Virus record (IMG/VR): IMGVR_UViG_3300025267_000011 | Span: 1 to 56,659 of that record | Length of the DNA: 56,659 nucleotides | Source of the DNA: a virus | Taxonomy: Duplodnaviria > Caudoviricetes | Strand: one strand, 5' to 3' | In this document: positions 1 to 56,659 of the stretch, in pieces | How positions within the stretch are numbered: the first letter of the stretch is position 1 | How the letters are laid out: each line of letters starts with the position of its first letter | Position numbers and translations under genes: made by a program | The notes under the pieces: model-generated | What the model was told of the DNA's origin: nothing | The model's database searches: none | What the model saw: only the letters and a program-made list of their open reading frames with translations

Positions 1-95
1 GCCTGCGGGCTGTGCGGCAGCACGGGGTTCGTCGCCGGCCTGCACGACCCCGTCCCCGACTACCGCCCGACCTCACGACAGGATGGGGGCCCCCG

Positions 96-518
96 ATGAG
101 CGCGACCGTGGAGGCCACCATGACCGAGGAGGAGACCCCCCGTCCCAAGGGCGGACGCCCGGCCATCGGGTCGCACCGCTGGCCCTCGGGGAAGTCCCGG
201 CAGGACCCCGTCAAGCTGCGCCCCGACGTGCTCGCCGCCCTCGACGCGCTCGCCGCGCGGCTCGCCGACACCCGCGCCGGCCAGATTCGCCGCGCCGTCG
301 CGATGCTGCTCGCCGACCCGCCCAGCGCCGAGCAGGTCCGCGAGTTCGAGCCCCGCCGCCCGTACGGCGCGGGCCTGGTCCAGGTGGCGATCGGGTTCGC
401 CGACGGGCAGCTCGCCGACCTCGACGCCCTCGCGGCCGCGTTGGACGTCGCCCGGTTCACGCTCCTGCGCTACGCCGTGGCGCGGCTGCTGGAGGCCGAT
501 CCGCCGACGGGCCGTTGA
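96..518 (+). CDS. Tandem ribbon-helix-helix (CopG/Arc-like) DNA-binding protein
   Basis: ATG at 96; two RHH-like units (PVKLRPDVLAALDALAARLADTRAGQIRRAV and VAIGFADGQLADLDALAAALDVARFTLLRYAV). Confidence 0.6.
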   Translation: MSATVEATMTEEETPRPKGGRPAIGSHRWPSGKSRQDPVKLRPDVLAALDALAARLADTRAGQIRRAVAMLLADPPSAEQVREFEPRRPYGAGLVQVAIGFADGQLADLDALAAALDVARFTLLRYAVARLLEADPPTGR

Positions 519-2167
519 CGGTCTGCGGCTCGCCGGCGAGGGCGACCCGCACGGACGTAGACGCCCCGCTGCGGCCGATCCAGCAGGCCGTCGTCCACGC
601 ACGCCGACAGTTCGTTCTGGATCGACTTCACCGACGCGGGGACGGCCTCGGGCCAGTCCTTCGACGCGGCGAACACCTCCGCGGTCTTCGTCGGCCCCTT
701 CCCCACTGCGGCGAGCACGAGCGTGCGCAGCTCCCCGTTCCGCGGGCCGTCCGGCCCGTCACCGTCGGCCGCGGCGGCGGTGGCCGGTTCGGGGTCCTCG
801 TCGGGGACCGTCCCGGCGAGCCGGTCGGCCCACACCGCCAGGTCGTGCCCGCCGGCCTCGACGTCGCCGGGGTGGAGCTCGGCCCGGGGCGCGGCCGCCG
901 CCCACTCGTGGTTGTCGGCGGGCTCCCACGTGCGCAGCATCGTCGAGCGCCGGTCCGGGCCGTACAGGTAGGCCGCCCCCTGCAGCGGGGTGACCCCGTC
1001 GGGCAGGGTCTCGGGCAGGTCGGCGGGCTGGACCCCGTCCATGTCGCCGGCGAACGCCATCCCGGCCTGCTCGCGGGTGCGGGTCTTGAACGAGATCACG
1101 TTGCCCGACACCATGCCGCGCAGGTCGGTGTTCCCGCCCAGCTCGGTCCCGGAGATCGACTGGCCGCAGATGGTGACGCGGACACCGAGGCCCCGGCCGC
1201 CCTGCGCGAGGTAGACCACCATGCTGACCAGCTCGGCCGCGAGCTTTGACCCGAGCGCCTTGCGGAGCATGGGGAACTCGTCGATCACCACCTGGAGGTA
1301 CGGGCTGCACGTCAGGACCGGGTCGAAGTGGTCGATCCCCGTCCGCTCCCGCCCGGCAGCGTCTACCCAGCGCAGCGTGGCGAACCGGCGCGACCGCGCA
1401 TCGGCGATCCGCACGGCCGCGCGCACCATCCGCATGATGTTGTGCGGGGAGGCCGCCCACCAGCCCATCGCCGGCGAGGTCCGCCACTGTGGGAACGACG
1501 TCCCGCCCTTGCCGTCCCCGAGGAAGGTCACGAACAGCGACCGCTGGCGGCCGTGCCCGTCGACGTAGCGGCACTGGCTGGTCTCCCGCAGCATCCACTG
1601 CAGGAACGCCGTCTTCCCGCGGCCCTGCGCGCCGGCGACCAACCAGTGCACCGCCCCAGACCCGGGCTCGAAGAACCGCATGTGAGCCGGTGCCTCGTCG
1701 ACGTAGCGGCCGGCGGGCGCGATCCCGGTCGTCGCCAGCAGCGGCGAGGGCCCCGGCCACGGCGCCGAGGTGAGCAGCGGGTTCGAGTGGATCAGGGTCA
1801 GGCGGGCACGGGCGTGGTGCCCGCCGGGCATGGGGCTGACGTCGCAGGTGCCATCGGGCATCAGGGCGGCGCCGAGGTTCGGCGCGAGCATCCGGACCGT
1901 GGCGTAGGTCTGCCGGCCGCCGGGGGCGCACACGACGGTGGCCTCCCACCCGGCCAGGGTCTCGCGGACGTCCTCGAGGTGGGACCCCGGCAGGAGCCCG
2001 CCCGGGCGGCTGACGTGGACGTCCCAGGCGTCCTCCAGCCACGTCCGGGCCGGGATGACGTCCTCGACCAACACGGGGGCCGGGTGGCGCGTCGGGTCCC
2101 ACCGCCACCAATACGGCAGCGACGCCGCGGTGAGCCCGAGCATCGCGAGCAGGTCCGGGTCAAGCAC
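470..2167 (-). CDS. FtsK/SpoIIIE-family DNA translocase, TraB-like conjugative transfer protein
   Basis: Walker A GAQGRGKT, Walker B LQVVIDEFP, GRGLGVRV..GQ motif, C-terminal winged-helix-like segment (IQNELSACVDDGLLDRPQRGVY), hydrophobic N-terminus. Confidence 0.8.
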   Translation of the reverse strand: MLDPDLLAMLGLTAASLPYWWRWDPTRHPAPVLVEDVIPARTWLEDAWDVHVSRPGGLLPGSHLEDVRETLAGWEATVVCAPGGRQTYATVRMLAPNLGAALMPDGTCDVSPMPGGHHARARLTLIHSNPLLTSAPWPGPSPLLATTGIAPAGRYVDEAPAHMRFFEPGSGAVHWLVAGAQGRGKTAFLQWMLRETSQCRYVDGHGRQRSLFVTFLGDGKGGTSFPQWRTSPAMGWWAASPHNIMRMVRAAVRIADARSRRFATLRWVDAAGRERTGIDHFDPVLTCSPYLQVVIDEFPMLRKALGSKLAAELVSMVVYLAQGGRGLGVRVTICGQSISGTELGGNTDLRGMVSGNVISFKTRTREQAGMAFAGDMDGVQPADLPETLPDGVTPLQGAAYLYGPDRRSTMLRTWEPADNHEWAAAAPRAELHPGDVEAGGHDLAVWADRLAGTVPDEDPEPATAAAADGDGPDGPRNGELRTLVLAAVGKGPTKTAEVFAASKDWPEAVPASVKSIQNELSACVDDGLLDRPQRGVYVRAGRPRRRAADRQRPVGGSASSSRATA

Positions 2168-2528
2168 CGAGGCTCACCGCCGTGAGGTAGTAGAGGGTGA
2201 TCGCGACGACGATGGTCGCCTCGCCGCGGTGTCGGGCCCGTGCCCATCCGGCGATGCCGAGGGCGACGGCGAGGGCGAGCACCGGCCACGTCGGTAGCGC
2301 GGCCGCCCGCAGCAGCCGGATCGCCGCGGCCGACCCGCCCACGACCAGCAGCAGCAGCAGCGGGGCGAGCATGTGCCGTGCCCGCCACAGCCGTGCACGG
2401 GCGGCATGACGGCGAGCACGTTCGCGCGCCTCGGCCTGGCGGGCCTGTTCGGCCAGCCACGCGCCGGTGAGCTGTTCGGCCGTGGGGGTCTCGGGGTCCT
2501 CCCGCGACCACGGGCGCAGCATGTCCAC
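2160..2528 (-). CDS. Membrane protein (Spd/transfer-accessory-like)
   Basis: About three hydrophobic helices; overlaps the translocase start. Confidence 0.6.
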   Translation of the reverse strand: MDMLRPWSREDPETPTAEQLTGAWLAEQARQAEARERARRHAARARLWRARHMLAPLLLLLVVGGSAAAIRLLRAAALPTWPVLALAVALGIAGWARARHRGEATIVVAITLYYLTAVSLGA

Positions 2529-2549
2529 GATGGGGGCCTCCGCAGATCA

Positions 2550-2586
2550 CCCGGCCCGCCGACCCCGTAGGGGTCGACGGGCCGGG
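2550..2586. terminator. GC-rich hairpin
   Basis: cccggcccgccgacccc-gta-ggggtcgacgggccggg inverted repeat in an intergenic gap. Confidence 0.5.
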
Positions 2587-2624
2587 CCCGGGGTGGGGTG
2601 TTGAGCCGGTCTGGTGGGCGCGCC

Positions 2625-3395
2625 TCAGCGCGCGGTGTACGCCGGGGTGTCCGCGGCGTGCTTGGCGTTCTGCACGGCCTCACGGATCGCGCCGTGCCGT
2701 TCGAGCAGCCTCTCGATGTTGCCCAGCGCGCGGTCGCTGAACTCGGCCAGCTCCCCGAGGGTGTCGGCGTCCATGTTCCGGGCGGTCAGCCCTGCGACGA
2801 GGACCTCGTGGTCGGCGAGGACCTGCCGGTAGAACGCCTCGACGTCGTCGACCTTGACGTCGTCGGCGGTGAACTTGCTGGTGGGTGCGGTCATGGTGAC
2901 TCCTCCGAGTGACGGTTTCGTGCTGTTCGGGTGCTTTGGTCGGGGTTGGGCGACGGGCGGCTGCTCGTGCTCGCCGAGCGGGTACGCCGGTCGCGCGGGT
3001 GGCGTGTCGTCCGGACGGGTGACCTCTGTTGGGCGCACACCAAGGTCGGCTCGTCGCTGCTCGCGCGCCGCGTCGACGCCACGCCGCCACTCAGCGGCGA
3101 GCCGATCGCGCAGGGCGAGCAGTCGGTCGATCCAGTCGGCTGCACGGCCCCCGGCCGTGTTGAGGACGTCGCCGGCCTTGTCCAGCCACTTGCCCCCGTG
3201 CGACCCGGACCCGCCGCCGGTGGAGGCCGGGGGGCGCGCCTCACGCGGCGGGCGCGGCTCGCGCGGCGGACGAGACGGGCGCGACGTCGTCGAGTCCAGT
3301 GTGCCGGTGATCAGCCCGGTGCGGCTCAGCATCGGCCCGAGCTGGTCGGTTGCGCGCATCCACCAGTAGGCGAGGAACAGCGACAACTCGAACAT
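2625..3395 (-). CDS. Transfer-region protein: hydrophobic N-terminus, Pro/Arg linker, helical C-terminal domain (possible internal start at 2894)
   Basis: TGATG coupling with the upstream gene at 3395; internal GGAGGAG-5nt-ATG at 2894. Confidence 0.6.
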   Translation of the reverse strand: MFELSLFLAYWWMRATDQLGPMLSRTGLITGTLDSTTSRPSRPPREPRPPREARPPASTGGGSGSHGGKWLDKAGDVLNTAGGRAADWIDRLLALRDRLAAEWRRGVDAAREQRRADLGVRPTEVTRPDDTPPARPAYPLGEHEQPPVAQPRPKHPNSTKPSLGGVTMTAPTSKFTADDVKVDDVEAFYRQVLADHEVLVAGLTARNMDADTLGELAEFSDRALGNIERLLERHGAIREAVQNAKHAADTPAYTAR

Positions 3396-3799
3396 CAGAA
3401 CAGGAGGTCGGTCAGGGCGCCGCCGGCGCCATTGATCGCCGCGCCCACGGTGAGGATCAGCGTCGGAATCCACCCGTCACCGATCATCGTCGCGAGCATC
3501 GGCAGGAACAGGGCGACGACGGCCGTCGTGCGGGACGCGGCCCCCTTGTTCCTCGGCCACAGGTCGTGCCCGAGCTGCAGGCTCATCCACACCGCGGCGC
3601 CGACCAGGACGACGATCGCCCCCCCGACCCACGGGCCGAGGGTCGTGGCGATCCAGCCCGCGCCGGTGCTGAACAGCCCGAGCAGGAAGGCGTTCACCCC
3701 GGCGCCGGCGCCGAACCACATCACCGGCACGGTCCGGGCCAGCTTCTTCTTCCGCAGGAAGAACAGCCCGCCGAGGAACAGGGCGACGGTCGCCATCAC
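3395..3799 (-). CDS. Multi-pass membrane protein
   Basis: 134 aa with about four TM segments; coupled to neighbours. Confidence 0.65.
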   Translation of the reverse strand: MMATVALFLGGLFFLRKKKLARTVPVMWFGAGAGVNAFLLGLFSTGAGWIATTLGPWVGGAIVVLVGAAVWMSLQLGHDLWPRNKGAASRTTAVVALFLPMLATMIGDGWIPTLILTVGAAINGAGGALTDLLF

Positions 3800-4362
3800 C
3801 CATCACCCCCCGCCGTGGCGATCGCCTCGGCCGCGGCGTCCGTGGCCCCGAACAGCCAGCCCAGCAGCAGCCAGGTGCCGATCACGCCGAGCGCGGTGAG
3901 GAACCGCGACGGCCGCTGCACCACGTAGGCCAGCGCGTAGGCGAGCACCGTCACGGGCACGGCCAGGAGCCAGCCGTAGGCCCGGCCGAGGAACTCCAGG
4001 GCGGGGTGCCGCTCCCCGGGGACCACGGCCCCGTCACGGACCCAGGCGACGACGTCGGCGACGGTGGCCGGGCCGACCCGCCAGAACGACCGGTGCCCGG
4101 CCTGCCCAGTCTCCTCGCGCACGGCGGCCTCGGCGTGGACGTAGCGGGTGTGCCGCTCCCCCCGGTCGAGCTCGTCGGAGACGCCGCGGGCGATGGGCAC
4201 CCGGAGCGCATCCCACAGCGCCGCGGCGGCCTCGCGCGTGTACGCGCGCGTGCACGTCCGCGCGCGAGGCTCCTCGTCCGGGGGGTCCTCCCCCGTTGCC
4301 GTTGCCGTTGCCGGTCGTGCCGGCTGCCAGGTCGGCGGCCGGTCGTGCTCGGTGGTGGTCAT
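3796..4362 (-). CDS. Membrane protein
   Basis: ATGA coupling at 4359-4362; two C-terminal TM helices. Confidence 0.6.
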   Translation of the reverse strand: MTTTEHDRPPTWQPARPATATATGEDPPDEEPRARTCTRAYTREAAAALWDALRVPIARGVSDELDRGERHTRYVHAEAAVREETGQAGHRSFWRVGPATVADVVAWVRDGAVVPGERHPALEFLGRAYGWLLAVPVTVLAYALAYVVQRPSRFLTALGVIGTWLLLGWLFGATDAAAEAIATAGGDG

Positions 4363-4601
4363 GTCATCTGCTCCAGCTCTCTGATCTGGCGGTCCATCTG
4401 CTCCAGTGCGGTCGCGGCGGCCTGCTCGGCCGCGGCGGCGGGGGCGTGTCGGATGGCGGCTCCGAGGTGGAGGGCCCGCACCCGGATCGCGTCCCAAGGG
4501 GTCTGTGCGGCGGCGACGAGGTCGTCGTAGTAGCGGCGGCGGCGGTGCGCGGCGGCGAGGGCGCCGATCGCCTTTCCGGCCTTGACCCTCCGTCCGGGCA
4601 T
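4359..4601 (-). CDS. Hypothetical helical protein
   Basis: RBS GGAGG upstream; coupled to the next gene. Confidence 0.55.
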   Translation of the reverse strand: MPGRRVKAGKAIGALAAAHRRRRYYDDLVAAAQTPWDAIRVRALHLGAAIRHAPAAAAEQAAATALEQMDRQIRELEQMT

Positions 4602-4610
4602 TCTGACCTC

Positions 4611-4835
4611 CTATTCCGTCAATACATAGAGGCCGACGGATTGCCCGTTACTTGTTTCTACGTGCATTTCGTATTCGGCGATTCCGCCGCGGCCGTCGCG
4701 GGCTGCGGCGTCCCGGAGGACCCGCCCGAGCAGCTGCTCGTGATCACCGGCGCCGAGGTCGACGTGCGTGATCAGCTCAGCGCCGGCGGGGTAGCCCCGG
4801 AACGCGAGGCGGCAGCGCACCAGCTCGGCGGCCAT
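4611..4835 (-). CDS. Hypothetical protein
   Basis: TGATG coupling at 4833-4837, RBS GGAGG; MAAELVRCRLAF... Confidence 0.5.
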   Translation of the reverse strand: MAAELVRCRLAFRGYPAGAELITHVDLGAGDHEQLLGRVLRDAAARDGRGGIAEYEMHVETSNGQSVGLYVLTE

Positions 4836-5053
4836 CACGACCTCCGCACGCGCGTGTGGACCTCGCCGAGCAGCGTCCCGGCCCCCACGGCGGCCGCCGT
4901 CCCGACCAGCTGCACGAGCGCCGGGGGATGGCCGTGCAGCCCCAGCCCGAGGCCGTAGGCGAGTACGACCAGGGCGACGGCAACGAGCCCCACCTGCACG
5001 CCGGCGAGCACGCGCGTAGAGCGCACCCCAGCGTCTGACCTCGATCCGGGCAT
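4835..5053 (-). CDS. Small two-TM membrane protein
   Basis: RBS AGGAGG; two hydrophobic helices. Confidence 0.55.
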   Translation of the reverse strand: MPGSRSDAGVRSTRVLAGVQVGLVAVALVVLAYGLGLGLHGHPPALVQLVGTAAAVGAGTLLGEVHTRVRRS

Positions 5054-5151
5054 GGCGAGTAGACCTCCTGGCCTGTGTTGGATTTCGGCCGCCCGCCGCG
5101 CCGGGCGGGGAGGGGGCCCCCGGTGAGCTGCGGCGGGCGGCCGATGCCAGC

Positions 5152-5275
5152 ACTATGCACGCCTGAGGTGAATAAGTCCAGCCGCGACACGACACGCCCC
5201 CACCTGGGCGATGCTGCTCGACACGCACCGCCATTCACCTCTAGGTTGACTGCCGCCCGCCCGGCCGGGGACACT
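5152..5275. promoter_or_regulatory. Divergent promoters with inverted operator-like boxes
   Basis: Minus strand TGGACT-17-CATAGT; plus strand TTGACT-18-GACACT; TGAGGTGAAT (5164-5173) inverted against ATTCACCTC (5233-5241). Confidence 0.45.
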
Positions 5276-5312
5276 CCGCAGGTCGCACCGCCGATCGGGA
5301 GGGGAAGCCCCG

Positions 5313-5531
5313 ATGGACCACACGCCCGCCGTCGAGATCGAGACCTACGTGACCACCGCCGACTGCTCCGACCGCGTCCAGTGCCCCTCCGGGCACCGGG
5401 TCAACGTCATGCCCGGGGGCCGGGTCGTGCAGGGCAAGCGCATCCCCGATGCCGTCCGCGCCGCGCTCGTCGAGCTGGGCATGCCCGCCGCCGAGGACGC
5501 GGTGTGGATTCCCGACGGGCTGGAGGTGTGA
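5313..5531 (+). CDS. Small protein typical of XRE/DUF6879 triads
   Basis: RBS GGAGGGG; C..CP motif, VVQG, ..AVWIP pattern. Confidence 0.6.
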   Translation: MDHTPAVEIETYVTTADCSDRVQCPSGHRVNVMPGGRVVQGKRIPDAVRAALVELGMPAAEDAVWIPDGLEV

Positions 5532-5532
5532 G

Positions 5533-6117
5533 GTGACCCAGCAGCAGCACCGAGAGCTGGACGCGGCCGGGATCGGCCGGTTCTTCGCCGACCACTACCG
5601 CAGCGCCGGCGACACCCTGTTCCGACTCGAGACCCTGCCCGGCTACGACGTCACCGACGACGGCCCGAACTGGCGACTCTGGCAGGAGGGCGCGGCCGAG
5701 CCGGACCCGGCGTGGAAGGAGCCGTGGCTGGACACGCTCCGCCGCGAGCACCGTGCCGGCCTGCGCGCGTCCCGCGTGCGGATCTTCGGCAAGCACCTCA
5801 CCGACTACGAGCGGTTCGAGTGCCACTTCGGCTACGCGCTCAACGGCCCGGCCGGGGAGGAGATCGGCGTCCTCCGAGCCGGGGAGCACGCCATCCCGGG
5901 CGACCTCATCGTCCAGGACTTCTGGCTGGTCAACGACGCGCACGTGATCGTCATGCGCTACGACGAGGCCGGACGGTTCCTCCGCGGGGACCTCCTCGAC
6001 GACGACGCCGCACCCCGGTACGTCGCCACCCGTCGCGCCGCCCAGCTCGCCGCCGAGCCCTTCGACACCTGGTGGGCACGGCACCCCGAGCTCCACCGCA
6101 GGTCCGCGGCGGCCTGA
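5533..6117 (+). CDS. DUF6879-family protein
   Basis: FRLETLPGYDV, RVRIF..LTDYERFE, GEEI.VL, DFWLVND....MRYD..GRF motifs. Confidence 0.75.
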   Translation: MTQQQHRELDAAGIGRFFADHYRSAGDTLFRLETLPGYDVTDDGPNWRLWQEGAAEPDPAWKEPWLDTLRREHRAGLRASRVRIFGKHLTDYERFECHFGYALNGPAGEEIGVLRAGEHAIPGDLIVQDFWLVNDAHVIVMRYDEAGRFLRGDLLDDDAAPRYVATRRAAQLAAEPFDTWWARHPELHRRSAAA

Positions 6118-6119
6118 CG

Positions 6120-6980
6120 TTGACGCGCGGCCGAGGAGCAGCGGCGAGCAGTCCGGACGACCTGTCCCGACTGCTCGTCGCCATCCGCACCACCGACCGC
6201 GCCGACCGTGGCCTCCGCCCCCTGTCTCAGCACGCTGCCGGCCAGCTCGCCGCCCACTTCCTCGACGGCCGCCCGCTGTCGCAGGCCCGGGTGTCGCGCG
6301 CGGAGAACGGCACCCACCCCTTGTCCCCGGCCGAGGCCGACGCCTACGCCCGCGGCTGCCAGGCCAGCGCCGAGCGTCGCCGCGAACTTGTCGACCTGGT
6401 CCGCGTGTTCGCTCCCGAGGCCGTCACCAGCCGCGCCGTGCTGGTCCGCCGTCCCCACCTCATCCAGGCCAGGATTGGCCGCCTCGAAGCGGAGTCGACG
6501 CTGATCCGGTCCTGGCAGGACGCGATCGTCCCGGGGATGCTGCAGACCCCGGCCTGGACCGCCGCGGCGTTCGGCGACCCGGGCCCGGAGTGGTGGGAAG
6601 CCCGGGAACGCCGGCTCGCCCTGCTCGCCGACCGGGATCGGTCGTGGCACTTCGTGCTGTCCGAGGCTGCGCTCCGCTGGAACCTCGGGGCCGAGGTCAT
6701 GGCCGAGCAGCTGGACCACCTCGCCGCGGTGATCACCCAGCACCCGCACGTGCAGGTCGGGGTCGTCCCGCTCGCCTCGCCGAAGACGGCCGTCGCCTCG
6801 GGACCGTTCCGGCTCTACGGCCGCCGCACGGTCGAGGTGTCGACCCCGTCGGGAACCTACTTCGACTCCGACCCGGGCGAGGTCACCGCCTACGAACAGC
6901 GCTTCGACTTCGTCGACGAGATCGCCGCCTACGACGAGGACGCGCTGATGTTGGTCGCTGCGCTGCGGCGCGCCCTCTGA
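6120..6980 (+). CDS. XRE-family HTH regulator with DUF5753 domain
   Basis: HTH LSQARVSRAENG; IVPGMLQTPAW, VLSEAALRW, MAEQLDHL, F.LY...VEV motifs; start uncertain. Confidence 0.8.
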   Translation: MTRGRGAAASSPDDLSRLLVAIRTTDRADRGLRPLSQHAAGQLAAHFLDGRPLSQARVSRAENGTHPLSPAEADAYARGCQASAERRRELVDLVRVFAPEAVTSRAVLVRRPHLIQARIGRLEAESTLIRSWQDAIVPGMLQTPAWTAAAFGDPGPEWWEARERRLALLADRDRSWHFVLSEAALRWNLGAEVMAEQLDHLAAVITQHPHVQVGVVPLASPKTAVASGPFRLYGRRTVEVSTPSGTYFDSDPGEVTAYEQRFDFVDEIAAYDEDALMLVAALRRAL

Positions 6981-7046
6981 CGTTCCGTTCCGCGTCCGGC
7001 ACAGCTATGGTTACCGGAACCCCGTTACTGCGTGAAGGAGACGGCC

Positions 7047-7409
7047 ATGCCCCCGGGTCTGCCCCTGCCCAGCCGCGCGCCGTCCTCGGCGGCGGCCGCG
7101 CTGCTGCGCGCCGTGCAGGACTTCGCCGCCCCCACGGCTGGCTCGATCGAGGACGACCTGCAGCGCGTGTCGGACCTGCGGCACCTCGTGATCGTCGCGG
7201 AAGCGGCGTGGGAGGAAGCCCTCGTCCACGCCCGGGAGTCCCTGCGCAGCGACGGCGCGCTCGGCGACCGCGTGGTCGAGAACCCCACCGGAGGGGTCGG
7301 CCGGCTGCGGCGCGACACCGGGATCGCCCTGTCGACCCTCCAGGACCGCATGGGCAAGGGGCGTGGACGGCAGATCGAGGCCCGGCGGCGCGAGGCGTTC
7401 CCCGCGTAG
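7047..7409 (+). CDS. Putative HTH DNA-binding protein
   Basis: RBS AAGGAG; VGRLRRDTGIALSTLQDRM helix-turn-helix-like. Confidence 0.5.
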   Translation: MPPGLPLPSRAPSSAAAALLRAVQDFAAPTAGSIEDDLQRVSDLRHLVIVAEAAWEEALVHARESLRSDGALGDRVVENPTGGVGRLRRDTGIALSTLQDRMGKGRGRQIEARRREAFPA

Positions 7410-7421
7410 GCGCAACGCCCA

Positions 7422-7476
7422 CAACGCACCGACGGGCCCGCCACCTCTACCCAGGTGGCGGGCCCCGTCGGCGTTG
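7422..7476. terminator. Bidirectional terminator between convergent genes
   Basis: ccgacgggcccgccacct-ctaccc-aggtggcgggccccgtcgg inverted repeat. Confidence 0.7.
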
Positions 7477-7485
7477 CACCGCCGG

Positions 7486-8037
7486 TCAGTCCGCTGACAG
7501 CCCGAGCTCCACGACCCGCGCGAGGAACGCCGACCGCGACGGCACACCCAGCTCCTCGGCGCGACCGTCGAGCACCTCCAGTTCCTCGTCGGTGAGCCGT
7601 AGCTGAACCGACGAGGACGCCTCCGACCTGGCGCGCACCACCCGGGTACGCGGAGGCAGCGACGACCGTCGCGGCGCCGGCGGGGCGAAGTGGTCCTGCA
7701 GCTCCCCGTCGAGCCGGTCGAAGGTGTCGAGCAGCCACTCCGTGAGGGTGACCCCCGCCCCGTTCGCGGCCCGCTCCATCGCCTCCTTGGTGGTGGCGGC
7801 GAGGTAGACCTGCACGGGCCGCTTCCCGCTCGTGCTCGCGCTCGGCGCTGCCACCTTCGGCGTGCGCCGGCGGGGGCGGGGACGGTCCTCGCGCGCAGGC
7901 CGGTCGCCCGGGGCATGGTCGGGAGCGGGGTCGGGCTGCGCCGGGATCGGCGAGGGTGCCGCCGCGGCGGGCGGCGGGCGCAGCCCGGTGAGCCCGCCAC
8001 GCAGGGCCGACAGGTCCCGGGGGTTGGCCGCGTTCAC
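7486..8037 (-). CDS. RHH-type centromere-binding partition partner (ParG-like), two RHH units
   Basis: GTGA coupling to parA; disordered N-terminus; PVQVYLAATTKEAMERAA and SVQLRLTDEELEVLDGRAEELGVPSRSAFL. Confidence 0.7.
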   Translation of the reverse strand: MNAANPRDLSALRGGLTGLRPPPAAAAPSPIPAQPDPAPDHAPGDRPAREDRPRPRRRTPKVAAPSASTSGKRPVQVYLAATTKEAMERAANGAGVTLTEWLLDTFDRLDGELQDHFAPPAPRRSSLPPRTRVVRARSEASSSVQLRLTDEELEVLDGRAEELGVPSRSAFLARVVELGLSAD

Positions 8038-8969
8038 GCCGGCACCGCCGTCATCGCCCCGATCCGCTGCGTGACCTCCTCGGCGAGCCGGTAGTAGTCC
8101 CCGGCCAGGTGCGGGGCACTCGTGGCGAGGGCCTGCGTCGCCGCCACCGACTCCGGATCGGGCCGGTGCTGCCCGCCGCCGCCGCGGCCGCGAGCGGCGC
8201 GGAGCATCTGGAACCGCAACTTCCGCGCCTCGGGCAGCTCGGCCTCGATCTCGTGTACCAGCTTCCCGAGGCGCCGGCAGTCCTGAGCCGGTCCCTCGAC
8301 GTGACGAATCTCGGTGTCGAACGTCAGGCCGGGACCGAGGTCCCGGTCGATCTGCTTGCGGGCGGTCTCGGCGATCCGGCGCGAGCGCGCCCCGATCCCG
8401 AACAGCACCACCCCCAGCAACTCCAGGTGCGGGTTGTCCCCGCCCTTGACGTGCGTGAACAGCTTGGCGACCTGGACCAGCCCGTCGAGACTCGCGTCGT
8501 CGGCCTTCGTGGGCACCACGACGAACCGTGCCGCGGTGAGCGCCATCTGCTGCAGCGCCCGGTTCCCCGGCGGGCAGTCGATCAACACGAGGTCGTAGTC
8601 CGCGGCGATCGTGGCGAGGGCGTCGTTCACCGCACCGTTGACGCTCTGCCCTCGGGTCCCCCGTGAGTAGAGGGTCGCGGCCATATCCTCGACCAGCTCG
8701 CCGCCGGGGATGACGTCGAGGTTGGGCCGGACCTCGCGCAGCGGCTCCAGCGGGGCCCCGGCGGTCACCGCGGCGAACAGTGCTCGGCCCCCGTCGCCGC
8801 GGCCGTCGTCGACGTAGCCGAGGTCCCGGCCCAGGTTGCCCTGCGGGTCCATGTCGGCGATGAGGACCCGATAGTCGGCCTTGGCGAACAGTCCGCCGAT
8901 GTTGGCCGTGATGCTCGTCTTCCCGGTCCCGCCCTTGCCGTTGATCACGGCGATGGCTTGGTGCAGCAT
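8034..8969 (-). CDS. parA: ParA-family partition ATPase
   Basis: Deviant Walker A NGKGGTGKTS, DMDPQGN, DLVLIDCPPG. Confidence 0.92.
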   Translation of the reverse strand: MLHQAIAVINGKGGTGKTSITANIGGLFAKADYRVLIADMDPQGNLGRDLGYVDDGRGDGGRALFAAVTAGAPLEPLREVRPNLDVIPGGELVEDMAATLYSRGTRGQSVNGAVNDALATIAADYDLVLIDCPPGNRALQQMALTAARFVVVPTKADDASLDGLVQVAKLFTHVKGGDNPHLELLGVVLFGIGARSRRIAETARKQIDRDLGPGLTFDTEIRHVEGPAQDCRRLGKLVHEIEAELPEARKLRFQMLRAARGRGGGGQHRPDPESVAATQALATSAPHLAGDYYRLAEEVTQRIGAMTAVPA

Positions 8970-8970
8970 C

Positions 8971-9290
8971 CGTGCTCCCTGCGTGCTCTATGCGTGTGCC
9001 CGGCTGCCTGCCCGGGTGCTCAACCGGTGCGGGCTGCATGGGGGGTGCGTGCTCCGTGCTCAGTGGTAGCGCGCAGCACGCACGGTAGCAGCGGGCAGCC
9101 TCCGGGCATCGCGCGTGTCGGGTGCGTGTCGCACGCTGGCCGCCCGCGTTGCGCATGCCGCCTGCCTGCGTTGTGCAGTCGGTCAGCACCGATGCTGCGC
9201 GGGTGCTAGCTACCCGCTGGTGGTGTGTGGCAAGCCCGCTGCACGCTGGCAGCACGCAAGTAGCGGTTGCCGTGCATGCGCCCTGCAAGC
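8971..9290. repeat. Degenerate ~11-bp tandem iteron array upstream of parA (candidate centromere)
   Basis: cgtgctccctg/cgtgctctatg/cgtgtgcccgg/ctgcctgcccg/ggtgctcaacc/ggtgcgggctg, then a TGC/GCA-dense stretch. Confidence 0.55.
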
Positions 9291-9443
9291 CTTATTCGGC
9301 CCGATCCGGGGTCGTGGGCCGCCCCGGATAGGGCCGGAACCGGCCGCTGGTCGTCCCGGTGCCGAACGAACACCCGCTCCCCGGTGGAACGGGACCCTCG
9401 GAACCGGCACAGGGCAAATGAGGGCCGATCCCGGGAACGACGA

Positions 9444-9485
9444 ATGCCCCCGGCGGACCCGCCGAAGCGGGCCCGCCGGGGGCAT
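9444..9485 (-). terminator. Terminator hairpin with C(UUCG)G loop
   Basis: atgcccccggcggacccgc-cgaa-gcgggcccgccgggggcat just after the stop at 9492. Confidence 0.75.
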
Positions 9486-9491
9486 CCAGCA

Positions 9492-12400
9492 CTACGGAGA
9501 CGCGACCAGCTCGCGGGAGGACACGTCATCGACCCGCGCTGCACTCGACACCGACACGTCGTCGACGCGAGAGACGGCCCCCGCGGTGAGGTCGTCGACC
9601 CGCCTCGCGCGCACCTGCCACGGCAGCCGCCACGAGTCCGGGCCACGCACCGCACCGCCCGAGCCGACCCCGGACGCGCTACCCACGCCCGCGCCGACCG
9701 CCGGCCGAGGCGCCTCCGCCGTGCCCGTCCCGGTCGCCGACCCCGGGTAGACGACCACGGCGGCACCGACCGGCCCGGCCACACCGGTACCGATCGCCTG
9801 CCCGGCGAGGACCTGCCGGTCGTCCTGCGACACGAGCTGCGACGCCGCGCCCGCGGCGAGCGCGGTCCCGGCGCGAGCCGCCACCACCGAACCGGCCGGT
9901 TCCGCCGACCCTGCCCCGGACGCGGTCCCCGCCGGCGACCAGACCCGCCCGGACACCTCGCCCGCCGTGCCGGTTCCGGCCGCGGTGCCGGCCACGGCCA
10001 GCACCACCCCGACCCCGTCGGGCACGGGCGCCTCGCCCGACCCGAACGCCGTTCCGGCGACCGCCGACACCGCGGCGGTCACCGCACCCGCTGTGCCGGT
10101 GCCGCGCGCCGTCGGGCCGACGACCTCGCCCGGGCGGATCGCTGTCGGCTGCGGCGCGGAGCCGACGCCGCTCGCCGTCGCGGCGAGCACCTCGAGCGCG
10201 GCCGTCGCCTCACCGGCCTGACCGACACCGGCGGCTGTGGCGGCCGTACCGGCGAGGTCGGCCCGAACTGCCCCGGCCGTGCCGGCACCGTGCGCGGTGG
10301 CGGCCTGCGCCGTCACCGCCGCGGACGCCGCCCCGGCCGTGCCCGCCCCGGCGGCGGTAGCGGCCCCGGTCGTGACCGCCACCGTCGGTGCGTGGGCCTG
10401 GCCGGACCCGGTCGCAACGGCCGCCGGGGCGTCGCGCACGGCCACGAGCTCGGCCGTGGGGCTGTGCGCGGTGCCGGCGCCTTCCGCGGCCCCGACCGGC
10501 GCCATGACCGTCGCGGCCACGGTCGAGGCGCTGCCCACACCGGCCGCGGTCCCGGCCTGCGCGGTGACCGCGGCCGTCACCGGCCCGGCCTCGCCGGCCC
10601 CGGCCGCGGTGCCAGGTGTCCGGGAAAGCGACGTCGACGCCGTGACCGGTCCGGCCGTGCCGACGCCCTCTGCGCTGTCGGGGGCGGCCACGGTTACCGC
10701 GTCCGCCCCGACGGGCCCGCCCGAGCCGACCCCGGTCGCGGTCCCGGCTCGCGCCTGCACCGCAGCCGCCACCGGCCCGGCCGTCCCGGCACCCTCAGCG
10801 GTGCCGGGGGAGCGGGACAGCGACGTCGACGCGGTTCCCGGCCCGGCGGTACCTGCACCGGCCGCGTTCCCGGCCTGGGCCTGGACCGACCCCGACGGTG
10901 CGGCGGCGGACCCCTGCCCGTCGGCCGACCCCGGCCGGGCCGACACGACCGCCGCGGCATCGCCCGCAGTGCCGGAGCCCGTCGCCGTCGCGGCGGTGGC
11001 CGTGACCGCTGCCGCCACCGGCCCGGCGGTGCCGGAACCGGTAGCCGACGGCACCGATGGTGCCGCCGTCGAGGTCGCCGTGACCTGCCCGGCCGTGCCG
11101 GTACCGGCCGCCGTAGCGGCCTGCCCTGAGACGGCCCCGACGGTCACACCGGCTGTCCCGGTGCCCGCGGCCGCCCCTGCGGCTGTGGCGATCGCCGCGG
11201 CGGCGGCGTCCGCGGACCCGACACCGGCGGCCGTGCCCGCAGCGGGTTGCAGGGACGGTCGTACCTGCTCGGCTGTGCCGGTGCCCTGCGCGGTCTCGAC
11301 GGCCCGGGTGATCGCTGCCTGCGTCACGCCGGCGGTGCCGGTCCCCTCAGCGGTCCCGGCGAGCGCGTAGACGGTGGCGACGCCCTCGGCCGAGGCGCCC
11401 CCGCCCGATCCTCCGCCGGACGCGGTGCCCGCGTTCGGAGCGACGATCGGCGCGGCGGCCCCGGCCGTGCCGGCGCCCGTCGCGGTCGCGGCGGTGCGCG
11501 CAATCGCCGCAGACACCTCGCCGGCCGTCCCTGCACCGGACGCGGTGCCAGCCGGGGCGCGCTTGTCGATCGCCGCCGTGGGCGCGCCCGCGCTGCCCGA
11601 CCCGGATGCGGTCCCGGCCCGGGCGGCGACGTGCCCGCCGACCGGCCCGGCAGACCCGGACCCGGACGCGGTGCCGGGTGTCCGGGCGAGCGACGTCGAC
11701 GCGGTGACCGGCCCGGCCGTGCCGGTGCCGGTCGCGGTGCCAGGGGTGCGCGCGAGCGACGTCGACGCGGACACCGCGCCCGCGGCGCCTGTACCGGAGG
11801 CGGCCCCGGCGGCGGGTGCGGCCGACGCCGTGACCGGCCCGGCGGTGCCGGTGCCCGTCGCGGACGGGGCGGCGCGGGAGACCGACGCCGCCACTGGCCC
11901 GGCCGTCCCGGACCCGGATGCGGTCCCGGGACGGGCAGTGACCGCCGCGGTGGGCTGCCCGGCCGTACCGGCACCTGTCGCCGCAGCCGCGGTCTTCCTG
12001 ACGGCGCCGGCGGCTGCCCCGGCAGTACCGGTGCCCGTTGCCGTTGCCGGAGTCCGGGCGAGCGATGCCGCCACCGGCCCGGCGGTGCCGGTGCCGGTCG
12101 CGTTGGCCGGGCGTGCCGTGACCGATCCCGTCGCCGCCCCGGCCGATCCCGTACCGGCCGCGGTTCCCGCCGTCGCGTTCGTGACTGGGGGAGGGACGTA
12201 GTCGGCGACGGTCAGCCCGTACTTGTCCTGAAGGTACGAGTGGACAGTCGCCCGCTCCCCGGCTGTGAGGACGCGGGAGTAGACGATGAGCTCGGCAAGG
12301 TCACCCTGCAGGTACTCGTCGGTGCCCTCCAGGTCGATACCGATGATCGTGGTGAGGCCGCTGCTGATCGCCCGGCCACCGCCGGTGCCGGCGGCCGCGC

Positions 12401-12863
12401 CCGCGATGTAGAGCGACGTCGCGGAGGTGGTGTGCGAGGCCGTCAGGACGTGGAAGTTCGTCGTGTTGACCGTGCCGGTCGCGTCGACGCGGAACCCGGT
12501 GTTCTGCCAGCTCAGGGCCGGGCGACTCGCCCGGACCTGGAAGATGACGCCGTTAGTGCCCGAGGTCGACCGGATCGGCTCGATGGCCCGGCCGCCGTGC
12601 TTGACGACGGCGAAGATCGTTTCGTTGGGCAGTCCGGAGTTCGCCCCGGACAGCATGTAGTCGCCGCCCGCGAATCGGACCGCAGGCTTGCCGTTGATCG
12701 CGTTGGTAACGAACGACGGGCGGAGCGCGCTGCTTGACTGCGTCGCGTTGTAGCCCAACCCGCCTGAGTCCGGCCAGGTCGCGACCTCCGCGCCGTTGGC
12801 GAGCGCGAGCGAGTCCGCGCGCCACCAGGCGTGCAGGTCGGAGATCGAACTCGGATCAGCCAT
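9492..12863 (-). CDS. Virion-associated fibre-like protein: N-terminal LamG/ConA-like domain plus ~40 Ala/Gly/Thr repeats
   Basis: WWRADSL..NG..VATWPDSGG, NAINGKPAVRF, GDLAELIVYSRVLT..ER..V.SYLQDKYG; repeat unit about A.GTA.G.GTAG.V.A. Confidence 0.75.
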   Translation of the reverse strand: MADPSSISDLHAWWRADSLALANGAEVATWPDSGGLGYNATQSSSALRPSFVTNAINGKPAVRFAGGDYMLSGANSGLPNETIFAVVKHGGRAIEPIRSTSGTNGVIFQVRASRPALSWQNTGFRVDATGTVNTTNFHVLTASHTTSATSLYIAGAAAGTGGGRAISSGLTTIIGIDLEGTDEYLQGDLAELIVYSRVLTAGERATVHSYLQDKYGLTVADYVPPPVTNATAGTAAGTGSAGAATGSVTARPANATGTGTAGPVAASLARTPATATGTGTAGAAAGAVRKTAAAATGAGTAGQPTAAVTARPGTASGSGTAGPVAASVSRAAPSATGTGTAGPVTASAAPAAGAASGTGAAGAVSASTSLARTPGTATGTGTAGPVTASTSLARTPGTASGSGSAGPVGGHVAARAGTASGSGSAGAPTAAIDKRAPAGTASGAGTAGEVSAAIARTAATATGAGTAGAAAPIVAPNAGTASGGGSGGGASAEGVATVYALAGTAEGTGTAGVTQAAITRAVETAQGTGTAEQVRPSLQPAAGTAAGVGSADAAAAAIATAAGAAAGTGTAGVTVGAVSGQAATAAGTGTAGQVTATSTAAPSVPSATGSGTAGPVAAAVTATAATATGSGTAGDAAAVVSARPGSADGQGSAAAPSGSVQAQAGNAAGAGTAGPGTASTSLSRSPGTAEGAGTAGPVAAAVQARAGTATGVGSGGPVGADAVTVAAPDSAEGVGTAGPVTASTSLSRTPGTAAGAGEAGPVTAAVTAQAGTAAGVGSASTVAATVMAPVGAAEGAGTAHSPTAELVAVRDAPAAVATGSGQAHAPTVAVTTGAATAAGAGTAGAASAAVTAQAATAHGAGTAGAVRADLAGTAATAAGVGQAGEATAALEVLAATASGVGSAPQPTAIRPGEVVGPTARGTGTAGAVTAAVSAVAGTAFGSGEAPVPDGVGVVLAVAGTAAGTGTAGEVSGRVWSPAGTASGAGSAEPAGSVVAARAGTALAAGAASQLVSQDDRQVLAGQAIGTGVAGPVGAAVVVYPGSATGTGTAEAPRPAVGAGVGSASGVGSGGAVRGPDSWRLPWQVRARRVDDLTAGAVSRVDDVSVSSAARVDDVSSRELVASP

Positions 12864-12895
12864 GCTCGCCCCTCCTCTTGTCCGGAAACGAGGAG

Positions 12896-12942
12896 AGGCC
12901 CGGCCGCCGACTCACCGGGGGAGTGAGCGGCGGCCGGGCCTC
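12896..12942. terminator. Hairpin between structural genes
   Basis: gaggcccggccgccgactcac...gtgagcggcggccgggcctc. Confidence 0.5.
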
Positions 12943-12957
12943 AGCAGCGGGTGCGGG

Positions 12958-13425
12958 TCAGAGGGTGATCCGCGCGATGCCCGTCGCGGCCCACACGACG
13001 GTGAACGTTCCGGCCGTGACGGACTGCTCCCCGCCGAAGGCGTTGAAGCACACGCCGTACTTCGAGCCCGCGGCCGGGGTGTCGTTGTAGACCGTCACCC
13101 CGGTGACCGCGGTCAGGGTCGCGTTCGCCCCGGACGCCCTGTCGTCGGCGTCGAGGAAGCACACCGCGGCCGTGCCCTGGTTGATCTGCTTGTTCGCGAG
13201 GAGCTGCCCACCGGCGGGCCAGTCGGTGCTGGAGGACTTCTCCGACGCGACCAGCCAGGTGCCGGCGTTGTAGGAGGTCTGCGCGAGGACGGCGTCCTGG
13301 GCGGGGGTGACCCCGTCGCCCCAGAGCGCCGCCTTCATGTTGTTGGTGAGGAAGTCGAGCGTGCCGGCGCCCCACAGGTCGCCGATGTGCGCGCGGAAAA
13401 TCTCGGAAGCGGTGCCGAAGGCCAT
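12958..13425 (-). CDS. Small beta-rich virion structural protein
   Basis: LDFLTNNMKAALW, FLDADD, FGG..SVTAGTFTVVW..TGI motifs typical of small phage decoration/fibre-associated proteins; RBS AGGAG. Confidence 0.65.
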   Translation of the reverse strand: MAFGTASEIFRAHIGDLWGAGTLDFLTNNMKAALWGDGVTPAQDAVLAQTSYNAGTWLVASEKSSSTDWPAGGQLLANKQINQGTAAVCFLDADDRASGANATLTAVTGVTVYNDTPAAGSKYGVCFNAFGGEQSVTAGTFTVVWAATGIARITL

Positions 13426-13512
13426 TGCGGCTCTCCTGGTGTCCGTGGATGAGGGAGACCGTCAGGCGTGGGGCGCGCACTGATCAGGTAGGTACGAGCA
13501 GGGGCGGGAGGC

Positions 13513-13815
13513 TCAGACGCCGTCGGTGGAGGCGGACCCGGTCGCGGTGCCGGCCTCGGCGCTGACCGAGGCGCCGGCGGGGGCCTCGGCCGCCGCGGCG
13601 TCGAGCGCGGCGTCGAGCTCGGCCTTCGCGGCGGCCTCCGCGCGGTGCCAGTCCTCGGCCGCGGCGACCGACTCGGCGAGCGAGTCCTCGGCGCGGTCGG
13701 CGGCGTCGCGGAGGTTCTGCAGGTGGGCCCTCGCGCCGTCGACGGCGTCGTCGGCGACCCGGGCCTGGCCCGCGAGGTAGGCGTGCTGGGTGGCGAGCTT
13801 GGACAGGTCGGACAT
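13513..13815 (-). CDS. Coiled-coil protein
   Basis: Ala/Glu heptads; RBS GGAG. Confidence 0.6.
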   Translation of the reverse strand: MSDLSKLATQHAYLAGQARVADDAVDGARAHLQNLRDAADRAEDSLAESVAAAEDWHRAEAAAKAELDAALDAAAAEAPAGASVSAEAGTATGSASTDGV

Positions 13816-13828
13816 GCGGGTTCTCCGA

Positions 13829-14152
13829 TCAGGAGGTGATGCGGGCCCGCGCGGTCGGGGCGAAGACCGCGCAGTCCTGCCCGTCGTCGCGGGTGACCAC
13901 CACCGACATGACCGGCCGCCCGTTGTGGAGCTGCACCAGCTCGTTGCCGATGTAGTCCTCCCGCTCCCGGGCCTCGACCTTCGCCCGGGTGCCCGCGGGC
14001 ACCATCGGCGAGGTGAGCCCGCCGCGGAGCCCGCGGCAGGGGTGGAACGGGGTGTGCGGCGCGGTCTCGCGGGTCACGTGGGTGTGGTCGCAGTTCGGGC
14101 ACTCCCACCGGTGTTCCGGCGGGTCGATCAGCACGGCGCGGGACATGGACAT
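13829..14152 (-). CDS. Hypothetical Zn-binding protein
   Basis: WECPNC...H.C; RBS GAGGTG. Confidence 0.6.
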   Translation of the reverse strand: MSMSRAVLIDPPEHRWECPNCDHTHVTRETAPHTPFHPCRGLRGGLTSPMVPAGTRAKVEAREREDYIGNELVQLHNGRPVMSVVVTRDDGQDCAVFAPTARARITS

Positions 14153-14191
14153 GACGGGGCCACCTCACGGGGTGATGGGTGAGCGGGGACG

Positions 14192-14237
14192 ACGACGGCC
14201 CCGCCCCCGGCGCGGTGGCAGGGGTCGGGGCCGTCGT
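14192..14237. terminator. Hairpin after holin
   Basis: acgacggccccgcccc...ggggtcggggccgtcgt. Confidence 0.45.
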
Positions 14238-14329
14238 CGAGGGGAGGGGAGCGGACGGTCGTGGGTGCTGCTGGTGCCGAGGCCCCTCTCCCGATCCCCC
14301 GGCACCAGCAGCGGACAGCGGGCCCGGCC

Positions 14330-14665
14330 TCAGGCGGCCGGGCGGAACCCGTCGGGGAGCTGGAGCGCCACGAGCTCCACGTGCCCGGTCGAGACGTTGC
14401 GCGCGAACGCGGCCGGGCTCGTGTTCGGGGTGACCTGCGGCTCGGCCTGCTTGACGACACCGAACGCGGCGAGCAGCGCGGTCACGGCGGTGACCACGCC
14501 CGGGATCAGGCCGAGGAGGCCGACGATCGCGTCGCCCTGCACGCTGGTGAGCAGCCCCCACCCGATCAGGGCGGTGACGAGGGAGCCGAGGAACGCCCTC
14601 GCCGACGCCACGGTCTTGAAGGCGTCGCGGAGCGGGACGGGACGGACGTCGAGCGGTGCGGACAT
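14330..14665 (-). CDS. Holin
   Basis: Two TM helices and a QVTP motif; directly after the endolysin; RBS GGAGG. Confidence 0.7.
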   Translation of the reverse strand: MSAPLDVRPVPLRDAFKTVASARAFLGSLVTALIGWGLLTSVQGDAIVGLLGLIPGVVTAVTALLAAFGVVKQAEPQVTPNTSPAAFARNVSTGHVELVALQLPDGFRPAA

Positions 14666-14750
14666 GGCGGTACCTCCGGGGGAGGGGTGGATGGCCGCGC
14701 GGCGGTCGCCGACGGCCGGGGCGCGAGGGATGGGGCGTCCCGCGCGGGGA

Positions 14751-15692
14751 TCAGGTGGCGGCGAGCTTCGCCGCGAGACCGGCGAGCACGGCCTGGGTGA
14801 ACGCGGCCGGGTCCGGGGTCAGCGCGGCCGCGAGTCGGTCGATCGCCTCGCGCATCCCGGCCAGCTCCGCGGCCGTGGCCGGATCGGCCTCACCGCCGCC
14901 ACCGGCGGGGAGCTTGTCGAGCTTGCCGTGGAGCTGGAGCACGAGCTGACGGGTCTCGTAGGCGCGGGCGTCGGAGTTGATCGAGAACCCGGCCGGGGTC
15001 TCCTCGACCGGGATCGTGGGCGGGTCCTCACCGAGGAGCCCGTAGTCCACGCGGGTGCGGTGACGGCGGAACAGCTCGTCGTGGACCGCACGGAGGATCC
15101 GGTCCTGCTCGGGGGTCATGTCGTCGTCCTCCTGGACAGCGGGGGGCGGGAGCGTCGGCGTCGACCCGATCCGGTCACGCCACTTCACGAGCGCCGCCAT
15201 CGCCTTGTCGGCGTAGGCCTCGGCGCGGTCCCCGGAGCCGTTGTAGCGGCGGAACCCGCCCCGGTCGCCGTAGGCGCGGATCAGGCGGGCCAGGCCGGTG
15301 AACCCGGCCAGCTGGTTGACGTAGGGGTCGGCCGGGCCGGTCGGCCCGCCGATCTGCTCGGCCCGGGCGATGTACTCCTCGGAGGTGAGCTGGCAGTCCC
15401 CGACGCCCTGACGCGGCACGATCCCGGCGCGCTGGGCCGCCCTGAACCGCAGGTAGTTGTCCGGGGTGACCGGCCCGCCGAACTCGTAGATGACCCGGCC
15501 CTGGGCGTCGGTCCGTCGCGCCGGCGGGGTGGAGTACCGGCCGTCGGAGCCCCACACCATCCGGCCCCCGCCGGTCTCGTTCATCAGCACCACGCACGCC
15601 GCGGCGAGCTCCAGCCCGGCGACCTGCGCCGCGCGGACGGTGATCTCGGGCCGCAGGATGCCCCAGGCCCGCAGGGTCTCGACCGCGCCCAT
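14751..15692 (-). CDS. Endolysin (lysozyme-like fold)
   Basis: Catalytic-type NETGGG, QGVGDCQLT, RRYNGSG..A..YA; EDDDMTPEQ linker common in actinophage lysins; next to holin. Confidence 0.7.
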   Translation of the reverse strand: MGAVETLRAWGILRPEITVRAAQVAGLELAAACVVLMNETGGGRMVWGSDGRYSTPPARRTDAQGRVIYEFGGPVTPDNYLRFRAAQRAGIVPRQGVGDCQLTSEEYIARAEQIGGPTGPADPYVNQLAGFTGLARLIRAYGDRGGFRRYNGSGDRAEAYADKAMAALVKWRDRIGSTPTLPPPAVQEDDDMTPEQDRILRAVHDELFRRHRTRVDYGLLGEDPPTIPVEETPAGFSINSDARAYETRQLVLQLHGKLDKLPAGGGGEADPATAAELAGMREAIDRLAAALTPDPAAFTQAVLAGLAAKLAAT

Positions 15693-16087
15693 CAGGTGCT
15701 CCGCCGTGACGGCCGGGCCCGGACCTGCCCCTCGCACGGCCTCTTGGACCGGCCGAACAGGTCGACGACGTCGAGCTGCCAGCCGCTCGTGCGCCACGTC
15801 CTCGACCACGCCAGGGTCTCCGCGCGGGTCGCGGTGAGCTGGACCCGGCTGTAGTGCGTCGGGTCGGCGAGGTCGGGGAGCAGCACGAGGTTCCCGGCGG
15901 CCGCCGACCACTCGAACAGCGGGTCCCGGCCCTCGGCGCCGATGATCGCGGACGCGGAGGTGATGAACACCGGGACCTCGTCGGCGTCGACGACGTCGAC
16001 GACCAGGTCGACGTCCTCGAACCCGTTGTAGTCCAGGTGCACGGTGCGGGTCGCGGGCCCGATCCGCAGCGGCGCCGGCGTCGTCAT
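15692..16087 (-). CDS. Beta-sandwich tail/baseplate-associated protein
   Basis: Coupled on both sides; WQLDVVD...CEGQV pattern (BppU/LtfC-like). Confidence 0.55.
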   Translation of the reverse strand: MTTPAPLRIGPATRTVHLDYNGFEDVDLVVDVVDADEVPVFITSASAIIGAEGRDPLFEWSAAAGNLVLLPDLADPTHYSRVQLTATRAETLAWSRTWRTSGWQLDVVDLFGRSKRPCEGQVRARPSRRST

Positions 16088-16956
16088 GGGGTGCTCCCTT
16101 CCGGCGCCAGGCACAGCAGCGCTTCCTCGGTCCCGGTGGTGGTGACGACCTCGCGCAGCACCAGCACCCGCGGGGGAGGGCAGGCCGGGTCGCCCTGGTC
16201 GCCCTTCTCGCCGGTGTCGCCCATCGGGCCGACGCACTCGGGGATCGACGGCAGGCACGGCTCGCCGCGCTCCCCGCGCTCCCCGCGCTCGGGCGGGAAC
16301 TGCTCCAACCGGCGGGCGACCGCGGCGTCGATCGCCTCCGGGGTGATCGGCGGCGCCCGGAACTGCGCCCCGTTGATCTCGAAGTAGCGGTTCACCTCGG
16401 CCCGGAGCCGGTCCTGCCCGGGCCCGATCACCGCCCTGACCACCTCGGCCTCGATACGCTCGGCGACGTCGTCGGCTGTCGGGTCCTCGGGCAGCGCGGC
16501 CAGGACCCGGGCGGTGGCCGCGGCGATGATGGTCTCGGTCGTATCGGCCATGTCCGCCGGCGCCGGTACGGGCGGGCGGCCTTGCTCCTGGAGCTGCCGG
16601 TTCCCCGCGACGAACTCCGCGCGCGCCTGCTCCAACGCCTCCCGGGTGGCCGTCGAGCTGGACAGCGCCAGGTTCGACACCACCAGCGAGGCGAGGACAG
16701 CGGCGATGAGCGCGAGCGCGAGGGTCACCAGACCCCACGTCCGGCCGCGCCGGTTCACGATCCCGCGGACCACCCGGGGCAGCGCCTCGGCCTGGGTCGC
16801 GCGGGTGGCGACCCGGCCCACGGCGCGCCGCTCCTCTGCTCGCGCACGACGCAGATCGTCCTTCGTCGGGGGCGGGTCGTCGTCGTAGTCGAACCCGTCG
16901 CTGACGAACTCCTCGGTCTGCGGGCCGTCGTCGAGGGGGTCCTCGTAGCCGGTCAC
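16084..16956 (-). CDS. Membrane-anchored protein with short collagen-like repeats
   Basis: One TM, coiled coil, GERGERGEP and GDTGEKGDQGDP; paired Cys. Confidence 0.7.
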   Translation of the reverse strand: MTGYEDPLDDGPQTEEFVSDGFDYDDDPPPTKDDLRRARAEERRAVGRVATRATQAEALPRVVRGIVNRRGRTWGLVTLALALIAAVLASLVVSNLALSSSTATREALEQARAEFVAGNRQLQEQGRPPVPAPADMADTTETIIAAATARVLAALPEDPTADDVAERIEAEVVRAVIGPGQDRLRAEVNRYFEINGAQFRAPPITPEAIDAAVARRLEQFPPERGERGERGEPCLPSIPECVGPMGDTGEKGDQGDPACPPPRVLVLREVVTTTGTEEALLCLAPEGSTP

Positions 16957-17396
16957 GACGTCGCACCTCCCCGCAGCCGCCGGTTCTCCTGGACCAGCTG
17001 CTCGACCTGGGCGAGCAGCAGTGCGTTCTCCACGCGGAGGCCCTCCTTCGCACGCTCGTGCCGCCGGGCCTCCTGCTCGTGCCCTGCGGCATCGGCCTCC
17101 GCGGCCGCGAGCTCGGATTCCAGACGGGCGATGTACCGCTCGGTCATGTCGTCGGTGCGCGCCATCACCGCGGGCAGGGGCTCAGGCACGGCCGGGTCCG
17201 GGGCGGGCTCGACGACCGGGACGGGCCGGCGAACCCGGCCCTCCAGCCAGGCCCGCAGCGGCGGACCGACGTAGATCAGGACTGCGATCACCAGGACCAC
17301 GAACAGCGCTTGCGAGGCGACGTTCGGGGGCAGGTCCCGGAGGAACGAGAAGTCAGGTAGAGGTGGCGCTGCACCAGCAGCGTCGAGCACGAGCAC
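16953..17396 (-). CDS. Membrane protein with coiled coil (lysis-region)
   Basis: One TM followed by a heptad region. Confidence 0.6.
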   Translation of the reverse strand: MLVLDAAGAAPPLPDFSFLRDLPPNVASQALFVVLVIAVLIYVGPPLRAWLEGRVRRPVPVVEPAPDPAVPEPLPAVMARTDDMTERYIARLESELAAAEADAAGHEQEARRHERAKEGLRVENALLLAQVEQLVQENRRLRGGATS

Positions 17397-17514
17397 GCGG
17401 TCCCCCCGAGACGCGGACGGTGCGCCACGCCCGGGAGGGGCGGGCGCCAAGCGGTGCAGGCGTCATCGCGAGCCCGCGGGCGGGGGCGGCCACAGCGGGC
17501 GGCCTCCCCTCCGG

Positions 17515-18084
17515 TCAGGGGGTCGGGCCGACCCACTGGGCGAAGAACTTCGCGCCGCCGAAGCCCGTGAAGACCGAGGCCGCCCCGGTGCCGGTCTGCC
17601 GGACAAAGCACCGCAGGGTGTCCCCCGCGGTCAGCGGCAGCAGGTCAGCGCACTGCGCGGCGGTCAGCGTGCCGGGGCGCCCCGGGGCGGACCCGCCGGT
17701 GACGACCCCCGACGTCACGACCGTGGAGTTCCGCGTGATCCGTATGGTCATCATCCCGCCGCCCGCCACGTTGTTGAGCTGGACGTGCGCGCCGAACCGC
17801 CACAGCCCCGACACGGGGATCGTGATAACCCCGCTGGTCGGGGCGAACATCGCGGCGGTGTCGTAGTCCTCCAGCTGCCACTGCATGAGGGTGTCGGTGT
17901 TGGCCGCGATCGACTGCGCACCGGCGGAGGACTGACGGACCCGCACCATCGGGCGCGTTCTCCGGAACGACGACAGCAGCCGGCCGTAGAGGTAGTTCTC
18001 GAGGGTCGACAGGGCGTTGAGGTCGGTGTGGGTGACCGGGACGCCCTCGGTGAACCACGGCAGGGCCGGGGTGGGCGCGGTCAC
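17515..18084 (-). CDS. Minor tail/receptor-binding protein, C1q/TNF-like (paralog 3)
   Basis: QSIAANTDTLMQWQLEDYDTAAMF...ITIPVSGLWRF. Confidence 0.7.
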   Translation of the reverse strand: MTAPTPALPWFTEGVPVTHTDLNALSTLENYLYGRLLSSFRRTRPMVRVRQSSAGAQSIAANTDTLMQWQLEDYDTAAMFAPTSGVITIPVSGLWRFGAHVQLNNVAGGGMMTIRITRNSTVVTSGVVTGGSAPGRPGTLTAAQCADLLPLTAGDTLRCFVRQTGTGAASVFTGFGGAKFFAQWVGPTP

Positions 18085-18656
18085 GGCACCGGCCCCTCCC
18101 ACACCGCCCACATGCGGGTGCCCCCGAACCGCGGGTCGCAGGCCACCACGGTGCCGGTGTCCTGGATCGCCCAGCCCTGCACGTACGTCGAGGTCCCGAT
18201 GATGATGGAGTCGGTCGTGATCACCGCTCCGCCGCCGGACCCGGAGTCGTAGGTGCCATAGGACACCCCGGCCGAGAAGTTGGCGATATCGCCGTCGGTG
18301 GCGATTCGCACCCCGATGGTCGACCCCAGGGGGGCGGTGACGGGCTGCAGCGTCACCGACAGGCCGAAGCGGTAGACCCCCGGCGTGTTAATGATCAACT
18401 TGTCGGCGTCGATGCCCGACCACATGCTGTCCGTGTCGACGATCCGCTCATCCCACACGATCGCCCGGTCCGACCCGTTGAACAGCTCGAAGTTCTCCAC
18501 CGACACCCCGACCACGACGACCGGCCGGTCCTTGCGGAACCCGCCCATCGTGAAGTTGTAGAGGTTGAACAGGTTGTCGGTGATGCCCGCGAGATTGGTC
18601 GCGGTCGGGACCTGACCCGCGGTGAACGTCGGCAATGCGGGAACGGGGGCGGTCAC
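18081..18656 (-). CDS. Minor tail protein, C1q/TNF-like (paralog 2)
   Basis: IVWDERIVDTDSMW...LIINTPGVYRF. Confidence 0.7.
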   Translation of the reverse strand: MTAPVPALPTFTAGQVPTATNLAGITDNLFNLYNFTMGGFRKDRPVVVVGVSVENFELFNGSDRAIVWDERIVDTDSMWSGIDADKLIINTPGVYRFGLSVTLQPVTAPLGSTIGVRIATDGDIANFSAGVSYGTYDSGSGGGAVITTDSIIIGTSTYVQGWAIQDTGTVVACDPRFGGTRMWAVWEGPVP

Positions 18657-19297
18657 AGCGTCACCGCCCCTCTACGCAGATCGAGCGGCGCGACCCATTC
18701 CAGCGACGCCTTCAGCCCGCCCTGCGTGGAATCGAGCGGGTGGGTCTGGTTGTTCGACGGCTGCCCCGTGTTGAGCGGCCCGACCTGCACGGGGCAGAAC
18801 CGCACCGCGGCCCCGACGTCGAGCGGCACCAGCGCGGCGCCGTGCACCTGCGCCGGCTGGTTGAGCACCAGCCGGACCCGCGGGTTGCACACCGCGTCGT
18901 GCTCGACGTTCTCACCGCCGACGAGGATCGCGGCCTGGATGCGGGGCTGCGGATTGTTATTGAGGTTGCCCGACGCCGCGAAGCAAGCGCGGATTTCCAG
19001 CCAATAGATGCCCGCCGTGTTGATAGTGACGACCGATAGCGCAGTCCCGGACGACGCGGCGAAACCATCGGTATCGACGAGATATGTCACCGGCCCGACT
19101 GGCTCGACAAAGTTGTGCCGAACCGATGCCGACGCGCATTGCAAAACCGCCATCGGCTTATGGGTGCGGAAACCGCCCATCCGGCCATTGAACAAGGTCT
19201 CCACGTTGCGCGGCATCGCGTTGAGTTCCCGCTGCCGAACGATCCTGCCGTCCACGAACTCGGGGATCTCAGGCGTCGGCCGTGAGAGATCAGCCAC
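18653..19297 (-). CDS. Minor tail protein, C1q/TNF-like (paralog 1)
   Basis: LVDTDGF...VTINTAGIYWL; shared N-terminal motif. Confidence 0.65.
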   Translation of the reverse strand: MADLSRPTPEIPEFVDGRIVRQRELNAMPRNVETLFNGRMGGFRTHKPMAVLQCASASVRHNFVEPVGPVTYLVDTDGFAASSGTALSVVTINTAGIYWLEIRACFAASGNLNNNPQPRIQAAILVGGENVEHDAVCNPRVRLVLNQPAQVHGAALVPLDVGAAVRFCPVQVGPLNTGQPSNNQTHPLDSTQGGLKASLEWVAPLDLRRGAVTL

Positions 19298-19312
19298 CGC
19301 CGCACCTCCTTC

Positions 19313-21829
19313 CTAATACACCGGCACGGCGGTCGTCCCGAGCGCCCCGGCCGTCGACGACCCCAACACCCAGGCCCGATCCACCCACACCGGAGACAGC
19401 TCCCAGATCGACTCCCACGTGCCGGCCGCAACGTTCACGTCCTGCGTGATCGACTCGATGTAGAAGTCGGCCGAGAACATCGGCCCGACCCGTGGGCGCC
19501 GGCGGATCGTGACGCGGAGCCCGATCTCGGCGGCCAGCACGATCGGCCACAGCTCCGGCTTGGAGTCCGGGCGCAGCACCAGCCGCTCGCACCGCATCCG
19601 AGGCGCCGCGTACCGGCGTCGCCGGTAGGTCGCGGCCTGTTCCAGTTCGAAGTCGTCGAGCACGTCGAGGGTGAGCGACAGCGTGCGTTGGCCGATCTCG
19701 TCCTCGATCGCGGCGTCGACGACCTCCAACGGCCCCGACCGGCCGGGCCGGGACAGTCTGACCCGCGAGAACACGTAGCGCGGGTCGTAGTCGAGCCGCA
19801 GGTCCTCGTAGGGCAGTTCCCCGGCGGCCTCGCCGAACACCCAGCCCGTGCGCACGCCGTCGAGGTGTCGGGCAACGGAGGTCTCCACCACGACCTCGCC
19901 GTCGCGGGCCGCGTACACGATCCCGTCGGCGGTGGCGGCGAGCGCCTCCAAGGCCGCGAGGGCCGACCCCCCGATCTGCTCGTGATCGGCGGCCAGCGGC
20001 GCCGAGGCCGAGTCCACGGGGACGCGCCGGGCCCCGCCCGGGTACACCCGGTCCAGAATGCGGAGCGCCCGCTGGTCGGGCGCCTCACCGAGGTACCCGA
20101 CCCCGCGCTGGTAGTGGGCGCGCAACCGGGCGCTCGGCAGCCGTGTCGGGTAGAACCCGACACGGGCGACGCTCACCTTGGACAGCGGGTTCCCGTTGCG
20201 GGTCAACGCGGAAATGTTGATCGAGTTGATTCCGTAGTCGGTGATCGGCAGCGGAATCCCGGCCAGGGCGCCGTCTTCACGTACGCTCGCATCGAACCTG
20301 TAGGCGGCCTTCCAGTTGCCCGGAACGGCGGGGTCCGGCTCGAACGAGATAGCGAAGTAGTGCCATTGCCCGTCGTCGAGATAGGCGTCGGTGATGACAA
20401 AGTCCTCCGCGGCCGGGTACCCGTAGAGCAGCCCTGGCAGGTTCACCGCGAGATAGGACCGGGCGTAGTTGTAGAACATCAGCCCGAACCACTGATCACC
20501 GCTGGTCGGTTCCAGGTAGTTGCCCGAGGTGATCGACTGGAACACGATTCGCGCGACCGATGCGTCGATCTTCGCCCAGAACTCGATGGTCGCCGCGCCG
20601 GTGTTCAGGGTGAACAGCGTCGGGCCCCACCCGGTCGCGTTGCGCGTGTCGAGGGAGGTCACCTGGCCCGCGTAGTCCAGGTCCGCCGGGTTCTGCCGTT
20701 CCTGCGACAGCGTCACGGCCGGGGTCCCGTCGGGCAGGGTGTCCCCGCGCCAGGCGATCGTCCCGCCCTTGGACGGCAGGAACTCCCGCATGCGCACGGT
20801 GCCCGCGAGCCGCCCCTGCGCCCGGCCGGGACCGGTCGCGTCATCGAACGGCAGCCACAGCGACGGGTCGTCGCCGGCGATCTCGGCCTCGTAGGTGTCG
20901 TCCAGCACGGTGCGGGACAGCACCGACAGCGCGTCGACGAGCTCCAACGGCCGCTGGCCCCGGAACCCCCGGTCCACCCACCGCTGCGGGTAGCGCTCGA
21001 TGAACCCGGTCCACACCGGCCAGAACACCGGGCCCGAGGTCGTGAAGGCCGAGGGGGTGGCGACCCCGTACTCGACCTGCTCGTCGTCGAGGAACACCTG
21101 CAGGGTCCCCGACCCGCCGGTCACGACCAGCGACAGCGGCGTGCGCAGCCCGGTCGCCATGACCGTGGCCGACACCCTGGTCCAGCCGCCGCCCGACACC
21201 GCGGTCCCCGACAGCACCCCGCCGAGGTTGAACCGCGCGCTCACCCCGGAGGTCGTCACCCGCAGGTACGCGCTGTAGGTGATCAACGTTCCGGGGATCG
21301 ACCACGGCCCCCAGTGCTCTCCGTTCGGGCCGACCCAGGCCCGCGCGGTCGCAGACGGCCCGGTGAGGAGGAAGTTCAGGCACCGCGTCCCCGACCGCGG
21401 GGTGATCGTCGAGCTTGCGACCGTGCCGGCCCCCGTCGCGTCCCACCCGTTCACCCCGCCGTTCTCGAGTCCCGGGTGTGTCGTCCCGCCGTAGGTCCCG
21501 GCCTGGATCGCGTTCCCTGGGGTGTCCGGCCCGGGCCACCACGCCCGCACCTGAGCCGCCCGGTACAGCGCGAGCTTGTTCGTCCCGGAGTTCAGCGGCG
21601 AGGACGTGTTGCTCGGGTTGAGGGTCTCCTGCGGGTCCTCGACGGTGATCGAGCACGTCCCGGCCTCAACCTGCCCCAGCTCGTAGGACCGGCCACGCGA
21701 GCACGAGAACCCGCCGATCGACCGCCCGTGCCCTTCGTCCAGCCTGACCGAGGTCAGCCCGTCCGGCCGCGCCGGCGGGCCGTGCTCGAAGTCGCCGAGC
21801 ACGACCACCTTGGGCAGGTTCGATGCCAC
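19313..21829 (-). CDS. Minor tail (hub) protein with carbohydrate-binding and LamG-like insertions
   Basis: Follows tape measure; SRGRSYELGQVEAG, CBM-like segment, TIEFW..DGQWHYFA LamG motif, LG.TT C-terminus. Confidence 0.75.
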   Translation of the reverse strand: MASNLPKVVVLGDFEHGPPARPDGLTSVRLDEGHGRSIGGFSCSRGRSYELGQVEAGTCSITVEDPQETLNPSNTSSPLNSGTNKLALYRAAQVRAWWPGPDTPGNAIQAGTYGGTTHPGLENGGVNGWDATGAGTVASSTITPRSGTRCLNFLLTGPSATARAWVGPNGEHWGPWSIPGTLITYSAYLRVTTSGVSARFNLGGVLSGTAVSGGGWTRVSATVMATGLRTPLSLVVTGGSGTLQVFLDDEQVEYGVATPSAFTTSGPVFWPVWTGFIERYPQRWVDRGFRGQRPLELVDALSVLSRTVLDDTYEAEIAGDDPSLWLPFDDATGPGRAQGRLAGTVRMREFLPSKGGTIAWRGDTLPDGTPAVTLSQERQNPADLDYAGQVTSLDTRNATGWGPTLFTLNTGAATIEFWAKIDASVARIVFQSITSGNYLEPTSGDQWFGLMFYNYARSYLAVNLPGLLYGYPAAEDFVITDAYLDDGQWHYFAISFEPDPAVPGNWKAAYRFDASVREDGALAGIPLPITDYGINSINISALTRNGNPLSKVSVARVGFYPTRLPSARLRAHYQRGVGYLGEAPDQRALRILDRVYPGGARRVPVDSASAPLAADHEQIGGSALAALEALAATADGIVYAARDGEVVVETSVARHLDGVRTGWVFGEAAGELPYEDLRLDYDPRYVFSRVRLSRPGRSGPLEVVDAAIEDEIGQRTLSLTLDVLDDFELEQAATYRRRRYAAPRMRCERLVLRPDSKPELWPIVLAAEIGLRVTIRRRPRVGPMFSADFYIESITQDVNVAAGTWESIWELSPVWVDRAWVLGSSTAGALGTTAVPVY

Positions 21830-21833
21830 AGGA

Positions 21834-24800
21834 TCACCCCCCGGAGAGACCGGCGTTGACGTTGCGACCGGCGTAGCGCGCGGTCGCCTTCCGCACGAGT
21901 TCGAGGAGGTCCCGCTCGGCGACGACCGTGCCGCCCACCTCGAAGTGGTTGTGCACCTCGTTGACGATCGCCCGGGCGACCCCACCGAGGACGCTCGCCA
22001 GGGTCGACGGGGCGAACCCGGCCGAACCCGGCGCGCTGATCCGGGCCTGAATGTCCCCGCCCAACTGCGCGCGAGCGGCCTGCATCGCCGCCCGCGCCGA
22101 GGCGATGACCCCGGGGGTGCCCTTGCGCAGGGACTCCTCGAAGTCGCCCATCAGCGCGATGCCGGAGTACGTGACGTACCCGCGACCGGAGAACGGCCCG
22201 GTCTTGGCCGGGCTGAACGGCCACAGCGCGCGCAGCTGCGCCATGCCGCGACGGACCCAATCGACCATCTGGTTCCAGCGCGACACGATGCCGTTCCAGA
22301 ACCCGGAGACCAGCGAGACCCCGGACTGCCACAGGTTCGTGTTCAGGATCGCGCGGATGATGCTCCCGGGCAGGTCGCGGGCCCACTGGATGAGCTGACG
22401 GCCCCGCTCTGCCGCCCCGGCAACCATCCCGGCGAACCACTGTCCCGCCCGCGACGGCAGCGTCGCGAACCAGGAGACGAGGTTCTGGATCGTCTGCGAC
22501 GCCCACTGCCCGGACCCGGTTCGCAGCTCGCCCATGCGCTGCTGCGCGGTGCGGTAGAGCCCGGCGAAGTGCTCGCCGACCCGCCCCGGCAGCCCGGTGA
22601 ACCACTCGACGAACCCGTTGACGGCGTCCTGCGCCCACTGCGGCGCGCCGCGCACGAGCTCCGCGGCACGCCGGCGAGCACCCTCGACGGTCTCGCTCCA
22701 CCACCGGGACGTGCGCTCGGGCAGGGTGGTGAACCACTCGACGAACCCGGCCACGATCTCCGCGCCCCACTGCCCGGTGCCGTCTCGTAGCTCGGCGAGC
22801 TTCTGACCGGCGTTCACGCCCGCCTGGGCGAACCAGCCCCCGACGGCGCCCGGGATGCCCCCGAGCCAGTTCGTGAAGCCGTGCCACACCTCGGCGAGCT
22901 TCGCGTTCACGTCGGCGTTGAACTGCGTTCCCCACGCGCCCACGTCGGCCCGGAGCTGCGTCCACCAGCCCGACACGTCGCCCGGGATGCGGCCGATCCA
23001 GTTCTGGAAGGCCTGCCAGTACTGCTGCAGCGGGGTCTCCCCGCGCTCCCACGTCGCGGACAGCTCCTCGAACTCGGCGCGGATATCGTCGAACGCGGTC
23101 GCCGGGTCGGTCATCAGCTGGTTCGCCGCGCCGGTGATGTTCTTCAACCCGGCGTAGCCCAGGCCGTTGTTGCTGGCCTCCTCCTCCGGGGTGGCCTTGG
23201 GCAGGAAGTTGTCGGCCAACGCGAGCCCGGCCAGGCCCGCGCCCGCGCCGCCGAGGTTGCGCATCAGCCGGCCAGCGGTCCGCAGCCGGGTCGCGAGCCG
23301 CCCCAGCCCGGGGATGAGCCGCGCGATGGCCCCGGCGAACGACAGGATCAGCCCGAACCGGCTCACCAGCATGAACGCCTTGAAGATGAGGTAGAGCTTG
23401 CCCATCTCCAGGATCCACCCCGAGATGTCGTCCTCGTGCTCGCGCAGGATCGAGACCAGCCACTCCAGCGCCGGCGCCAGCCACTCGGCCGCCGCCCCGG
23501 CGAGGTCCATCACCGCGGGGAGGACGATCTCCAGAATCTCCCCGAGCGCCGACAGGACCCGGCCGAACGAGTCGCCGTGCCGGTCGGCGTAGTCGAGCAT
23601 CCCGGCGAGCCCTTCGAGCACGCCGCGGAGCAGGTCCGCCGTACCGCGGGCGATATCCTGGTTCGCCCCGACGTTGACCCACGACTCGGCCAGCCGCAGC
23701 GAGCCGTCCCCGAGCGCTTGCACGATCGGGACGGCGTTCCGCTGCATCCGGTCCAGCTGCTCCTGGAACGCCGGGTCGCGGAACATATCGCCGAACCGCC
23801 TGGCGATGATCCCCATTTCCCGGCCGACGAGCCCGATGTTCTTGCGGAAGATCGGGAACAGCTCCTCGGAGTCCCGGAGCATCTGGGTCAGCCCGGGCAG
23901 GAACGCCTCCTGCGCCTCGTCGCGCAGCTCGCGCAACGGCTCGCCCATCGCGATCAGCTGCTCGACGAACGCCCGACCGGCCGGGGTCAGCTTCTTGAGC
24001 GCCTCCTCGTACTTCGAGGACTGCGCGGCGGCGCCGGCGGCCTGCTCGGCCGCCGAGGCCTGGGCATCGGCGAGCCCCTGCATCGCGTCGGCGACCGCCC
24101 GGGCCGCGTCGTCGTTGGACTCCGCGGCCTGCTGCTGGGCGTCAGCGACCGCGGCGACGGCGTCGGCGACGGACCGGGCATGGTCCTGGGCGGACTCCGC
24201 GGCCTGCTCCTGGGCCCGCGTGACGGCGTCGACGGCGTCGGCGACCGACCGGGCCGCGTCCTCGTTGGCCTCGGCGGCGTCACGGCGAGCGTCGGCGAGC
24301 TCGCGCTCAGAATCGGCGACGTCGCGCCCGGCCTCGGCCAGCGCCTCGCGCGCGTCGGACACCCGCCGCGCGGCGTCGGCCTCGGAGTCGGCGGCGTCCT
24401 TCTGGGCACGCTGCAGGTCCCTGGTCGCCTCGGTGGCCTGCTCCTGGGCCTCGGCGAGCCGTTCCCGCGCGTCGGTGACCTCCTCGGACCCCTCGATGCC
24501 CCGCTCCTGGGCGTCGCGGGCGTCGTCGACGGCCCGCGTGGTGTCCCTCTCGAGTTCGGCCTCCCGCGCGCGGGCGACGTTGAGCTCGTGGAGGGCCCGC
24601 ATCCGGGACACGTGGGTCGACTCGCTGGAGCGCAGCTCCCGGTAGTACGCGCGCTCCGCCTCGGCGACGGCGACAGCCGCGCCGAACTGGTCCACTGCGA
24701 GCGCGGCGACCCGGTCCTGGAGCTCCTGCATGGTGCGCAGGGCGTTCTGCCGGGTCGTGTCGAGCCGTTCCTCGGCCTCGGTGACGTCACGCAGCGCCCG

Positions 24801-25802
24801 GGTCTCGCGCCGGCGTGCCGCGGCGATGGACTCCGCGGCGTCCTCGGCGGCCCGGACCTGGTCGGCGAGCGCGTCCTGCACGGCGCGGTGAGCCCGCGCC
24901 TCGGCCCGCTTCGCCTCGACGATCCGCTCCGCGGCCGCCTCGATCGCCTCGGCCCCGTCCCGCGCGGTGCGCGCGGCCTGCCGCTGCGCGTCGACGACCC
25001 GACGCTGGGCGTCGGCGATCGCCCTCGCGCTGTCGCGAGCCGCCCGGGCGGCCTGCTGCTGGGCGTCGACGACCCGGCGCTGGGCGTCGGCGATCGCGTC
25101 GGCCCCGTCCCGGGCGGTGCGCGCGGCCTGCCGCTGCGCGTTCGCGATCTGCTGCTGGGCGTCGCGGATCGCGCGGGCGCTCGCCGCCGCGGCGGCCGCG
25201 CCGGACGTCGACGCGGTCGCCGCGGCCTCCTGGTCCGCGGCGTACCCGCGTAGCGCCTCCCCGACGCCGAAGAACGACCCGCCGAGGACGGTGACGATCC
25301 CGGCCAGCCCGGACGCCACGGCCGGTATGCCGGCGAGCGCGGCCCCGGCGATCCCGGCGGCCGACCCGACGAGGGCCAACTTCCCGGCGAACGAGGTCGC
25401 CGCCGACGCCGCGGCCTGGAACCGGGCGACGAGCTGCTGCCCGTAGGAGGTGACCTGGAGGAACGCCCCGCCGGCCTGTGCCGACGCCGACACGATCCGC
25501 GTCGCCGACCCGCTCCACACCGCGGTGGCGAGCCCCCATGCCGCCTGGACGCCGGTCGAGGCGTTGCGAGCGGCGGTGACGGTGCCCTGGATGCCACCGT
25601 TCATGCGGATCGCCGCGGCGGTCCACGCTGCCGCAGTCCGCGCGGCGGACCGCTCCGCGCTGACGCTGGCCTGCTCGGTCGCGGTCTCGATCTGCTGGCC
25701 TGCGGCCTGGGTGACCGCGGCCGACTGCCGCATCTGCGCGTCATAGTCGGCGTTGTCGCCGACCAGGCGACCCCGGACTGTGAAGTCGTCACCAACGGAC
25801 AC
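21834..25802 (-). CDS. Tape measure protein
   Basis: 1322 aa Ala-rich helical protein; AIADAQRRVVDAQ repeats, W-periodic region, PFSPAKTGPFSG motif. Confidence 0.9.
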   Translation of the reverse strand: MSVGDDFTVRGRLVGDNADYDAQMRQSAAVTQAAGQQIETATEQASVSAERSAARTAAAWTAAAIRMNGGIQGTVTAARNASTGVQAAWGLATAVWSGSATRIVSASAQAGGAFLQVTSYGQQLVARFQAAASAATSFAGKLALVGSAAGIAGAALAGIPAVASGLAGIVTVLGGSFFGVGEALRGYAADQEAAATASTSGAAAAAASARAIRDAQQQIANAQRQAARTARDGADAIADAQRRVVDAQQQAARAARDSARAIADAQRRVVDAQRQAARTARDGAEAIEAAAERIVEAKRAEARAHRAVQDALADQVRAAEDAAESIAAARRRETRALRDVTEAEERLDTTRQNALRTMQELQDRVAALAVDQFGAAVAVAEAERAYYRELRSSESTHVSRMRALHELNVARAREAELERDTTRAVDDARDAQERGIEGSEEVTDARERLAEAQEQATEATRDLQRAQKDAADSEADAARRVSDAREALAEAGRDVADSERELADARRDAAEANEDAARSVADAVDAVTRAQEQAAESAQDHARSVADAVAAVADAQQQAAESNDDAARAVADAMQGLADAQASAAEQAAGAAAQSSKYEEALKKLTPAGRAFVEQLIAMGEPLRELRDEAQEAFLPGLTQMLRDSEELFPIFRKNIGLVGREMGIIARRFGDMFRDPAFQEQLDRMQRNAVPIVQALGDGSLRLAESWVNVGANQDIARGTADLLRGVLEGLAGMLDYADRHGDSFGRVLSALGEILEIVLPAVMDLAGAAAEWLAPALEWLVSILREHEDDISGWILEMGKLYLIFKAFMLVSRFGLILSFAGAIARLIPGLGRLATRLRTAGRLMRNLGGAGAGLAGLALADNFLPKATPEEEASNNGLGYAGLKNITGAANQLMTDPATAFDDIRAEFEELSATWERGETPLQQYWQAFQNWIGRIPGDVSGWWTQLRADVGAWGTQFNADVNAKLAEVWHGFTNWLGGIPGAVGGWFAQAGVNAGQKLAELRDGTGQWGAEIVAGFVEWFTTLPERTSRWWSETVEGARRRAAELVRGAPQWAQDAVNGFVEWFTGLPGRVGEHFAGLYRTAQQRMGELRTGSGQWASQTIQNLVSWFATLPSRAGQWFAGMVAGAAERGRQLIQWARDLPGSIIRAILNTNLWQSGVSLVSGFWNGIVSRWNQMVDWVRRGMAQLRALWPFSPAKTGPFSGRGYVTYSGIALMGDFEESLRKGTPGVIASARAAMQAARAQLGGDIQARISAPGSAGFAPSTLASVLGGVARAIVNEVHNHFEVGGTVVAERDLLELVRKATARYAGRNVNAGLSGG

Positions 25803-25859
25803 GTGCTGCCCTCCTCGGCCTGGCTGGAGCGGGGGAGGGGCTGGTGCGTGTGGTGCTGG

Positions 25860-26285
25860 TCAGCGCCAGGCGGCGCGGAAGATCGCCGCGACCTGGGGGA
25901 CGGCCACCGCTACGCCGGGGGCGACGTAGGGGCGCGGTGGCAGGGTGGTGCGCCCGAGCCGGCCGGTCTGCCCGCCGAACTCGTGGATGCGGCCGTAGAC
26001 CGCCGTCGGGCCGAACGAGGCCTCCCACCCGGCCAGGCCGAGGGGCCGGGGCCGGGTGGACCCCACGGAGCGCCGGAGGTTTCCGCTGATCAGCGACGGC
26101 GGCTGCCCGGGGTTGGACGGGGTCGGGGTGCCCCGGACGTGCGAGGAGCGCGACAGCTGGAGCTTGATCTGCCGCTCGATCACCAGGGCCCCGTCGGCGG
26201 TGGCCCGCCGGGTCGCCTCGCTGCGTCGTTCGGCCATCGCGAGCAGGTGCCCGGCCGCCTCGGACGGGTTGTCGAAGTGCGGCAT
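25860..26285 (-). CDS. HK97 gp10-like neck/tail-completion protein
   Basis: PGQPP.LISGNLRRS, YGRIHEFGG, LPPRPY motifs. Confidence 0.75.
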   Translation of the reverse strand: MPHFDNPSEAAGHLLAMAERRSEATRRATADGALVIERQIKLQLSRSSHVRGTPTPSNPGQPPSLISGNLRRSVGSTRPRPLGLAGWEASFGPTAVYGRIHEFGGQTGRLGRTTLPPRPYVAPGVAVAVPQVAAIFRAAWR

Positions 26286-26310
26286 GGTGGCGCCGACCTT
26301 CCCGGCCGGG

Positions 26311-26560
26311 TCAGTGGGCGCGGCGGAGCGCGGCCTGCTGCTCGGCCTCCTCGACCTCGTCAAGCACCTGGGTGACGAGGGGAATGCGAATGCGATCCCG
26401 CAGCGGGAGGGACGCGACCTGGTCCGGGGTGAGCCTGTAGCGCCTCAGCCACCAGATCACGTCCAGCGTCTCCTCCCACAGCGTCGGCTCACCGGGCAGC
26501 GGCGGGCCTACTTCCTCACCCCTCAGGCGTGCCCGGATGCGCCGTCGGGCCCGGTAGGGG
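26311..26560 (-). CDS. Tail assembly chaperone extension (probable frameshift product)
   Basis: No good start; WWLRRYRLTPDQVASLP resembles gpT-like W.P..V..LP; lies in the -1 frame of the upstream chaperone. Confidence 0.55.
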
Positions 26561-27197
26561 AGGTGGGGTCCTCGTGGTCGGCCGGGTCGACCTTGCGCGG
26601 GGTCAGCAGGTCCATGACCGGCTGCAGCTTGGCGACGACGACGTCCTCGTCGCGGATGGTGAGCTCGTCGAAGCTGGACCCTTCCCCGGTCTCGGGGTCG
26701 GCGGTCTGCAGCGACGGGATGCGCGCCTCCGGGGCGTAGGGCAGCGACCAGGCGACGATCATCACCTCGGCGACGGCGCGCTGCATCCGCGCGATCGTGC
26801 CCATGTCGAACGCCTCGGCCGCCATCGGCAGCACCGCCATGACGTGGCTGCGGTGCCGGGATCGGAGGTCGTCGGTGTGGCGCAGCTGCACCCACCCGCC
26901 GGACGGGAGCGCGACACGCTCCCCGACGAGGGGACGCGCGATGACGGGGTCCGGGACGGCCGGGTAGTGGGTGGCGCCCAGCGGGTAGGGCGCGAGCACG
27001 GGCACGCTCGGGTCCGCCGGTGCCTGGCCCTGGTGCGGGTCGGCCTGGGCGGCGGCCTGCGGGGTGTAGGGCATGGCCGCACCGGGCACCACCCCGGACG
27101 CCGGGGTCGAGACGACGGCCGGGCCGAGGTAGTCGACCGGGGCCGTCATGTGCGCGGCGTGCGGGGTGGTGCTCGGGGGGAGAGGGGTGGTGTTCAT
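26523..27197 (-). CDS. Tail assembly chaperone
   Basis: Directly after the major tail gene (TGATG); VALPSGGWVQLR, IVAWSLPY. Confidence 0.7.
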   Translation of the reverse strand: MNTTPLPPSTTPHAAHMTAPVDYLGPAVVSTPASGVVPGAAMPYTPQAAAQADPHQGQAPADPSVPVLAPYPLGATHYPAVPDPVIARPLVGERVALPSGGWVQLRHTDDLRSRHRSHVMAVLPMAAEAFDMGTIARMQRAVAEVMIVAWSLPYAPEARIPSLQTADPETGEGSSFDELTIRDEDVVVAKLQPVMDLLTPRKVDPADHEDPTSPTGPDGASGHA

Positions 27198-28201
27198 CAG
27201 TACGTCGTCACTCCGTTGGCGAGGGTGATCTTGCAGGGGGACATGCCGCCGGACGTGCCGGCGTTGGCGGCGGTGGCGATCGCCTCGAACTCGACCTCGT
27301 ACTCGGCGGCCTCGTTCCCGCCCGAGTACTTCGACGCCGTGTAGTTGCCCTTCGCGATATCGACTTTGACCGAGATCAGGCCGGCGCCCGACCCCCCGTT
27401 GTCGATCACGAACTGCAGGGCGGGCTGCGCGTGGTTGAGGTAGTCGAGGAACGGCTTCTCGTCGGCCGCGACGAACATCAGCTTCCCGGTGACCTCGACG
27501 GTCCCGCGGCTGATCGTGAAGGGGTCCTGCGTGCCGGCGAGGGTGTAGTACGGCTTCAACGCCCGCTTGATCGACACCTCGGTCTCCATCACGTTCTTGG
27601 CGAGCGTGGTGGATGCGGCCGGGCCGCCGATGCCGACCTGCGCCCGCCAGGACGCGATCGGCGGGACCGTCGACGGGGTCGACGTCGGGGCGACGCCGGG
27701 GATCTTCGTCCCGAACGCGGTTCCCTTGCCGTCGAGGGTGAAGTGCTCGCTCTCGGCCGACCACTTCATCGTCAGGTCCGACAGGCACGACCCCGGGACC
27801 TGACGCGCCCCCACCGAGGCGACCGGGCCCTGGTAGTGCGTGAACGTGTGGGACGGCGGCTGCGCGCTGCCCGAGTTGAGCAGCGAGAACACGTGCTCGA
27901 ACGACGGGGCGGCACCGGTCGTGGTGAGGTCGCCCAGGATGTTGAGCAGCAGGTGACCGAGGGCGTCACCGAACATCGGGCCCTTGATCGTGAACTCGGT
28001 CTTCGTCGGGCCCTGCTGGATGCCCGACGTCGCCCCGAGGTGACCCCGCATCGCGGTGTCCTTGATCTGCTCGAACGACTGCTCCGGGACGAACTCGTCG
28101 ACGGGCATGGTGAACGTGGGCGCCACGGGCACGCCGTGGGTCGCCTCCTTCGCCAGCCCGAGGAACTGGCGGGCGGACGCGAACGTGACGGGAGCGGTCA
28201 T
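27197..28201 (-). CDS. Major tail (tube) protein
   Basis: FLGLAKEATHGVPV, HVFSLLN..AQPPSHTFT; position in tail operon. Confidence 0.85.
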   Translation of the reverse strand: MTAPVTFASARQFLGLAKEATHGVPVAPTFTMPVDEFVPEQSFEQIKDTAMRGHLGATSGIQQGPTKTEFTIKGPMFGDALGHLLLNILGDLTTTGAAPSFEHVFSLLNSGSAQPPSHTFTHYQGPVASVGARQVPGSCLSDLTMKWSAESEHFTLDGKGTAFGTKIPGVAPTSTPSTVPPIASWRAQVGIGGPAASTTLAKNVMETEVSIKRALKPYYTLAGTQDPFTISRGTVEVTGKLMFVAADEKPFLDYLNHAQPALQFVIDNGGSGAGLISVKVDIAKGNYTASKYSGGNEAAEYEVEFEAIATAANAGTSGGMSPCKITLANGVTTY

Positions 28202-28485
28202 CGGGACTCCTCGGTGCCGGCGCCGCCGGCGGTGTCGGTGGGCGCGGTGTCGGTGGGCGCGGGCTGGGATGCGGGCGACCAGTGCGCGGTGTCGGGCGGG
28301 CCCTCGGGCCACTCGACGACCTCGCCCGGGGCGACCTCGCGGCCGAGGGGCATCGGGACGACGGGGTAGGGGCCGCTGAACCGCCACCACCGCGGCGCCG
28401 GGGCCGCGGCGGGCTCGACGTCGGGGGTCGGGGTGGGCGGCTGGTCGGTGCGCGCGCGGGCGCGACCGCTGGAGGTGCTGGACAT
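28198..28485 (-). CDS. Small hypothetical virion protein
   Basis: RBS GAGGAG; coupled to the major tail gene. Confidence 0.55.
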   Translation of the reverse strand: MSSTSSGRARARTDQPPTPTPDVEPAAAPAPRWWRFSGPYPVVPMPLGREVAPGEVVEWPEGPPDTAHWSPASQPAPTDTAPTDTAGGAGTEESR

Positions 28486-28496
28486 GACGGGTCTCC

Positions 28497-29048
28497 TCAC
28501 GCCCACACGTGGTGGTGCGCCTCGAACTGGATCATCAGGTAGCCGCGGGTGACGTTCGCGGCGGTCTCGGCGGGCTCGTTGTCCCAGCGGATGCCGCTGC
28601 TCTCGCCCTCGCCGACCTGGAAGCCGGACACGCCCGCGGCGAGCTGGTTCTCGAACCCGCCCGACCCGAGGGTCCGGTCGGCCCGGATGCGCTCCAGGAG
28701 CCTCTGGTGCAGCACGAGGAAGGCGTCCTGGGCGTCCTCGGCGTATCGGGCCTTGGAGTGCAGGAACACGTGCAGCGCGACCGAGATCGAGACCAGCTTC
28801 ATCCCGTTCGTCGCGCCGGCGACCGCGACACGGCGCTCGACGCCGGCGTCGAGGTGCACGAGCATCGCCGTGCCGTGCTCCTCGGTGTCCATCCCGCCGT
28901 GCAGGTCGCGGGAGCTGGCCCGCTTCCCCCGGGCCCGCTTCACGATCCCGAGGCCGGGGACCTGCGGGTCGAGGTAGGCGCGCGCCTCGGGGTCGTAGTC
29001 GCCGCCGAAGTAGCGGCAGATCGCGTCGTGGATGACGGGCAGCGACAC
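28497..29048 (-). CDS. Tail terminator-like protein
   Basis: RIRADRTLG motif; position before the tail tube gene. Confidence 0.65.
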   Translation of the reverse strand: MSLPVIHDAICRYFGGDYDPEARAYLDPQVPGLGIVKRARGKRASSRDLHGGMDTEEHGTAMLVHLDAGVERRVAVAGATNGMKLVSISVALHVFLHSKARYAEDAQDAFLVLHQRLLERIRADRTLGSGGFENQLAAGVSGFQVGEGESSGIRWDNEPAETAANVTRGYLMIQFEAHHHVWA

Positions 29049-29067
29049 GGGCGGCTCTCCTCGAGGG

Positions 29068-29784
29068 TCAGCGACGAGACATGAACGGGGCGAGCGCCGC
29101 CTCCGCGCGGCCGCGGAACCCGGGGGTCCTGGCCTTCCCGGAGTCGCCGCGCCGGCGAGCGCTCAGGCCGGGCGCGTCGCCGGGGTAGTCGTCTTCCTCG
29201 ACCAGCTCGGCGGCGGCCATCCACCGGCAGGCGTTGACCAGCGCGAGCGGAACCGGGCTGTACCCGCCGCTGTAGGTGACCGAGACCCGGGACCCGACCG
29301 GGAGCCAGGTCCCGATGCGGAACCACAGCTCCCCGGTGTCGGGGGCGATCCCGCCGCCGAGGAGGTCGTGGGCGGGCACGACCTGGCCGGTGCCTCCGGA
29401 CCGGAGGATCCGCACGGTGACGTCGCTGTAGCTCCACATCTCGGGGAACAGGGGCGCGTACTGGTCCACCCAGACCCGCCGGACCTGCCCGGCCGTGCCG
29501 GCGAGCGCGCGGCTGTAGGACATGCCGAGGGCGACCAGCGGGTCACCGGTGACGTCGCCGAGGTCCGAGGCGTCAGCGCCGTGCGCCTGCTGGGTCTCGG
29601 TCACCGCGGTGAACGGGGCGAGCCGGCGACCGGTGAACGCCTCGCACTCGCGCGTCGCCCGCATCATCACCTCGGCGAGCTCGGTCTCGTCCAGGCCGCC
29701 GATGAGGGAGCGCAGCGTCGACCGGTCCATGTCGGCGGTGGTGGCGAGCGGGACCGGCTGATCCCGGGGGTGGTCGACGCTCAC
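29068..29784 (-). CDS. Head-tail adaptor
   Basis: RATRECEAFTGR, VSVTYSGGYSPVPLALVNAC, ALAPF. Confidence 0.8.
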   Translation of the reverse strand: MSVDHPRDQPVPLATTADMDRSTLRSLIGGLDETELAEVMMRATRECEAFTGRRLAPFTAVTETQQAHGADASDLGDVTGDPLVALGMSYSRALAGTAGQVRRVWVDQYAPLFPEMWSYSDVTVRILRSGGTGQVVPAHDLLGGGIAPDTGELWFRIGTWLPVGSRVSVTYSGGYSPVPLALVNACRWMAAAELVEEDDYPGDAPGLSARRRGDSGKARTPGFRGRAEAALAPFMSRR

Positions 29785-29787
29785 GGG

Positions 29788-30099
29788 TCAGGACCCGGTA
29801 CGGCCCCGCGACGCGCGGGCGGGCCGGGTGGCCTTGGCCGGCGGGGCGGGCTCGGTGACCAGGGCGACCGGGGCGCTCTCGTCGGGCTCGGTGACGGGGG
29901 CCTCGTCACCGTCGGGGTCCTCGTCGGCGACGGGGTCCTCGTCGACGACGTCGTCCGCTGCGACGGAGAACCCACCGTCGACGATCGCCAGCAGCGCGAT
30001 GCCCTGCTCGACGTCGACCTCGACGACGGCACCGTCGCGGTCCCAGCGGTTGCCGAACGAGTCGGCTCCGGCCTTCTCCTTGCGGATCTTCATGCGCAT
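29788..30099 (-). CDS. Small capsid-adjacent protein
   Basis: RBS AGGAGG; acidic/Pro tail. Confidence 0.6.
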   Translation of the reverse strand: MRMKIRKEKAGADSFGNRWDRDGAVVEVDVEQGIALLAIVDGGFSVAADDVVDEDPVADEDPDGDEAPVTEPDESAPVALVTEPAPPAKATRPARASRGRTGS

Positions 30100-30137
30100 G
30101 GCGTCCTCCTGGTAGCGAGCGAGCGAGCGAGCGGGGG

Positions 30138-30185
30138 CACGGCGGGGCGCCCTACCGGATCGCTCCGGTAGGGCGCCCCGCCGTG
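30138..30185. terminator. Perfect 22-bp-stem hairpin after the capsid gene
   Basis: cacggcggggcgccctaccgga-tcgc-tccggtagggcgccccgccgtg. Confidence 0.75.
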
Positions 30186-30200
30186 GGGTCAGGCCGACAC

Positions 30201-31571
30201 TCAGGCCTGCAGCGACACCGCGTTCCCGGTCATGGCGCCGATGAACTTCGGCCCGCGGAGCGCGAGCGTGCAGTCCGACATGACGCCGTAGGGCTGGCTG
30301 TCCGGGGTGGTGACGGTCGCGGCCAGGTCCAGCGGGACCAGCTCGCGCACGTAGGGACGGAGCAGGTTCTCCGGGTCACGCGACACCAGGAAGATCGGCT
30401 CCGTGCCCAGCGCGGACGGCTTCTTCGAGGCGTTCGTCCCGGCGTAGGCCACCGGGTCCTGCACCGGCGCGGTCCCGCCGTTGCGCGGCAGCAGCGCCGT
30501 GCCGGTGTCGATGATCGACGTCGTCAGGATCGGGGTGATGCCGTCCGAGGCGAGCCGGACGACGGCGTCGACGATCCCGAGCAGGGTCGCCGTGCCGGCG
30601 CCACCGGTGGAGCGGTACACCTTGAACAGCAGCGGCGTGCCCTCGTCCACGCCCACCACGTTGGGCAGCGCGAGCGTGACCGTGGACGTCGCGCCCGTGG
30701 TGGCCTGGGTGACCTCGGCGGAGGCGACCGACTCCCCGGAGCGGGCGATGATCGCCGACACCTGGTAGCGGTAGGTCGCCGCCGGGAGGGTGCCGCCCGT
30801 GGTCGCCGTCGAGGTCGTGACCGCACCGACGTTGTTGCCGCGGTTCGCCAGGAACGAGGACTTCACCAGCGGCACGTCGCGGTAGCTCATCACGTTGACG
30901 CCGCCGGCGATCTCGACCCGGTCGAACCGCTGCTTGTCCGAGAGCAGCTGCGCGATCCGCGACTGCGCGGTCGGGGACATGACGAGCATCCAGGAGGCAT
31001 CCTGGACCGGCTCCGAGACGTTGGTCTCGACCATGTCGAGCAGCATGTCCAGCGACCCGAGCGACAGCGTCGCACCCGCGCGGTCGATCGCGTTCTGGTT
31101 GCTGCCGCTGTAGGTCGACAGCAGGTTGTCGAACCCGTCGAACTGCGGGTAGGGGCCGAACTCGGTCGACGCGGCGTTGCCCCAGAGGACCTGGGTCTCC
31201 AGGTCCCAGTAGAGGCCGCGGATCGCGCCCTCGATCTCCCGACCGCGCAGCGAACCGACCTGCGCGGCGGTGACCTCCTCGGCGTAGCCGGTGACGTCAC
31301 CGATGGTCTGCAGGTGCTTCATCTGGAAGAAGCGCTGCACGTAGGTGCTCTGCGACAGGGGCCGAGCGCCGCCGTCGCGGACGTTGCCGCCGGCCGGGAC
31401 GCGGTCGCGCCGGTTGAAGTAGAAGACGTCGCTGCTGTGCTTGCGCGAGGTGATCGAGCGGACCAGCAGGGAGAACCGGCGCTGGTACTCCAGGATCATC
31501 GGGTCGATGATCTTCTGAACGAGCGGTGCGGCGCCGACGGCGTCGAGGGCCTCGCGGGTGTGCGTGGTCAT
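30201..31571 (-). CDS. Major capsid protein (HK97 fold, SU10/DUF5309-like) with Ig/FN3-like insertion
   Basis: Follows scaffold; DLETQVLWGN, QFDGF, LVMSP, Y..VPLV, ELVPLDLA. Confidence 0.85.
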   Translation of the reverse strand: MTTHTREALDAVGAAPLVQKIIDPMILEYQRRFSLLVRSITSRKHSSDVFYFNRRDRVPAGGNVRDGGARPLSQSTYVQRFFQMKHLQTIGDVTGYAEEVTAAQVGSLRGREIEGAIRGLYWDLETQVLWGNAASTEFGPYPQFDGFDNLLSTYSGSNQNAIDRAGATLSLGSLDMLLDMVETNVSEPVQDASWMLVMSPTAQSRIAQLLSDKQRFDRVEIAGGVNVMSYRDVPLVKSSFLANRGNNVGAVTTSTATTGGTLPAATYRYQVSAIIARSGESVASAEVTQATTGATSTVTLALPNVVGVDEGTPLLFKVYRSTGGAGTATLLGIVDAVVRLASDGITPILTTSIIDTGTALLPRNGGTAPVQDPVAYAGTNASKKPSALGTEPIFLVSRDPENLLRPYVRELVPLDLAATVTTPDSQPYGVMSDCTLALRGPKFIGAMTGNAVSLQA

Positions 31572-31603
31572 CAGGGGGTCGTCCTTCCGGGACGGTGTGC
31601 ACG

Positions 31604-31742
31604 ACAAAGGCCCTGCCCGGTGGGGGTGCGGGCAGGGCCTTCGGGTGGTGAGCGGGTGACCATCGCTGCCGTGCGGCACCAGCCCCGACGGGGCTGGCGG
31701 TCTCGGAACGAACCGGCCCGCGACGTCGCGCGCGGGCCGGGA
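31604..31742 (-). promoter_or_regulatory. Structured leader with terminator-like hairpin upstream of the capsid gene
   Basis: Hairpin 31713-31740; three-way junction 31658-31702; 13-bp stem 31607-31641 followed by UUUG. Confidence 0.5.
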
Positions 31743-31760
31743 ACCTCAGGGGCGTGAGGG

Positions 31761-33536
31761 TCAGGCGGGGAGGTTGCGGTACGCCGACCGGCTGCCCATG
31801 ATCGCCTGCTCCGTCGCGGGCGCGAGGAACTTCTCGCGCTCCTCGGCGGTGTAGGTGTGGAGGGGCTTGTCCGGCCACCCGGCGGGGAGGCCGTGGGTGC
31901 CGGTCGCGGCGGCGGACTCGGTCGCGGCGGGGGCACCGACGGGCTGACCCGGGTAGCCCTTGCGCTTCACGCCGTTGGTCTCCGCGTCGGCCTGCAGCGC
32001 GGCGGTGACGAGGCGCTGCACCCGCTGCTCCTCGGTCTCCTCGGCCGCGGTCGTCGCGACCGCGGCGGGGGCGCCGGCGGCGGCCAGGCGCTCGGCCACG
32101 ATCCGCTCGACGCGCTGCTCCTCGGTCTCCACCGAGGCGGCGGCGGCCTTGGCCGCGGCGATCTTCTCCGCGACCAGGGACTCGATCCGGGCCTCCTCGG
32201 CGGCCTTGGCCTGCGCGGCGGCGACGCGCTCGGCGACGATCCGCTCGATGCGCTGCTCGTCGGTCTCCTGCGTGGCGGGGGTCGCCGGGGTGGTGCTGGT
32301 GGTGTCGGCCACGGCCGTCTCCTCCTTGGTGGTGGCGGCCGCCGGATCGGCGGCCGCGCCGGTCGACGTGCCGGCCTCGGCGGGCTCGTCGTCGGGGTCC
32401 TCGTCGTCGGGGTCGTCGACGAGGAACGGGGGCTTGCCGCCCTCCATCGGCGCGGGCTCGGCCGCGTCGGGGTCGGCGGTGATCAGCGCGAGCGCGTCGG
32501 CCGCGGCGATGGAGGCGACGCGGCAGATGCGGTCCAGGTCGTGCGGGTCGATGCAGTACGACGACACCGACACCGACAGGGACCCGATGTTCAGCGACAC
32601 GTGGAACCCGCCGTGGTGGTCACGCTCGGCGGGCCACATCTCCACCAGGGACTCGGTGAGCGGCCCGGCCGCGCGGAGGTGGCCCTCGGCGGTCACGGTC
32701 ACCCCGTGCCGCTCCAGCGCCTTGCGGGTGCGGCCCTTGAACCGCTTCACCTGGGCGGCCGTGTACTGCCGGGCCGTCTCGGTGGTGTGGATCGCGGACC
32801 ACGCGGCGAGCGCGTCGGCGCGGGTGGACAGCGGGTACAGCCGCGCGCCTCCTTCGAGGTAGCCGTTGTCCGCGTAGATCGTCGCGGCATCGGCGGCCTC
32901 CGTGGCGGGTGCCCCCTCGGGTGCCCCCTCGGGTGCCCCCTCGGGGGCCGGGGTCGGAGCGGTCTCGGTCGTCTTCTGCACGCGGGCCTCCGCGGACTCG
33001 TAGATCGGGACCCGACCGTCGGCGGACTCTCGCGGGGCCTTCCCGGCGGCGGTGCGGGTGATGGCGTTCACCCGCGCGCCGGTGACGCCGGGGGTCTTGG
33101 TGAAGTCGAGCCCGTCGAGCTCCAGGTCGTCGTCGACGGCGGTGTCGCACACGACGCCGTCGATCTCGACCTTGCGGACCCCGCCGCGGAAGTAGCCGCG
33201 GATGCTCACGCCCTCCAACCAGGCGTGCCCGGACTCGTCGGGGTCGACCAGCTCCAGCAGGTCACGCGCCGGGCCGGTGTTGGGCAGCACGGCGGTGAAC
33301 CGTGCGGCGCCCTCCTCGTCGAGCCACATCGAGGTGAGCCGCCCGGCGATCAGCGCGCTGTCGTCCTCGGCGCCGTGGTGGGTCAGCATCGTGAGCGGCG
33401 GGCCGCCCTCGGCGATGCGCCGCTGCGCTCGGGCGACGGCGCGAGCGACCATCTCCGGGCTGTAGTAGCGCGCGTTCTTGGACACGCCGGGGCGGAGCGC
33501 GACCCCGTCGTCGATCGTGGCGATGGGCTGGCCCAC
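31761..33536 (-). CDS. Capsid maturation protease-DUF6582-like-scaffold fusion
   Basis: GVSKNARYYS, MLTHH, GVSIRG, LDFTKTPGV; YADNGY..RLYPL..AAWSAI; ETEEQRVERIVAE repeats. Confidence 0.8.
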   Translation of the reverse strand: MGQPIATIDDGVALRPGVSKNARYYSPEMVARAVARAQRRIAEGGPPLTMLTHHGAEDDSALIAGRLTSMWLDEEGAARFTAVLPNTGPARDLLELVDPDESGHAWLEGVSIRGYFRGGVRKVEIDGVVCDTAVDDDLELDGLDFTKTPGVTGARVNAITRTAAGKAPRESADGRVPIYESAEARVQKTTETAPTPAPEGAPEGAPEGAPATEAADAATIYADNGYLEGGARLYPLSTRADALAAWSAIHTTETARQYTAAQVKRFKGRTRKALERHGVTVTAEGHLRAAGPLTESLVEMWPAERDHHGGFHVSLNIGSLSVSVSSYCIDPHDLDRICRVASIAAADALALITADPDAAEPAPMEGGKPPFLVDDPDDEDPDDEPAEAGTSTGAAADPAAATTKEETAVADTTSTTPATPATQETDEQRIERIVAERVAAAQAKAAEEARIESLVAEKIAAAKAAAASVETEEQRVERIVAERLAAAGAPAAVATTAAEETEEQRVQRLVTAALQADAETNGVKRKGYPGQPVGAPAATESAAATGTHGLPAGWPDKPLHTYTAEEREKFLAPATEQAIMGSRSAYRNLPA

Positions 33537-33618
33537 GCCGTCCTCCTTCCAGCACCCGGCCGGAACCCGGCCGGGCTGGCGCTGTACGGGCCGTCACGGG
33601 TCCGGGACGGCTGGGGGG

Positions 33619-33810
33619 CTACCGACGGACCCACACCTCGGCCAACGCCAGGGCGGCCCACAGGGCGGCCCGTAGGCCGTCGAGCCGGCCCGGGCGGCGG
33701 TAGTGGGTGCAGTCGGTCACCCGGCGGGCGGGGTCGTCGGTGTGCCCGACGTAGGGGGCCCCGCACGCCGCGCACGACGGGAAGGTGCACACCGGCCCGC
33801 TACCCGTCAT
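33619..33810 (-). CDS. Small Zn-finger-like protein
   Basis: C....C..C..H, C.HY. Confidence 0.4.
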   Translation of the reverse strand: MTGSGPVCTFPSCAACGAPYVGHTDDPARRVTDCTHYRRPGRLDGLRAALWAALALAEVWVRR

Positions 33811-34005
33811 CGGGCTCGACGTCGTCGACGTCGAGCGGGGGAGGGGCGAGGAACAGGGGCATGAGCGCCGGGTACGCCGGCGGCCTCAGCTGACGATCTT
33901 CTGGATGAGCGGCCAGGCGTCGGCGGCCGTCATCGGCCCGGCCGGCGTCGGCTCCGCGGGGTCGGGCTCGGCCGGCGGGTCCGGGGCCGGGTCGGGGTCC
34001 ACCGC

Positions 34006-35901
34006 TCACACCCCCTTGCCGGGCTTGCCCTTGTCGTTCGGGGTGCGCCCGTACCGCAGCCGGTACCACGCCGCGGCGATCCGCTTCGCCCGCTCGGGCG
34101 GGACGTGCCGCTTGATCAGCCGGTAGAGCTGGGTCCAAGTGGTCCACCGCTTCGCCCCCTTCCCGGTCACCCAGTAGTCGCGGAGCTGGTCCCCGGCCTC
34201 GCCGAGCACGTCGCCGTCGTCGCCGGCCTCACCGACCTGCGACCACAGCGCGCCGTGGTCGGCCTCCTCGGGCCACTCGATCACCGGGATGAGCGCGCAC
34301 CGACAGTTCGGGTGCTGCGGCGGGAACGCCGCCCCGGACTCGAACGGCTCCCCGATCTCGACCGGGCCCTGGTCGCTGTTCGCCTCGCATCGCGGGCACA
34401 CCCGGACCTGGTCGGTGGGGTCGGCGCCGGCGACCAGCCACTCGTGCCGCTCCACCCCGGACGCGAGGTACCGGTCGACCGTGGCCGCGCTGACCGCCCG
34501 GGCGGTCTCGGTGATCGCGGTACGGCGCGCCCACACCCGGTCCGCCTGGAACGCCCGCAGCCGCGCGGCGAGGGTCTCGACGCTGTCCCCGTCGGCGAGG
34601 GCCTGCGCGAGGACCCGCGCGAACTCGGCCATGCGCTCGTCGGTGATCCCGGTCAGGGCGACGTCGGAGTCGGCGAGCATCGCGCGCAGCCCGTCACCGA
34701 GGCCGGTGTCACCGAGGACCTTCTCCGCGGCCTCGTGGTCCCCGACGTCCCACGACCCGTAGGTGATCTCTGCGTTCCACCACGGGTCGCCGTCGTCGTC
34801 ATCGGCCGGGGCCGCCCCGCCGTCGGTGGGGGGCTGGACCGGGGGCGCGCCGCCGGCGGACCGCAGCGCATCGCGGGCGGCGATCACCCCGATGAGGAAC
34901 GCCTCCACGAGCAGCCGCACCAGCACGGCCACGATCACGGCCTGCACCTCGACGGGCAGCATCGAGACGAACCGCACCGCGAGCCTGGTCTGCGCCGCGC
35001 TGGGCAGCTTCAACGCGACCGGCGCGGCGGGGGAGGGCACCAGCTCGGCCACCCCGGCACCGGCCAGGGACTCGGCCTCCCCGGTCAGCCAGTCCCGCGC
35101 GACCTGCTCGGCGTCGAACGCCTGATCCATCGCGCCGAGGAGCTGGTCGGCGTAGTGGGCGGAGGTCGGCGCGTCGCGCTCCCAACCGGTCCACTCGACG
35201 GCCCCGCCCGCGACGGCCTCATGCGTGGACTCGGCGGCCTCGGTGAGCGGGACCTCGGTCCAGTCGCCGGCGAGCACGACGGCGAGCCGGTCGAACCGGA
35301 GGTCGGCCTCGGCGACCAGGTCGGCCGGGTCGATCCCCCGCCCGGCGGTGATGTGGGCGACGTAGGGCTCCAGCTGGTCGGGGACCCCGTCGCGGTCGGC
35401 GAGGTCGTCCCACACGGCAGCCGCGACCGCGCCGAGGCCGGGGGCGTCCCCGACCAGGTACACGGTGTGCGGCTTGGTGGTCTCGTTGAAGACCGTCCGG
35501 CCCAGCACCCGGCCCGTGATCGGGGCCCGCGCGGCGAGCCCGCGCACGAGCGTGACCACGTCGTCGCGCTGCACGCTGTCCCATCCGGTGACGTCGTCGC
35601 CGAGGTAGGCCAGGGTGCAGTGCAGCTCGTCGGCGTCCAGGCCACCGTCCACGGCGAGCGCGGCCGCGGTGTCGGCGTCCGGGAGGAGCGCGATCATCCC
35701 GCCGGTGTGGCCGCCGGCGCGTTCGGCGACCGACTCCTCCGGGTCGTCCTCGTCGCCGTCCTCGTCGTCACCGCCGCCGAACAGCGCGGCGTGGATGCCG
35801 GCGAGATCACCGGCATCCATCCCCGAGTCGGCCACGGTGAACCCCGCGTCGTCGGGCCGGTTGAGGAAGGTGCTGCCCTCGCGGGCGTCCTGGGACCTCA
35901 C
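34006..35901 (-). CDS. MuF (gp7-like) minor head protein fused to an N-terminal 2H phosphoesterase
   Basis: HCT and HIT motifs; TETARA, HEWL, CPRCEAN, PPQHPNCRC; GTGA coupling to portal. Confidence 0.85.
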   Translation of the reverse strand: MRSQDAREGSTFLNRPDDAGFTVADSGMDAGDLAGIHAALFGGGDDEDGDEDDPEESVAERAGGHTGGMIALLPDADTAAALAVDGGLDADELHCTLAYLGDDVTGWDSVQRDDVVTLVRGLAARAPITGRVLGRTVFNETTKPHTVYLVGDAPGLGAVAAAVWDDLADRDGVPDQLEPYVAHITAGRGIDPADLVAEADLRFDRLAVVLAGDWTEVPLTEAAESTHEAVAGGAVEWTGWERDAPTSAHYADQLLGAMDQAFDAEQVARDWLTGEAESLAGAGVAELVPSPAAPVALKLPSAAQTRLAVRFVSMLPVEVQAVIVAVLVRLLVEAFLIGVIAARDALRSAGGAPPVQPPTDGGAAPADDDDGDPWWNAEITYGSWDVGDHEAAEKVLGDTGLGDGLRAMLADSDVALTGITDERMAEFARVLAQALADGDSVETLAARLRAFQADRVWARRTAITETARAVSAATVDRYLASGVERHEWLVAGADPTDQVRVCPRCEANSDQGPVEIGEPFESGAAFPPQHPNCRCALIPVIEWPEEADHGALWSQVGEAGDDGDVLGEAGDQLRDYWVTGKGAKRWTTWTQLYRLIKRHVPPERAKRIAAAWYRLRYGRTPNDKGKPGKGV

Positions 35902-38327
35902 GCGGCCACCTCCCCACCTGCCGGGCGTGGCGCCGACCGCGTCGACGCCGCGCTGCTCGGGACCACCACCGCGGACACGATCCACGATCCAGCCCGGTGC
36001 TTCTTCACGTCGGTGACGAGGAGCTTCTGCCCCCGCGGGAGGATGATCTCGCCCTCGTTCGGGTAGTGCGACACCCGCCGCGCGTAGATCGACGGGGTCC
36101 CCTTCGGCACGGCGATATCCATGAACACCTCGGTCGCCGCGAGGTCCTCGTCGTCGCCGAACCGGGACTCCCCGAGCGTGGTGGACATGTAGCCGCGATC
36201 GGACAGCACCTTGCCCGCGAGCGACCCCGGCGAGCGCGCCACCCCGGGGGGGAACCCGTCGAGGTTGAGCGTGCGGACCACCCGCAGATCGTGCGAGGCA
36301 GGCGTCATCAGAGCGTCGATGTTGCGCACGTCCTCACCGATGATCTCGTTGTCCACGACACCCTTGCGGAGCTGCTCGTTGATCGTCGAGTAGCCGTTCG
36401 CCGTGTAGTGGTACAGGCTCTCGATCTGCTCCTCGGTCCCCTTGGGCTTGGGCTGCTTGTCCAGCCAGGCGTTGGTCTGCTCGAAGTTGTCCAGCTTCAC
36501 GGGCGCGAACTTCTTCGCCGCCGCGGTGACCCGCTCGCGCTCGACGTCGGTGACCGGCTGCGCCTTGACCGGCGCCGACTGCAGCCGACGGACCCGCTTC
36601 CACTCGGCGTTGCGGGCCTTCCTCGCCGCACGGCGGGCTCGGCGCTGGTCCTTCCGGTCCGCGCGGGCTTGCCGGCGTCGAGCGCGGGCGGCCTGCCGGT
36701 CGGCCTTGGTGATGGTCGACCCGATCGGCTTGCCGTACTTCTTCGCCCCGGCCGCGGTGCGGACCTTCGCCTCGAGGACGGACTCCGACAGCTCGTCGTC
36801 GTCGAGGTCGTCGCGCTCCTCGTCGGCGAGGTCGTCCTCGTCCCAGCCGAGGCCGTCGTCGTCGGGGTCCTCGTCGAGGTCGGTCTCGTCGTCCCATCCG
36901 TCGACGTCGCCGTCCGGGGCGGGGTCCTCCTCGGGCGCCCGCACCAGCATGATCGGCTCGTCCGGATCGGCCCGGTCGGCGACCTCCCAGCCGGACCCGG
37001 CGACCTGCTTCGCCAGGCTCGCCAGGGTGGCCGAGTCGATATCGCGCACCCGCATGACCGAGCCCTGGGCGACCAGCACGAGGGCCTGGTCCCCGCCCTC
37101 CACGGGGGGCTTCCCGATCTCGGCGCGCCACTCGTTGAGCGTGTAGGCGCCGTTCTTGAACCGCAGCTCCCGAATCTCCTCGATCTTCTTCGAGTCGCGG
37201 GTGTCCACCTCGGTGAACTGCAGCTTCCACCCGGACACGCCGAACCCGCGCACGGCGAGCCGGTAGAAGAACGCTTCCAGCACCAGCGCGGAGATCGGGT
37301 CACAGGTCTGCACGTCGAAGGTCTTGTCTTGGCCCTCGTCGGTTCCCCCGCCGAGGTTCCCGGACTCGATGACGCCGGCCTTGGCCGGGGGCACCCCGTA
37401 GGTCGCGAGGATCTCGTCGCGGGCCTTGTCCAGCTCGGAGTGCGCGGACTCGATCCGTCGCGCCCCGAGCTCGTGGACCTGCCCGCCGCCCTTGGTGATG
37501 ACCGGGTAGCCGGCGCTGCCCGGCCCGACGTTGCGGGCCATGTGCTGGGCGACCCAGCGGCGCACGTCGGCCCCGCTCATCTCCGCGGGCAGGTCGACGT
37601 GCAGGGTCAGCGGGTCGCCCTTGCGGTAGGTCTGCATGAGCGTCGCCGCGGCGAACAACCACCGCTGGATCGGCACGAGCGCGGCCTGCGTCGGGGAGAT
37701 ACCGAGCACCCCGGACCGGGGGGAGTCGAGCGAGATGTGGATGACCTCGTGCGGCTCGAACTCCGCGCGCTGCCCGTACTCGGTGAGCTGCACGTACCCG
37801 GTGATCTGGCCGTGGGCGTCAGCGGTCGGGGTGATCGACGGGCAGTCGAGGGAGAACAGCCCGACGGGGACCTGGCCCCGCCACACGACCTCCACGAACG
37901 CATCGCCGAACACCAGCAGATCGGTGATCACACCGCGGAGCAGCTGGCGGATGTTCTCCCGGTCGTTGACGAACCGGAACAGCCGCTCGCACGCCACGAC
38001 CTCGGCGGGCTTCTTCGGGCGCTCCGCGTCGGGGTCGGTCTCCTCGGCGGGGTCCCACACGAACTCCAGCCCGCCGGCGGTGATCCGGCGGGCGATCGCG
38101 TTCGTCGACGCCCACGACCACGGGCACGCGAGATAGGCGTCGTACAGCTCGGCCATGAGGGTGCGGCGGTCGCGGTCGGCGGCCTGCACGCTCGGGCTGA
38201 ACTCGTTGAGCCCGGAGTCGGGGACGGCGTACTCGTAGCCGCGTCGGGTCACCGTGGTGCCCGTGGTGGCCGCGGAGGGTGCGGCCTCCACGACGAACGC
38301 GCTCGCCAGCCAGTCGATCAGCCCCAC
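35898..38327 (-). CDS. Portal protein fused to a C-terminal ADP-ribosyltransferase
   Basis: Portal motifs DLLVFGDAF, EVIHI, GISP, EILATYGVPP, TLNEWRAEIGKPP; ART motifs YTANGYSTINEQLR, VVR, DRGYMSTT, EGEIILPRG. Confidence 0.88.
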   Translation of the reverse strand: MGLIDWLASAFVVEAAPSAATTGTTVTRRGYEYAVPDSGLNEFSPSVQAADRDRRTLMAELYDAYLACPWSWASTNAIARRITAGGLEFVWDPAEETDPDAERPKKPAEVVACERLFRFVNDRENIRQLLRGVITDLLVFGDAFVEVVWRGQVPVGLFSLDCPSITPTADAHGQITGYVQLTEYGQRAEFEPHEVIHISLDSPRSGVLGISPTQAALVPIQRWLFAAATLMQTYRKGDPLTLHVDLPAEMSGADVRRWVAQHMARNVGPGSAGYPVITKGGGQVHELGARRIESAHSELDKARDEILATYGVPPAKAGVIESGNLGGGTDEGQDKTFDVQTCDPISALVLEAFFYRLAVRGFGVSGWKLQFTEVDTRDSKKIEEIRELRFKNGAYTLNEWRAEIGKPPVEGGDQALVLVAQGSVMRVRDIDSATLASLAKQVAGSGWEVADRADPDEPIMLVRAPEEDPAPDGDVDGWDDETDLDEDPDDDGLGWDEDDLADEERDDLDDDELSESVLEAKVRTAAGAKKYGKPIGSTITKADRQAARARRRQARADRKDQRRARRAARKARNAEWKRVRRLQSAPVKAQPVTDVERERVTAAAKKFAPVKLDNFEQTNAWLDKQPKPKGTEEQIESLYHYTANGYSTINEQLRKGVVDNEIIGEDVRNIDALMTPASHDLRVVRTLNLDGFPPGVARSPGSLAGKVLSDRGYMSTTLGESRFGDDEDLAATEVFMDIAVPKGTPSIYARRVSHYPNEGEIILPRGQKLLVTDVKKHRAGSWIVSAVVVPSSAASTRSAPRPAGGEVAA

Positions 38328-39801
38328 GGGGAGTCCTCCTCGTCGTCGTGCAGCCAGGAGGGAGCGGCGTCGGGGCCGGGCCCGTTCTTGATCGCGAACG
38401 GGCCGAACGGCTTGGCGCTGCGCTGGTCCTCGTCGGGGGTGGGGCCGAGGTCGGTCGGGAACTGCGCCCCGCCGCCGAAGGACATGAGCAGGTAGCGGAC
38501 CGTGTCGTAGGGGTGGTCCTCGGCGTCGGTGTCGACGTCCTCGGGCCGCTTGGGGTCCCGGGGGAGGTCGGCCATCGTCCGGACGAACTCGGGGCAGGTG
38601 TCGTCGAGGACGTGGAGCATCGGGCAGGTGTCCCAGCCCTGATCGCGGTGGTAGATGCACGCCGGGGCCTCGGCCAGGTAGGTGTGCATCCGGGCCTTGC
38701 CTGAGAGCCGGTCGTTCTCGGCTCGCTGCAGCGGCAGACCCTCCATGATCATCTGCTTGGCGGGGGGCAGCGCCGATCCGACCTTGCCCCACATCGCCGG
38801 GTCCCCGGCGATCATCCGCACCCCGGTGCCCAGCGCGAGGATCCTGCGGGCCTGCTCCCGCTCCGGGGTCTCCGTCATGGACAGCTCGCGGTAGAGCCAC
38901 ACCCGGCCGTCGCCGTCACGGGCGCCCGCGATGAACACCGACGGCGCCGACCACCCGTAGTCCATGCCGCCGCGGCGGTCCCAGCTCTCGGGCAGGGTGA
39001 ACGCCGGCACGACGGCCCGGGCGGGACGCCAGTCGGGGAACGCCTGGTTCGCGAACACGTCCCAATCCCCGTCCATGATCATGCGACGGAGCTCGGGGTC
39101 CGGGTTACCGGCCAGCCGTTCCGCGTAGTCGCCGACGTACGGGTTGTCCGACACCTTCGCCGGGATGAACAGCCGCCGACGCCCGGAGGCGTCGACCAGC
39201 TCGGCCCGGCCCTTCTCGGTGGCCGTGACGTAGTCGGCCTTCACCCGGCCGTGCCCGACCCCGCCCGGGTTCGACGCCGACCGGATGCCCAGGCACGGCA
39301 CGCCCCGCACGCCGGAGCGGACGCGGGTGTAGAGGAAGTCCACGACGGCCGGCGGGATCGTGGTGCGCTCGTCGAGGATCAGGAGGTTGATCTCGGCCGA
39401 CTGGAGCGCGGACGCCTCCTGCAGGTTCTTCGCGTGCGCGAAGGTCAGGACCGCCCCACCGGGGAAGGTCAGTTCGTACTTCGACCCGTTCCACTTCGCG
39501 CCCAGCTTGCGGAAGTAGCCATACCGGGCCAGCGCGCGGAGCACGGACTGGTTGAGCTCGGGGAAGCTGCGGCGGAACCAGAACACCTGGATGCCCGGGT
39601 ACCGGGTGCAGGTGCGCGCGGCGAGCGCCAGCAGCGCAGCGCTTTTCCCCCGCCACCGGCCCCGCCGTAGAGCACGTCCATGTCCTCGTCGGGCAGGGCG
39701 AGGAACCGGGCCTGCGGGCCCGGGTTCGGCACGAACCCGATCTTGGCGAAGGCGTCGACGGGGCGCGGGGCGGCGGCGTCGGCCAGGAGCCCCGCGAACG
39801 T
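38318..39801 (-). CDS. Terminase large subunit, split by a -1 frameshift at 39643-39649
   Basis: PNPGPQ..FL and YGGAGGGGK in one frame; SAALL, LLILDE, SNPGGVGH, DYG, DHPYD in the -1 frame. Confidence 0.85.
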
Positions 39802-39808
39802 GGGGCGC

Positions 39809-40420
39809 CTACCCCTCGTCCTCTGCGGCTTCCTCGGCCTCGCGGAGTGCGTCGGCGAAATGGGACAGCACCTCCCGCTGCATCGTGTCCGGGACGCCGG
39901 CGCGGTCCATCGCGGTGACCAGACCGCGGTGTGTGAGGGCGACCTGCTCCTCCAGCAGCTCGACCATGCGCGCGTCGTTGACGTCGGTGGCGTCGAGCCC
40001 TTCGAGCTTGGACCGGCGCTCACCGAGGCGGAGCCGCGCGTTGACCGCGGCGACGTCGGGCTCGCGCCACATCACCCCCCGACAGCCCTCCTCGGGGCAG
40101 CGCACGGCGCGTGCCGGGCGGGTCGACGGGGTGATCGCCACTTCCATGTCGTCGAGTCGGGCGATCTCCAGCGCGCGCAGCTCTTCGACCCGGCCGCGGG
40201 TGTCGCGCGCCAGTTGCATGAGGTGGCCGTTCACCGCGTCGAACGCGCGCTTGCGCCCGTCCTTGCCCGGGTAGAGCTGCCGCTTGTCGGTCGCGGAGAT
40301 CGGCTGCGTCGCGATCTGCTCGTACGACATGCCGGCCTTGCGCAGCTCGACAGCACGGAGGGCGCGCTCAGCCGCGGTGACGCGCCGCGGCGAGGTCTTG
40401 CTCTCGCCGCGGCCGCTCAC
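39809..40420 (-). CDS. Terminase small subunit
   Basis: N-terminal HTH AVELRKAGMSYEQIA; ELRALEIARLD, ERRSKLEGLDA; precedes TerL. Confidence 0.8.
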   Translation of the reverse strand: MSGRGESKTSPRRVTAAERALRAVELRKAGMSYEQIATQPISATDKRQLYPGKDGRKRAFDAVNGHLMQLARDTRGRVEELRALEIARLDDMEVAITPSTRPARAVRCPEEGCRGVMWREPDVAAVNARLRLGERRSKLEGLDATDVNDARMVELLEEQVALTHRGLVTAMDRAGVPDTMQREVLSHFADALREAEEAAEDEG

Positions 40421-41055
40421 CAGACCGGCCCGCCCTTGAACCCGGCGACCGAGCGCGTGTGCTCGGCGAGCACGGCGTCCCGGTCGACGGCGATCGCGCC
40501 GCGGCCCGCGCACCGCCCGCTGACCCGGTCGGGGGACCAGGCCCCCGCCCATGCGTGGGTGGTGGTGACCGTGGCGGGCTGCCCGACCCCGCGCAGCGCC
40601 ATGCAGCCGTGCGCGGCGGTGATGATGCACGCGGCGCCGTCCGGGTCCAGCCGCTCGGCGACGGCGTCGGCGACCTGCCGGCCCAGCTGCTCCTGCACCT
40701 GCAGACGCCGCGCGTAGCCCTCGACGACCCGGGCGAACTTCGACAGGCCCACGACCTCGGCCCCGGGACGGGGCCGGTAGGCGACGGTCGCGGTGCCGAC
40801 GACGGGGAGGAGGTGGTGCGCGCACGTGGACACCACGCGGATGCCCGAGACCATGACGAGCCCGGCGTCGGCCGGGGCCGGGAACGTCCGGCCGAGGTGG
40901 TCGGCCGGGTCCTCCTGGTAGCCGGCGAGCTGCTCGGCCCAGGCCCGGGCGACCCGGCCCGGGGTGTCGGCGGTGTGGGCGCCCTCTTCGACCCCGAGGG
41001 CCAGCAGGAGCGCCGAGACGGCCGCGGCGGCCTTGTCGACGTCGAGCACGGTCAC
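40417..41055 (-). CDS. folE: GTP cyclohydrolase I
   Basis: TPGRVARAW, STCAHHLLP, GLSKFAR, RLQVQE, HGCMALRGV. Confidence 0.95.
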   Translation of the reverse strand: MTVLDVDKAAAAVSALLLALGVEEGAHTADTPGRVARAWAEQLAGYQEDPADHLGRTFPAPADAGLVMVSGIRVVSTCAHHLLPVVGTATVAYRPRPGAEVVGLSKFARVVEGYARRLQVQEQLGRQVADAVAERLDPDGAACIITAAHGCMALRGVGQPATVTTTHAWAGAWSPDRVSGRCAGRGAIAVDRDAVLAEHTRSVAGFKGGPVW

Positions 41056-41777
41056 CGCCCCCTCTCGTCGCCCCAGGCGGCCACGTGGAGCCGGTGGGAC
41101 AGGTTGACGCCGTGCTCGACCGCGGCGTCGGCGAGCTCGGCGAAGCGCTCGGCGACGACGGCCGGGGTGGTGCCCTCGGGCATCACCCACACCCACCGGC
41201 GGGGGACGTGCAGCTCCTCGGCGAGGGCGACCGCAGCGGGTACGTCGGCCGGACCGGAGCACACGACCTTCACCACGACGTGCGCCAGCCCGGCGAGCCG
41301 GACCACGCCCCACGCGCACGACACCGCGGGGTCCTGGTGGCCGCGGTGCTCCCCGGCGTTGGGCAGCTTCGGGGACACCACGAACAGCTGCACGAGGTTG
41401 AGCATCGGGTCGCGCGGGGCGACGGTGCCGTTGGTCTCGACGTGCACCCGCAGCCCGGCCGCGCGGAGCCCGACGAGGAACGCCTCCATCGCCGGGCCCT
41501 GCTGCAGCAGCGGCTCGCCGCCGGTGAGGACGACGAGGTCGGCCCGGTCACCGGCGCGGTCCACGACCTCGGCGACCAGGCCGTCGACGTCGCGGGTCCC
41601 GATCTCCTCGGCCAGGGTGAAGCGCGAGGCGTCCCAGGTGTAGGCCGAATCGCACCACGAGCACGACAGGTTGCACCCGCCGAGACGGACGAACACCGCG
41701 GGCATCCCGGCGGCCGGGCCCTCGCCCTGCAGCGTCGGCCCGAACACCTCCGACACGCGGAGCTGGTGGGTCGTCAC
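41052..41777 (-). CDS. queE: 7-carboxy-7-deazaguanine synthase (radical SAM)
   Basis: TLQGEG, CNLSCSWCD, TGGEPLLQ, ETNGT, VSPK, RLHV..WG. Confidence 0.95.
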   Translation of the reverse strand: MTTHQLRVSEVFGPTLQGEGPAAGMPAVFVRLGGCNLSCSWCDSAYTWDASRFTLAEEIGTRDVDGLVAEVVDRAGDRADLVVLTGGEPLLQQGPAMEAFLVGLRAAGLRVHVETNGTVAPRDPMLNLVQLFVVSPKLPNAGEHRGHQDPAVSCAWGVVRLAGLAHVVVKVVCSGPADVPAAVALAEELHVPRRWVWVMPEGTTPAVVAERFAELADAAVEHGVNLSHRLHVAAWGDERGR

Positions 41778-42208
41778 GGCGTGCCCTCCCATCGGTAGGT
41801 GGCGGCGTTGACGTGGGTCTCCTGCACGACCACCGACCCGCCGGTCGTCTCCGCGCCGAACACCTCGAGGGCCCACCGGCCGACCCAGGCGGCGATGTTC
41901 TCCGTCGACGGGTCGCCCGGGCACACCCGCAGCCCGGGCAGGCGACCCGGCCCGAACGCCAGGTCGGCGAGCGGGTCGGAGGCGTTGAGCAGGAGCCGGT
42001 GGTCGAACTCGGTGTCGAGGTAGCCGCGGAACGCCCGCTTCACCCCGCCGAAGTCGAGCCCGGCCAGCAGGCCCCGGTCGTCGACGACGCCGGTCAGCTC
42101 CAGCTCCACCCACATGCTGTGCCCGTGGATGGCCTCGCACTTCCCCGGCAGCAGCGACAGCCGGTGAGCGACCTCGATGTTGTGCCGGACCAGCAGGGAC
42201 GCGCTCAC
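41774..42208 (-). CDS. queD: 6-carboxytetrahydropterin synthase
   Basis: AHRL, C..IHGHS, DFG, FDH..LN, PSTENIA, ET. Confidence 0.93.
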   Translation of the reverse strand: MSASLLVRHNIEVAHRLSLLPGKCEAIHGHSMWVELELTGVVDDRGLLAGLDFGGVKRAFRGYLDTEFDHRLLLNASDPLADLAFGPGRLPGLRVCPGDPSTENIAAWVGRWALEVFGAETTGGSVVVQETHVNAATYRWEGTP

Positions 42209-42879
42209 ACCACGCCCGTCGGGGTCGCGTAGGCGGTGGCGTCGTCGACGCCGGCGTCGGTGAAGGCTTCGATCCGCTCGACGCACGTTCCGCACCGGCC
42301 GCAGTGCACGTCCCCGCCCTCGTAGCAGGACCAGGTGCGCTCCACCGGCAGGCCGAGCTTCCCGGCCTCGCGGGCGATCTCGGTCTTGTCGATGTGCACG
42401 AACGGCGCGTCGAGGCGCACCGCCTCGCCGGTCCCGAGGGCGACGGCGATATCCAGCGCGGTGATGAACTCGGGCCGACAGTCCGGATAGACGGGGTGGT
42501 CCCCGGCGTGCACCGCGGTGACGACGTGCGTGCAGCCCTTCGACACCGCGACCCCGGCCGCCGCGCACAGCAGCGTGGCGTTCCTGTTCGGCACGATCGT
42601 GGCCTTCATCGCCGGCGCCGCGTAGTGGCCGTGGGGGACGGGCACGTTCGGGTCGGTCAGGGCCGACCCGGTGAGGAGCTGGCCCCACCCGGTCATGTCC
42701 AGGACGCCGTGCTCGACGCCGTAGAACGCGGCGATCTCCGCGGCCGCGGCCAGCTCGCGGCGGTGCCGCTGCCCGTAGTCGACCGACAGCGCGAACACCG
42801 CGATGCCGCGGGCGTGGGAGCGGGCGAGCGCGGTGGAGGAGTCCAGGCCGCCGGAGAGGAGGACGAGGTCACGACGCAT
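42205..42879 (-). CDS. queC: 7-cyano-7-deazaguanine synthase
   Basis: SGGLDS, DYGQRH, VPNRN, YPDCRPEF, TWSCY, CGRCGTC. Confidence 0.96.
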   Translation of the reverse strand: MRRDLVLLSGGLDSSTALARSHARGIAVFALSVDYGQRHRRELAAAAEIAAFYGVEHGVLDMTGWGQLLTGSALTDPNVPVPHGHYAAPAMKATIVPNRNATLLCAAAGVAVSKGCTHVVTAVHAGDHPVYPDCRPEFITALDIAVALGTGEAVRLDAPFVHIDKTEIAREAGKLGLPVERTWSCYEGGDVHCGRCGTCVERIEAFTDAGVDDATAYATPTGVV

Positions 42880-43816
42880 GGGGCTGTGCCTTCCGTGGGT
42901 AGCAGGTGTGGGCGCCGCGGTAGCGACGCCAGATCGGGGGGACCGGCCCGCCGGGGGAGTGGAGGATCCGGTCGAGGTCGGCGATCGCGTAGGCATCGGG
43001 CTCGCCGGCGCCGAGGGAGGAGTAGAGGTGCGTGCCGGGCAGCCCGTCGGGACCGCTGCCTGGTTCGGTCACCGGCCGGGTTCGGCGCAGGTGTTCGTCG
43101 GCCGTCGCGTAGGCGAGCGACATGGCCTGCATGAGCGCCTGCCGCCCGCGGAGCTTGGGCATCCGGTTGTCGGTGGCGATCTGCGCCAGGTCGATGCCGT
43201 GGTCGCGGATGATCCGGTGATCGCGGCGGAGACGGGCGACGTCGCTCACGCCGGTGTTCTGCACGGTCCGGCCGTCGAAGTAAACGATCTTGCCGAACTT
43301 GAACGCGCCGCTGACCGTGGAAGCGTCCGCGCTGTAGGGCAGCGCAGCCCGGAGCGAGGTCATCGACCCGACCCCGAGGGCGTGGACCCCGCCGCCGAGG
43401 TCGGCCGCGCGCCGCTGCAGCGCCCGGACCCGCCGCACCTGCAGCGCCCGGGCCATCCCGACCAGGCCGCCGGCGGCGACGTAGGAGCTGTCCCGCACCA
43501 TCGCCTCGAACTCGGCGACGGTGTCGCCGGGGGTGAACACGGGCATGACCGGGAGTCCGCGCGCGTGCAGCGCGCGGGTGTTGCGCCGGGTGCCGGCCGG
43601 GTCCCCGATGACGTCGAGGGTGATCGCGTGGTCCCAGCAGCCGCGCCACCGCTCCAGGAACGCGGCGTAGTCGGCGAGCTCGATCCGGCGCCCCTTGGTG
43701 TGGGCGGTGAACGCCCCGCTGTCGATGAGGAGCCGACCGCACACCAGGGAGGTCCGGACCCGGCGTAGGTCGGTGTCGGCGTGGAAGGCGTAGGACAGCA
43801 GCAGGTTGACCGCCAT
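42869..43816 (-). CDS. TGT/DpdA-like deazaguanine transglycosylase, paralog B
   Basis: LIDSGAFT, LDVIGD, PVF, HALG, YSADAS. Confidence 0.8.
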   Translation of the reverse strand: MAVNLLLSYAFHADTDLRRVRTSLVCGRLLIDSGAFTAHTKGRRIELADYAAFLERWRGCWDHAITLDVIGDPAGTRRNTRALHARGLPVMPVFTPGDTVAEFEAMVRDSSYVAAGGLVGMARALQVRRVRALQRRAADLGGGVHALGVGSMTSLRAALPYSADASTVSGAFKFGKIVYFDGRTVQNTGVSDVARLRRDHRIIRDHGIDLAQIATDNRMPKLRGRQALMQAMSLAYATADEHLRRTRPVTEPGSGPDGLPGTHLYSSLGAGEPDAYAIADLDRILHSPGGPVPPIWRRYRGAHTCYPRKAQPHAS

Positions 43817-44748
43817 CAGCTCACCCGCCGATCCGGGGTGATCGCCGCTGCTTCCCGGGACACCCGGATCAGCACGTCGAGGTCGTTCTTCCCGCCCGCG
43901 GCGAGGTAGAGCTTCAACCCGTCCCCGGTGACCGCGCTCCCGGTCGGCGGGGGCACGGCCGGGCGACGGCGCTGCAGCCACGTCTCGTAGCGGCGCATCG
44001 AGACGATCGAGGCCCGCACCATCCAGTCGCGGTCCTGCCGGGCGACGGGCCCGACCTCGCGCACGATCCCGAACCCGGGCGTCACCGCGCGGCGCGGGTT
44101 CCCACCGTAGGAGCGGATCAGCCGGGCGTGCGGTGCGGCCTTCGGGGTGCCGCACCGGAAGTTCACCAGGCGTCGGCCGTCGAACAGCGAGATCGTCCCG
44201 GTGCGTGACGCGGAGGTCCAGTAGGAGGAGTCCACGCTGTACCAGGGCGCGGACTCCGCGTACGGGGGCCGGGTCAGCCCGAGCCCGTGGAGCCGGGTCC
44301 CGTGCTCCCGGGCGATCTGGTGGGCCCGCACGATCCACCGCAGCATCGCCGTCGCGCGTTCCTTCTTCGCGACGGCGACCGCGCCCCCGAGCATCACGTA
44401 CGGGTGCGCGGCGCACAGCTGCTCCAGCACCCGCCAGGGGCTCGACACGTGGAACACCGGCAGGATCGGCACCGCCCCGTCGACAGCGGACATGAGGCGC
44501 TCGGTGTTGCGCGCCGTCCCGACGGGGTCGCCGATCACGTCGAGCGTCGCCGCGGCGTTGATCACGGTGCGGTGCTCGCGCAGCCATGCCGCGTAGTCGG
44601 CGACGGTGACCTCGGCCCCGGAGTTGTGCGCGGAGAACGCCCCCGAGTCGGCGAGGAAGTCCACGTCCCGGTGCGGGCTGAGGTCCGCGGTCAGGTTCCG
44701 CCGCCGGAAGAAGTGGAACGACCCGAGGATGTGGACGCGGCCGGTCAC
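43816..44748 (-). CDS. TGT/DpdA-like deazaguanine transglycosylase, paralog A
   Basis: LADSGAFS, LDVIGD, PVFH, LGG, HGLG, WYSVDSSYW. Confidence 0.85.
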   Translation of the reverse strand: MTGRVHILGSFHFFRRRNLTADLSPHRDVDFLADSGAFSAHNSGAEVTVADYAAWLREHRTVINAAATLDVIGDPVGTARNTERLMSAVDGAVPILPVFHVSSPWRVLEQLCAAHPYVMLGGAVAVAKKERATAMLRWIVRAHQIAREHGTRLHGLGLTRPPYAESAPWYSVDSSYWTSASRTGTISLFDGRRLVNFRCGTPKAAPHARLIRSYGGNPRRAVTPGFGIVREVGPVARQDRDWMVRASIVSMRRYETWLQRRRPAVPPPTGSAVTGDGLKLYLAAGGKNDLDVLIRVSREAAAITPDRRVS

Positions 44749-45458
44749 GGCTCGTCGTCGCTGGCCGGCAGGTCGGCCGGGTCGACCCCGAGCAGCGCGG
44801 CGAACGCGGCGACCTCGTCCCCGGTGTGGGTGTCGAGGTGGGCCTTCCACGACTCGTGCAGGATCGGGGGCAGCAGCAGCCGCAGCGCGGGCCACAGGTC
44901 CTTGTCGCCCCCGCCGTTGCCGAGCTGGTCGGCGAGGTCGTCGAGGTCGTCGGGCTCGTCGTCGTCGGCGCCGTGGTCGATGTAGAGCGCGGACATGGCC
45001 TCGTAGTCGCCGAGGGTGTACCCGGTGAGCTCCAGCAGGTGCGCGTCGGCGAGGTCGGCCAGGACGTCGGTCATCAGGACCTCGTCGACGCCACCGGCCG
45101 CCGAGAGCTGGTTCGACCCGACGAGGTACGCCTCGGCGTCGAGGTCCGAGCGGGACGCCCACCCGGCGGTGACGGGCATCAGCCACATGCCGTCCGCGGG
45201 GTCGACGTCGATCCCGTCGGGCGGGGACTCCCCGGCCTCGTGCATCGCGCGCAGCTGCTCGTAGCGGCCGTGGCCGGCGACGAGACGCCCGGTGCGTTCG
45301 TCGCGGAGCGGGAGCTCGGCGAAGCCGTGGTGGCTGATCGCGCGGGCGATGCCCTCGTCGTCGTGGAGCTTCGGGTTCCGAGGCGCCAGCAGGACCTTGT
45401 CCAGCCGGACGTACTCGGTGCGACGCCTACCGGGCGTCGGGTGCGTGGTCGGCTCCAC
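44745..45458 (-). CDS. ParB/Srx-like N-terminal domain protein
   Basis: APRNPKLHD, HGF, LVAGHGR, AYLVGSNQL, TGY. Confidence 0.8.
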   Translation of the reverse strand: MEPTTHPTPGRRRTEYVRLDKVLLAPRNPKLHDDEGIARAISHHGFAELPLRDERTGRLVAGHGRYEQLRAMHEAGESPPDGIDVDPADGMWLMPVTAGWASRSDLDAEAYLVGSNQLSAAGGVDEVLMTDVLADLADAHLLELTGYTLGDYEAMSALYIDHGADDDEPDDLDDLADQLGNGGGDKDLWPALRLLLPPILHESWKAHLDTHTGDEVAAFAALLGVDPADLPASDDEP

Positions 45459-45462
45459 GGGG

Positions 45463-45651
45463 CTACCTCTCCTGTCGTGCGGCGCGCAGCCCCTCCGGCA
45501 CGGTGCCGGCGGCGCGCTGCGCCCGGTGCATGGCCCGCGTGGTCGCTTCCCACGCGGCGTCCCCCATCCGGTCGGGGTCGGCGTGGAGCGACAGCTCCAG
45601 CACGACCCGGACGGTGCCCGCGACGACGTCGTGCTCGGCCGTGATCTTCAC
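45463..45651 (-). CDS. Hypothetical protein
   Basis: GTGA coupling; 62 aa. Confidence 0.45.
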   Translation of the reverse strand: MKITAEHDVVAGTVRVVLELSLHADPDRMGDAAWEATTRAMHRAQRAAGTVPEGLRAARQER

Positions 45652-45839
45652 GGCGCGACGTCCGGGGGGGCGGGTGCGGTCGCCGTCGGGGTGGACCCCG
45701 GCGGCGTGGTCGGTGCCGGCGCGACCGGGCCGGGCCGGTAGAGCACCACGGCCAGGAGCGCGACCGCGACGAGGGCGAGGACCGTGGCGAGCACGGCCCG
45801 CCACCGCGACGGCTCAGCGGGTGGCGTGGCGGGAGGCAC
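45648..45839 (-). CDS. Small membrane protein
   Basis: RBS AAGGAG; single TM. Confidence 0.5.
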   Translation of the reverse strand: MPPATPPAEPSRWRAVLATVLALVAVALLAVVLYRPGPVAPAPTTPPGSTPTATAPAPPDVAP

Positions 45840-46169
45840 GGCCGGGCTCCTTCCGCTCGCCGACGGGCCGGACCGGTGGGGGAGCGGGCCGTGTCGTCCC
45901 GGGCATGGTCAGCACCCACAGCCACACCGGCACGCCGCCGATGAACCCCACGAGCATCGAGCCGAGCACCAGCACGAGCACCTGGTGCGGGAGGAACGCG
46001 AGCACGGCGCTACGCCGCGGTGACGGCCACGACCGGGCCGTGGTCGACCAGGGCGGGCGCGGACAGCCCGGCCGTCGCGGCGAGCAGCGCGAGCACGGCG
46101 AGCACGGCGGGCAGGGCACGACGGTGTCGGGGCACCGTTCCTCCTCGGGGGTGGTTCGTCCGATCGGCG

Positions 46170-46196
46170 GTAACGGTGAGCCGGTCAGGGGCCGAT
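46170..46196 (+). promoter_or_regulatory. ECF (SigD-like) promoter
   Basis: GTAACG-17nt-CGAT, 9 nt before an ATG that lacks an RBS. Confidence 0.45.
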
Positions 46197-46205
46197 GTGT
46201 CGGGC

Positions 46206-46748
46206 ATGAGCGCTCAGCACGGCGGGCCCGGGTACTACCCCGCCCCGCCCCGTCGTCGTCGTGTGTGGCCGTGGGTGTTGCTCGCCGTCGCGCTGGTCCC
46301 GCTCCTCGGGTTCGCCGCGTGCACCGCGCTGGTCGGTGGGGCGATCTCCGCGGTGGACCAGGCCCGGCAGGGCGGCACGGTGACGATCGGGGAGACGTTC
46401 ACCTACGACTCCGGGTTGGCGATCACCACGGCCGCGCCGACCCCGTACGACGCGGGGAACGAGTTCATCGTCGCCCCCGGAGAACAGGCCTACGAGGTGC
46501 TCGTGACGGTGACGAACGGGACCCCGAACCCGGTCGGCGCGACGCTGATCACGACGAACGCCACGGTCAACAACATGCCGGCCGCGCAGGTGTTCGACGG
46601 GGCGGTCTTCCCGACCCAGGACATAGCGCCGGGTCAGGCGCTGACGATCCCGTTCCGCTTCAAGGTCCCCGCCGGCACCACGGGGCCGCTGCAGATCGCG
46701 GTGACGGGCGCGTTCAACGAGCCGGTGTTCTTCACCGGCCAGCTGTAG
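46206..46748 (+). CDS. Membrane-anchored Ig-like protein (DUF4352-like), moron
   Basis: TM helix, VTVTNGT, IAPGQ...F.F.VP; opposite strand to its neighbours. Confidence 0.7.
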   Translation: MSAQHGGPGYYPAPPRRRRVWPWVLLAVALVPLLGFAACTALVGGAISAVDQARQGGTVTIGETFTYDSGLAITTAAPTPYDAGNEFIVAPGEQAYEVLVTVTNGTPNPVGATLITTNATVNNMPAAQVFDGAVFPTQDIAPGQALTIPFRFKVPAGTTGPLQIAVTGAFNEPVFFTGQL

Positions 46749-47115
46749 CGAGCCGGGCCAGGAGGGCGACGGCATCGTCCCCGACGGCCAGCGGCGCGGG
46801 CGCCTCGTAGGGGCGCCCGCCCGGGCCGGGCCGGTCGGGGTGCCCAGCGGGTAGGGACCACCGGGCGTGTTCGCGCTCCCAGCGGGCCAGCACGGCGCGG
46901 TCCCGGTCCAGCAGCGGCCGGGCCCCGAGGAGCGGCAGCAGGCCGGCGTGGGCGGCGCACGCGAACATCAGCCACACCTCGAGAGGGCGGCCGGGTCGAC
47001 GGACGCGGACCGCCCCGACCCGTTCGACCGGGGCCGGGCAGGATCGCGGCTTGCCCTGGTTCCCGTCGGGTGGCAGCGCGGCGCAGCCTGGCGCTCCGAG
47101 GACCCGCGGGATCAC
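46732..47115 (-). CDS. Hypothetical protein
   Basis: ORF with Cys/His residues; convergent with the moron. Confidence 0.4.
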   Translation of the reverse strand: MIPRVLGAPGCAALPPDGNQGKPRSCPAPVERVGAVRVRRPGRPLEVWLMFACAAHAGLLPLLGARPLLDRDRAVLARWEREHARWSLPAGHPDRPGPGGRPYEAPAPLAVGDDAVALLARLATAGR

Positions 47116-47144
47116 GGCCTGGGAGCGTAGCTACCGCGGGCGGA

Positions 47145-47618
47145 TCACCCGCAGGAGCCGCCGCCGTCGAACCCGCCACCCCCGCCGCTGTAGCTCACGC
47201 CGCTGTCCCCGGACGATGGGGCGGGGGAACAGGCGGGGGCCGAGTGGCCGCCGGTGTTCCACGTGCTCACGACGGGGGTCGTGTAGTCGACCGGGATCGA
47301 CGCGACCCGGGCGGCGTGCCGGGGCCCGCTGGTCCGGGTCGACGTGACGGACGGCCGGGGGGAGGGGTGGCGTTCTTGCGCGGCGCGGCGGTGCACCTCG
47401 GCGGCGAGGGTCTCGACGTCGACCAGCGGGGAGCGGGGCGGCGCGGGCGGGGCGATCCTGCGGGTGTCCGGCCGCGGGTCGTCGACGACGACCACCCGAG
47501 AGGCCACCGGGGCGACCGGTCCCCGGGGGCGGCGCAGCCACACCAGGGCCGCGACCAGCCAGCCCAGCGGGAGCACGATCATCAGCGCGACGGCGAGCGG
47601 TTCGGGGATCATCACCAC
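47145..47618 (-). CDS. Membrane protein with Gly-rich tail
   Basis: RBS AGGAGG; N-terminal TM; SGGGGGFDGGGSCG tail. Confidence 0.55.
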   Translation of the reverse strand: MVMIPEPLAVALMIVLPLGWLVAALVWLRRPRGPVAPVASRVVVVDDPRPDTRRIAPPAPPRSPLVDVETLAAEVHRRAAQERHPSPRPSVTSTRTSGPRHAARVASIPVDYTTPVVSTWNTGGHSAPACSPAPSSGDSGVSYSGGGGGFDGGGSCG

Positions 47619-47643
47619 GGGGATACCTCCTACGGGTATGCGG

Positions 47644-48741
47644 TTACGGTTCCGCAGCTCGGCGCATCTGCGCCCGGCGGGCACTGCTCACCGACCTGAT
47701 GTAGCCCAGGACCACGGTCGACCCGGGCGCCCAGCGGCCACGCTCGATGATCTGGTCGAGGAGCCACCCGTCGAGGTACATCTGCGTGGCGCCCCCAGCG
47801 CGGAGGCTGTGCGCGGAGTACAGCTCGGCCTCAGCCAGCCCGGCCCGGCCCGCCAGGTCCTTGACCAGGTCGTTGACCGCGTCCCCGGTCATCGGGCCCA
47901 GGACCCGGCCGCCGATGCCGATGGTGCGCAGCAGCGGCCCGTCCCAGCCCAGGCCGGCGGCGGCGCGGGCCTCCCGGTATGCGGCCAGCGCCAGCGCGAT
48001 ATCCGACCGCGGGTCGTGCAGGTGCTCGGCGACCGGGTCGACGGTGACGGTGACGCCCTCGGACAGCTTGTCCGTCTTCGAGGCCGCGATGAACAGCTCG
48101 ACGCCCTCGCCCGGGGGCCGGACCGGGCGGACGTCGCGGGCGTGCAGCCCGACGATCTCCGAGCGGCGCAACAGCCCGCCGAACCCGACGGCGAGCAGGA
48201 GCCGATCCTGGCGGCCCCGAAGGGTGTCCGGGTCGCACACGTCGATCATGCGGTGCAGGTCGTCCCGCAGCAGCGGCGGTGCCTGGTGAACGCGGACCCC
48301 GCGGGCGGCCAGCTCCCGGGCGTGGCCGCGGGCGATGATCCGCGCGAGGTGCGCGGGCGGCTGCTCCGGGTACCCGGACAGCGCGTGGTGCGAGCGCACC
48401 GCGGCGATGGCCTGCCGCAGCGACGACACCCCGAGCCCGTTGCCCTTCACGTCGGCGATGTAGGACGCCAGGGTCTCCGCGGTCATCGGCAGCGCGACCC
48501 GGCCGCGGTCCTCGCACCACTCCTCGGCGTCCCGGACCCACCGGGCGTAGGCGCGCCGGGTGTTGGCCGGCACCCCGGCCTGGATGGCTTCCTCGGTCGC
48601 GGCGTCCACCTCCCGGTCGATCGCCGACCACACCGACTCCGGAGCGGCGGGGGAGTGCGGGACCGGGACGGCCCGGACGTGCTGCACGGGCACGAGCTCG
48701 CCGGAGGCGACGTCCGGACGGGCCAGCTGGTCACCGGTCAC
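47644..48741 (-). CDS. Cre-like tyrosine recombinase
   Basis: NTRRAY..W, DR.LL..GF.GLLRRSE, SKTD, HSLRAGGAT, GRW, V.GY. Confidence 0.9.
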   Translation of the reverse strand: MTGDQLARPDVASGELVPVQHVRAVPVPHSPAAPESVWSAIDREVDAATEEAIQAGVPANTRRAYARWVRDAEEWCEDRGRVALPMTAETLASYIADVKGNGLGVSSLRQAIAAVRSHHALSGYPEQPPAHLARIIARGHARELAARGVRVHQAPPLLRDDLHRMIDVCDPDTLRGRQDRLLLAVGFGGLLRRSEIVGLHARDVRPVRPPGEGVELFIAASKTDKLSEGVTVTVDPVAEHLHDPRSDIALALAAYREARAAAGLGWDGPLLRTIGIGGRVLGPMTGDAVNDLVKDLAGRAGLAEAELYSAHSLRAGGATQMYLDGWLLDQIIERGRWAPGSTVVLGYIRSVSSARRAQMRRAAEP

Positions 48742-48968
48742 CGGTCGCCCTCGTCATCCAGCTTGCGCATTGCGCGGAGGGCAGCGAAGGAGCCCACGAC
48801 GGCGCACGTGAGCAGCACCACGACGAGCACGACCGCGACAGCGCGCTGCAGCTGATCGAAGCCCGCCCAACCAGGGACGATGTGGAAGCGGTAGACGAGC
48901 CACATGGTCACCACGGCCACACCGAGCGCGGCGGCTCGGAAGAGGAGCCTGGCTGCGTCGGCGCTCAC
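48738..48968 (-). CDS. Two-TM membrane protein
   Basis: Hydrophobic helices; coupled. Confidence 0.55.
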   Translation of the reverse strand: MSADAARLLFRAAALGVAVVTMWLVYRFHIVPGWAGFDQLQRAVAVVLVVVLLTCAVVGSFAALRAMRKLDDEGDR

Positions 48969-49462
48969 CGGGGCGGGTCCTGCAGGCCGTCGGGCAGGTA
49001 GGCGGCGGCGAGCCGGTCGAGCGCGGAGGCCAGTCGGTCAGGGACGAAGCTGTCCGGCTGGTCGCGCTCGTACACCCACCGCCGGGCGGCGTCACGGGCG
49101 AGGTCGTCACGGTGCGCCCGCTCGGCCGCGGGGTCGTCCCGCTCAGGGAAGGCGCGCCGGGCGGCGAGGATCGCGGAGGGGCAGGGGTACCCGTGCGGGT
49201 GCGCCGCGCCGCACTCGCACACGTAGAACCCGTCCGAGACGGTCGGCGTGTCTTGGCCCCGTCGGAGCGGGTGCACGTTGGGCGGGAGGCTGGTCCCGGG
49301 CATGGTCGTCGTCAGGATCACCGTCGCCGGGTCGATGCGGTCGACCGTGATCCGCCCATCGGCGTGACGCGTGAGCTGCAGGTAGCCGTTCCCGACCAGG
49401 CCGCAGTCACGCCGGGCCACGTCCAGCGCGGCGTCCAGCCCGGGCGGCTCCGGGGCGCTCAC
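48965..49462 (-). CDS. Hypothetical protein with Zn-ribbon
   Basis: CECG..H...C; GTGA coupling. Confidence 0.5.
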   Translation of the reverse strand: MSAPEPPGLDAALDVARRDCGLVGNGYLQLTRHADGRITVDRIDPATVILTTTMPGTSLPPNVHPLRRGQDTPTVSDGFYVCECGAAHPHGYPCPSAILAARRAFPERDDPAAERAHRDDLARDAARRWVYERDQPDSFVPDRLASALDRLAAAYLPDGLQDPPR

Positions 49463-49860
49463 CGGTGCCCCAGTCGCGCGGCGAGCTGGTGGGCGTCGTC
49501 GATGCTCTCGGCGAGGAGGTAGGCGGTGCGCGCGGCCTCGCCACACGCGGACGCCGCCGACACCGCGGTGTGGCGGGCGTCCTCGCCGCGGTCGTCGTAG
49601 AGCGTCGGGGAGCCGGCGATGCGCTCGGCCGCGTCGTCGAGCTGCTGGAGCACCTGCGCGAGCCGTGGCCCCACGACGGACAGGTGCGACAGTACGGCGC
49701 CCAGGTCGGGGCTGCTCGGGATCGCGCCGCGCGAGCGGGTCGCGTTGGCGAGGTAGCGCAGGAGGTCGCCAACGGTCTCCGCGGCGGCGGCCACGCGCTC
49801 CGGGGTGTGCGGGCCGTCGTAGGGGAACGCCGCGGCGACGAGGTCGGCCGGGGCGCTCAC
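49459..49860 (-). CDS. Hypothetical helical protein
   Basis: PYDGPHT...LRYLANAT; GTGA coupling. Confidence 0.55.
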   Translation of the reverse strand: MSAPADLVAAAFPYDGPHTPERVAAAAETVGDLLRYLANATRSRGAIPSSPDLGAVLSHLSVVGPRLAQVLQQLDDAAERIAGSPTLYDDRGEDARHTAVSAASACGEAARTAYLLAESIDDAHQLAARLGHR

Positions 49861-50021
49861 CGGGCACCGCCAGCGGCACGACCAAGGGTGTCGTGCATCG
49901 CCGCGCTGCGGTCCATCCGGTCCGCGCGCTCGGCGAGCCCGTCCGCTCGGCACCGCCGGGCCGCGGCGCGGTACTGCTCGGCTTCGTGCTCGTGACGGGC
50001 GCGCCGCTCGTTCTCGGGCAT
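49857..50021 (-). CDS. Small hypothetical protein
   Basis: RBS GGGGAG, ATG; 54 aa; coupled. Confidence 0.5.
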   Translation of the reverse strand: MPENERRARHEHEAEQYRAAARRCRADGLAERADRMDRSAAMHDTLGRAAGGAR

Positions 50022-50081
50022 GGTCTGCTCCCCAGGTTGCCCGGGGTCCGTCTGACCCCGGATACCACCCGAGCGTAGTCC

Positions 50082-50099
50082 TGATAACTCTTGTTATCA
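50082..50099. promoter_or_regulatory. Palindromic operator candidate
   Basis: TGATAAC-TCTT-GTTATCA, AT-rich, upstream of the operon leading to the recombinase. Confidence 0.5.
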
Positions 50100-50283
50100 C
50101 GGAAACACGCCGGGCGGCCCCTCCGCGAGGAGCCCGCCGTTCACCGCGTCCGTCTCAGCGGGCAGTCCTCGATCCGGCAGCCGCGGGCGGCGTCGCGCCG
50201 CTCGGTCCGGTTGTCGGCCACGGCCCCGAGCGGGCAGCACAGCCCTCGCGGTGTGGACACCCGCGGAGGGCGCGCCGCGCCGC

Positions 50284-50490
50284 TCACGTCTCGCGGGTCC
50301 ACCGGCCGTCGACGAGATCGCACTCGACGGCGCCGATCTCCCGCTCGACCTGGGCGCCACCGGCGGCGGCGGCCAGCTCGACAGGGGTCGGGGCCGGGAC
50401 GGTCTCGCAGGGGTCGGCGGGCCAGCGGCACCCGGTGAGGGTGAGGGCGGCCGCGACGGCGGCGAGGGCGACAACGACGGGGCGACGCAT
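50284..50490 (-). CDS. Small lipoprotein
   Basis: Signal peptide with lipobox LTGC; RBS AGGGAG. Confidence 0.65.
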   Translation of the reverse strand: MRRPVVVALAAVAAALTLTGCRWPADPCETVPAPTPVELAAAAGGAQVEREIGAVECDLVDGRWTRET

Positions 50491-50558
50491 GAGGGCTCCC
50501 TGTTTGTACTGCTCAGGGCCCTGACGTGTCAGGGCCGGTGATAAAACGACGCGCGGAG

Positions 50559-50744
50559 TCACACCCCGTGACGGTCGCGCTCCCGCTGGATGGCGACGAG
50601 GCCGGCGACGAACCCGCACCCGAACGAGACGGACACGAGCGGCGCGTTGAGCCACCACGGCATCACCGCGCCCCAGGCGAACGACACGACGAACCCGACG
50701 GCGGCGACCGTGGCGTTGCCCATGCCGACGAGGAGGGGTCTCAC
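50559..50744 (-). CDS. Small membrane protein
   Basis: Two TMs; coupled. Confidence 0.45.
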   Translation of the reverse strand: MRPLLVGMGNATVAAVGFVVSFAWGAVMPWWLNAPLVSVSFGCGFVAGLVAIQRERDRHGV

Positions 50745-50941
50745 GGGGCGCTGCCGGGCGGCGAGACGGCGGGCACCGCGCAGGACGCCGGGTCGCACCA
50801 GCGGACCTCCGTCGGGAGGGAGGTGCCGACGATCGCGCCGGCGGCGAACAGCGCGGCCCCGGCGGTGAGCGTGGCGAGCTTGGTCACGGCGTCGACGAGG
50901 TCGGCGTGCCAGGCCGGGCGCGGCTCGATGCGGCGGGTCAC
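50741..50941 (-). CDS. Small membrane protein
   Basis: One TM; coupled. Confidence 0.45.
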   Translation of the reverse strand: MTRRIEPRPAWHADLVDAVTKLATLTAGAALFAAGAIVGTSLPTEVRWCDPASCAVPAVSPPGSAP

Positions 50942-51168
50942 CGCTGGTCCCGCTCGGCGCGCCAGGCCCGCGCGTTCCGGCCGTACACCAGGCCGTAGGC
51001 CAGCGCGCTGCCGATGAACCCCCACTGGCGGGTGGCGATCGCGTAGGCGATCCACAGGGCTTGGGCGGCCAGCCCGACGGCCCAGCCCCACCAGGAGCGA
51101 CGGCCGGCGAGGTAGAGCCCGAGCACGCCCACGGCAGTGAGCACGACCGACCACCAGACCGGGATCAC
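50938..51168 (-). CDS. Small PnuC-like Trp-rich membrane protein
   Basis: GLYLAGRRSWWGWAVG..Q.LW..Y; RBS AAGGGAGG. Confidence 0.55.
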   Translation of the reverse strand: MIPVWWSVVLTAVGVLGLYLAGRRSWWGWAVGLAAQALWIAYAIATRQWGFIGSALAYGLVYGRNARAWRAERDQR

Positions 51169-51194
51169 GTGGGGCCTCCCTTGATCGTGTAGGT

Positions 51195-51222
51195 GCCCGG
51201 CCCGGCCGAAGCCGGGCCGGGC
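51195..51222 (-). terminator. Hairpin with C(UUCG)G loop
   Basis: gcccggcccggc-cgaa-gccgggccgggc. Confidence 0.55.
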
Positions 51223-51303
51223 GCGCAGGGTTGCTAGCCCTGCCCGGGCGCCCGCGCGAGCGGCCCGCGGTTCGGCTCCCCAGCCCCAGAGGGGCGCCGA
51301 CGA

Positions 51304-51534
51304 TCAGGGGGTGACGGCCTCCAGCAGCCGGGCGCGGGTCGCGCTCTCGACGTCGGAGGGGAGCCACCGGGAGCGGTCCGGCGCGGTGCCGAACCCGAAC
51401 GAGAAGTCCCCGGAGTGCCGGTGCGCGCTCGCCGGCGGGTACTCCGCGGCCGGGGCGGGCGCCGGTTCGGGCAGGCGCGGCCCGAGTTCCACCTCGAGCA
51501 CGGTCTGCCCGAGGACTCGGACGGTGAGCTTCAC
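51304..51534 (-). CDS. Hypothetical protein
   Basis: GTGA coupling; VKLTVRVLG...FGFG. Confidence 0.45.
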   Translation of the reverse strand: MKLTVRVLGQTVLEVELGPRLPEPAPAPAAEYPPASAHRHSGDFSFGFGTAPDRSRWLPSDVESATRARLLEAVTP

Positions 51535-51764
51535 GGGAGCCTCCGCAGCAGCAGCACGCCGGTGCGGGGCTGCGGGGCCCCGATCTCGTAGCGGGCGTGC
51601 GGCGCGAACTCCACGACCCCCGGGTGTGGCCGGTACCGGGCCGGGAGCTCGGCGAGGGCCTGCGGGGTGATCGCGGACAGCAGCGGGGTGGTGAGCACGG
51701 CGAGGCTGCCGTCCGCGCGGCGGCGGACCACGATCTCCTCGACGCGGTACGCGGCGCCGATCAC
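51531..51764 (-). CDS. Hypothetical protein
   Basis: Coupled ORF. Confidence 0.45.
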   Translation of the reverse strand: MIGAAYRVEEIVVRRRADGSLAVLTTPLLSAITPQALAELPARYRPHPGVVEFAPHARYEIGAPQPRTGVLLLRRLP

Positions 51765-52027
51765 GGCAGCGGCGTCGCGAGGAGGGTCGCGGCGGCGCGG
51801 GCGACGAGGCTGTCCGGGGCGACCCGGTAGCCGAAGTCAGCGACGGCGCGCAGCTCGCGGGCGAGGAGGTCCCCCACCGGGCCGGGGTGGAGCCGGGTGG
51901 CGCGGAACGCCGCGGCCCGGTACCGGGCGGGCTCGTTCCCGATGAACGGCTCCGGGGGGACCTGGGCGGCCCCGACGGGCTGCACCGGGATGGGGTCGAC
52001 CCTGGGGAACACCGCGCCTCCTGACAT
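51761..52027 (-). CDS. Hypothetical protein
   Basis: RAAAFRATRLHPGPVGDLLAREL motif, recalled from small Pseudonocardia-type proteins (unverified). Confidence 0.5.
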   Translation of the reverse strand: MSGGAVFPRVDPIPVQPVGAAQVPPEPFIGNEPARYRAAAFRATRLHPGPVGDLLARELRAVADFGYRVAPDSLVARAAATLLATPLP

Positions 52028-52197
52028 AACGGGGTAGGTGCCGGGCGGGGCGGCCATGCCACCGCGGGTGAGGGACCACCGGGCGCCAGCCCCGCCCCGA
52101 GCACTGGGGCGGGCGGCGTGTCCTGCGGTGGCCGGGGGTGTCACACCTGCGGGGATGCCCGGCCGGGGTGCGCCACCCCGCCCGGCGTCGGGGGGGA

Positions 52198-52455
52198 TCA
52201 GAGACGATGGAGGTAGTGCTCGAACGGGCGCGTCGGGTGCGGGCGGCCGATGAGGTACCGGCCCGACGGGAGGACGACGACCTGCTCGTTCCCCGGCTCC
52301 CGGGGCAGGTCCTCCAGCACGGTGACGTGGAGGGCGTTCCGGCGACGGTCGGGGTCGACGGGCTCGACCTCGACGACGACGTCGGGGCCGGCGAAGGGCC
52401 GCCACACCGCCGTCATCTGGCCGGTGGTCTCGACGGCGGTCGCGGTCGCGGTCAC
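52198..52455 (-). CDS. Hypothetical protein
   Basis: RBS GAGGA; coupled. Confidence 0.45.
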   Translation of the reverse strand: MTATATAVETTGQMTAVWRPFAGPDVVVEVEPVDPDRRRNALHVTVLEDLPREPGNEQVVVLPSGRYLIGRPHPTRPFEHYLHRL

Positions 52456-52652
52456 GGGTTCCTCTCGGGTTCGATGGCCTCGTGGGGTCGCTCCAGGGGG
52501 GCGAGGGTCCACAGCAGCACGGGGACGGCGACGCACCACAGCGCCGCGATCAGCGGGTGCAGGTTGAGCACGATCAGCCCGGTGACGATGACCAGGAGGG
52601 CGCGGCCGTCGCGGGGCGGCCCGTACTGCAGGGCGCGGTAGGCGCGGATCAT
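52452..52652 (-). CDS. Small membrane protein
   Basis: Two TMs; TGATG coupling. Confidence 0.45.
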   Translation of the reverse strand: MIRAYRALQYGPPRDGRALLVIVTGLIVLNLHPLIAALWCVAVPVLLWTLAPLERPHEAIEPERNP

Positions 52653-52915
52653 CAGACCCTCCTCGGCCAGTGCCAGGTGCTCGGCGTGTGGATGTGGCCG
52701 CAGGTGGTGTCGCCGGCGAGGGCGACGCCGCGGCCGTGGTCGTAGGCCGCCGGGTGGGAGTGCCACACGAACCGGGCGGCGTCGACGGGGTCGCGGAGCA
52801 GCACGGCCAGCTCGCACCGCTCGCCCACGTGCACGACCTTCGCGGGGACGCATTCGCCGCCCCACACGTAGTGGACGTCCGCGCCGATGGTGGGCGCCGG
52901 CCTCGGGCCCGTCAC
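52652..52915 (-). CDS. Hypothetical protein
   Basis: PTIG..VHY..C.PA.V ... TWHWP motif of small phage proteins. Confidence 0.55.
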   Translation of the reverse strand: MTGPRPAPTIGADVHYVWGGECVPAKVVHVGERCELAVLLRDPVDAARFVWHSHPAAYDHGRGVALAGDTTCGHIHTPSTWHWPRRV

Positions 52916-53142
52916 CGGTCACCCCGGATCGTGGCGAGCGGTCGCGGCTCGCCGTCGGTGGACACGGTGAACGCCGCGCACGTGGCGTCCGGGTCGGCGA
53001 GCAGCGCCGCGCGGTGCTCGTCGAGGGCGTGGTCCATCGCCACCGTCCAGGCCCGGCCCGCGGTGGTGACGATGCGGCCGTCGACGTCGGGGCACAGGTG
53101 GCAGCGGACGATGACGGGCAGGTTCCGGGACCGGGCGGTGAT
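52912..53142 (-). CDS. Small Zn-binding protein (possible ATC start)
   Basis: CHLC...H..H; GGGGGGAG 6 nt before ATC. Confidence 0.4.
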   Translation of the reverse strand: MTARSRNLPVIVRCHLCPDVDGRIVTTAGRAWTVAMDHALDEHRAALLADPDATCAAFTVSTDGEPRPLATIRGDR

Positions 53143-53327
53143 GGTGCGCTCCCCCCGGTGCGCGACAGCCCGCCCACGCGCCACGGAGCAACGGGCGCGC
53201 GGGCGGGCTGTCGAGTGGCGGCGTCCGGCCCCGCTTCCCCACGGGTGCCCGGGCTCTCCACGCCTGGCGGGGCGGGGGCTCTCGGGCTGGCCGGTTCGGT
53301 GCGTCGGGCACACCTCTGCCGGGCATG

Positions 53328-53358
53328 AGGATAAGGGGTAAGGGTCACGGTCTGTCAA
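53328..53358 (-). promoter_or_regulatory. Sigma70-type promoter candidate
   Basis: TTGACA-19-TATCCT (spacing long). Confidence 0.35.
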
Positions 53359-53497
53359 CACTGGCGCTCACCCTCGGTGGTGTCGCGGGGGTCGGGGCGG
53401 CGGGCGCCGAGGTGGAGCCGCAGCTCCACGACGGCGCCCAGGAGCCCGGCGGCCCCGGCCGCGACCAGCCACTCCCCCACCGTGCGGGCGCCGTCGA

Positions 53498-53887
53498 TCA
53501 CGACGGCGGCCGCGGTGTCGGCGGGACAGGCGGGTGCGCCGGTGCCGGCGAGGGGACCACCCCGCGCGCCATCGCGTCGGCGAGCGCGGCGCGGGAGTCG
53601 ATCCGCTCGCCGGCCTCGGCCGGGTCCCCGATCGCGCCGCGCAGCGCTCCCCGCACGACGCGGACCCGGACCTCCTCGGGGATGCCCTCGTCCTCCATCC
53701 CGAGGTCGACCAGCGTCAGCGCCGACCGCAGCAGGGTGACCTCGCGCCGGTAGAGGGTGTCCCGGGCGTGGGCGAACTCGGCGCCGGGCCAGCGGGCGAG
53801 GTAGTCGGCGATGACCTGGTCGACGACGCGGCGGGGTTCGACGGCGGCGAGCGTGGCCGGGCCGACCCGTGACGCTGCCCGGGCCAT
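53498..53887 (-). CDS. Hypothetical protein
   Basis: RBS GGAGGG; TGATG coupling. Confidence 0.5.
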   Translation of the reverse strand: MARAASRVGPATLAAVEPRRVVDQVIADYLARWPGAEFAHARDTLYRREVTLLRSALTLVDLGMEDEGIPEEVRVRVVRGALRGAIGDPAEAGERIDSRAALADAMARGVVPSPAPAHPPVPPTPRPPS

Positions 53888-54138
53888 CACGCGGCCCTCC
53901 GCAGCGGCGCCCAGAACTCGACGTAGCCCCAGGCGACGCGGCCGATCTCGTGGCCGTTGAGCATCGCCATCCAGCCGTTCCCGGCGGCGTCGGACAGGCG
54001 CACGAACTGGAGGCCGTCGCCCTCGCCGGGGCGGGCCCCGACGGCGAGCCAGGTCCCGACGGGCGGTTCGGGGTCCCCGGGCAGGACCGGGGGGAGGAGG
54101 TTGTCGTAGACGCGCTGCTCGGACATGGCCGCCGTCAC
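53887..54138 (-). CDS. Hypothetical protein
   Basis: Coupled ORF. Confidence 0.45.
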   Translation of the reverse strand: MTAAMSEQRVYDNLLPPVLPGDPEPPVGTWLAVGARPGEGDGLQFVRLSDAAGNGWMAMLNGHEIGRVAWGYVEFWAPLRRAA

Positions 54139-54530
54139 CGCCCCTCACCGCCGCGGGTGGTGGCGGGTGGGGGCTCGGCCACGGCGGGTACGTCGGTGTC
54201 GGCGGCGGGCTGCACGGCGAGCGCGGCGACGTTGTCGAGGACGGAGAACAGCACGCCGGGGTGTCGCGCGGTGAGCTGCTTGGCGATCTCGTGCGCGGTG
54301 CTGGCGTACAGCGCCCCGTGGAACGCGACGAGGACCCGGTCGCCGGGCCGGATCGTCACCGTGGTGCTGCAGCCCGCGGTGACCTGCGGCTCGCCGGGGT
54401 CGGGGGGCGCCGGCGGTGACGCCGGGATGGGCTGCGGGGCCGGTCCCCGGACCGCGGCGCCGTGGATACGCGCCGCCGCGGCCGCGGCGGTGCTGGGTCG
54501 GGGCGGTGCGTCGCCCTCACGGTGGCGCAT
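54135..54530 (-). CDS. Hypothetical protein
   Basis: RBS GAGGAG; IRPGDRVLV motif. Confidence 0.5.
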   Translation of the reverse strand: MRHREGDAPPRPSTAAAAAARIHGAAVRGPAPQPIPASPPAPPDPGEPQVTAGCSTTVTIRPGDRVLVAFHGALYASTAHEIAKQLTARHPGVLFSVLDNVAALAVQPAADTDVPAVAEPPPATTRGGEGR

Positions 54531-54536
54531 AGCGCG

Positions 54537-55055
54537 TCAGCTCCTCGGGTTGCTGCTTGCCCGGCCGGGGGTGTTCGGCCGGGACGTCTCGGGGCGGCCC
54601 CGCTGGGCGGGGACGCGGGTCGCGGTGTCGCGGAGGTGGAGGAACTCGTCGACCTCGTCGGGGTCGTACCGGCCGCCGTGGGGGCGCAGGTGCACGCGCG
54701 CACCGGCGGGGCCGATCGCCAGGCCGTCACTCCCCCACTGCGTCACCGCGGCCGGGGACACCCCGGCGCGGGCGGCGACCTCGGCGCGGGTCAGGGTCTC
54801 CCCCGGGCCCTTCGTGGCCGCGGTCGGCATGAGCCAGACGTGCTCCCCGAACTGCGCGGCCATCGCGTCGAGGGCGGCCAGCTCGGTGCGGAGCTGCCCG
54901 ACCAGCTCGGCGACGTCGGCCGCGCGGGCGGACTCGAGGGTGCGCACCCACCGCGACGACAGGCCCCGGTAGCCGCGGGCCACGGTGCGGGCCCGCTCGG
55001 TCGGGGTGTTCGGGCCGAGCTCGGGGGGCCACGGCCAGGTGCGTTGCTTCAACAC
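54537..55055 (-). CDS. HTH (MerR/excisionase-like) DNA-binding protein
   Basis: PWP..T.ERARTVA..YR; LTRAEVAARAGVSPAAVTQW; RYD.DEV. Confidence 0.7.
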   Translation of the reverse strand: MLKQRTWPWPPELGPNTPTERARTVARGYRGLSSRWVRTLESARAADVAELVGQLRTELAALDAMAAQFGEHVWLMPTAATKGPGETLTRAEVAARAGVSPAAVTQWGSDGLAIGPAGARVHLRPHGGRYDPDEVDEFLHLRDTATRVPAQRGRPETSRPNTPGRASSNPRS

Positions 55056-55918
55056 GCGGTGGCCTCGGCGGTGGAGGTGACGAGGTCGGCGAGCGCGGCG
55101 AGCTGGGCGGGGTCGGCGAGCGCGGCGGAGAGGAAGGCGTCGTGCCCGTCGTCGGAGCGTTCGGCGCGGCACCCTCGGCAGCGCACCACCCCGAGGGCGT
55201 GTTCGCGGTGGAGGCGCCGGCGCCCGCACGAGGAGCACGGCACGGGGATCAGGTCCGACCCCCCGGCCCCGATGATCTGCTGGGCGCCGTGGACGAGGTC
55301 GAGGACCACCGTGGCGGCCTCGGCCCCGGTGCGGCGCACGTACGGGGAGCCGACGGAGTCGGGGCCCCACGGCCGGTCCTCGGCGTCGAGGACGACGCCG
55401 GGCCCAGGGGCGTCCGTGGGCTCGAACGTGAGGGACCGGGCCACGTAGTCACGGGACCCGAGTCCGGCCCAGGTGGTCGCGTTCAGCCCCAGGAACGTGC
55501 AGGCCCGGGCGACCCGGTCGGCCTGGCGGAGGTGGGCCTCCTCGTCGGATGACCACGGCTCGCCGATGTGGTCGGCGACGAACTCCACCCACGCGGTCAA
55601 CTCGTGGTCGAGGAGCCGGACCAGGGCCTCGGTCGCGGTGTCGATCACGAGGGGCGGGTGAACGCTCCCCCCGCCGGTGACGTCCATCGTGCGGTACCGC
55701 ACTTCCATCGTGGGGCGCTGGACGACGGCGAGCGCGGCCAGGAGGACGGGGACGTCGTCGAGGGTGCCGACGAGGCGGGACAGGCAGCCCGGGCATAGCC
55801 CGGCGTCGGGGTCGGCGAGCAGGGCGCCGAGGGCGCCGAGGCGGCGGCCGTCGTCGGTCATCACGGTGGTGCGGGTGGTGCAGCGCTGACCGCGGGTGCA
55901 GCGGGCGTCGGTCGTCAC
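55049..55918 (-). CDS. Zn-finger phage transcriptional regulator-like protein
   Basis: C.RG.RC, LCPGC, PCSSC..VRCRGC. Confidence 0.65.
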   Translation of the reverse strand: MTTDARCTRGQRCTTRTTVMTDDGRRLGALGALLADPDAGLCPGCLSRLVGTLDDVPVLLAALAVVQRPTMEVRYRTMDVTGGGSVHPPLVIDTATEALVRLLDHELTAWVEFVADHIGEPWSSDEEAHLRQADRVARACTFLGLNATTWAGLGSRDYVARSLTFEPTDAPGPGVVLDAEDRPWGPDSVGSPYVRRTGAEAATVVLDLVHGAQQIIGAGGSDLIPVPCSSCGRRRLHREHALGVVRCRGCRAERSDDGHDAFLSAALADPAQLAALADLVTSTAEATAC

Positions 55919-56009
55919 AGGGGGTCTCCCAGCGGGGTCGTCGTGCAGCGGGGAGCACCGGCCACCCCGGGCCTCGTGGGGCGCGGGGTCGGGGTGGCCG
56001 GGGCGTGGG

Positions 56010-56267
56010 TCAGCGGCGGCCGAGGGGGCGCGGTGGCGGGCCGGTGTTGCGGCGGCGGCGGGCGGCGATCGCGGCGGCCCACCGGTCGCCCTCGTCGTGG
56101 ACGGCCGGGCGGGCCGGCATGAGCGTCGTGGCGACGTCGGCGAGCCACGCGGCGAACCGGGCGACGGCATCGGCGAGCCACCGCAGGGCTTCGACCATCG
56201 CGGCGCACATCGCGGCGACCCGTCGCTCCAGCTCCTCCCGCGTCACCAGGTGCAGGGCGACGGTCAT
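56010..56267 (-). CDS. Hypothetical protein
   Basis: RBS GGGGAG; RRRNTGP. Confidence 0.5.
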   Translation of the reverse strand: MTVALHLVTREELERRVAAMCAAMVEALRWLADAVARFAAWLADVATTLMPARPAVHDEGDRWAAAIAARRRRNTGPPPRPLGRR

Positions 56268-56659
56268 CGCCTACTCCCCCGGCCTCGGGTTGCGCGCCGT
56301 TGCAGCGCGACGAACGACAGCCGGTCGGGCCGGTCCTCCCCGTCGAGCGCGGCGACGGCCAGGCCGGCGAGGGCGTGTCCCCACGCGACGCCGGCGGCGA
56401 ACGACTCGTCCCCGGCGTGGGCGTCGGACCGGGCCAGGCGGGCGAGGTCGTCCCGGCCGCGGGTGAGGACCTGCCGGGCGAGCGCGGCCCGGTCGCGGTC
56501 GAGAGCGTCGAGGGCGTCGAAGAACCGGCGGGCGCCGTCACGGGGGACGGGGCGGTGCTGCTCGGCGAGGGGCCCGTCCCCGCACTCCCGGCACGGCCCG
56601 AGCCACACCGCGACGACGGAGGTGTCGCCGACGGGTCGCCAGGGGTGCGGGGTGGGGGG
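56264..56659 (-). CDS. Hypothetical protein (start at or beyond window edge)
   Basis: C..C motif; ATGA coupling to the next gene. Confidence 0.4.
   Translation of the reverse strand, partial: PPTPHPWRPVGDTSVVAVWLGPCRECGDGPLAEQHRPVPRDGARRFFDALDALDRDRAALARQVLTRGRDDLARLARSDAHAGDESFAAGVAWGHALAGLAVAALDGEDRPDRLSFVALQRRATRGRGSRR

Follow-up and report, generated by a model that had tools for sequence, protein, structure and literature searches.

The window, a 56,659-nucleotide stretch of DNA best explained as belonging to a siphophage of temperate type with a high-GC, soil-type actinomycete as host, carries on its minus strand a run of head genes in which a portal protein and an ADP-ribosyltransferase (ART) share one reading frame. 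Genes for ParA, a ParB-like protein, and a tyrosine recombinase suggest a temperate or plasmid-prophage lifestyle; the source is a fragment from a metagenome (CheckV 63%) with no known viable phage, which we count against the explanation preferred below. The fusion ORF (P0001; 35898..38327, minus strand) begins with GTG at 38327 and translates into 809 residues with one stop at the end, and the ORF listing has the same frame open over 35898..38900 (minus strand). Its start overlaps the TGA (38318-38320) of the large-terminase gene upstream, and its own TGA (35898-35900) is overlapped by the GTG start at 35901 of the following gene, preceded 7 nt upstream by GGAGG. The uninterrupted ORF described in the initial annotation is coding throughout, with GC3 values of 0.97, 0.97, 0.91, and 0.95 over residues 1-445, 446-521, 522-585, and 586-809 and 9 and 3 stops in the remaining two forward frames. 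That annotation also called for a check that no stop had been missed: Logan contigs from each of three metagenome runs (word depths 92, 40.5, and 80.1) cover 35700-38400 and match the window there without a single difference or gap, in runs that possibly include the window's own source and in contigs from which rare variants drop out. As far as contigs can tell, the fusion is a real single ORF and not an assembly artefact, and a protein from other contigs (P0003, 775 aa) has the same order of portal, linker, motif, and ART, with 47% identity over 98% of the length.

The fusion begins with an HK97-type portal core (residues 1-471; 36915..38327, minus strand), matched by Pfam Phage_portal (PF04860) at residues 115-403 (76.4 bits, cut-off 39.1) and by phrog_12 (8e-34). 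It is 53-64% identical to portals of 500-545 aa, and the BLASTP alignments to 119 portal relatives have a median end point at query residue 471. Beyond it, the very acidic linker, motif, and Arg-rich helix noted initially are all present. The linker (residues 446-521; 36765..36992, minus strand) contains 36 D/E among 76 residues, with two G-W-D-[DE]-E repeats and, in its DNA, a 51-nt tandem repeat of 2.2 copies at 36807-36919; it stands where ordinary relatives have a Pro-rich tail and a conserved terminal helix. The motif, VRTAAGAKKYGKPIGSTITK (residues 522-541, 20 residues; 36705..36764, minus strand), which we call the cargo leader, occurs only once in the window and is followed by the Arg-rich stretch (residues 542-585; 36573..36704, minus strand; K/R 19/44), which AlphaFold2 (AF2) models as one long helix (model residues 42-83, corresponding to 541-582), with pLDDT of 95-96 over the leader. 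Pfam detected no MuF domain in the fusion ORF.

The C-terminal ART domain (residues 595-791; 35955..36545, minus strand; PF03496) is matched by Pfam ADPrib_exo_Tox at residues 625-776 (77.1 bits, cut-off 23.4) and by the PHROGs ART toxin family phrog_3895 (6e-17), while a match to the Alt-like phrog_802 is confined to residues 532-671 (5.9e-9). In agreement with the catalytic motifs noted at the outset, PDB sequence matches align R685 (VVRT; codon 36273-36275), S715-T716-T717 (36177-36185), and E758-G-E760 (36048-36056) to the R, STS, and ExE of VIP2 and C3stau2, and 27 aligned relatives show no variation at R685 or E760 and almost none at S715 or T716. The AF2 model (pLDDT 87.2) confidently predicts a C3/VIP2-like fold (Foldseek C3bot1, E 2.9e-13, TMt 0.75). 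Its top match in BFVD is an ART+MuF fusion of Microbacterium phage Percival (E 7.9e-17), and a 1201-aa 'Phage portal protein, HK97' stands at rank 23. Judged by the full catalytic R / S-T-T / E-x-E set, the enzyme is seemingly working. C3 enzymes have QxE and modify Asn, whereas VIP2 and iota have ExE and modify Arg; by this analogy, the window's mono-ADP-ribosyltransferase is probably arginine-specific. With the R-S-E clade mono-ARTs (C3, VIP2, iota-Ia, and CDTa; PF03496) it has in common the fold and, at the catalytic positions, R, S-T-S/T, and [EQ]-x-E, at 20-24% identity, though it has no binary-toxin partner or secretion signal, and its setting in a phage head makes bacterial targets likely.

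The neighbouring head genes, all on the minus strand, are intact. Upstream lies the large terminase subunit gene (38318..39808; phrog_2, 1.7e-27), which ends in an overlap with the portal start at GTGGGGCTGA and whose own start codon is uncertain (39586 or farther upstream). The gene following the fusion (34006..35901), whose start shares GTGA with the fusion stop, encodes an N-terminal 2H phosphoesterase (2_5_RNA_ligase2, 2.1e-5), a MuF/SPP1-gp7 minor head protein (Phage_Mu_F, 5.8e-12; TIGR01641), and a small conserved C-terminal tail (phrog_6439). Next, between the MuF and capsid genes, is a candidate gp21/assemblin-fold prohead protease (residues 1-165), followed in the same product by DUF6582 and a scaffold-like acidic/coiled region (31761..33536). 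Neither Pfam nor PHROGs assigned this product to a protease family; the candidate assignment comes from ESM Atlas (Peptidase_S77 in 19/30 matches, S78 in 7/30) and from a moderate-confidence AF2 model built on 4 sequences (pLDDT 70.8), for which Foldseek recovered T4 gp21 (5jbl, E 8.8e-4) and VIA-align gave gp21 as the only match with Z>=8 (Z 10.4, rmsd 3.5, 131 aligned). THH... and GVSIRG are invariant, and homologues occur at 13/17 related prophage loci. The major capsid protein gene occupies 30201..31607 (phrog_752, 1.7e-31; SU10_MCP, 8.4e-9).

What is conserved beyond the portal is the leader past the acidic linker, rather than the linker itself. A profile search recovered 53 copies in 44 proteins, with the consensus R-[YRK]-VRTAAGA-[KR][KR]-YG-x-PIG-[SA]-PI, and we found no description of this motif. 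Most of these proteins have a portal, MuF, or S78 domain before the leader and an effector domain after it—exceptions being P0294, where the leader is N-terminal and S78_2 is at the C-terminus, and P0305, where a Nudix domain precedes the leader—and the downstream domains are head-cargo enzymes, namely ART, kinase-like, zeta-toxin, Nudix, and topoisomerase. VENN of CdiA and DPxGL of Rhs mark the border between conserved carrier and swappable C-terminal modules in polymorphic toxins; the leader has the same border role in the layout and an unlike sequence. Unlike those motifs, it also heads stand-alone proteins, such as the 353-aa P0124, whose leader shares 86% identity with that of the window, and reaches up to four copies in one chain (P0271). 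Leader and cargo cassettes are also present in cultured Gordonia phages, including GMA2 and Forza. The window's leader is identical to GMA2 copies at 16/18 residues, with different codons at 11-12 of those 16, and BLAST found no GMA2 head proteins similar to the window's; the leader is thus under protein-level selection.

Among portals, the ART is a rare passenger. The survey of portal-ART fusions proposed initially turned up four portal-borne domains among the best 150 ART relatives and, at the related prophages of 17 named genomes, neither ART nor leader within 4.5 kb, a rarity that would fit a short-lived accident too. The closest relatives carry other cargo: after the leader, P0002 has an ART-PolyVal-like domain (a tentative lead) and P0004 and P0006 have 2H and PI3/4-kinase-like domains, while P0005 joins portal, 2H, MuF, and ART without a leader copy. 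A quick tree built from 159 ART domains shows no clustering of the five portal-borne ARTs, which require five changes, at least three of them forced by branches with SH-aLRT >=95. This polyphyly points to cassette swapping, and the best explanation is that the portal gene captured a mobile cargo cassette of acidic linker, leader, basic helix, and ART, which stands in place of the usual ~60-residue portal tail. Retention of the fusion by P0003 at 47% identity indicates that the architecture outlasted long divergence.

A portal-borne ART is not new in kind, since ARTs fused to portal or MuF head proteins, like 2H and Nudix domains, have been published as genomic observations (Iyer 2017, PMC5512222; 2022, PMC9503650). 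The window's fusion falls into the class of fused effectors that those authors inferred to be head-packaged and injected; the available passages of both papers give domain architectures only and mention neither a conserved leader nor the actinomycete portal clade. MuF-ART fusions (Jamet et al. 2017, PMC5576092; Percival gp4, PMC7302621) likewise place a VIP2/C3-like ART on a head-internal protein encoded beside the portal, with variable cargo, and MuF-VIP2 products of Microbacterium phages are predicted virion components (PMC7302621). In the window, by contrast, the carrier is the portal and MuF lies on the next gene with 2H; a portal would supply 12 copies, against the 1-2 per capsid of SPP1 gp7 (PMC5576092). 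T4 Alt is also a head-packaged, injected ART (PMC9503650), albeit a free protein. The T4 capsid-targeting sequence (CTS), a short conserved N-terminal leader before variable cargo, directs packaging of foreign as well as internal proteins, which are processed in the head and delivered, until the prohead protease cuts it away (PMC9026906, PMC9503650). The window's candidate protease has the gp21 fold; our leader has no sequence relation to the CTS, and a similar role for it is putative.

We favour, at about an even chance of being correct, a portal-borne ART that is freed by the prohead protease, ejected with the DNA, and modifies a host protein. Fusion of the cassette would mean that each portal subunit is made with a C-terminal C3/VIP2-like mono-ART; from known portal geometry we infer that this end lies in the head interior, so that roughly 12 copies would enter each procapsid with no separate packaging step. 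The protease, which two genes downstream makes cleavage feasible, would sever the extension at or near the leader as the head matures, and the freed basic module would exit alongside the DNA to modify a host protein as infection begins, in host takeover or counter-defence. Engineered C-terminal T4 portal fusions (gp20-GFP and gp20-Hoc) leave phage active (PMC9026906). Against this explanation we count several points: the conserved helix that ends 110/119 listed portal relatives (<=600 aa) is absent; packaging might be obstructed by twelve appendages of 37 kDa each at the portal crown; the fusion is rare; the protease assignment has moderate confidence; and the 20-residue leader, conserved far above any head protein, exceeds what a protease site normally requires and in 13 proteins sits no more than 25 residues from the N-terminus, where cutting would free nothing.

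It is rather unlikely, though in keeping with an ORF translated as a single chain and with no cleavage site defined in it, that the ART is never ejected and stays covalently on the portal, acting inside the head or, up to and during assembly, in the cell that makes the particles, for example by late modification of host or phage proteins or by blunting a defence that senses portal or terminase. However, leader and ART cassettes also stand alone or on MuF, where a portal-specific role would be senseless; the long acidic/basic, probably flexible tether and nearby protease suit release; and late-acting enzymes need no fusion to a structural protein. We also think it unlikely that particles of a lysogen bring the ART into competing bacteria without immunity, as proposed for MuF toxins. 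Variable C-terminal toxin modules behind a conserved junction and carrier form a polymorphic-toxin layout, the window has the recombinase and partition genes named above, and temperate phages are enriched in MuF toxins (PMC5576092, PMC3482391); yet PHROGs and Pfam detected no immunity gene (ARH, macro) in 52 + 11 scanned ORFs, with small ORFs partly covered, and the cassettes also occur in the cultured phages GMA2 and Forza. As this scenario shares delivery route and enzyme with release and injection into the host, only the beneficiary differs.

We consider it improbable that the fusion arose recently, with neutral or mildly harmful effect, by loss of the stop that had separated the portal from a stand-alone leader and ART gene downstream, perhaps in a prophage that no longer makes particles: such a protein exists (P0124), the fusion is rare among relatives, and the portal's terminal helix is gone, but P0003 retains the fusion, several further portals of the clade bear other cargo, catalytic residues and adjoining head genes are intact, and GC3 stays at 0.91-0.97. 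It is very improbable that an assembly or sequencing error merged two genes through a missed stop or a frameshift, given 2701 identical bases in three separately assembled runs, coding statistics unbroken over the junction, and the independent homologue, even though the GAC/GAG repeats at the junction are of low complexity and can mislead assemblers, and the three runs may all be sources of the record.

The observation behind the initial annotation is thus confirmed and its overall interpretation partly supported, with release, injection, and target as predictions. We view the portal-ART fusion as a rare variant of a known way of carrying enzymes in phage heads, to whose published picture this locus adds a candidate protease, a conserved leader, and the polyphyly of portal-borne ARTs.

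The portal-ART gene lies in a siphophage head-and-tail module that PHROGs and Pfam place on the minus strand, in the order TerL-portal-MuF-protease/scaffold-MCP: the large terminase (38318-39808), the fusion ORF P0001 (35898-38327), a gene for a 2H-phosphoesterase (LigT-like) and MuF protein (34006-35901; MuF PF04233, 5.8e-12), a 591-aa protein with a candidate protease and a scaffold-like rest (31761-33536), and the major capsid protein (30201-31607), together with connector and tail genes that include a 1322-aa tape measure (21834-25802), all on that strand. The IMG/VR virus record (56,659 bp) is of the linear class, with a CheckV completeness of 63% and a GC content of 69-82%. P0001 runs for 809 residues from a GTG at 38327 with no internal stop; its start overlaps the terminase stop, placing the portal directly after the large terminase, and at the other end its stop codon overlaps the GTG start of the following gene, a start preceded at 7 nt by GGAGG. 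GC3 stays between 0.91 and 0.97 across portal, linker, motif/helix and ART, and no obvious slippery heptamer for programmed frameshifting was seen on reading the repeat-rich linker sequence. The claim of the initial annotation that portal and ART share one uninterrupted ORF is thus upheld by the stop-free translation, the steady GC3 and Pfam matches for both domains.

Phage_portal (PF04860) covers residues 115-403 of P0001 (76.4 bits against a cut-off of 39.1; phrog_12, 8e-34), and 479 portal relatives were found at E ≤ 1e-3 among 8000 candidates scored. With 51 bits against the 112.05 demanded by the NCBIfam equivalog TIGR01537, P0001 is, by its profile matches, a member of the HK97-type portal superfamily and not of that equivalog. 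In known portals, twelve subunits form a ring at a single capsid vertex and point their C-termini inward; by analogy, P0001 would adopt the same ring, vertex position and inward C-terminus. Similarity of the listed relatives to P0001 stops at a median residue of 471, past which ordinary relatives continue with a Pro-rich tail (about 63 residues) and end in a conserved helix, both of which P0001 lacks. Most of the 119 listed relatives (110) are no longer than 600 aa, and the nine longer ones comprise portal+ART (P0003), portal+2H+MuF+ART (P0005), portal+2H+PI3/4-kinase-like (P0004 and P0006), a portal with a domain tied to ART-PolyVal by the ESM Atlas (P0002; score 0.91, 25/30 matches, a lead only), portals with a ParB/Srx-like domain recognized by eye (P0025 and P0089), and portals with an intein (P0065, where Hint is on record, and P0109, by eye).

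Several other features of these portals and their neighbors deserve mention. The inteins of P0065 and P0109 interrupt the portal just past a conserved 'RDEIL' block. In P0025, P0089 and a further locus (L020:5800-6441), the ParB/sulfiredoxin-like 'IVDGxHR/H' domain sits in the portal tail, ahead of the conserved terminal helix; these portals are without the leader motif described below and represent a second, distinct decoration of the portal inner end. The product of the 34006-35901 gene begins with a 2H domain (LigT/2'-5' RNA ligase-like) that bears HxT motifs, and it ends in a small conserved tail (phrog_6439); in P0005 and P0270, the same 2H and MuF regions are joined to the portal.

The ART domain of P0001 was recovered equally clearly: ADPrib_exo_Tox (PF03496) matches residues 625-776 (77.1 bits against a cut-off of 23.4), PHROGs are concordant, and the C-terminal 211 residues align with C3stau2 and VIP2 in a phmmer search of PDB sequences. 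The catalytic R, STT and ExE (EGE) motifs that had been recognized from the sequence fall on the matching C3stau2/VIP2 positions—R685, at the catalytic Arg position in the first strand, aligns with the Arg of VIP2 'VYRW' and is invariant in a 27-sequence alignment; S715-T716-T717 aligns with VIP2 GYMSTSL, its S and T at least 90% conserved in the 27 relatives; and E758-G-E760 forms the [E/Q]-x-E of the ARTT loop, with E760 invariant in the same relatives. An AF2 model of residues 500-809 (pLDDT 87.2) matches C3bot1 (Foldseek E 2.9e-13, TMt 0.75) and Plx2A (TMt 0.77), followed by VIP2, CDTa, iota-Ia and Certhrax, and its top viral fold match in BFVD is an ART+MuF fusion of Microbacterium phage Percival. 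From sequence and model together, the enzyme looks intact. The ExE-versus-QxE rule tells Arg-specific ARTs apart, and by that rule alone the ExE of P0001 would indicate Arg specificity.

Between acidic linker and ART, P0001 carries the motif KVRTAAGAKKYGKPIGSTI, already singled out in the initial annotation, which appears again in P0002, P0003, P0004 (twice), P0006 and the stand-alone P0124. A profile built from six motif copies retrieved 44 proteins, those six included, in which a pattern search counts 53 copies with the consensus R-[YRK]-V-R-T-A-A-G-A-[KR]-[KR]-Y-G-x-P-I-G-[SA]-P-I; as many as four stand on one chain (P0271), 13 proteins carry one no more than 25 residues from the N-terminus, and the whole window holds a single one. 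Upstream flanks are often acidic or contain W-x-W, downstream flanks are basic or Gly-rich, and the motif mostly separates a structural domain before it from an enzyme after it (exceptions are P0294 and P0305). By Pfam, the motif-bearing proteins include head proteins—portals (PF04860, seven; Portal_Mu, one), MuF (two) and Peptidase_S78/S78_2 (three)—and ART (ten), PI3/4-kinase-like (four), Zeta-toxin/AAA_33 (four, one also with a DNA-ligase domain), PG_binding_1 (two), Topoisomerase-I-like (one) and Nudix (one) domains. Neither Pfam nor NCBIfam holds a family for the motif, a literature search with six motif strings returned no relevant paper, and the sole match of the profile among PDB sequences, BrxL, was taken as chance (E 0.44). 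This leader motif is apparently undescribed, and we consider it the most interesting part of the locus.

Matches in cultured phages have weak E-values (0.01-1) but fit the pattern exactly; they comprise Gordonia phage GMA2 (Orf10 and Orf13), GMA6, a Forza-like gp80 (a 1017-aa ART whose gene lies between those for portal and capsid), Brevibacterium phage Cantare and Microbacterium phage Magritte, and the motif is also found in a record named Microcystis phage Mwe-JY05. The GMA2 copies are identical to that of the window at 16 of 18 positions, though 11-12 of those 16 codons differ, and tblastn of the window's head proteins against the GMA2 locus matches only at the motif, the 2H domain and the MuF tail; by BLAST, no similarity was found between the portal, capsid and protease of GMA2 and those of the window. 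A peptide retained while its codons changed, among dissimilar head proteins, is the mark of selection on the motif peptide and not of recent DNA transfer. No Pfam family is shared as a motif partner by the head modules of GMA2, Forza, Mwe-JY05 and two further loci, L003 and L005 (24 proteins), and DUF6582 is confined to the window's own clade among the head-module proteins scanned with Pfam.

In GMA2 (L002, 8962-10795), Orf13 carries the leader (345 aa, no family) and lies directly before Orf14, a 243-aa ART of its own (PF03496, 1.9e-13); the two adjoin but are unfused, and the motif-bearing Orf10 has a weak Acb1-like/2H match. The Mwe-JY05 locus (PP395638.1) encodes two exact leader copies of the actinophage type, one in a 390-aa protein rich in Arg and Ala that bears the annotation capsid maturation protease (5767-6939) and one in the next, giant ORF (7300-12060); its proteins have a high-GC look in their composition, a surprise for Microcystis, the named host. 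P0124 (a 353-aa ART) and P0274 (644 aa, no family) share a nearly identical leader and flank, and their longest contigs have the same length (11,796), a hint that a single phage carries cargo cassettes in tandem. A second short leader, approximately E-H-P-R-x(3,4)-G-[KR]-F, precedes the stand-alone or MuF-linked ARTs of P0145, P0167, P0188, P0246 and P0130, which are without the VRTAAG motif; it may be an alternative of the same kind.

Release of an enzyme from the portal would call on a prohead protease, for which the N-terminus of the 591-aa protein is a candidate. Searches of Pfam and PHROGs up to E ≤ 5 give no protease family for residues 1-165; in the ESM Atlas, 19 of 30 matches are S77 and seven are S78 (26/30 together, a lead only). 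The AF2 model, built from four sequences and with a pLDDT of only 70.8, matches T4 gp21 by Foldseek (E 8.8e-4) and by VIA-align (Z 10.4, rmsd 3.5, 131 aligned), the sole match with Z ≥ 8; VZV protease (assemblin) follows at 7.4 and others reach at most 5.7. H53/H54 and S111 (GVSIRG), the putative catalytic His and Ser, are invariant across four homologues. These matches make the domain a candidate prohead protease of the gp21/assemblin fold, and the remainder of the chain, with DUF6582, an acidic stretch and repeated helices, looks like a scaffold. The homologues came from tblastn in loci collected via the portal; in viral contigs, 76 pattern matches included no relative.

These elements would fit a mechanism in which a cargo cassette replaced the portal tail, the replacement itself being visible in the architecture; all 12 portal subunits would bring an ART of their own inside the procapsid, cleavage by the prohead protease at the leader or close to it would release the basic ART module, and this would exit with the DNA and then ADP-ribosylate a host protein. 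The steps after cassette capture are modeled on T4 Alt, the T4 capsid-targeting sequence (CTS) and MuF cargo, and we give the mechanism as a whole about an even chance. Against it stand the lack of a defined cleavage site, a leader whose 20 residues exceed what a cleavage site needs, N-terminal leader copies that cannot serve release, the loss of the usual portal terminal helix, and the rarity of the fusion. A rival reading, in which the ART would stay uncleaved on the portal and act in the producer cell, we consider unlikely. An inter-bacterial weapon would share the delivery route of the main mechanism; we regard it as distinctly improbable.

How rare the fusion is bears on a further possibility, that it is a tolerated accident. 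A prophage scan with one genome per species yielded 17 loci, in Streptomyces, Kitasatospora, Amycolatopsis, Saccharothrix, Peterkaempfera and Streptosporangiaceae, with portal frames of 485-646 aa; within 4.5 kb on each side, none of the 17 had an ART (tblastn E ≤ 1e-4) or the leader motif (HMM E ≤ 0.01). An exhaustive HMMER search found 1469 ART relatives at E ≤ 1e-3, the closest at about 42% identity, and only four of the best 150 are portal-borne: P0001, P0003, and P0134 and P0171, which belong to another portal lineage. Among 87 of those 150 (up to 1000 aa, scanned with Pfam), MuF occurs in 13, VG15 in two and Phage_min_cap2 in two; 61 longer ones were covered by local phmmer for portal and 2H/MuF only. 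When 159 ART domains are placed on a quick tree, the five from portals show no clustering (5 changes against a shuffled mean of 4.9) and well-supported branches force at least three of the five changes, which argues that ART cassettes joined portals several times. We judge a mere accident, which would reduce the fusion to an ordinary curiosity, to be very unlikely.

Last, an assembly or sequencing artefact is next to negligible in our estimate: contigs of three metagenome runs in Logan (depths 92, 40.5 and 80.1) span 35700-38400 with no differences and no gaps, although these runs may include the record's own source and contigs hide rare variants, and P0003 (775 aa, on other contigs; 47% identity over 98% of the length) shows portal, acidic linker, motif and ART in the same succession, which gives independent support. 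The check for a missing stop, made on contigs, came out in favor of the ORF as read, and contig support for a real fusion is good but not final. A sediment run (X4) provided short fragments only, 90-99% identical to the window, with no bearing on habitat or variants, and the runs listed for the stretch include no RNA runs.

P0001 is a rare member of an already known class. ART fusion to head proteins (portal or MuF) was reported by Iyer et al., a 2017 polyvalent-protein paper makes a like inference for 2H and PBECR domains (PMC5512222), MuF polymorphic toxins were defined by Jamet 2017 (PMC5576092), and portal-MuF, MuF-protease and MuF-VIP2 fusions were described in Microbacterium phages by Jacobs-Sera 2020 (PMC7302621); BFVD likewise holds, among the matches of this ART, a 1201-aa entry named 'Phage portal protein, HK97'. 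The architecture and intact-looking ART of the initial annotation are thus borne out and its interpretation holds in part, but the kind of fusion was known, as a genomic inference. In the literature consulted, we found no demonstrated cleavage or delivery of a portal-borne enzyme, and a search from 2019 onward for portal-fused ejected effectors gave nothing relevant. P0001 differs from MuF polymorphic toxins, in which an N-terminal MuF domain is on the toxin chain, in having no MuF family, its MuF being on the next gene; T4 Alt (phrog_802), of the head-packaged RNA-polymerase ARTs that the prohead protease cuts and that are injected, matches only at residues 532-671 (5.9e-9), and Alt-like proteins reach BFVD ranks 13, 25 and 49 via the common ART fold. 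The locus is a clean natural case of the portal as an enzyme carrier, one that would fix both stoichiometry (about 12) and location and make release and delivery directly testable by mass spectrometry.

The remainder of the window offers further observations. Directly upstream of the terminase region, the minus strand encodes a 7-deazaguanine pathway (40417-44748) with GTP cyclohydrolase I, QueE, QueD, QueC and two tandem TGT/DpdA-like genes, which suggests that the phage DNA is modified. A DNA-targeting ART of the pierisin/Scabin type tied to these genes was set aside, the matches being to protein-modifying C3, VIP2, iota, CDT and Plx2A; no pierisin or Scabin entry stood among the PDB sequence and fold matches listed, a weak argument that does not exclude such an enzyme. 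A 1123-codon open frame (9492-12863, minus strand; second-position GC 0.75, no Pfam or PHROG family), in a stretch where GC reaches 81.7% (10001-12000), may encode a low-complexity protein or be no gene at all. FtsK/SpoIIIE-like, ParA-like, ParB-like and tyrosine-recombinase genes are present (470-2167, 8034-8969, 44745-45458 and 47644-48741), no tRNA was found in the window, and a Kitasatospora plasmid of 97.9 kb carries a related head module (L016); the element may be a plasmid-prophage.

That phages bring enzymes along in the head is known; to our knowledge, outside T4, P22, P1, N4 and the giant phages, head cargo and its loading rules are mostly guessed from domain fusions. Our tentative proposal, to which we assign somewhat less than an even chance, is that the motif serves actinomycete phages as a portable leader for head cargo, a functional counterpart of the T4 CTS for head carriage, processing and host delivery, which would mark whole proteins or single polyprotein segments. 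Motif conservation is far above that of every head protein, and the 16/18 identity with GMA2 despite dissimilar portal, capsid and protease hints that its partner is something invariant (such as DNA, a host factor or the protease cleft), and not a fast-evolving capsid surface. If the proposal holds, the ejected proteome of these phages could be read straight from sequence, and a loading or processing signal would explain how so many unrelated enzymes—ARTs, kinase-like proteins, zeta-toxin-like kinases, Nudix, 2H, topoisomerase-like and ligase domains—entered actinophage heads. The leader would then also be a tag for loading foreign proteins into the capsids of these phages, possibly reusable in phages of Gordonia, Streptomyces, Microbacterium and related hosts used for genetics.

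Follow-up and report, generated by a model that had tools for sequence, protein, structure and literature searches.

Every tailed phage depends on the terminase large subunit (TerL) as its motor and nuclease, and the protein is the standard marker for phage annotation and phylogeny. Recoding of its gene has precedent. In phiHau3, in StrepC.1 and in an S. catenulae prophage, ter carries UUA codons and then gaps of 7 to 10 nt after the residues KGWG, and this arrangement has been interpreted, with experimental support, as translational bypassing tied to the bldA tRNA, as set out in the accessible portions of two papers (PMC5009743; PMC10732093). The UUA-linked bypass is rare (3 of 100 ter genes), and a regulatory reading has been proposed for it (PMC10732093, same portion). 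According to the available part of its description, the inducible Microbacterium prophage vB_MoxS-R1 produces virions and has its terL in two ORFs (PMC9030533); because this prophage makes virions, a split terL can belong to a working phage. In "savior indel" frameshifting, a G-run indel in the herpesvirus thymidine kinase gene is offset by low-level shifting that provides enough enzyme (Atkins et al. 2016, PMC5009743, excerpt). Finally, the heptamer GGGAAAA is annotated as the tail-chaperone slippery site of Microbacterium phage Bush, an actinophage, in the accessible text of PMC11749239, so the description of GGGAAAA as an actinophage chaperone site in the first-pass annotation of the DNA studied here is in print. 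In this study, we analyzed a terL gene whose P-loop codons are divided between two reading frames at this heptamer.

The interrupted terL gene and its surroundings

The window, by which we mean the whole stretch of DNA that was analyzed, is an entire IMG/VR virus record of 56,659 bases (linear class, 63% complete by CheckV) with a GC content of about 74%. Nearly all genes from 7.4 kb onward are on the minus strand. The terL gene is flanked by the portal gene and, upstream, by an unassigned ORF, for which phrog_645 was the sole match (E 5.7e-13) and a Pfam search gave no match. A tail tube protein and a 1,325-aa tape measure protein are also annotated in the surroundings of terL, and a 7-deazaguanine module (FolE, QueE, QueD, QueC and two DpdA-like genes) lies upstream. 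A -1 tail chaperone overlap is present in the window as well, at approximately 26311-27200. The features referred to below are as follows.

30204-31742, SU10-type major capsid protein
34009-35961, MuF-like head protein
35901-38333, portal fused to an ADP-ribosyltransferase domain, near terL
38318..39649, minus strand, TerL remainder in the -1 frame, from GKS... through the ATPase and nuclease parts to the stop at 38318-38320, 443 aa (P0001)
39469..39642, minus strand, 0-frame tail of unshifted ribosomes, ALRCWRSP...STN, 57 codons plus TGA
39584..39614, minus strand, hairpin CACCUG-CCCGG/CCGGG-CAGGUG, 28 nt after the heptamer and containing GTG 39586
39643..39649, minus strand, slippery heptamer G_GGA_AAA, X_XXY_YYZ in 0-frame phase, inside the Walker A (P-loop) codons GGGGK|S
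39643..39861, minus strand, TerL N-terminal segment in the 0 frame (frame A), 73 codons from ATT 39861, ...TFAGLLAD..DAFAKIGFVPNPGPQARFLALPDEDMDVLYGGAGGGGK, start codon uncertain
39871..39876, minus strand, GGGAGG, putative Shine-Dalgarno-like hexamer 9 nt upstream of ATT 39861
39809..40459, minus strand, upstream ORF in the small-terminase position, in the same frame as the TerL -1 frame, stop TAG at 39811-39809

From 39669 to 39640 the minus strand reads TAC GGC GGG GCC GGT GGC GGG GGA AAA GCG in the frame of ORF 39469..40023. This heptamer-bearing 0 frame encodes ...DVLYGGAGGGGK and continues for 58 codons after the heptamer, including the TGA at 39471-39469, whereas the -1 frame from 39649 reads GKSAALLALAARTCTRYPGIQVFWFRR... 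(P0001; GKSAALLAL...). Joined at the heptamer, the two frames give YGGAGGGGKSAALLALA, as carried in one frame by the full-length relatives P0005-P0007, to which P0001 is 74-76% identical. The frames overlap by one base, and the homopolymer run, G5A4, is one base short in the P-loop codons; consequently, the Walker A motif G-x4-GK[ST] is not intact in any one frame, with GGAGGGGK in frame A and S in the -1 frame. The sequence, the phase of the heptamer, the 0-frame stop at 39469 and the -1 continuation as TerL given in the first-pass annotation were all reproduced from the DNA.

The identity of the gene product as TerL is based on a match to phrog_2, terminase large subunit (E 2.5e-27 over residues 1-392), on PF03237 scores of 22.4 bits (cutoff, 22) and 25.2 bits, and on 33% tblastn identity to annotated terminases of Arthrobacter phages; a sequence-profile search of solved structures gave no match for TerL. 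No homology was found for the 0-frame tail, the P0002 query having matched only 2 unrelated in-frame fragments of other terminases. The bare motif GGGAAAR is not above chance in the window (2 occurrences versus 2.6 expected); what is non-random is where it falls in the Walker A codons and that it is in phase there. As any one-base loss in GGG GGG AAA AGY yields an in-phase heptamer, the phase cannot be counted as independent evidence of a slippery site.

The beginning of the gene is also unusual. Residues 6-67 of the N-terminal segment align without gaps with residues 4-65 of full-length P0005, an alignment that places the start no more than 2 codons from ATT 39861, and no ATG, GTG or TTG is present in frame A from 40023 to 39732. 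In view of the upstream hexamer, it is plausible that AUU serves as a non-canonical start codon of this terL. Alternatively, the missing canonical start may be a second lesion, which would fit decay.

The first-pass annotation had allowed for a homopolymer sequencing error, but the break is real DNA and not a consensus error. Logan contigs of two runs, at depths of 92 and 40.5, match positions 38300-40300 with no differences and 0 gaps, and the site is also covered, with a single mismatch and no gap, by a 236-nt contig (39604-39839) from a 2025 run that belongs to a different study. An identical truncated 422-aa ORF was called on 8 Logan/ENA and 6 JGI contigs, so that three assembly sources concur; this gene call (P0003/P0123) starts at GTG 39586, inside the downstream hairpin. 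The two deeply covered runs may be the window's own source. It is extremely unlikely that a homopolymer sequencing or assembly error has hidden a true in-frame gene: although the site is a G5A4 run, and although all holders of the full stretch may come from one campaign (runs X1-X3), the depth, the concurring sources and the independent 2025 run all argue against it, as do 175 other runs of at least 5 bases in the window that are without visible gene breaks in its long ORFs. The 10 longest ORFs alone contain 46 homopolymers of at least 5 bases, 8 of them of at least 6, all unbroken. Furthermore, in-frame G5A5 (90 stretches) and G6A4 (21 stretches) versions of the site, most of them from low-GC phages, assembled normally in the same collection. 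There was no RNA run among the listed holders of the stretch; run X5, whose kind was guessed to be RNA, covers only 38864-39091, outside the break site.

Recurrence of the break in other terL genes

The closest relative with DNA, L077, is 76% identical, is in frame and is the sister of the window on the tree described below. In JGI metagenomes, 55 loci were found, of which 52 reach the P-loop (L055, L057 and L067 fall short); the frame is intact in 50 of the 52, and the other 2 contain an intein-type insert that ends ...THN|S. Among 50 IMG/VR loci, 25 with at least 54% identity were examined, with 23 distant loci and 2 missing the site being excluded. Twenty-two of the 25 are in frame, 2 have an insert, and 1, L101 (54% identical), is broken at the same heptamer.

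Prompted by the break in L101, we scanned IMG/VR for a Walker A context followed by GGGGGAAAAGY. The 27 stretches recovered consist of 13 broken terL genes, 8 in-frame terminases with a long insert after GGGK and 6 non-terminases. In the 13 broken genes, two of which (L127 and L133) run into the edge of their locus, the 0 frame stops 3-116 codons on, and the -1 frame begins GKS and runs for 375-540 aa to a normal end. Unlike the window, all 13 have a canonical start codon. LAGLIDADG and terminase domains were found in all 3 insert-bearing terminases tested among the 8 loci. Identity among the C-terminal parts of the 13 shifted genes and the window spans 24-99%, and the GC content of their loci extends from 0.47 to 0.74; without the window, the upper limit is 0.72. 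In a second family search seeded with shifted genes, the best 80 of 187 relatives were kept and 78 were examined: 69 are in frame, 3 have an insert and 6 are shifted, all 6 already known. Among the relatives examined, the in-frame gene closest to the L129 group shares 89% identity with it. The records behind L133 and L152 have what we take, from the format of their identifiers, to be genome-type rather than metagenome-type IMG numbers.

The first-pass annotation had proposed looking for the same break in related terminases, and the 13 further terL genes broken at the same heptamer provide it. It had also treated close relatives that are all in frame as grounds for rejecting recoding. L077 and most relatives are indeed in frame; nevertheless, 13 other terL genes share the break, and that test was too strict, because the allele arises again and again in separate lineages. 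On a FastTree phylogeny of 195 TerL C-terminal parts (14 shifted, 181 in frame), the shifted state requires 10 changes, of which branches with good support make 8 unavoidable; the tree was built by a rapid method and contains several long branches, so the number of changes is approximate. These data point to at least 8 to 10 independent origins of the shifted allele, as a soft count. Because the shift turns up sporadically, and only within shallow clades, it is not a feature conserved since ancient times. This pattern of repeated origin fits an allele that is easily gained by the loss of one base and is then tolerated or favored for a time, and does not fit a programmed site of ancient date. 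One relative, L086/L264, carries the precursor GGG GGG AAA AGY. At a locus GC of at least 0.60, there are 11 shifted contigs versus 6 in-frame terminase loci (2 with G5A5 and 4 with G6A4).

Some relatives are known as proteins only. The nearest, P0004 (85% identical, 435 aa), begins 10 residues past the P-loop; such a late start would be expected if it shared the break with the window, and is suggestive in that respect. P0085 and P0114 likewise begin just after the P-loop. In the cultured-phage collection no close relative was found, the best tblastn matches being 33-36% identical, and a search of genome contigs gave one distant locus.

The spectrum of alleles bears on whether the correct frame might be regained ahead of translation, through slippage of RNA polymerase on G5/A4 or through DNA-level phase variation to an in-frame length. 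The break sits in two adjacent homopolymers, and since rare variants are lost from contigs, an in-frame minority would be invisible. However, the one-base-longer alleles that would require a +1 shift, G5A6 and G7A4, are represented by 0 and 0 IMG/VR stretches in the same context, although switching should go both ways, and members of a clade carry the shifted state without exception even when they come from different samples. Runs longer than the 4-5 bases present here are also known to be required for productive transcriptional slippage and for phase variation. We consider restoration of this kind improbable.

Selection on the shifted frame and the reading of the window's copy

Purifying selection was assessed in two other shifted clades, since the window lineage is represented by one DNA sequence. 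In the clade of L129, L140, L147 and L151 (four contigs, recovered from three metagenomes), pairwise dS in the -1-frame part is 0.15-0.30 and dN/dS is 0.034-0.080, and the comparison of L152 with L133 gave a dS of 0.51 and a dN/dS of 0.038; for in-frame pairs of similar depth (n = 8), dN/dS is 0.15-0.23. Constraint is seen in the 0-frame N-terminal parts as well, which offer few sites and gave a dN/dS of 0-0.22, with no ratio for one pair without synonymous differences. Substitutions right after the heptamer leave the protein unchanged when read in the -1 frame, whereas in the 0 frame they would alter it. Such a pattern would not be expected of a pseudogene; it indicates that the shifted genes in those clades are translated across the break, with the -1 frame being entered at the heptamer rather than from a start codon further on. 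Purifying selection beyond the break argues for translational recoding, and the low dN/dS values in these other lineages show that the break need not inactivate terL.

The main rival explanation for the window is a recent inactivating one-base deletion, in which case the record would represent a defective prophage or dead variant that makes no TerL, and its likeness to a slippery site would be automatic, because losing any one base of G6A4 or G5A5 gives the window sequence. Such a history would agree with the in-frame sister L077 and most other relatives, with the missing canonical start codon, with the linear, incomplete state of the record and with the presence in the window of ParA, an FtsK-like gene and a tyrosine recombinase, as in a temperate or plasmid-like element. 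On the other hand, P0001 is without excess change at otherwise invariant columns (2 private changes, compared with 0-5 in the other 25 sequences), the window's terL has no further frame break (single tblastn segments span the whole C-terminal part), and the other large structural genes of the window are all intact. In addition, the 42 other homopolymers of at least 5 bases in the 14 shifted genes are all unbroken, and the same allele is under strong purifying selection in other lineages. We regard an inactivating deletion as rather unlikely.

We lean toward the view that the window's terL gives full-length TerL by -1 tandem ribosomal slippage and that recoding works in this copy. The earlier proposal of programmed frameshifting is strengthened by the 13 other broken terL genes and by the purifying selection after their breaks, and is weakened for the window itself by the in-frame state of L077 and the lack of a canonical start. 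Recoding is also favored by the asymmetry of the alleles, with one-base-longer versions missing from the IMG/VR scan and shifted contigs outnumbering in-frame ones at high GC, and by the pairing of two rare codons at the site. Slippage itself, its efficiency and the viability of the window's copy are what we infer from these comparisons.

The proposed slip would take place when GGA occupies the P site and AAA, a very rare codon, has entered the A site. In 11 long ORFs of the window, lysine is encoded by 1 AAA codon versus 128 AAG codons, which bears out the earlier claim that AAA is rare, and GGA accounts for 22 of 659 glycine codons. A rare AAA codon in the A site should be read slowly, and slow reading is expected here, since AAA is extremely rare in this genome. 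Both tRNAs (Gly and Lys) would then re-pair in the -1 frame on GGG AAA, and reading would resume at AGC GCU.... The slip would keep the amino acids and restore GK-S, so that the product, ...YGGAGGGGK-SAALLAL..., would have a motif identical to that of in-frame relatives, while unshifted ribosomes would make a short peptide without a complete P-loop, ending at the stop 58 codons on. Because only a fraction of ribosomes would shift, TerL output would be lowered, and the probable AUU start would reduce it further.

The downstream hairpin had been noted earlier, and its sequence and 28-nt spacing hold; a stimulator role is not supported, since the fold is not significant (90-nt fold z of -1.44, with 22 of 200 shuffles as good or better, and a second z of -1.09). 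No significant stimulatory structure was found in the window, where the hairpin begins beyond the 5-9 nt spacing of such elements. In L130, L131, L132 and L143, hairpins of 7-8 bp lie 5-6 nt past the heptamer, and the mean fold z is -1.00 for shifted genes (n = 13) versus -0.15 for in-frame genes (n = 57), with a P value of 0.012 that is uncorrected for relatedness. The G-rich P-loop codons might themselves act as an internal Shine-Dalgarno-like element.

The allele may be tolerated, or it may be selected as a form of dosage control. The purpose suggested in the first-pass annotation, limiting the packaging ATPase, gained no support from these results. It can be envisioned that the P-loop G_GGA_AAA is a repeatedly evolved TerL recoding switch, gained by the loss of one base and kept for a usefully low, translation-dependent dose, with the window's copy doubly attenuated by AUU and the -1 shift; this broader proposal is possible but doubtful. 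For example, packaging could be tied to the supply of the rare AAA-reading lysine tRNA in high-GC hosts. Alternatively, TerL could be kept below the threshold of terminase-recognizing immune sensors; Avs-type sensors recognize terminase, as stated in the accessible portion of PMC13601566.

Comparison with known recoding systems

The heptamer mechanism is classical; however, to our knowledge, a recurrent -1 site in the TerL P-loop, accompanied by evidence of selection, is undescribed. Full-text literature searches uncovered no paper on a -1 shift in the TerL Walker A motif, although the supplements of PMC10732093 and PMC9030533 may hold further broken terminases, and the word terminase occurs 0 times in the accessible portion of the PRFect paper. 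One split terL in print, that of Gordonia phage Nyceirae, is split at the ATPase/nuclease boundary and so is a different case.

The terL shift is reminiscent of the lambda G/GT-type chaperone shift, with which it shares an X_XXY_YYZ heptamer (GGGAAAA being identical in Bush), tandem -1 slippage and a late gene. In the chaperones, the 0-frame and transframe products both have a function, and entire families have kept the shift. Unlike the chaperones, terL has a 0-frame product that is a stub, so that only the shifted product can work, and its site is in a catalytic motif and its allele is sporadic. If the reading proposed here is true, recoding extends beyond chaperones and transposases into the catalytic motif of a core virion-assembly enzyme, and the repeated origins provide a natural series for studying which features let a heptamer slip sufficiently in high-GC bacteria and allow one to ask whether TerL dose is regulated. 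If the ribosome routinely bridges the shortfall, gene callers and "defective prophage" calls misjudge such phages, as in the 422-aa stub called on 14 contigs.

Savior indel frameshifting is a further parallel, because there, too, a homopolymer indel is offset by ribosomal shifting and the unshifted product is useless. That case involves drug selection in one virus, whereas the terL allele is present in many phage lineages and has no known selective agent.

As far as the accessible portions of the reports go, phiHau3 resembles the window in being an actinophage whose terL is unreadable without recoding, in being rare among its relatives and in having its break after glycine-rich codons (KGWG), a site that is presumably its P-loop. 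In the window, however, there is no TTA codon at or near 39643-39669 and no insert at the break, and the frames overlap by one base, so the features of a UUA bypass of the phiHau3 type are missing; the shortfall is of one base, on a classical -1 heptamer, and the terminase belongs to a different family. Likewise, vB_MoxS-R1 is an actinophage with terL in two frames and a break after ...RGWG, but its site reads GGT TAG C, without an X_XXY_YYZ heptamer. By our own count on its DNA (L347), the second ORF is in the +1 frame, as opposed to the -1 given in the available part of PMC9030533.

Inteins interrupt the same TerL P-loop codons, after GGGK or before S, in L035, L066, L085, L091, L279, L317 and L335. 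In contrast to the terL shift, an intein is an in-frame insertion that is removed by protein splicing and leaves the reading frame unchanged. Beside inteins and UUA-linked bypassing, the terL shift would add a third way in which these few codons can be interrupted.

Start codon and P-loop lysine codon of terL

The window holds no ATG, GTG or TTG for the conserved N-terminal part of the large terminase (TerL) within 39732-40023 on the minus strand, where its relatives begin. By alignment, an ATT codon at 39861 (minus strand) falls within two codons of the Met of P0005, a full-length in-frame relative, and is preceded, at a spacing of 9 nt, by GGGAGG (39871-39876, minus strand). The window differs in this respect from the other terL genes broken at the same heptamer, all of which (13 of 13) have canonical starts. 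AAA is rare in high-GC genomes, yet it is the P-loop Lys codon of many in-frame high-GC relatives (within L022-L100; e.g., L062, L073, L075, L081 and L086), and another related locus, L313, carries an in-frame G GGA AAA that is followed by TCC.

Tail assembly chaperone and the second GGGAAAR of the window

26311-27200, minus strand: tail assembly chaperone pair, upstream of the tape measure gene

One chaperone open reading frame (ORF) stops at 26523, and a -1 frame extends to 26311 (...WEETLDVIWWLRRYRLTPDQ...); neither an X_XXY_YYZ heptamer nor GGGAAAR was found at the overlap. Besides the heptamer in terL, the sole GGGAAAR in the window (10622-10628, plus strand) lies within 10001-12000, a segment whose GC content (0.817) is far higher than that of the rest of the window and for which GC3 analysis gave no clear coding frame.

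Gene neighborhood and possible lifestyle

473-2173: FtsK/SpoIIIE-like gene
5509-6977: DUF6879 and DUF5753 with HTH domain
7489-8073: NikA-like gene
8037-8972: ParA
35901-38333, minus strand: portal fused to an ADP-ribosyltransferase domain (region 34009-38333)
40420-44751, minus strand: 7-deazaguanine module, adjoining the packaging genes
42872-43822 and 43819-44751, minus strand: two neighboring DpdA-like genes (queuine tRNA-ribosyltransferase family), after the other module genes
44748-45503, minus strand: ParB-like gene, after the DpdA-like pair
47647-48744: tyrosine recombinase

The 7-deazaguanine module encodes GTP cyclohydrolase I, radical-SAM QueE-like, PTPS/QueD-like and QueC proteins, and in the gene after the portal fusion (region 34009-38333, minus strand) a MuF head-morphogenesis domain is found together with a 2'-5' RNA-ligase-like part. 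Plasmid-like and regulatory genes occupy the left end (470-9000), and a tyrosine recombinase is present; this may be a temperate or plasmid-like element. Sequencing run X5, labeled with a single organism and guessed to be RNA, yielded a 228-nt terL contig that matched 38864-39091 with one mismatch and may lead to a host or a transcript.

P-loop codons as a site of interruption

Many related terminases carry intein-type inserts at the P-loop codons, either ending in ...THN|S or placed after GGGK.

One set: L035, L066, L085, L091, L279, L317, L335
Other set: L134, L137, L138, L139, L145, L149, L150, L153

LAGLIDADG and terminase domains were detected in all three insert-bearing loci tested. Together with the UUA-linked gaps described for the phiHau3 terminase gene in PMC10732093 and the break in terL of Microbacterium phage vB_MoxS-R1, these inserts make these few codons look like a recurrent target of interruption. 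In vB_MoxS-R1 (L347; MW073100, 19556-19760), the first terL ORF terminates in ...RPRGWG-TAG. The break is given as a -1 shift in PMC9030533, whereas our own count on the L347 DNA places the second ORF in the +1 frame relative to the first.
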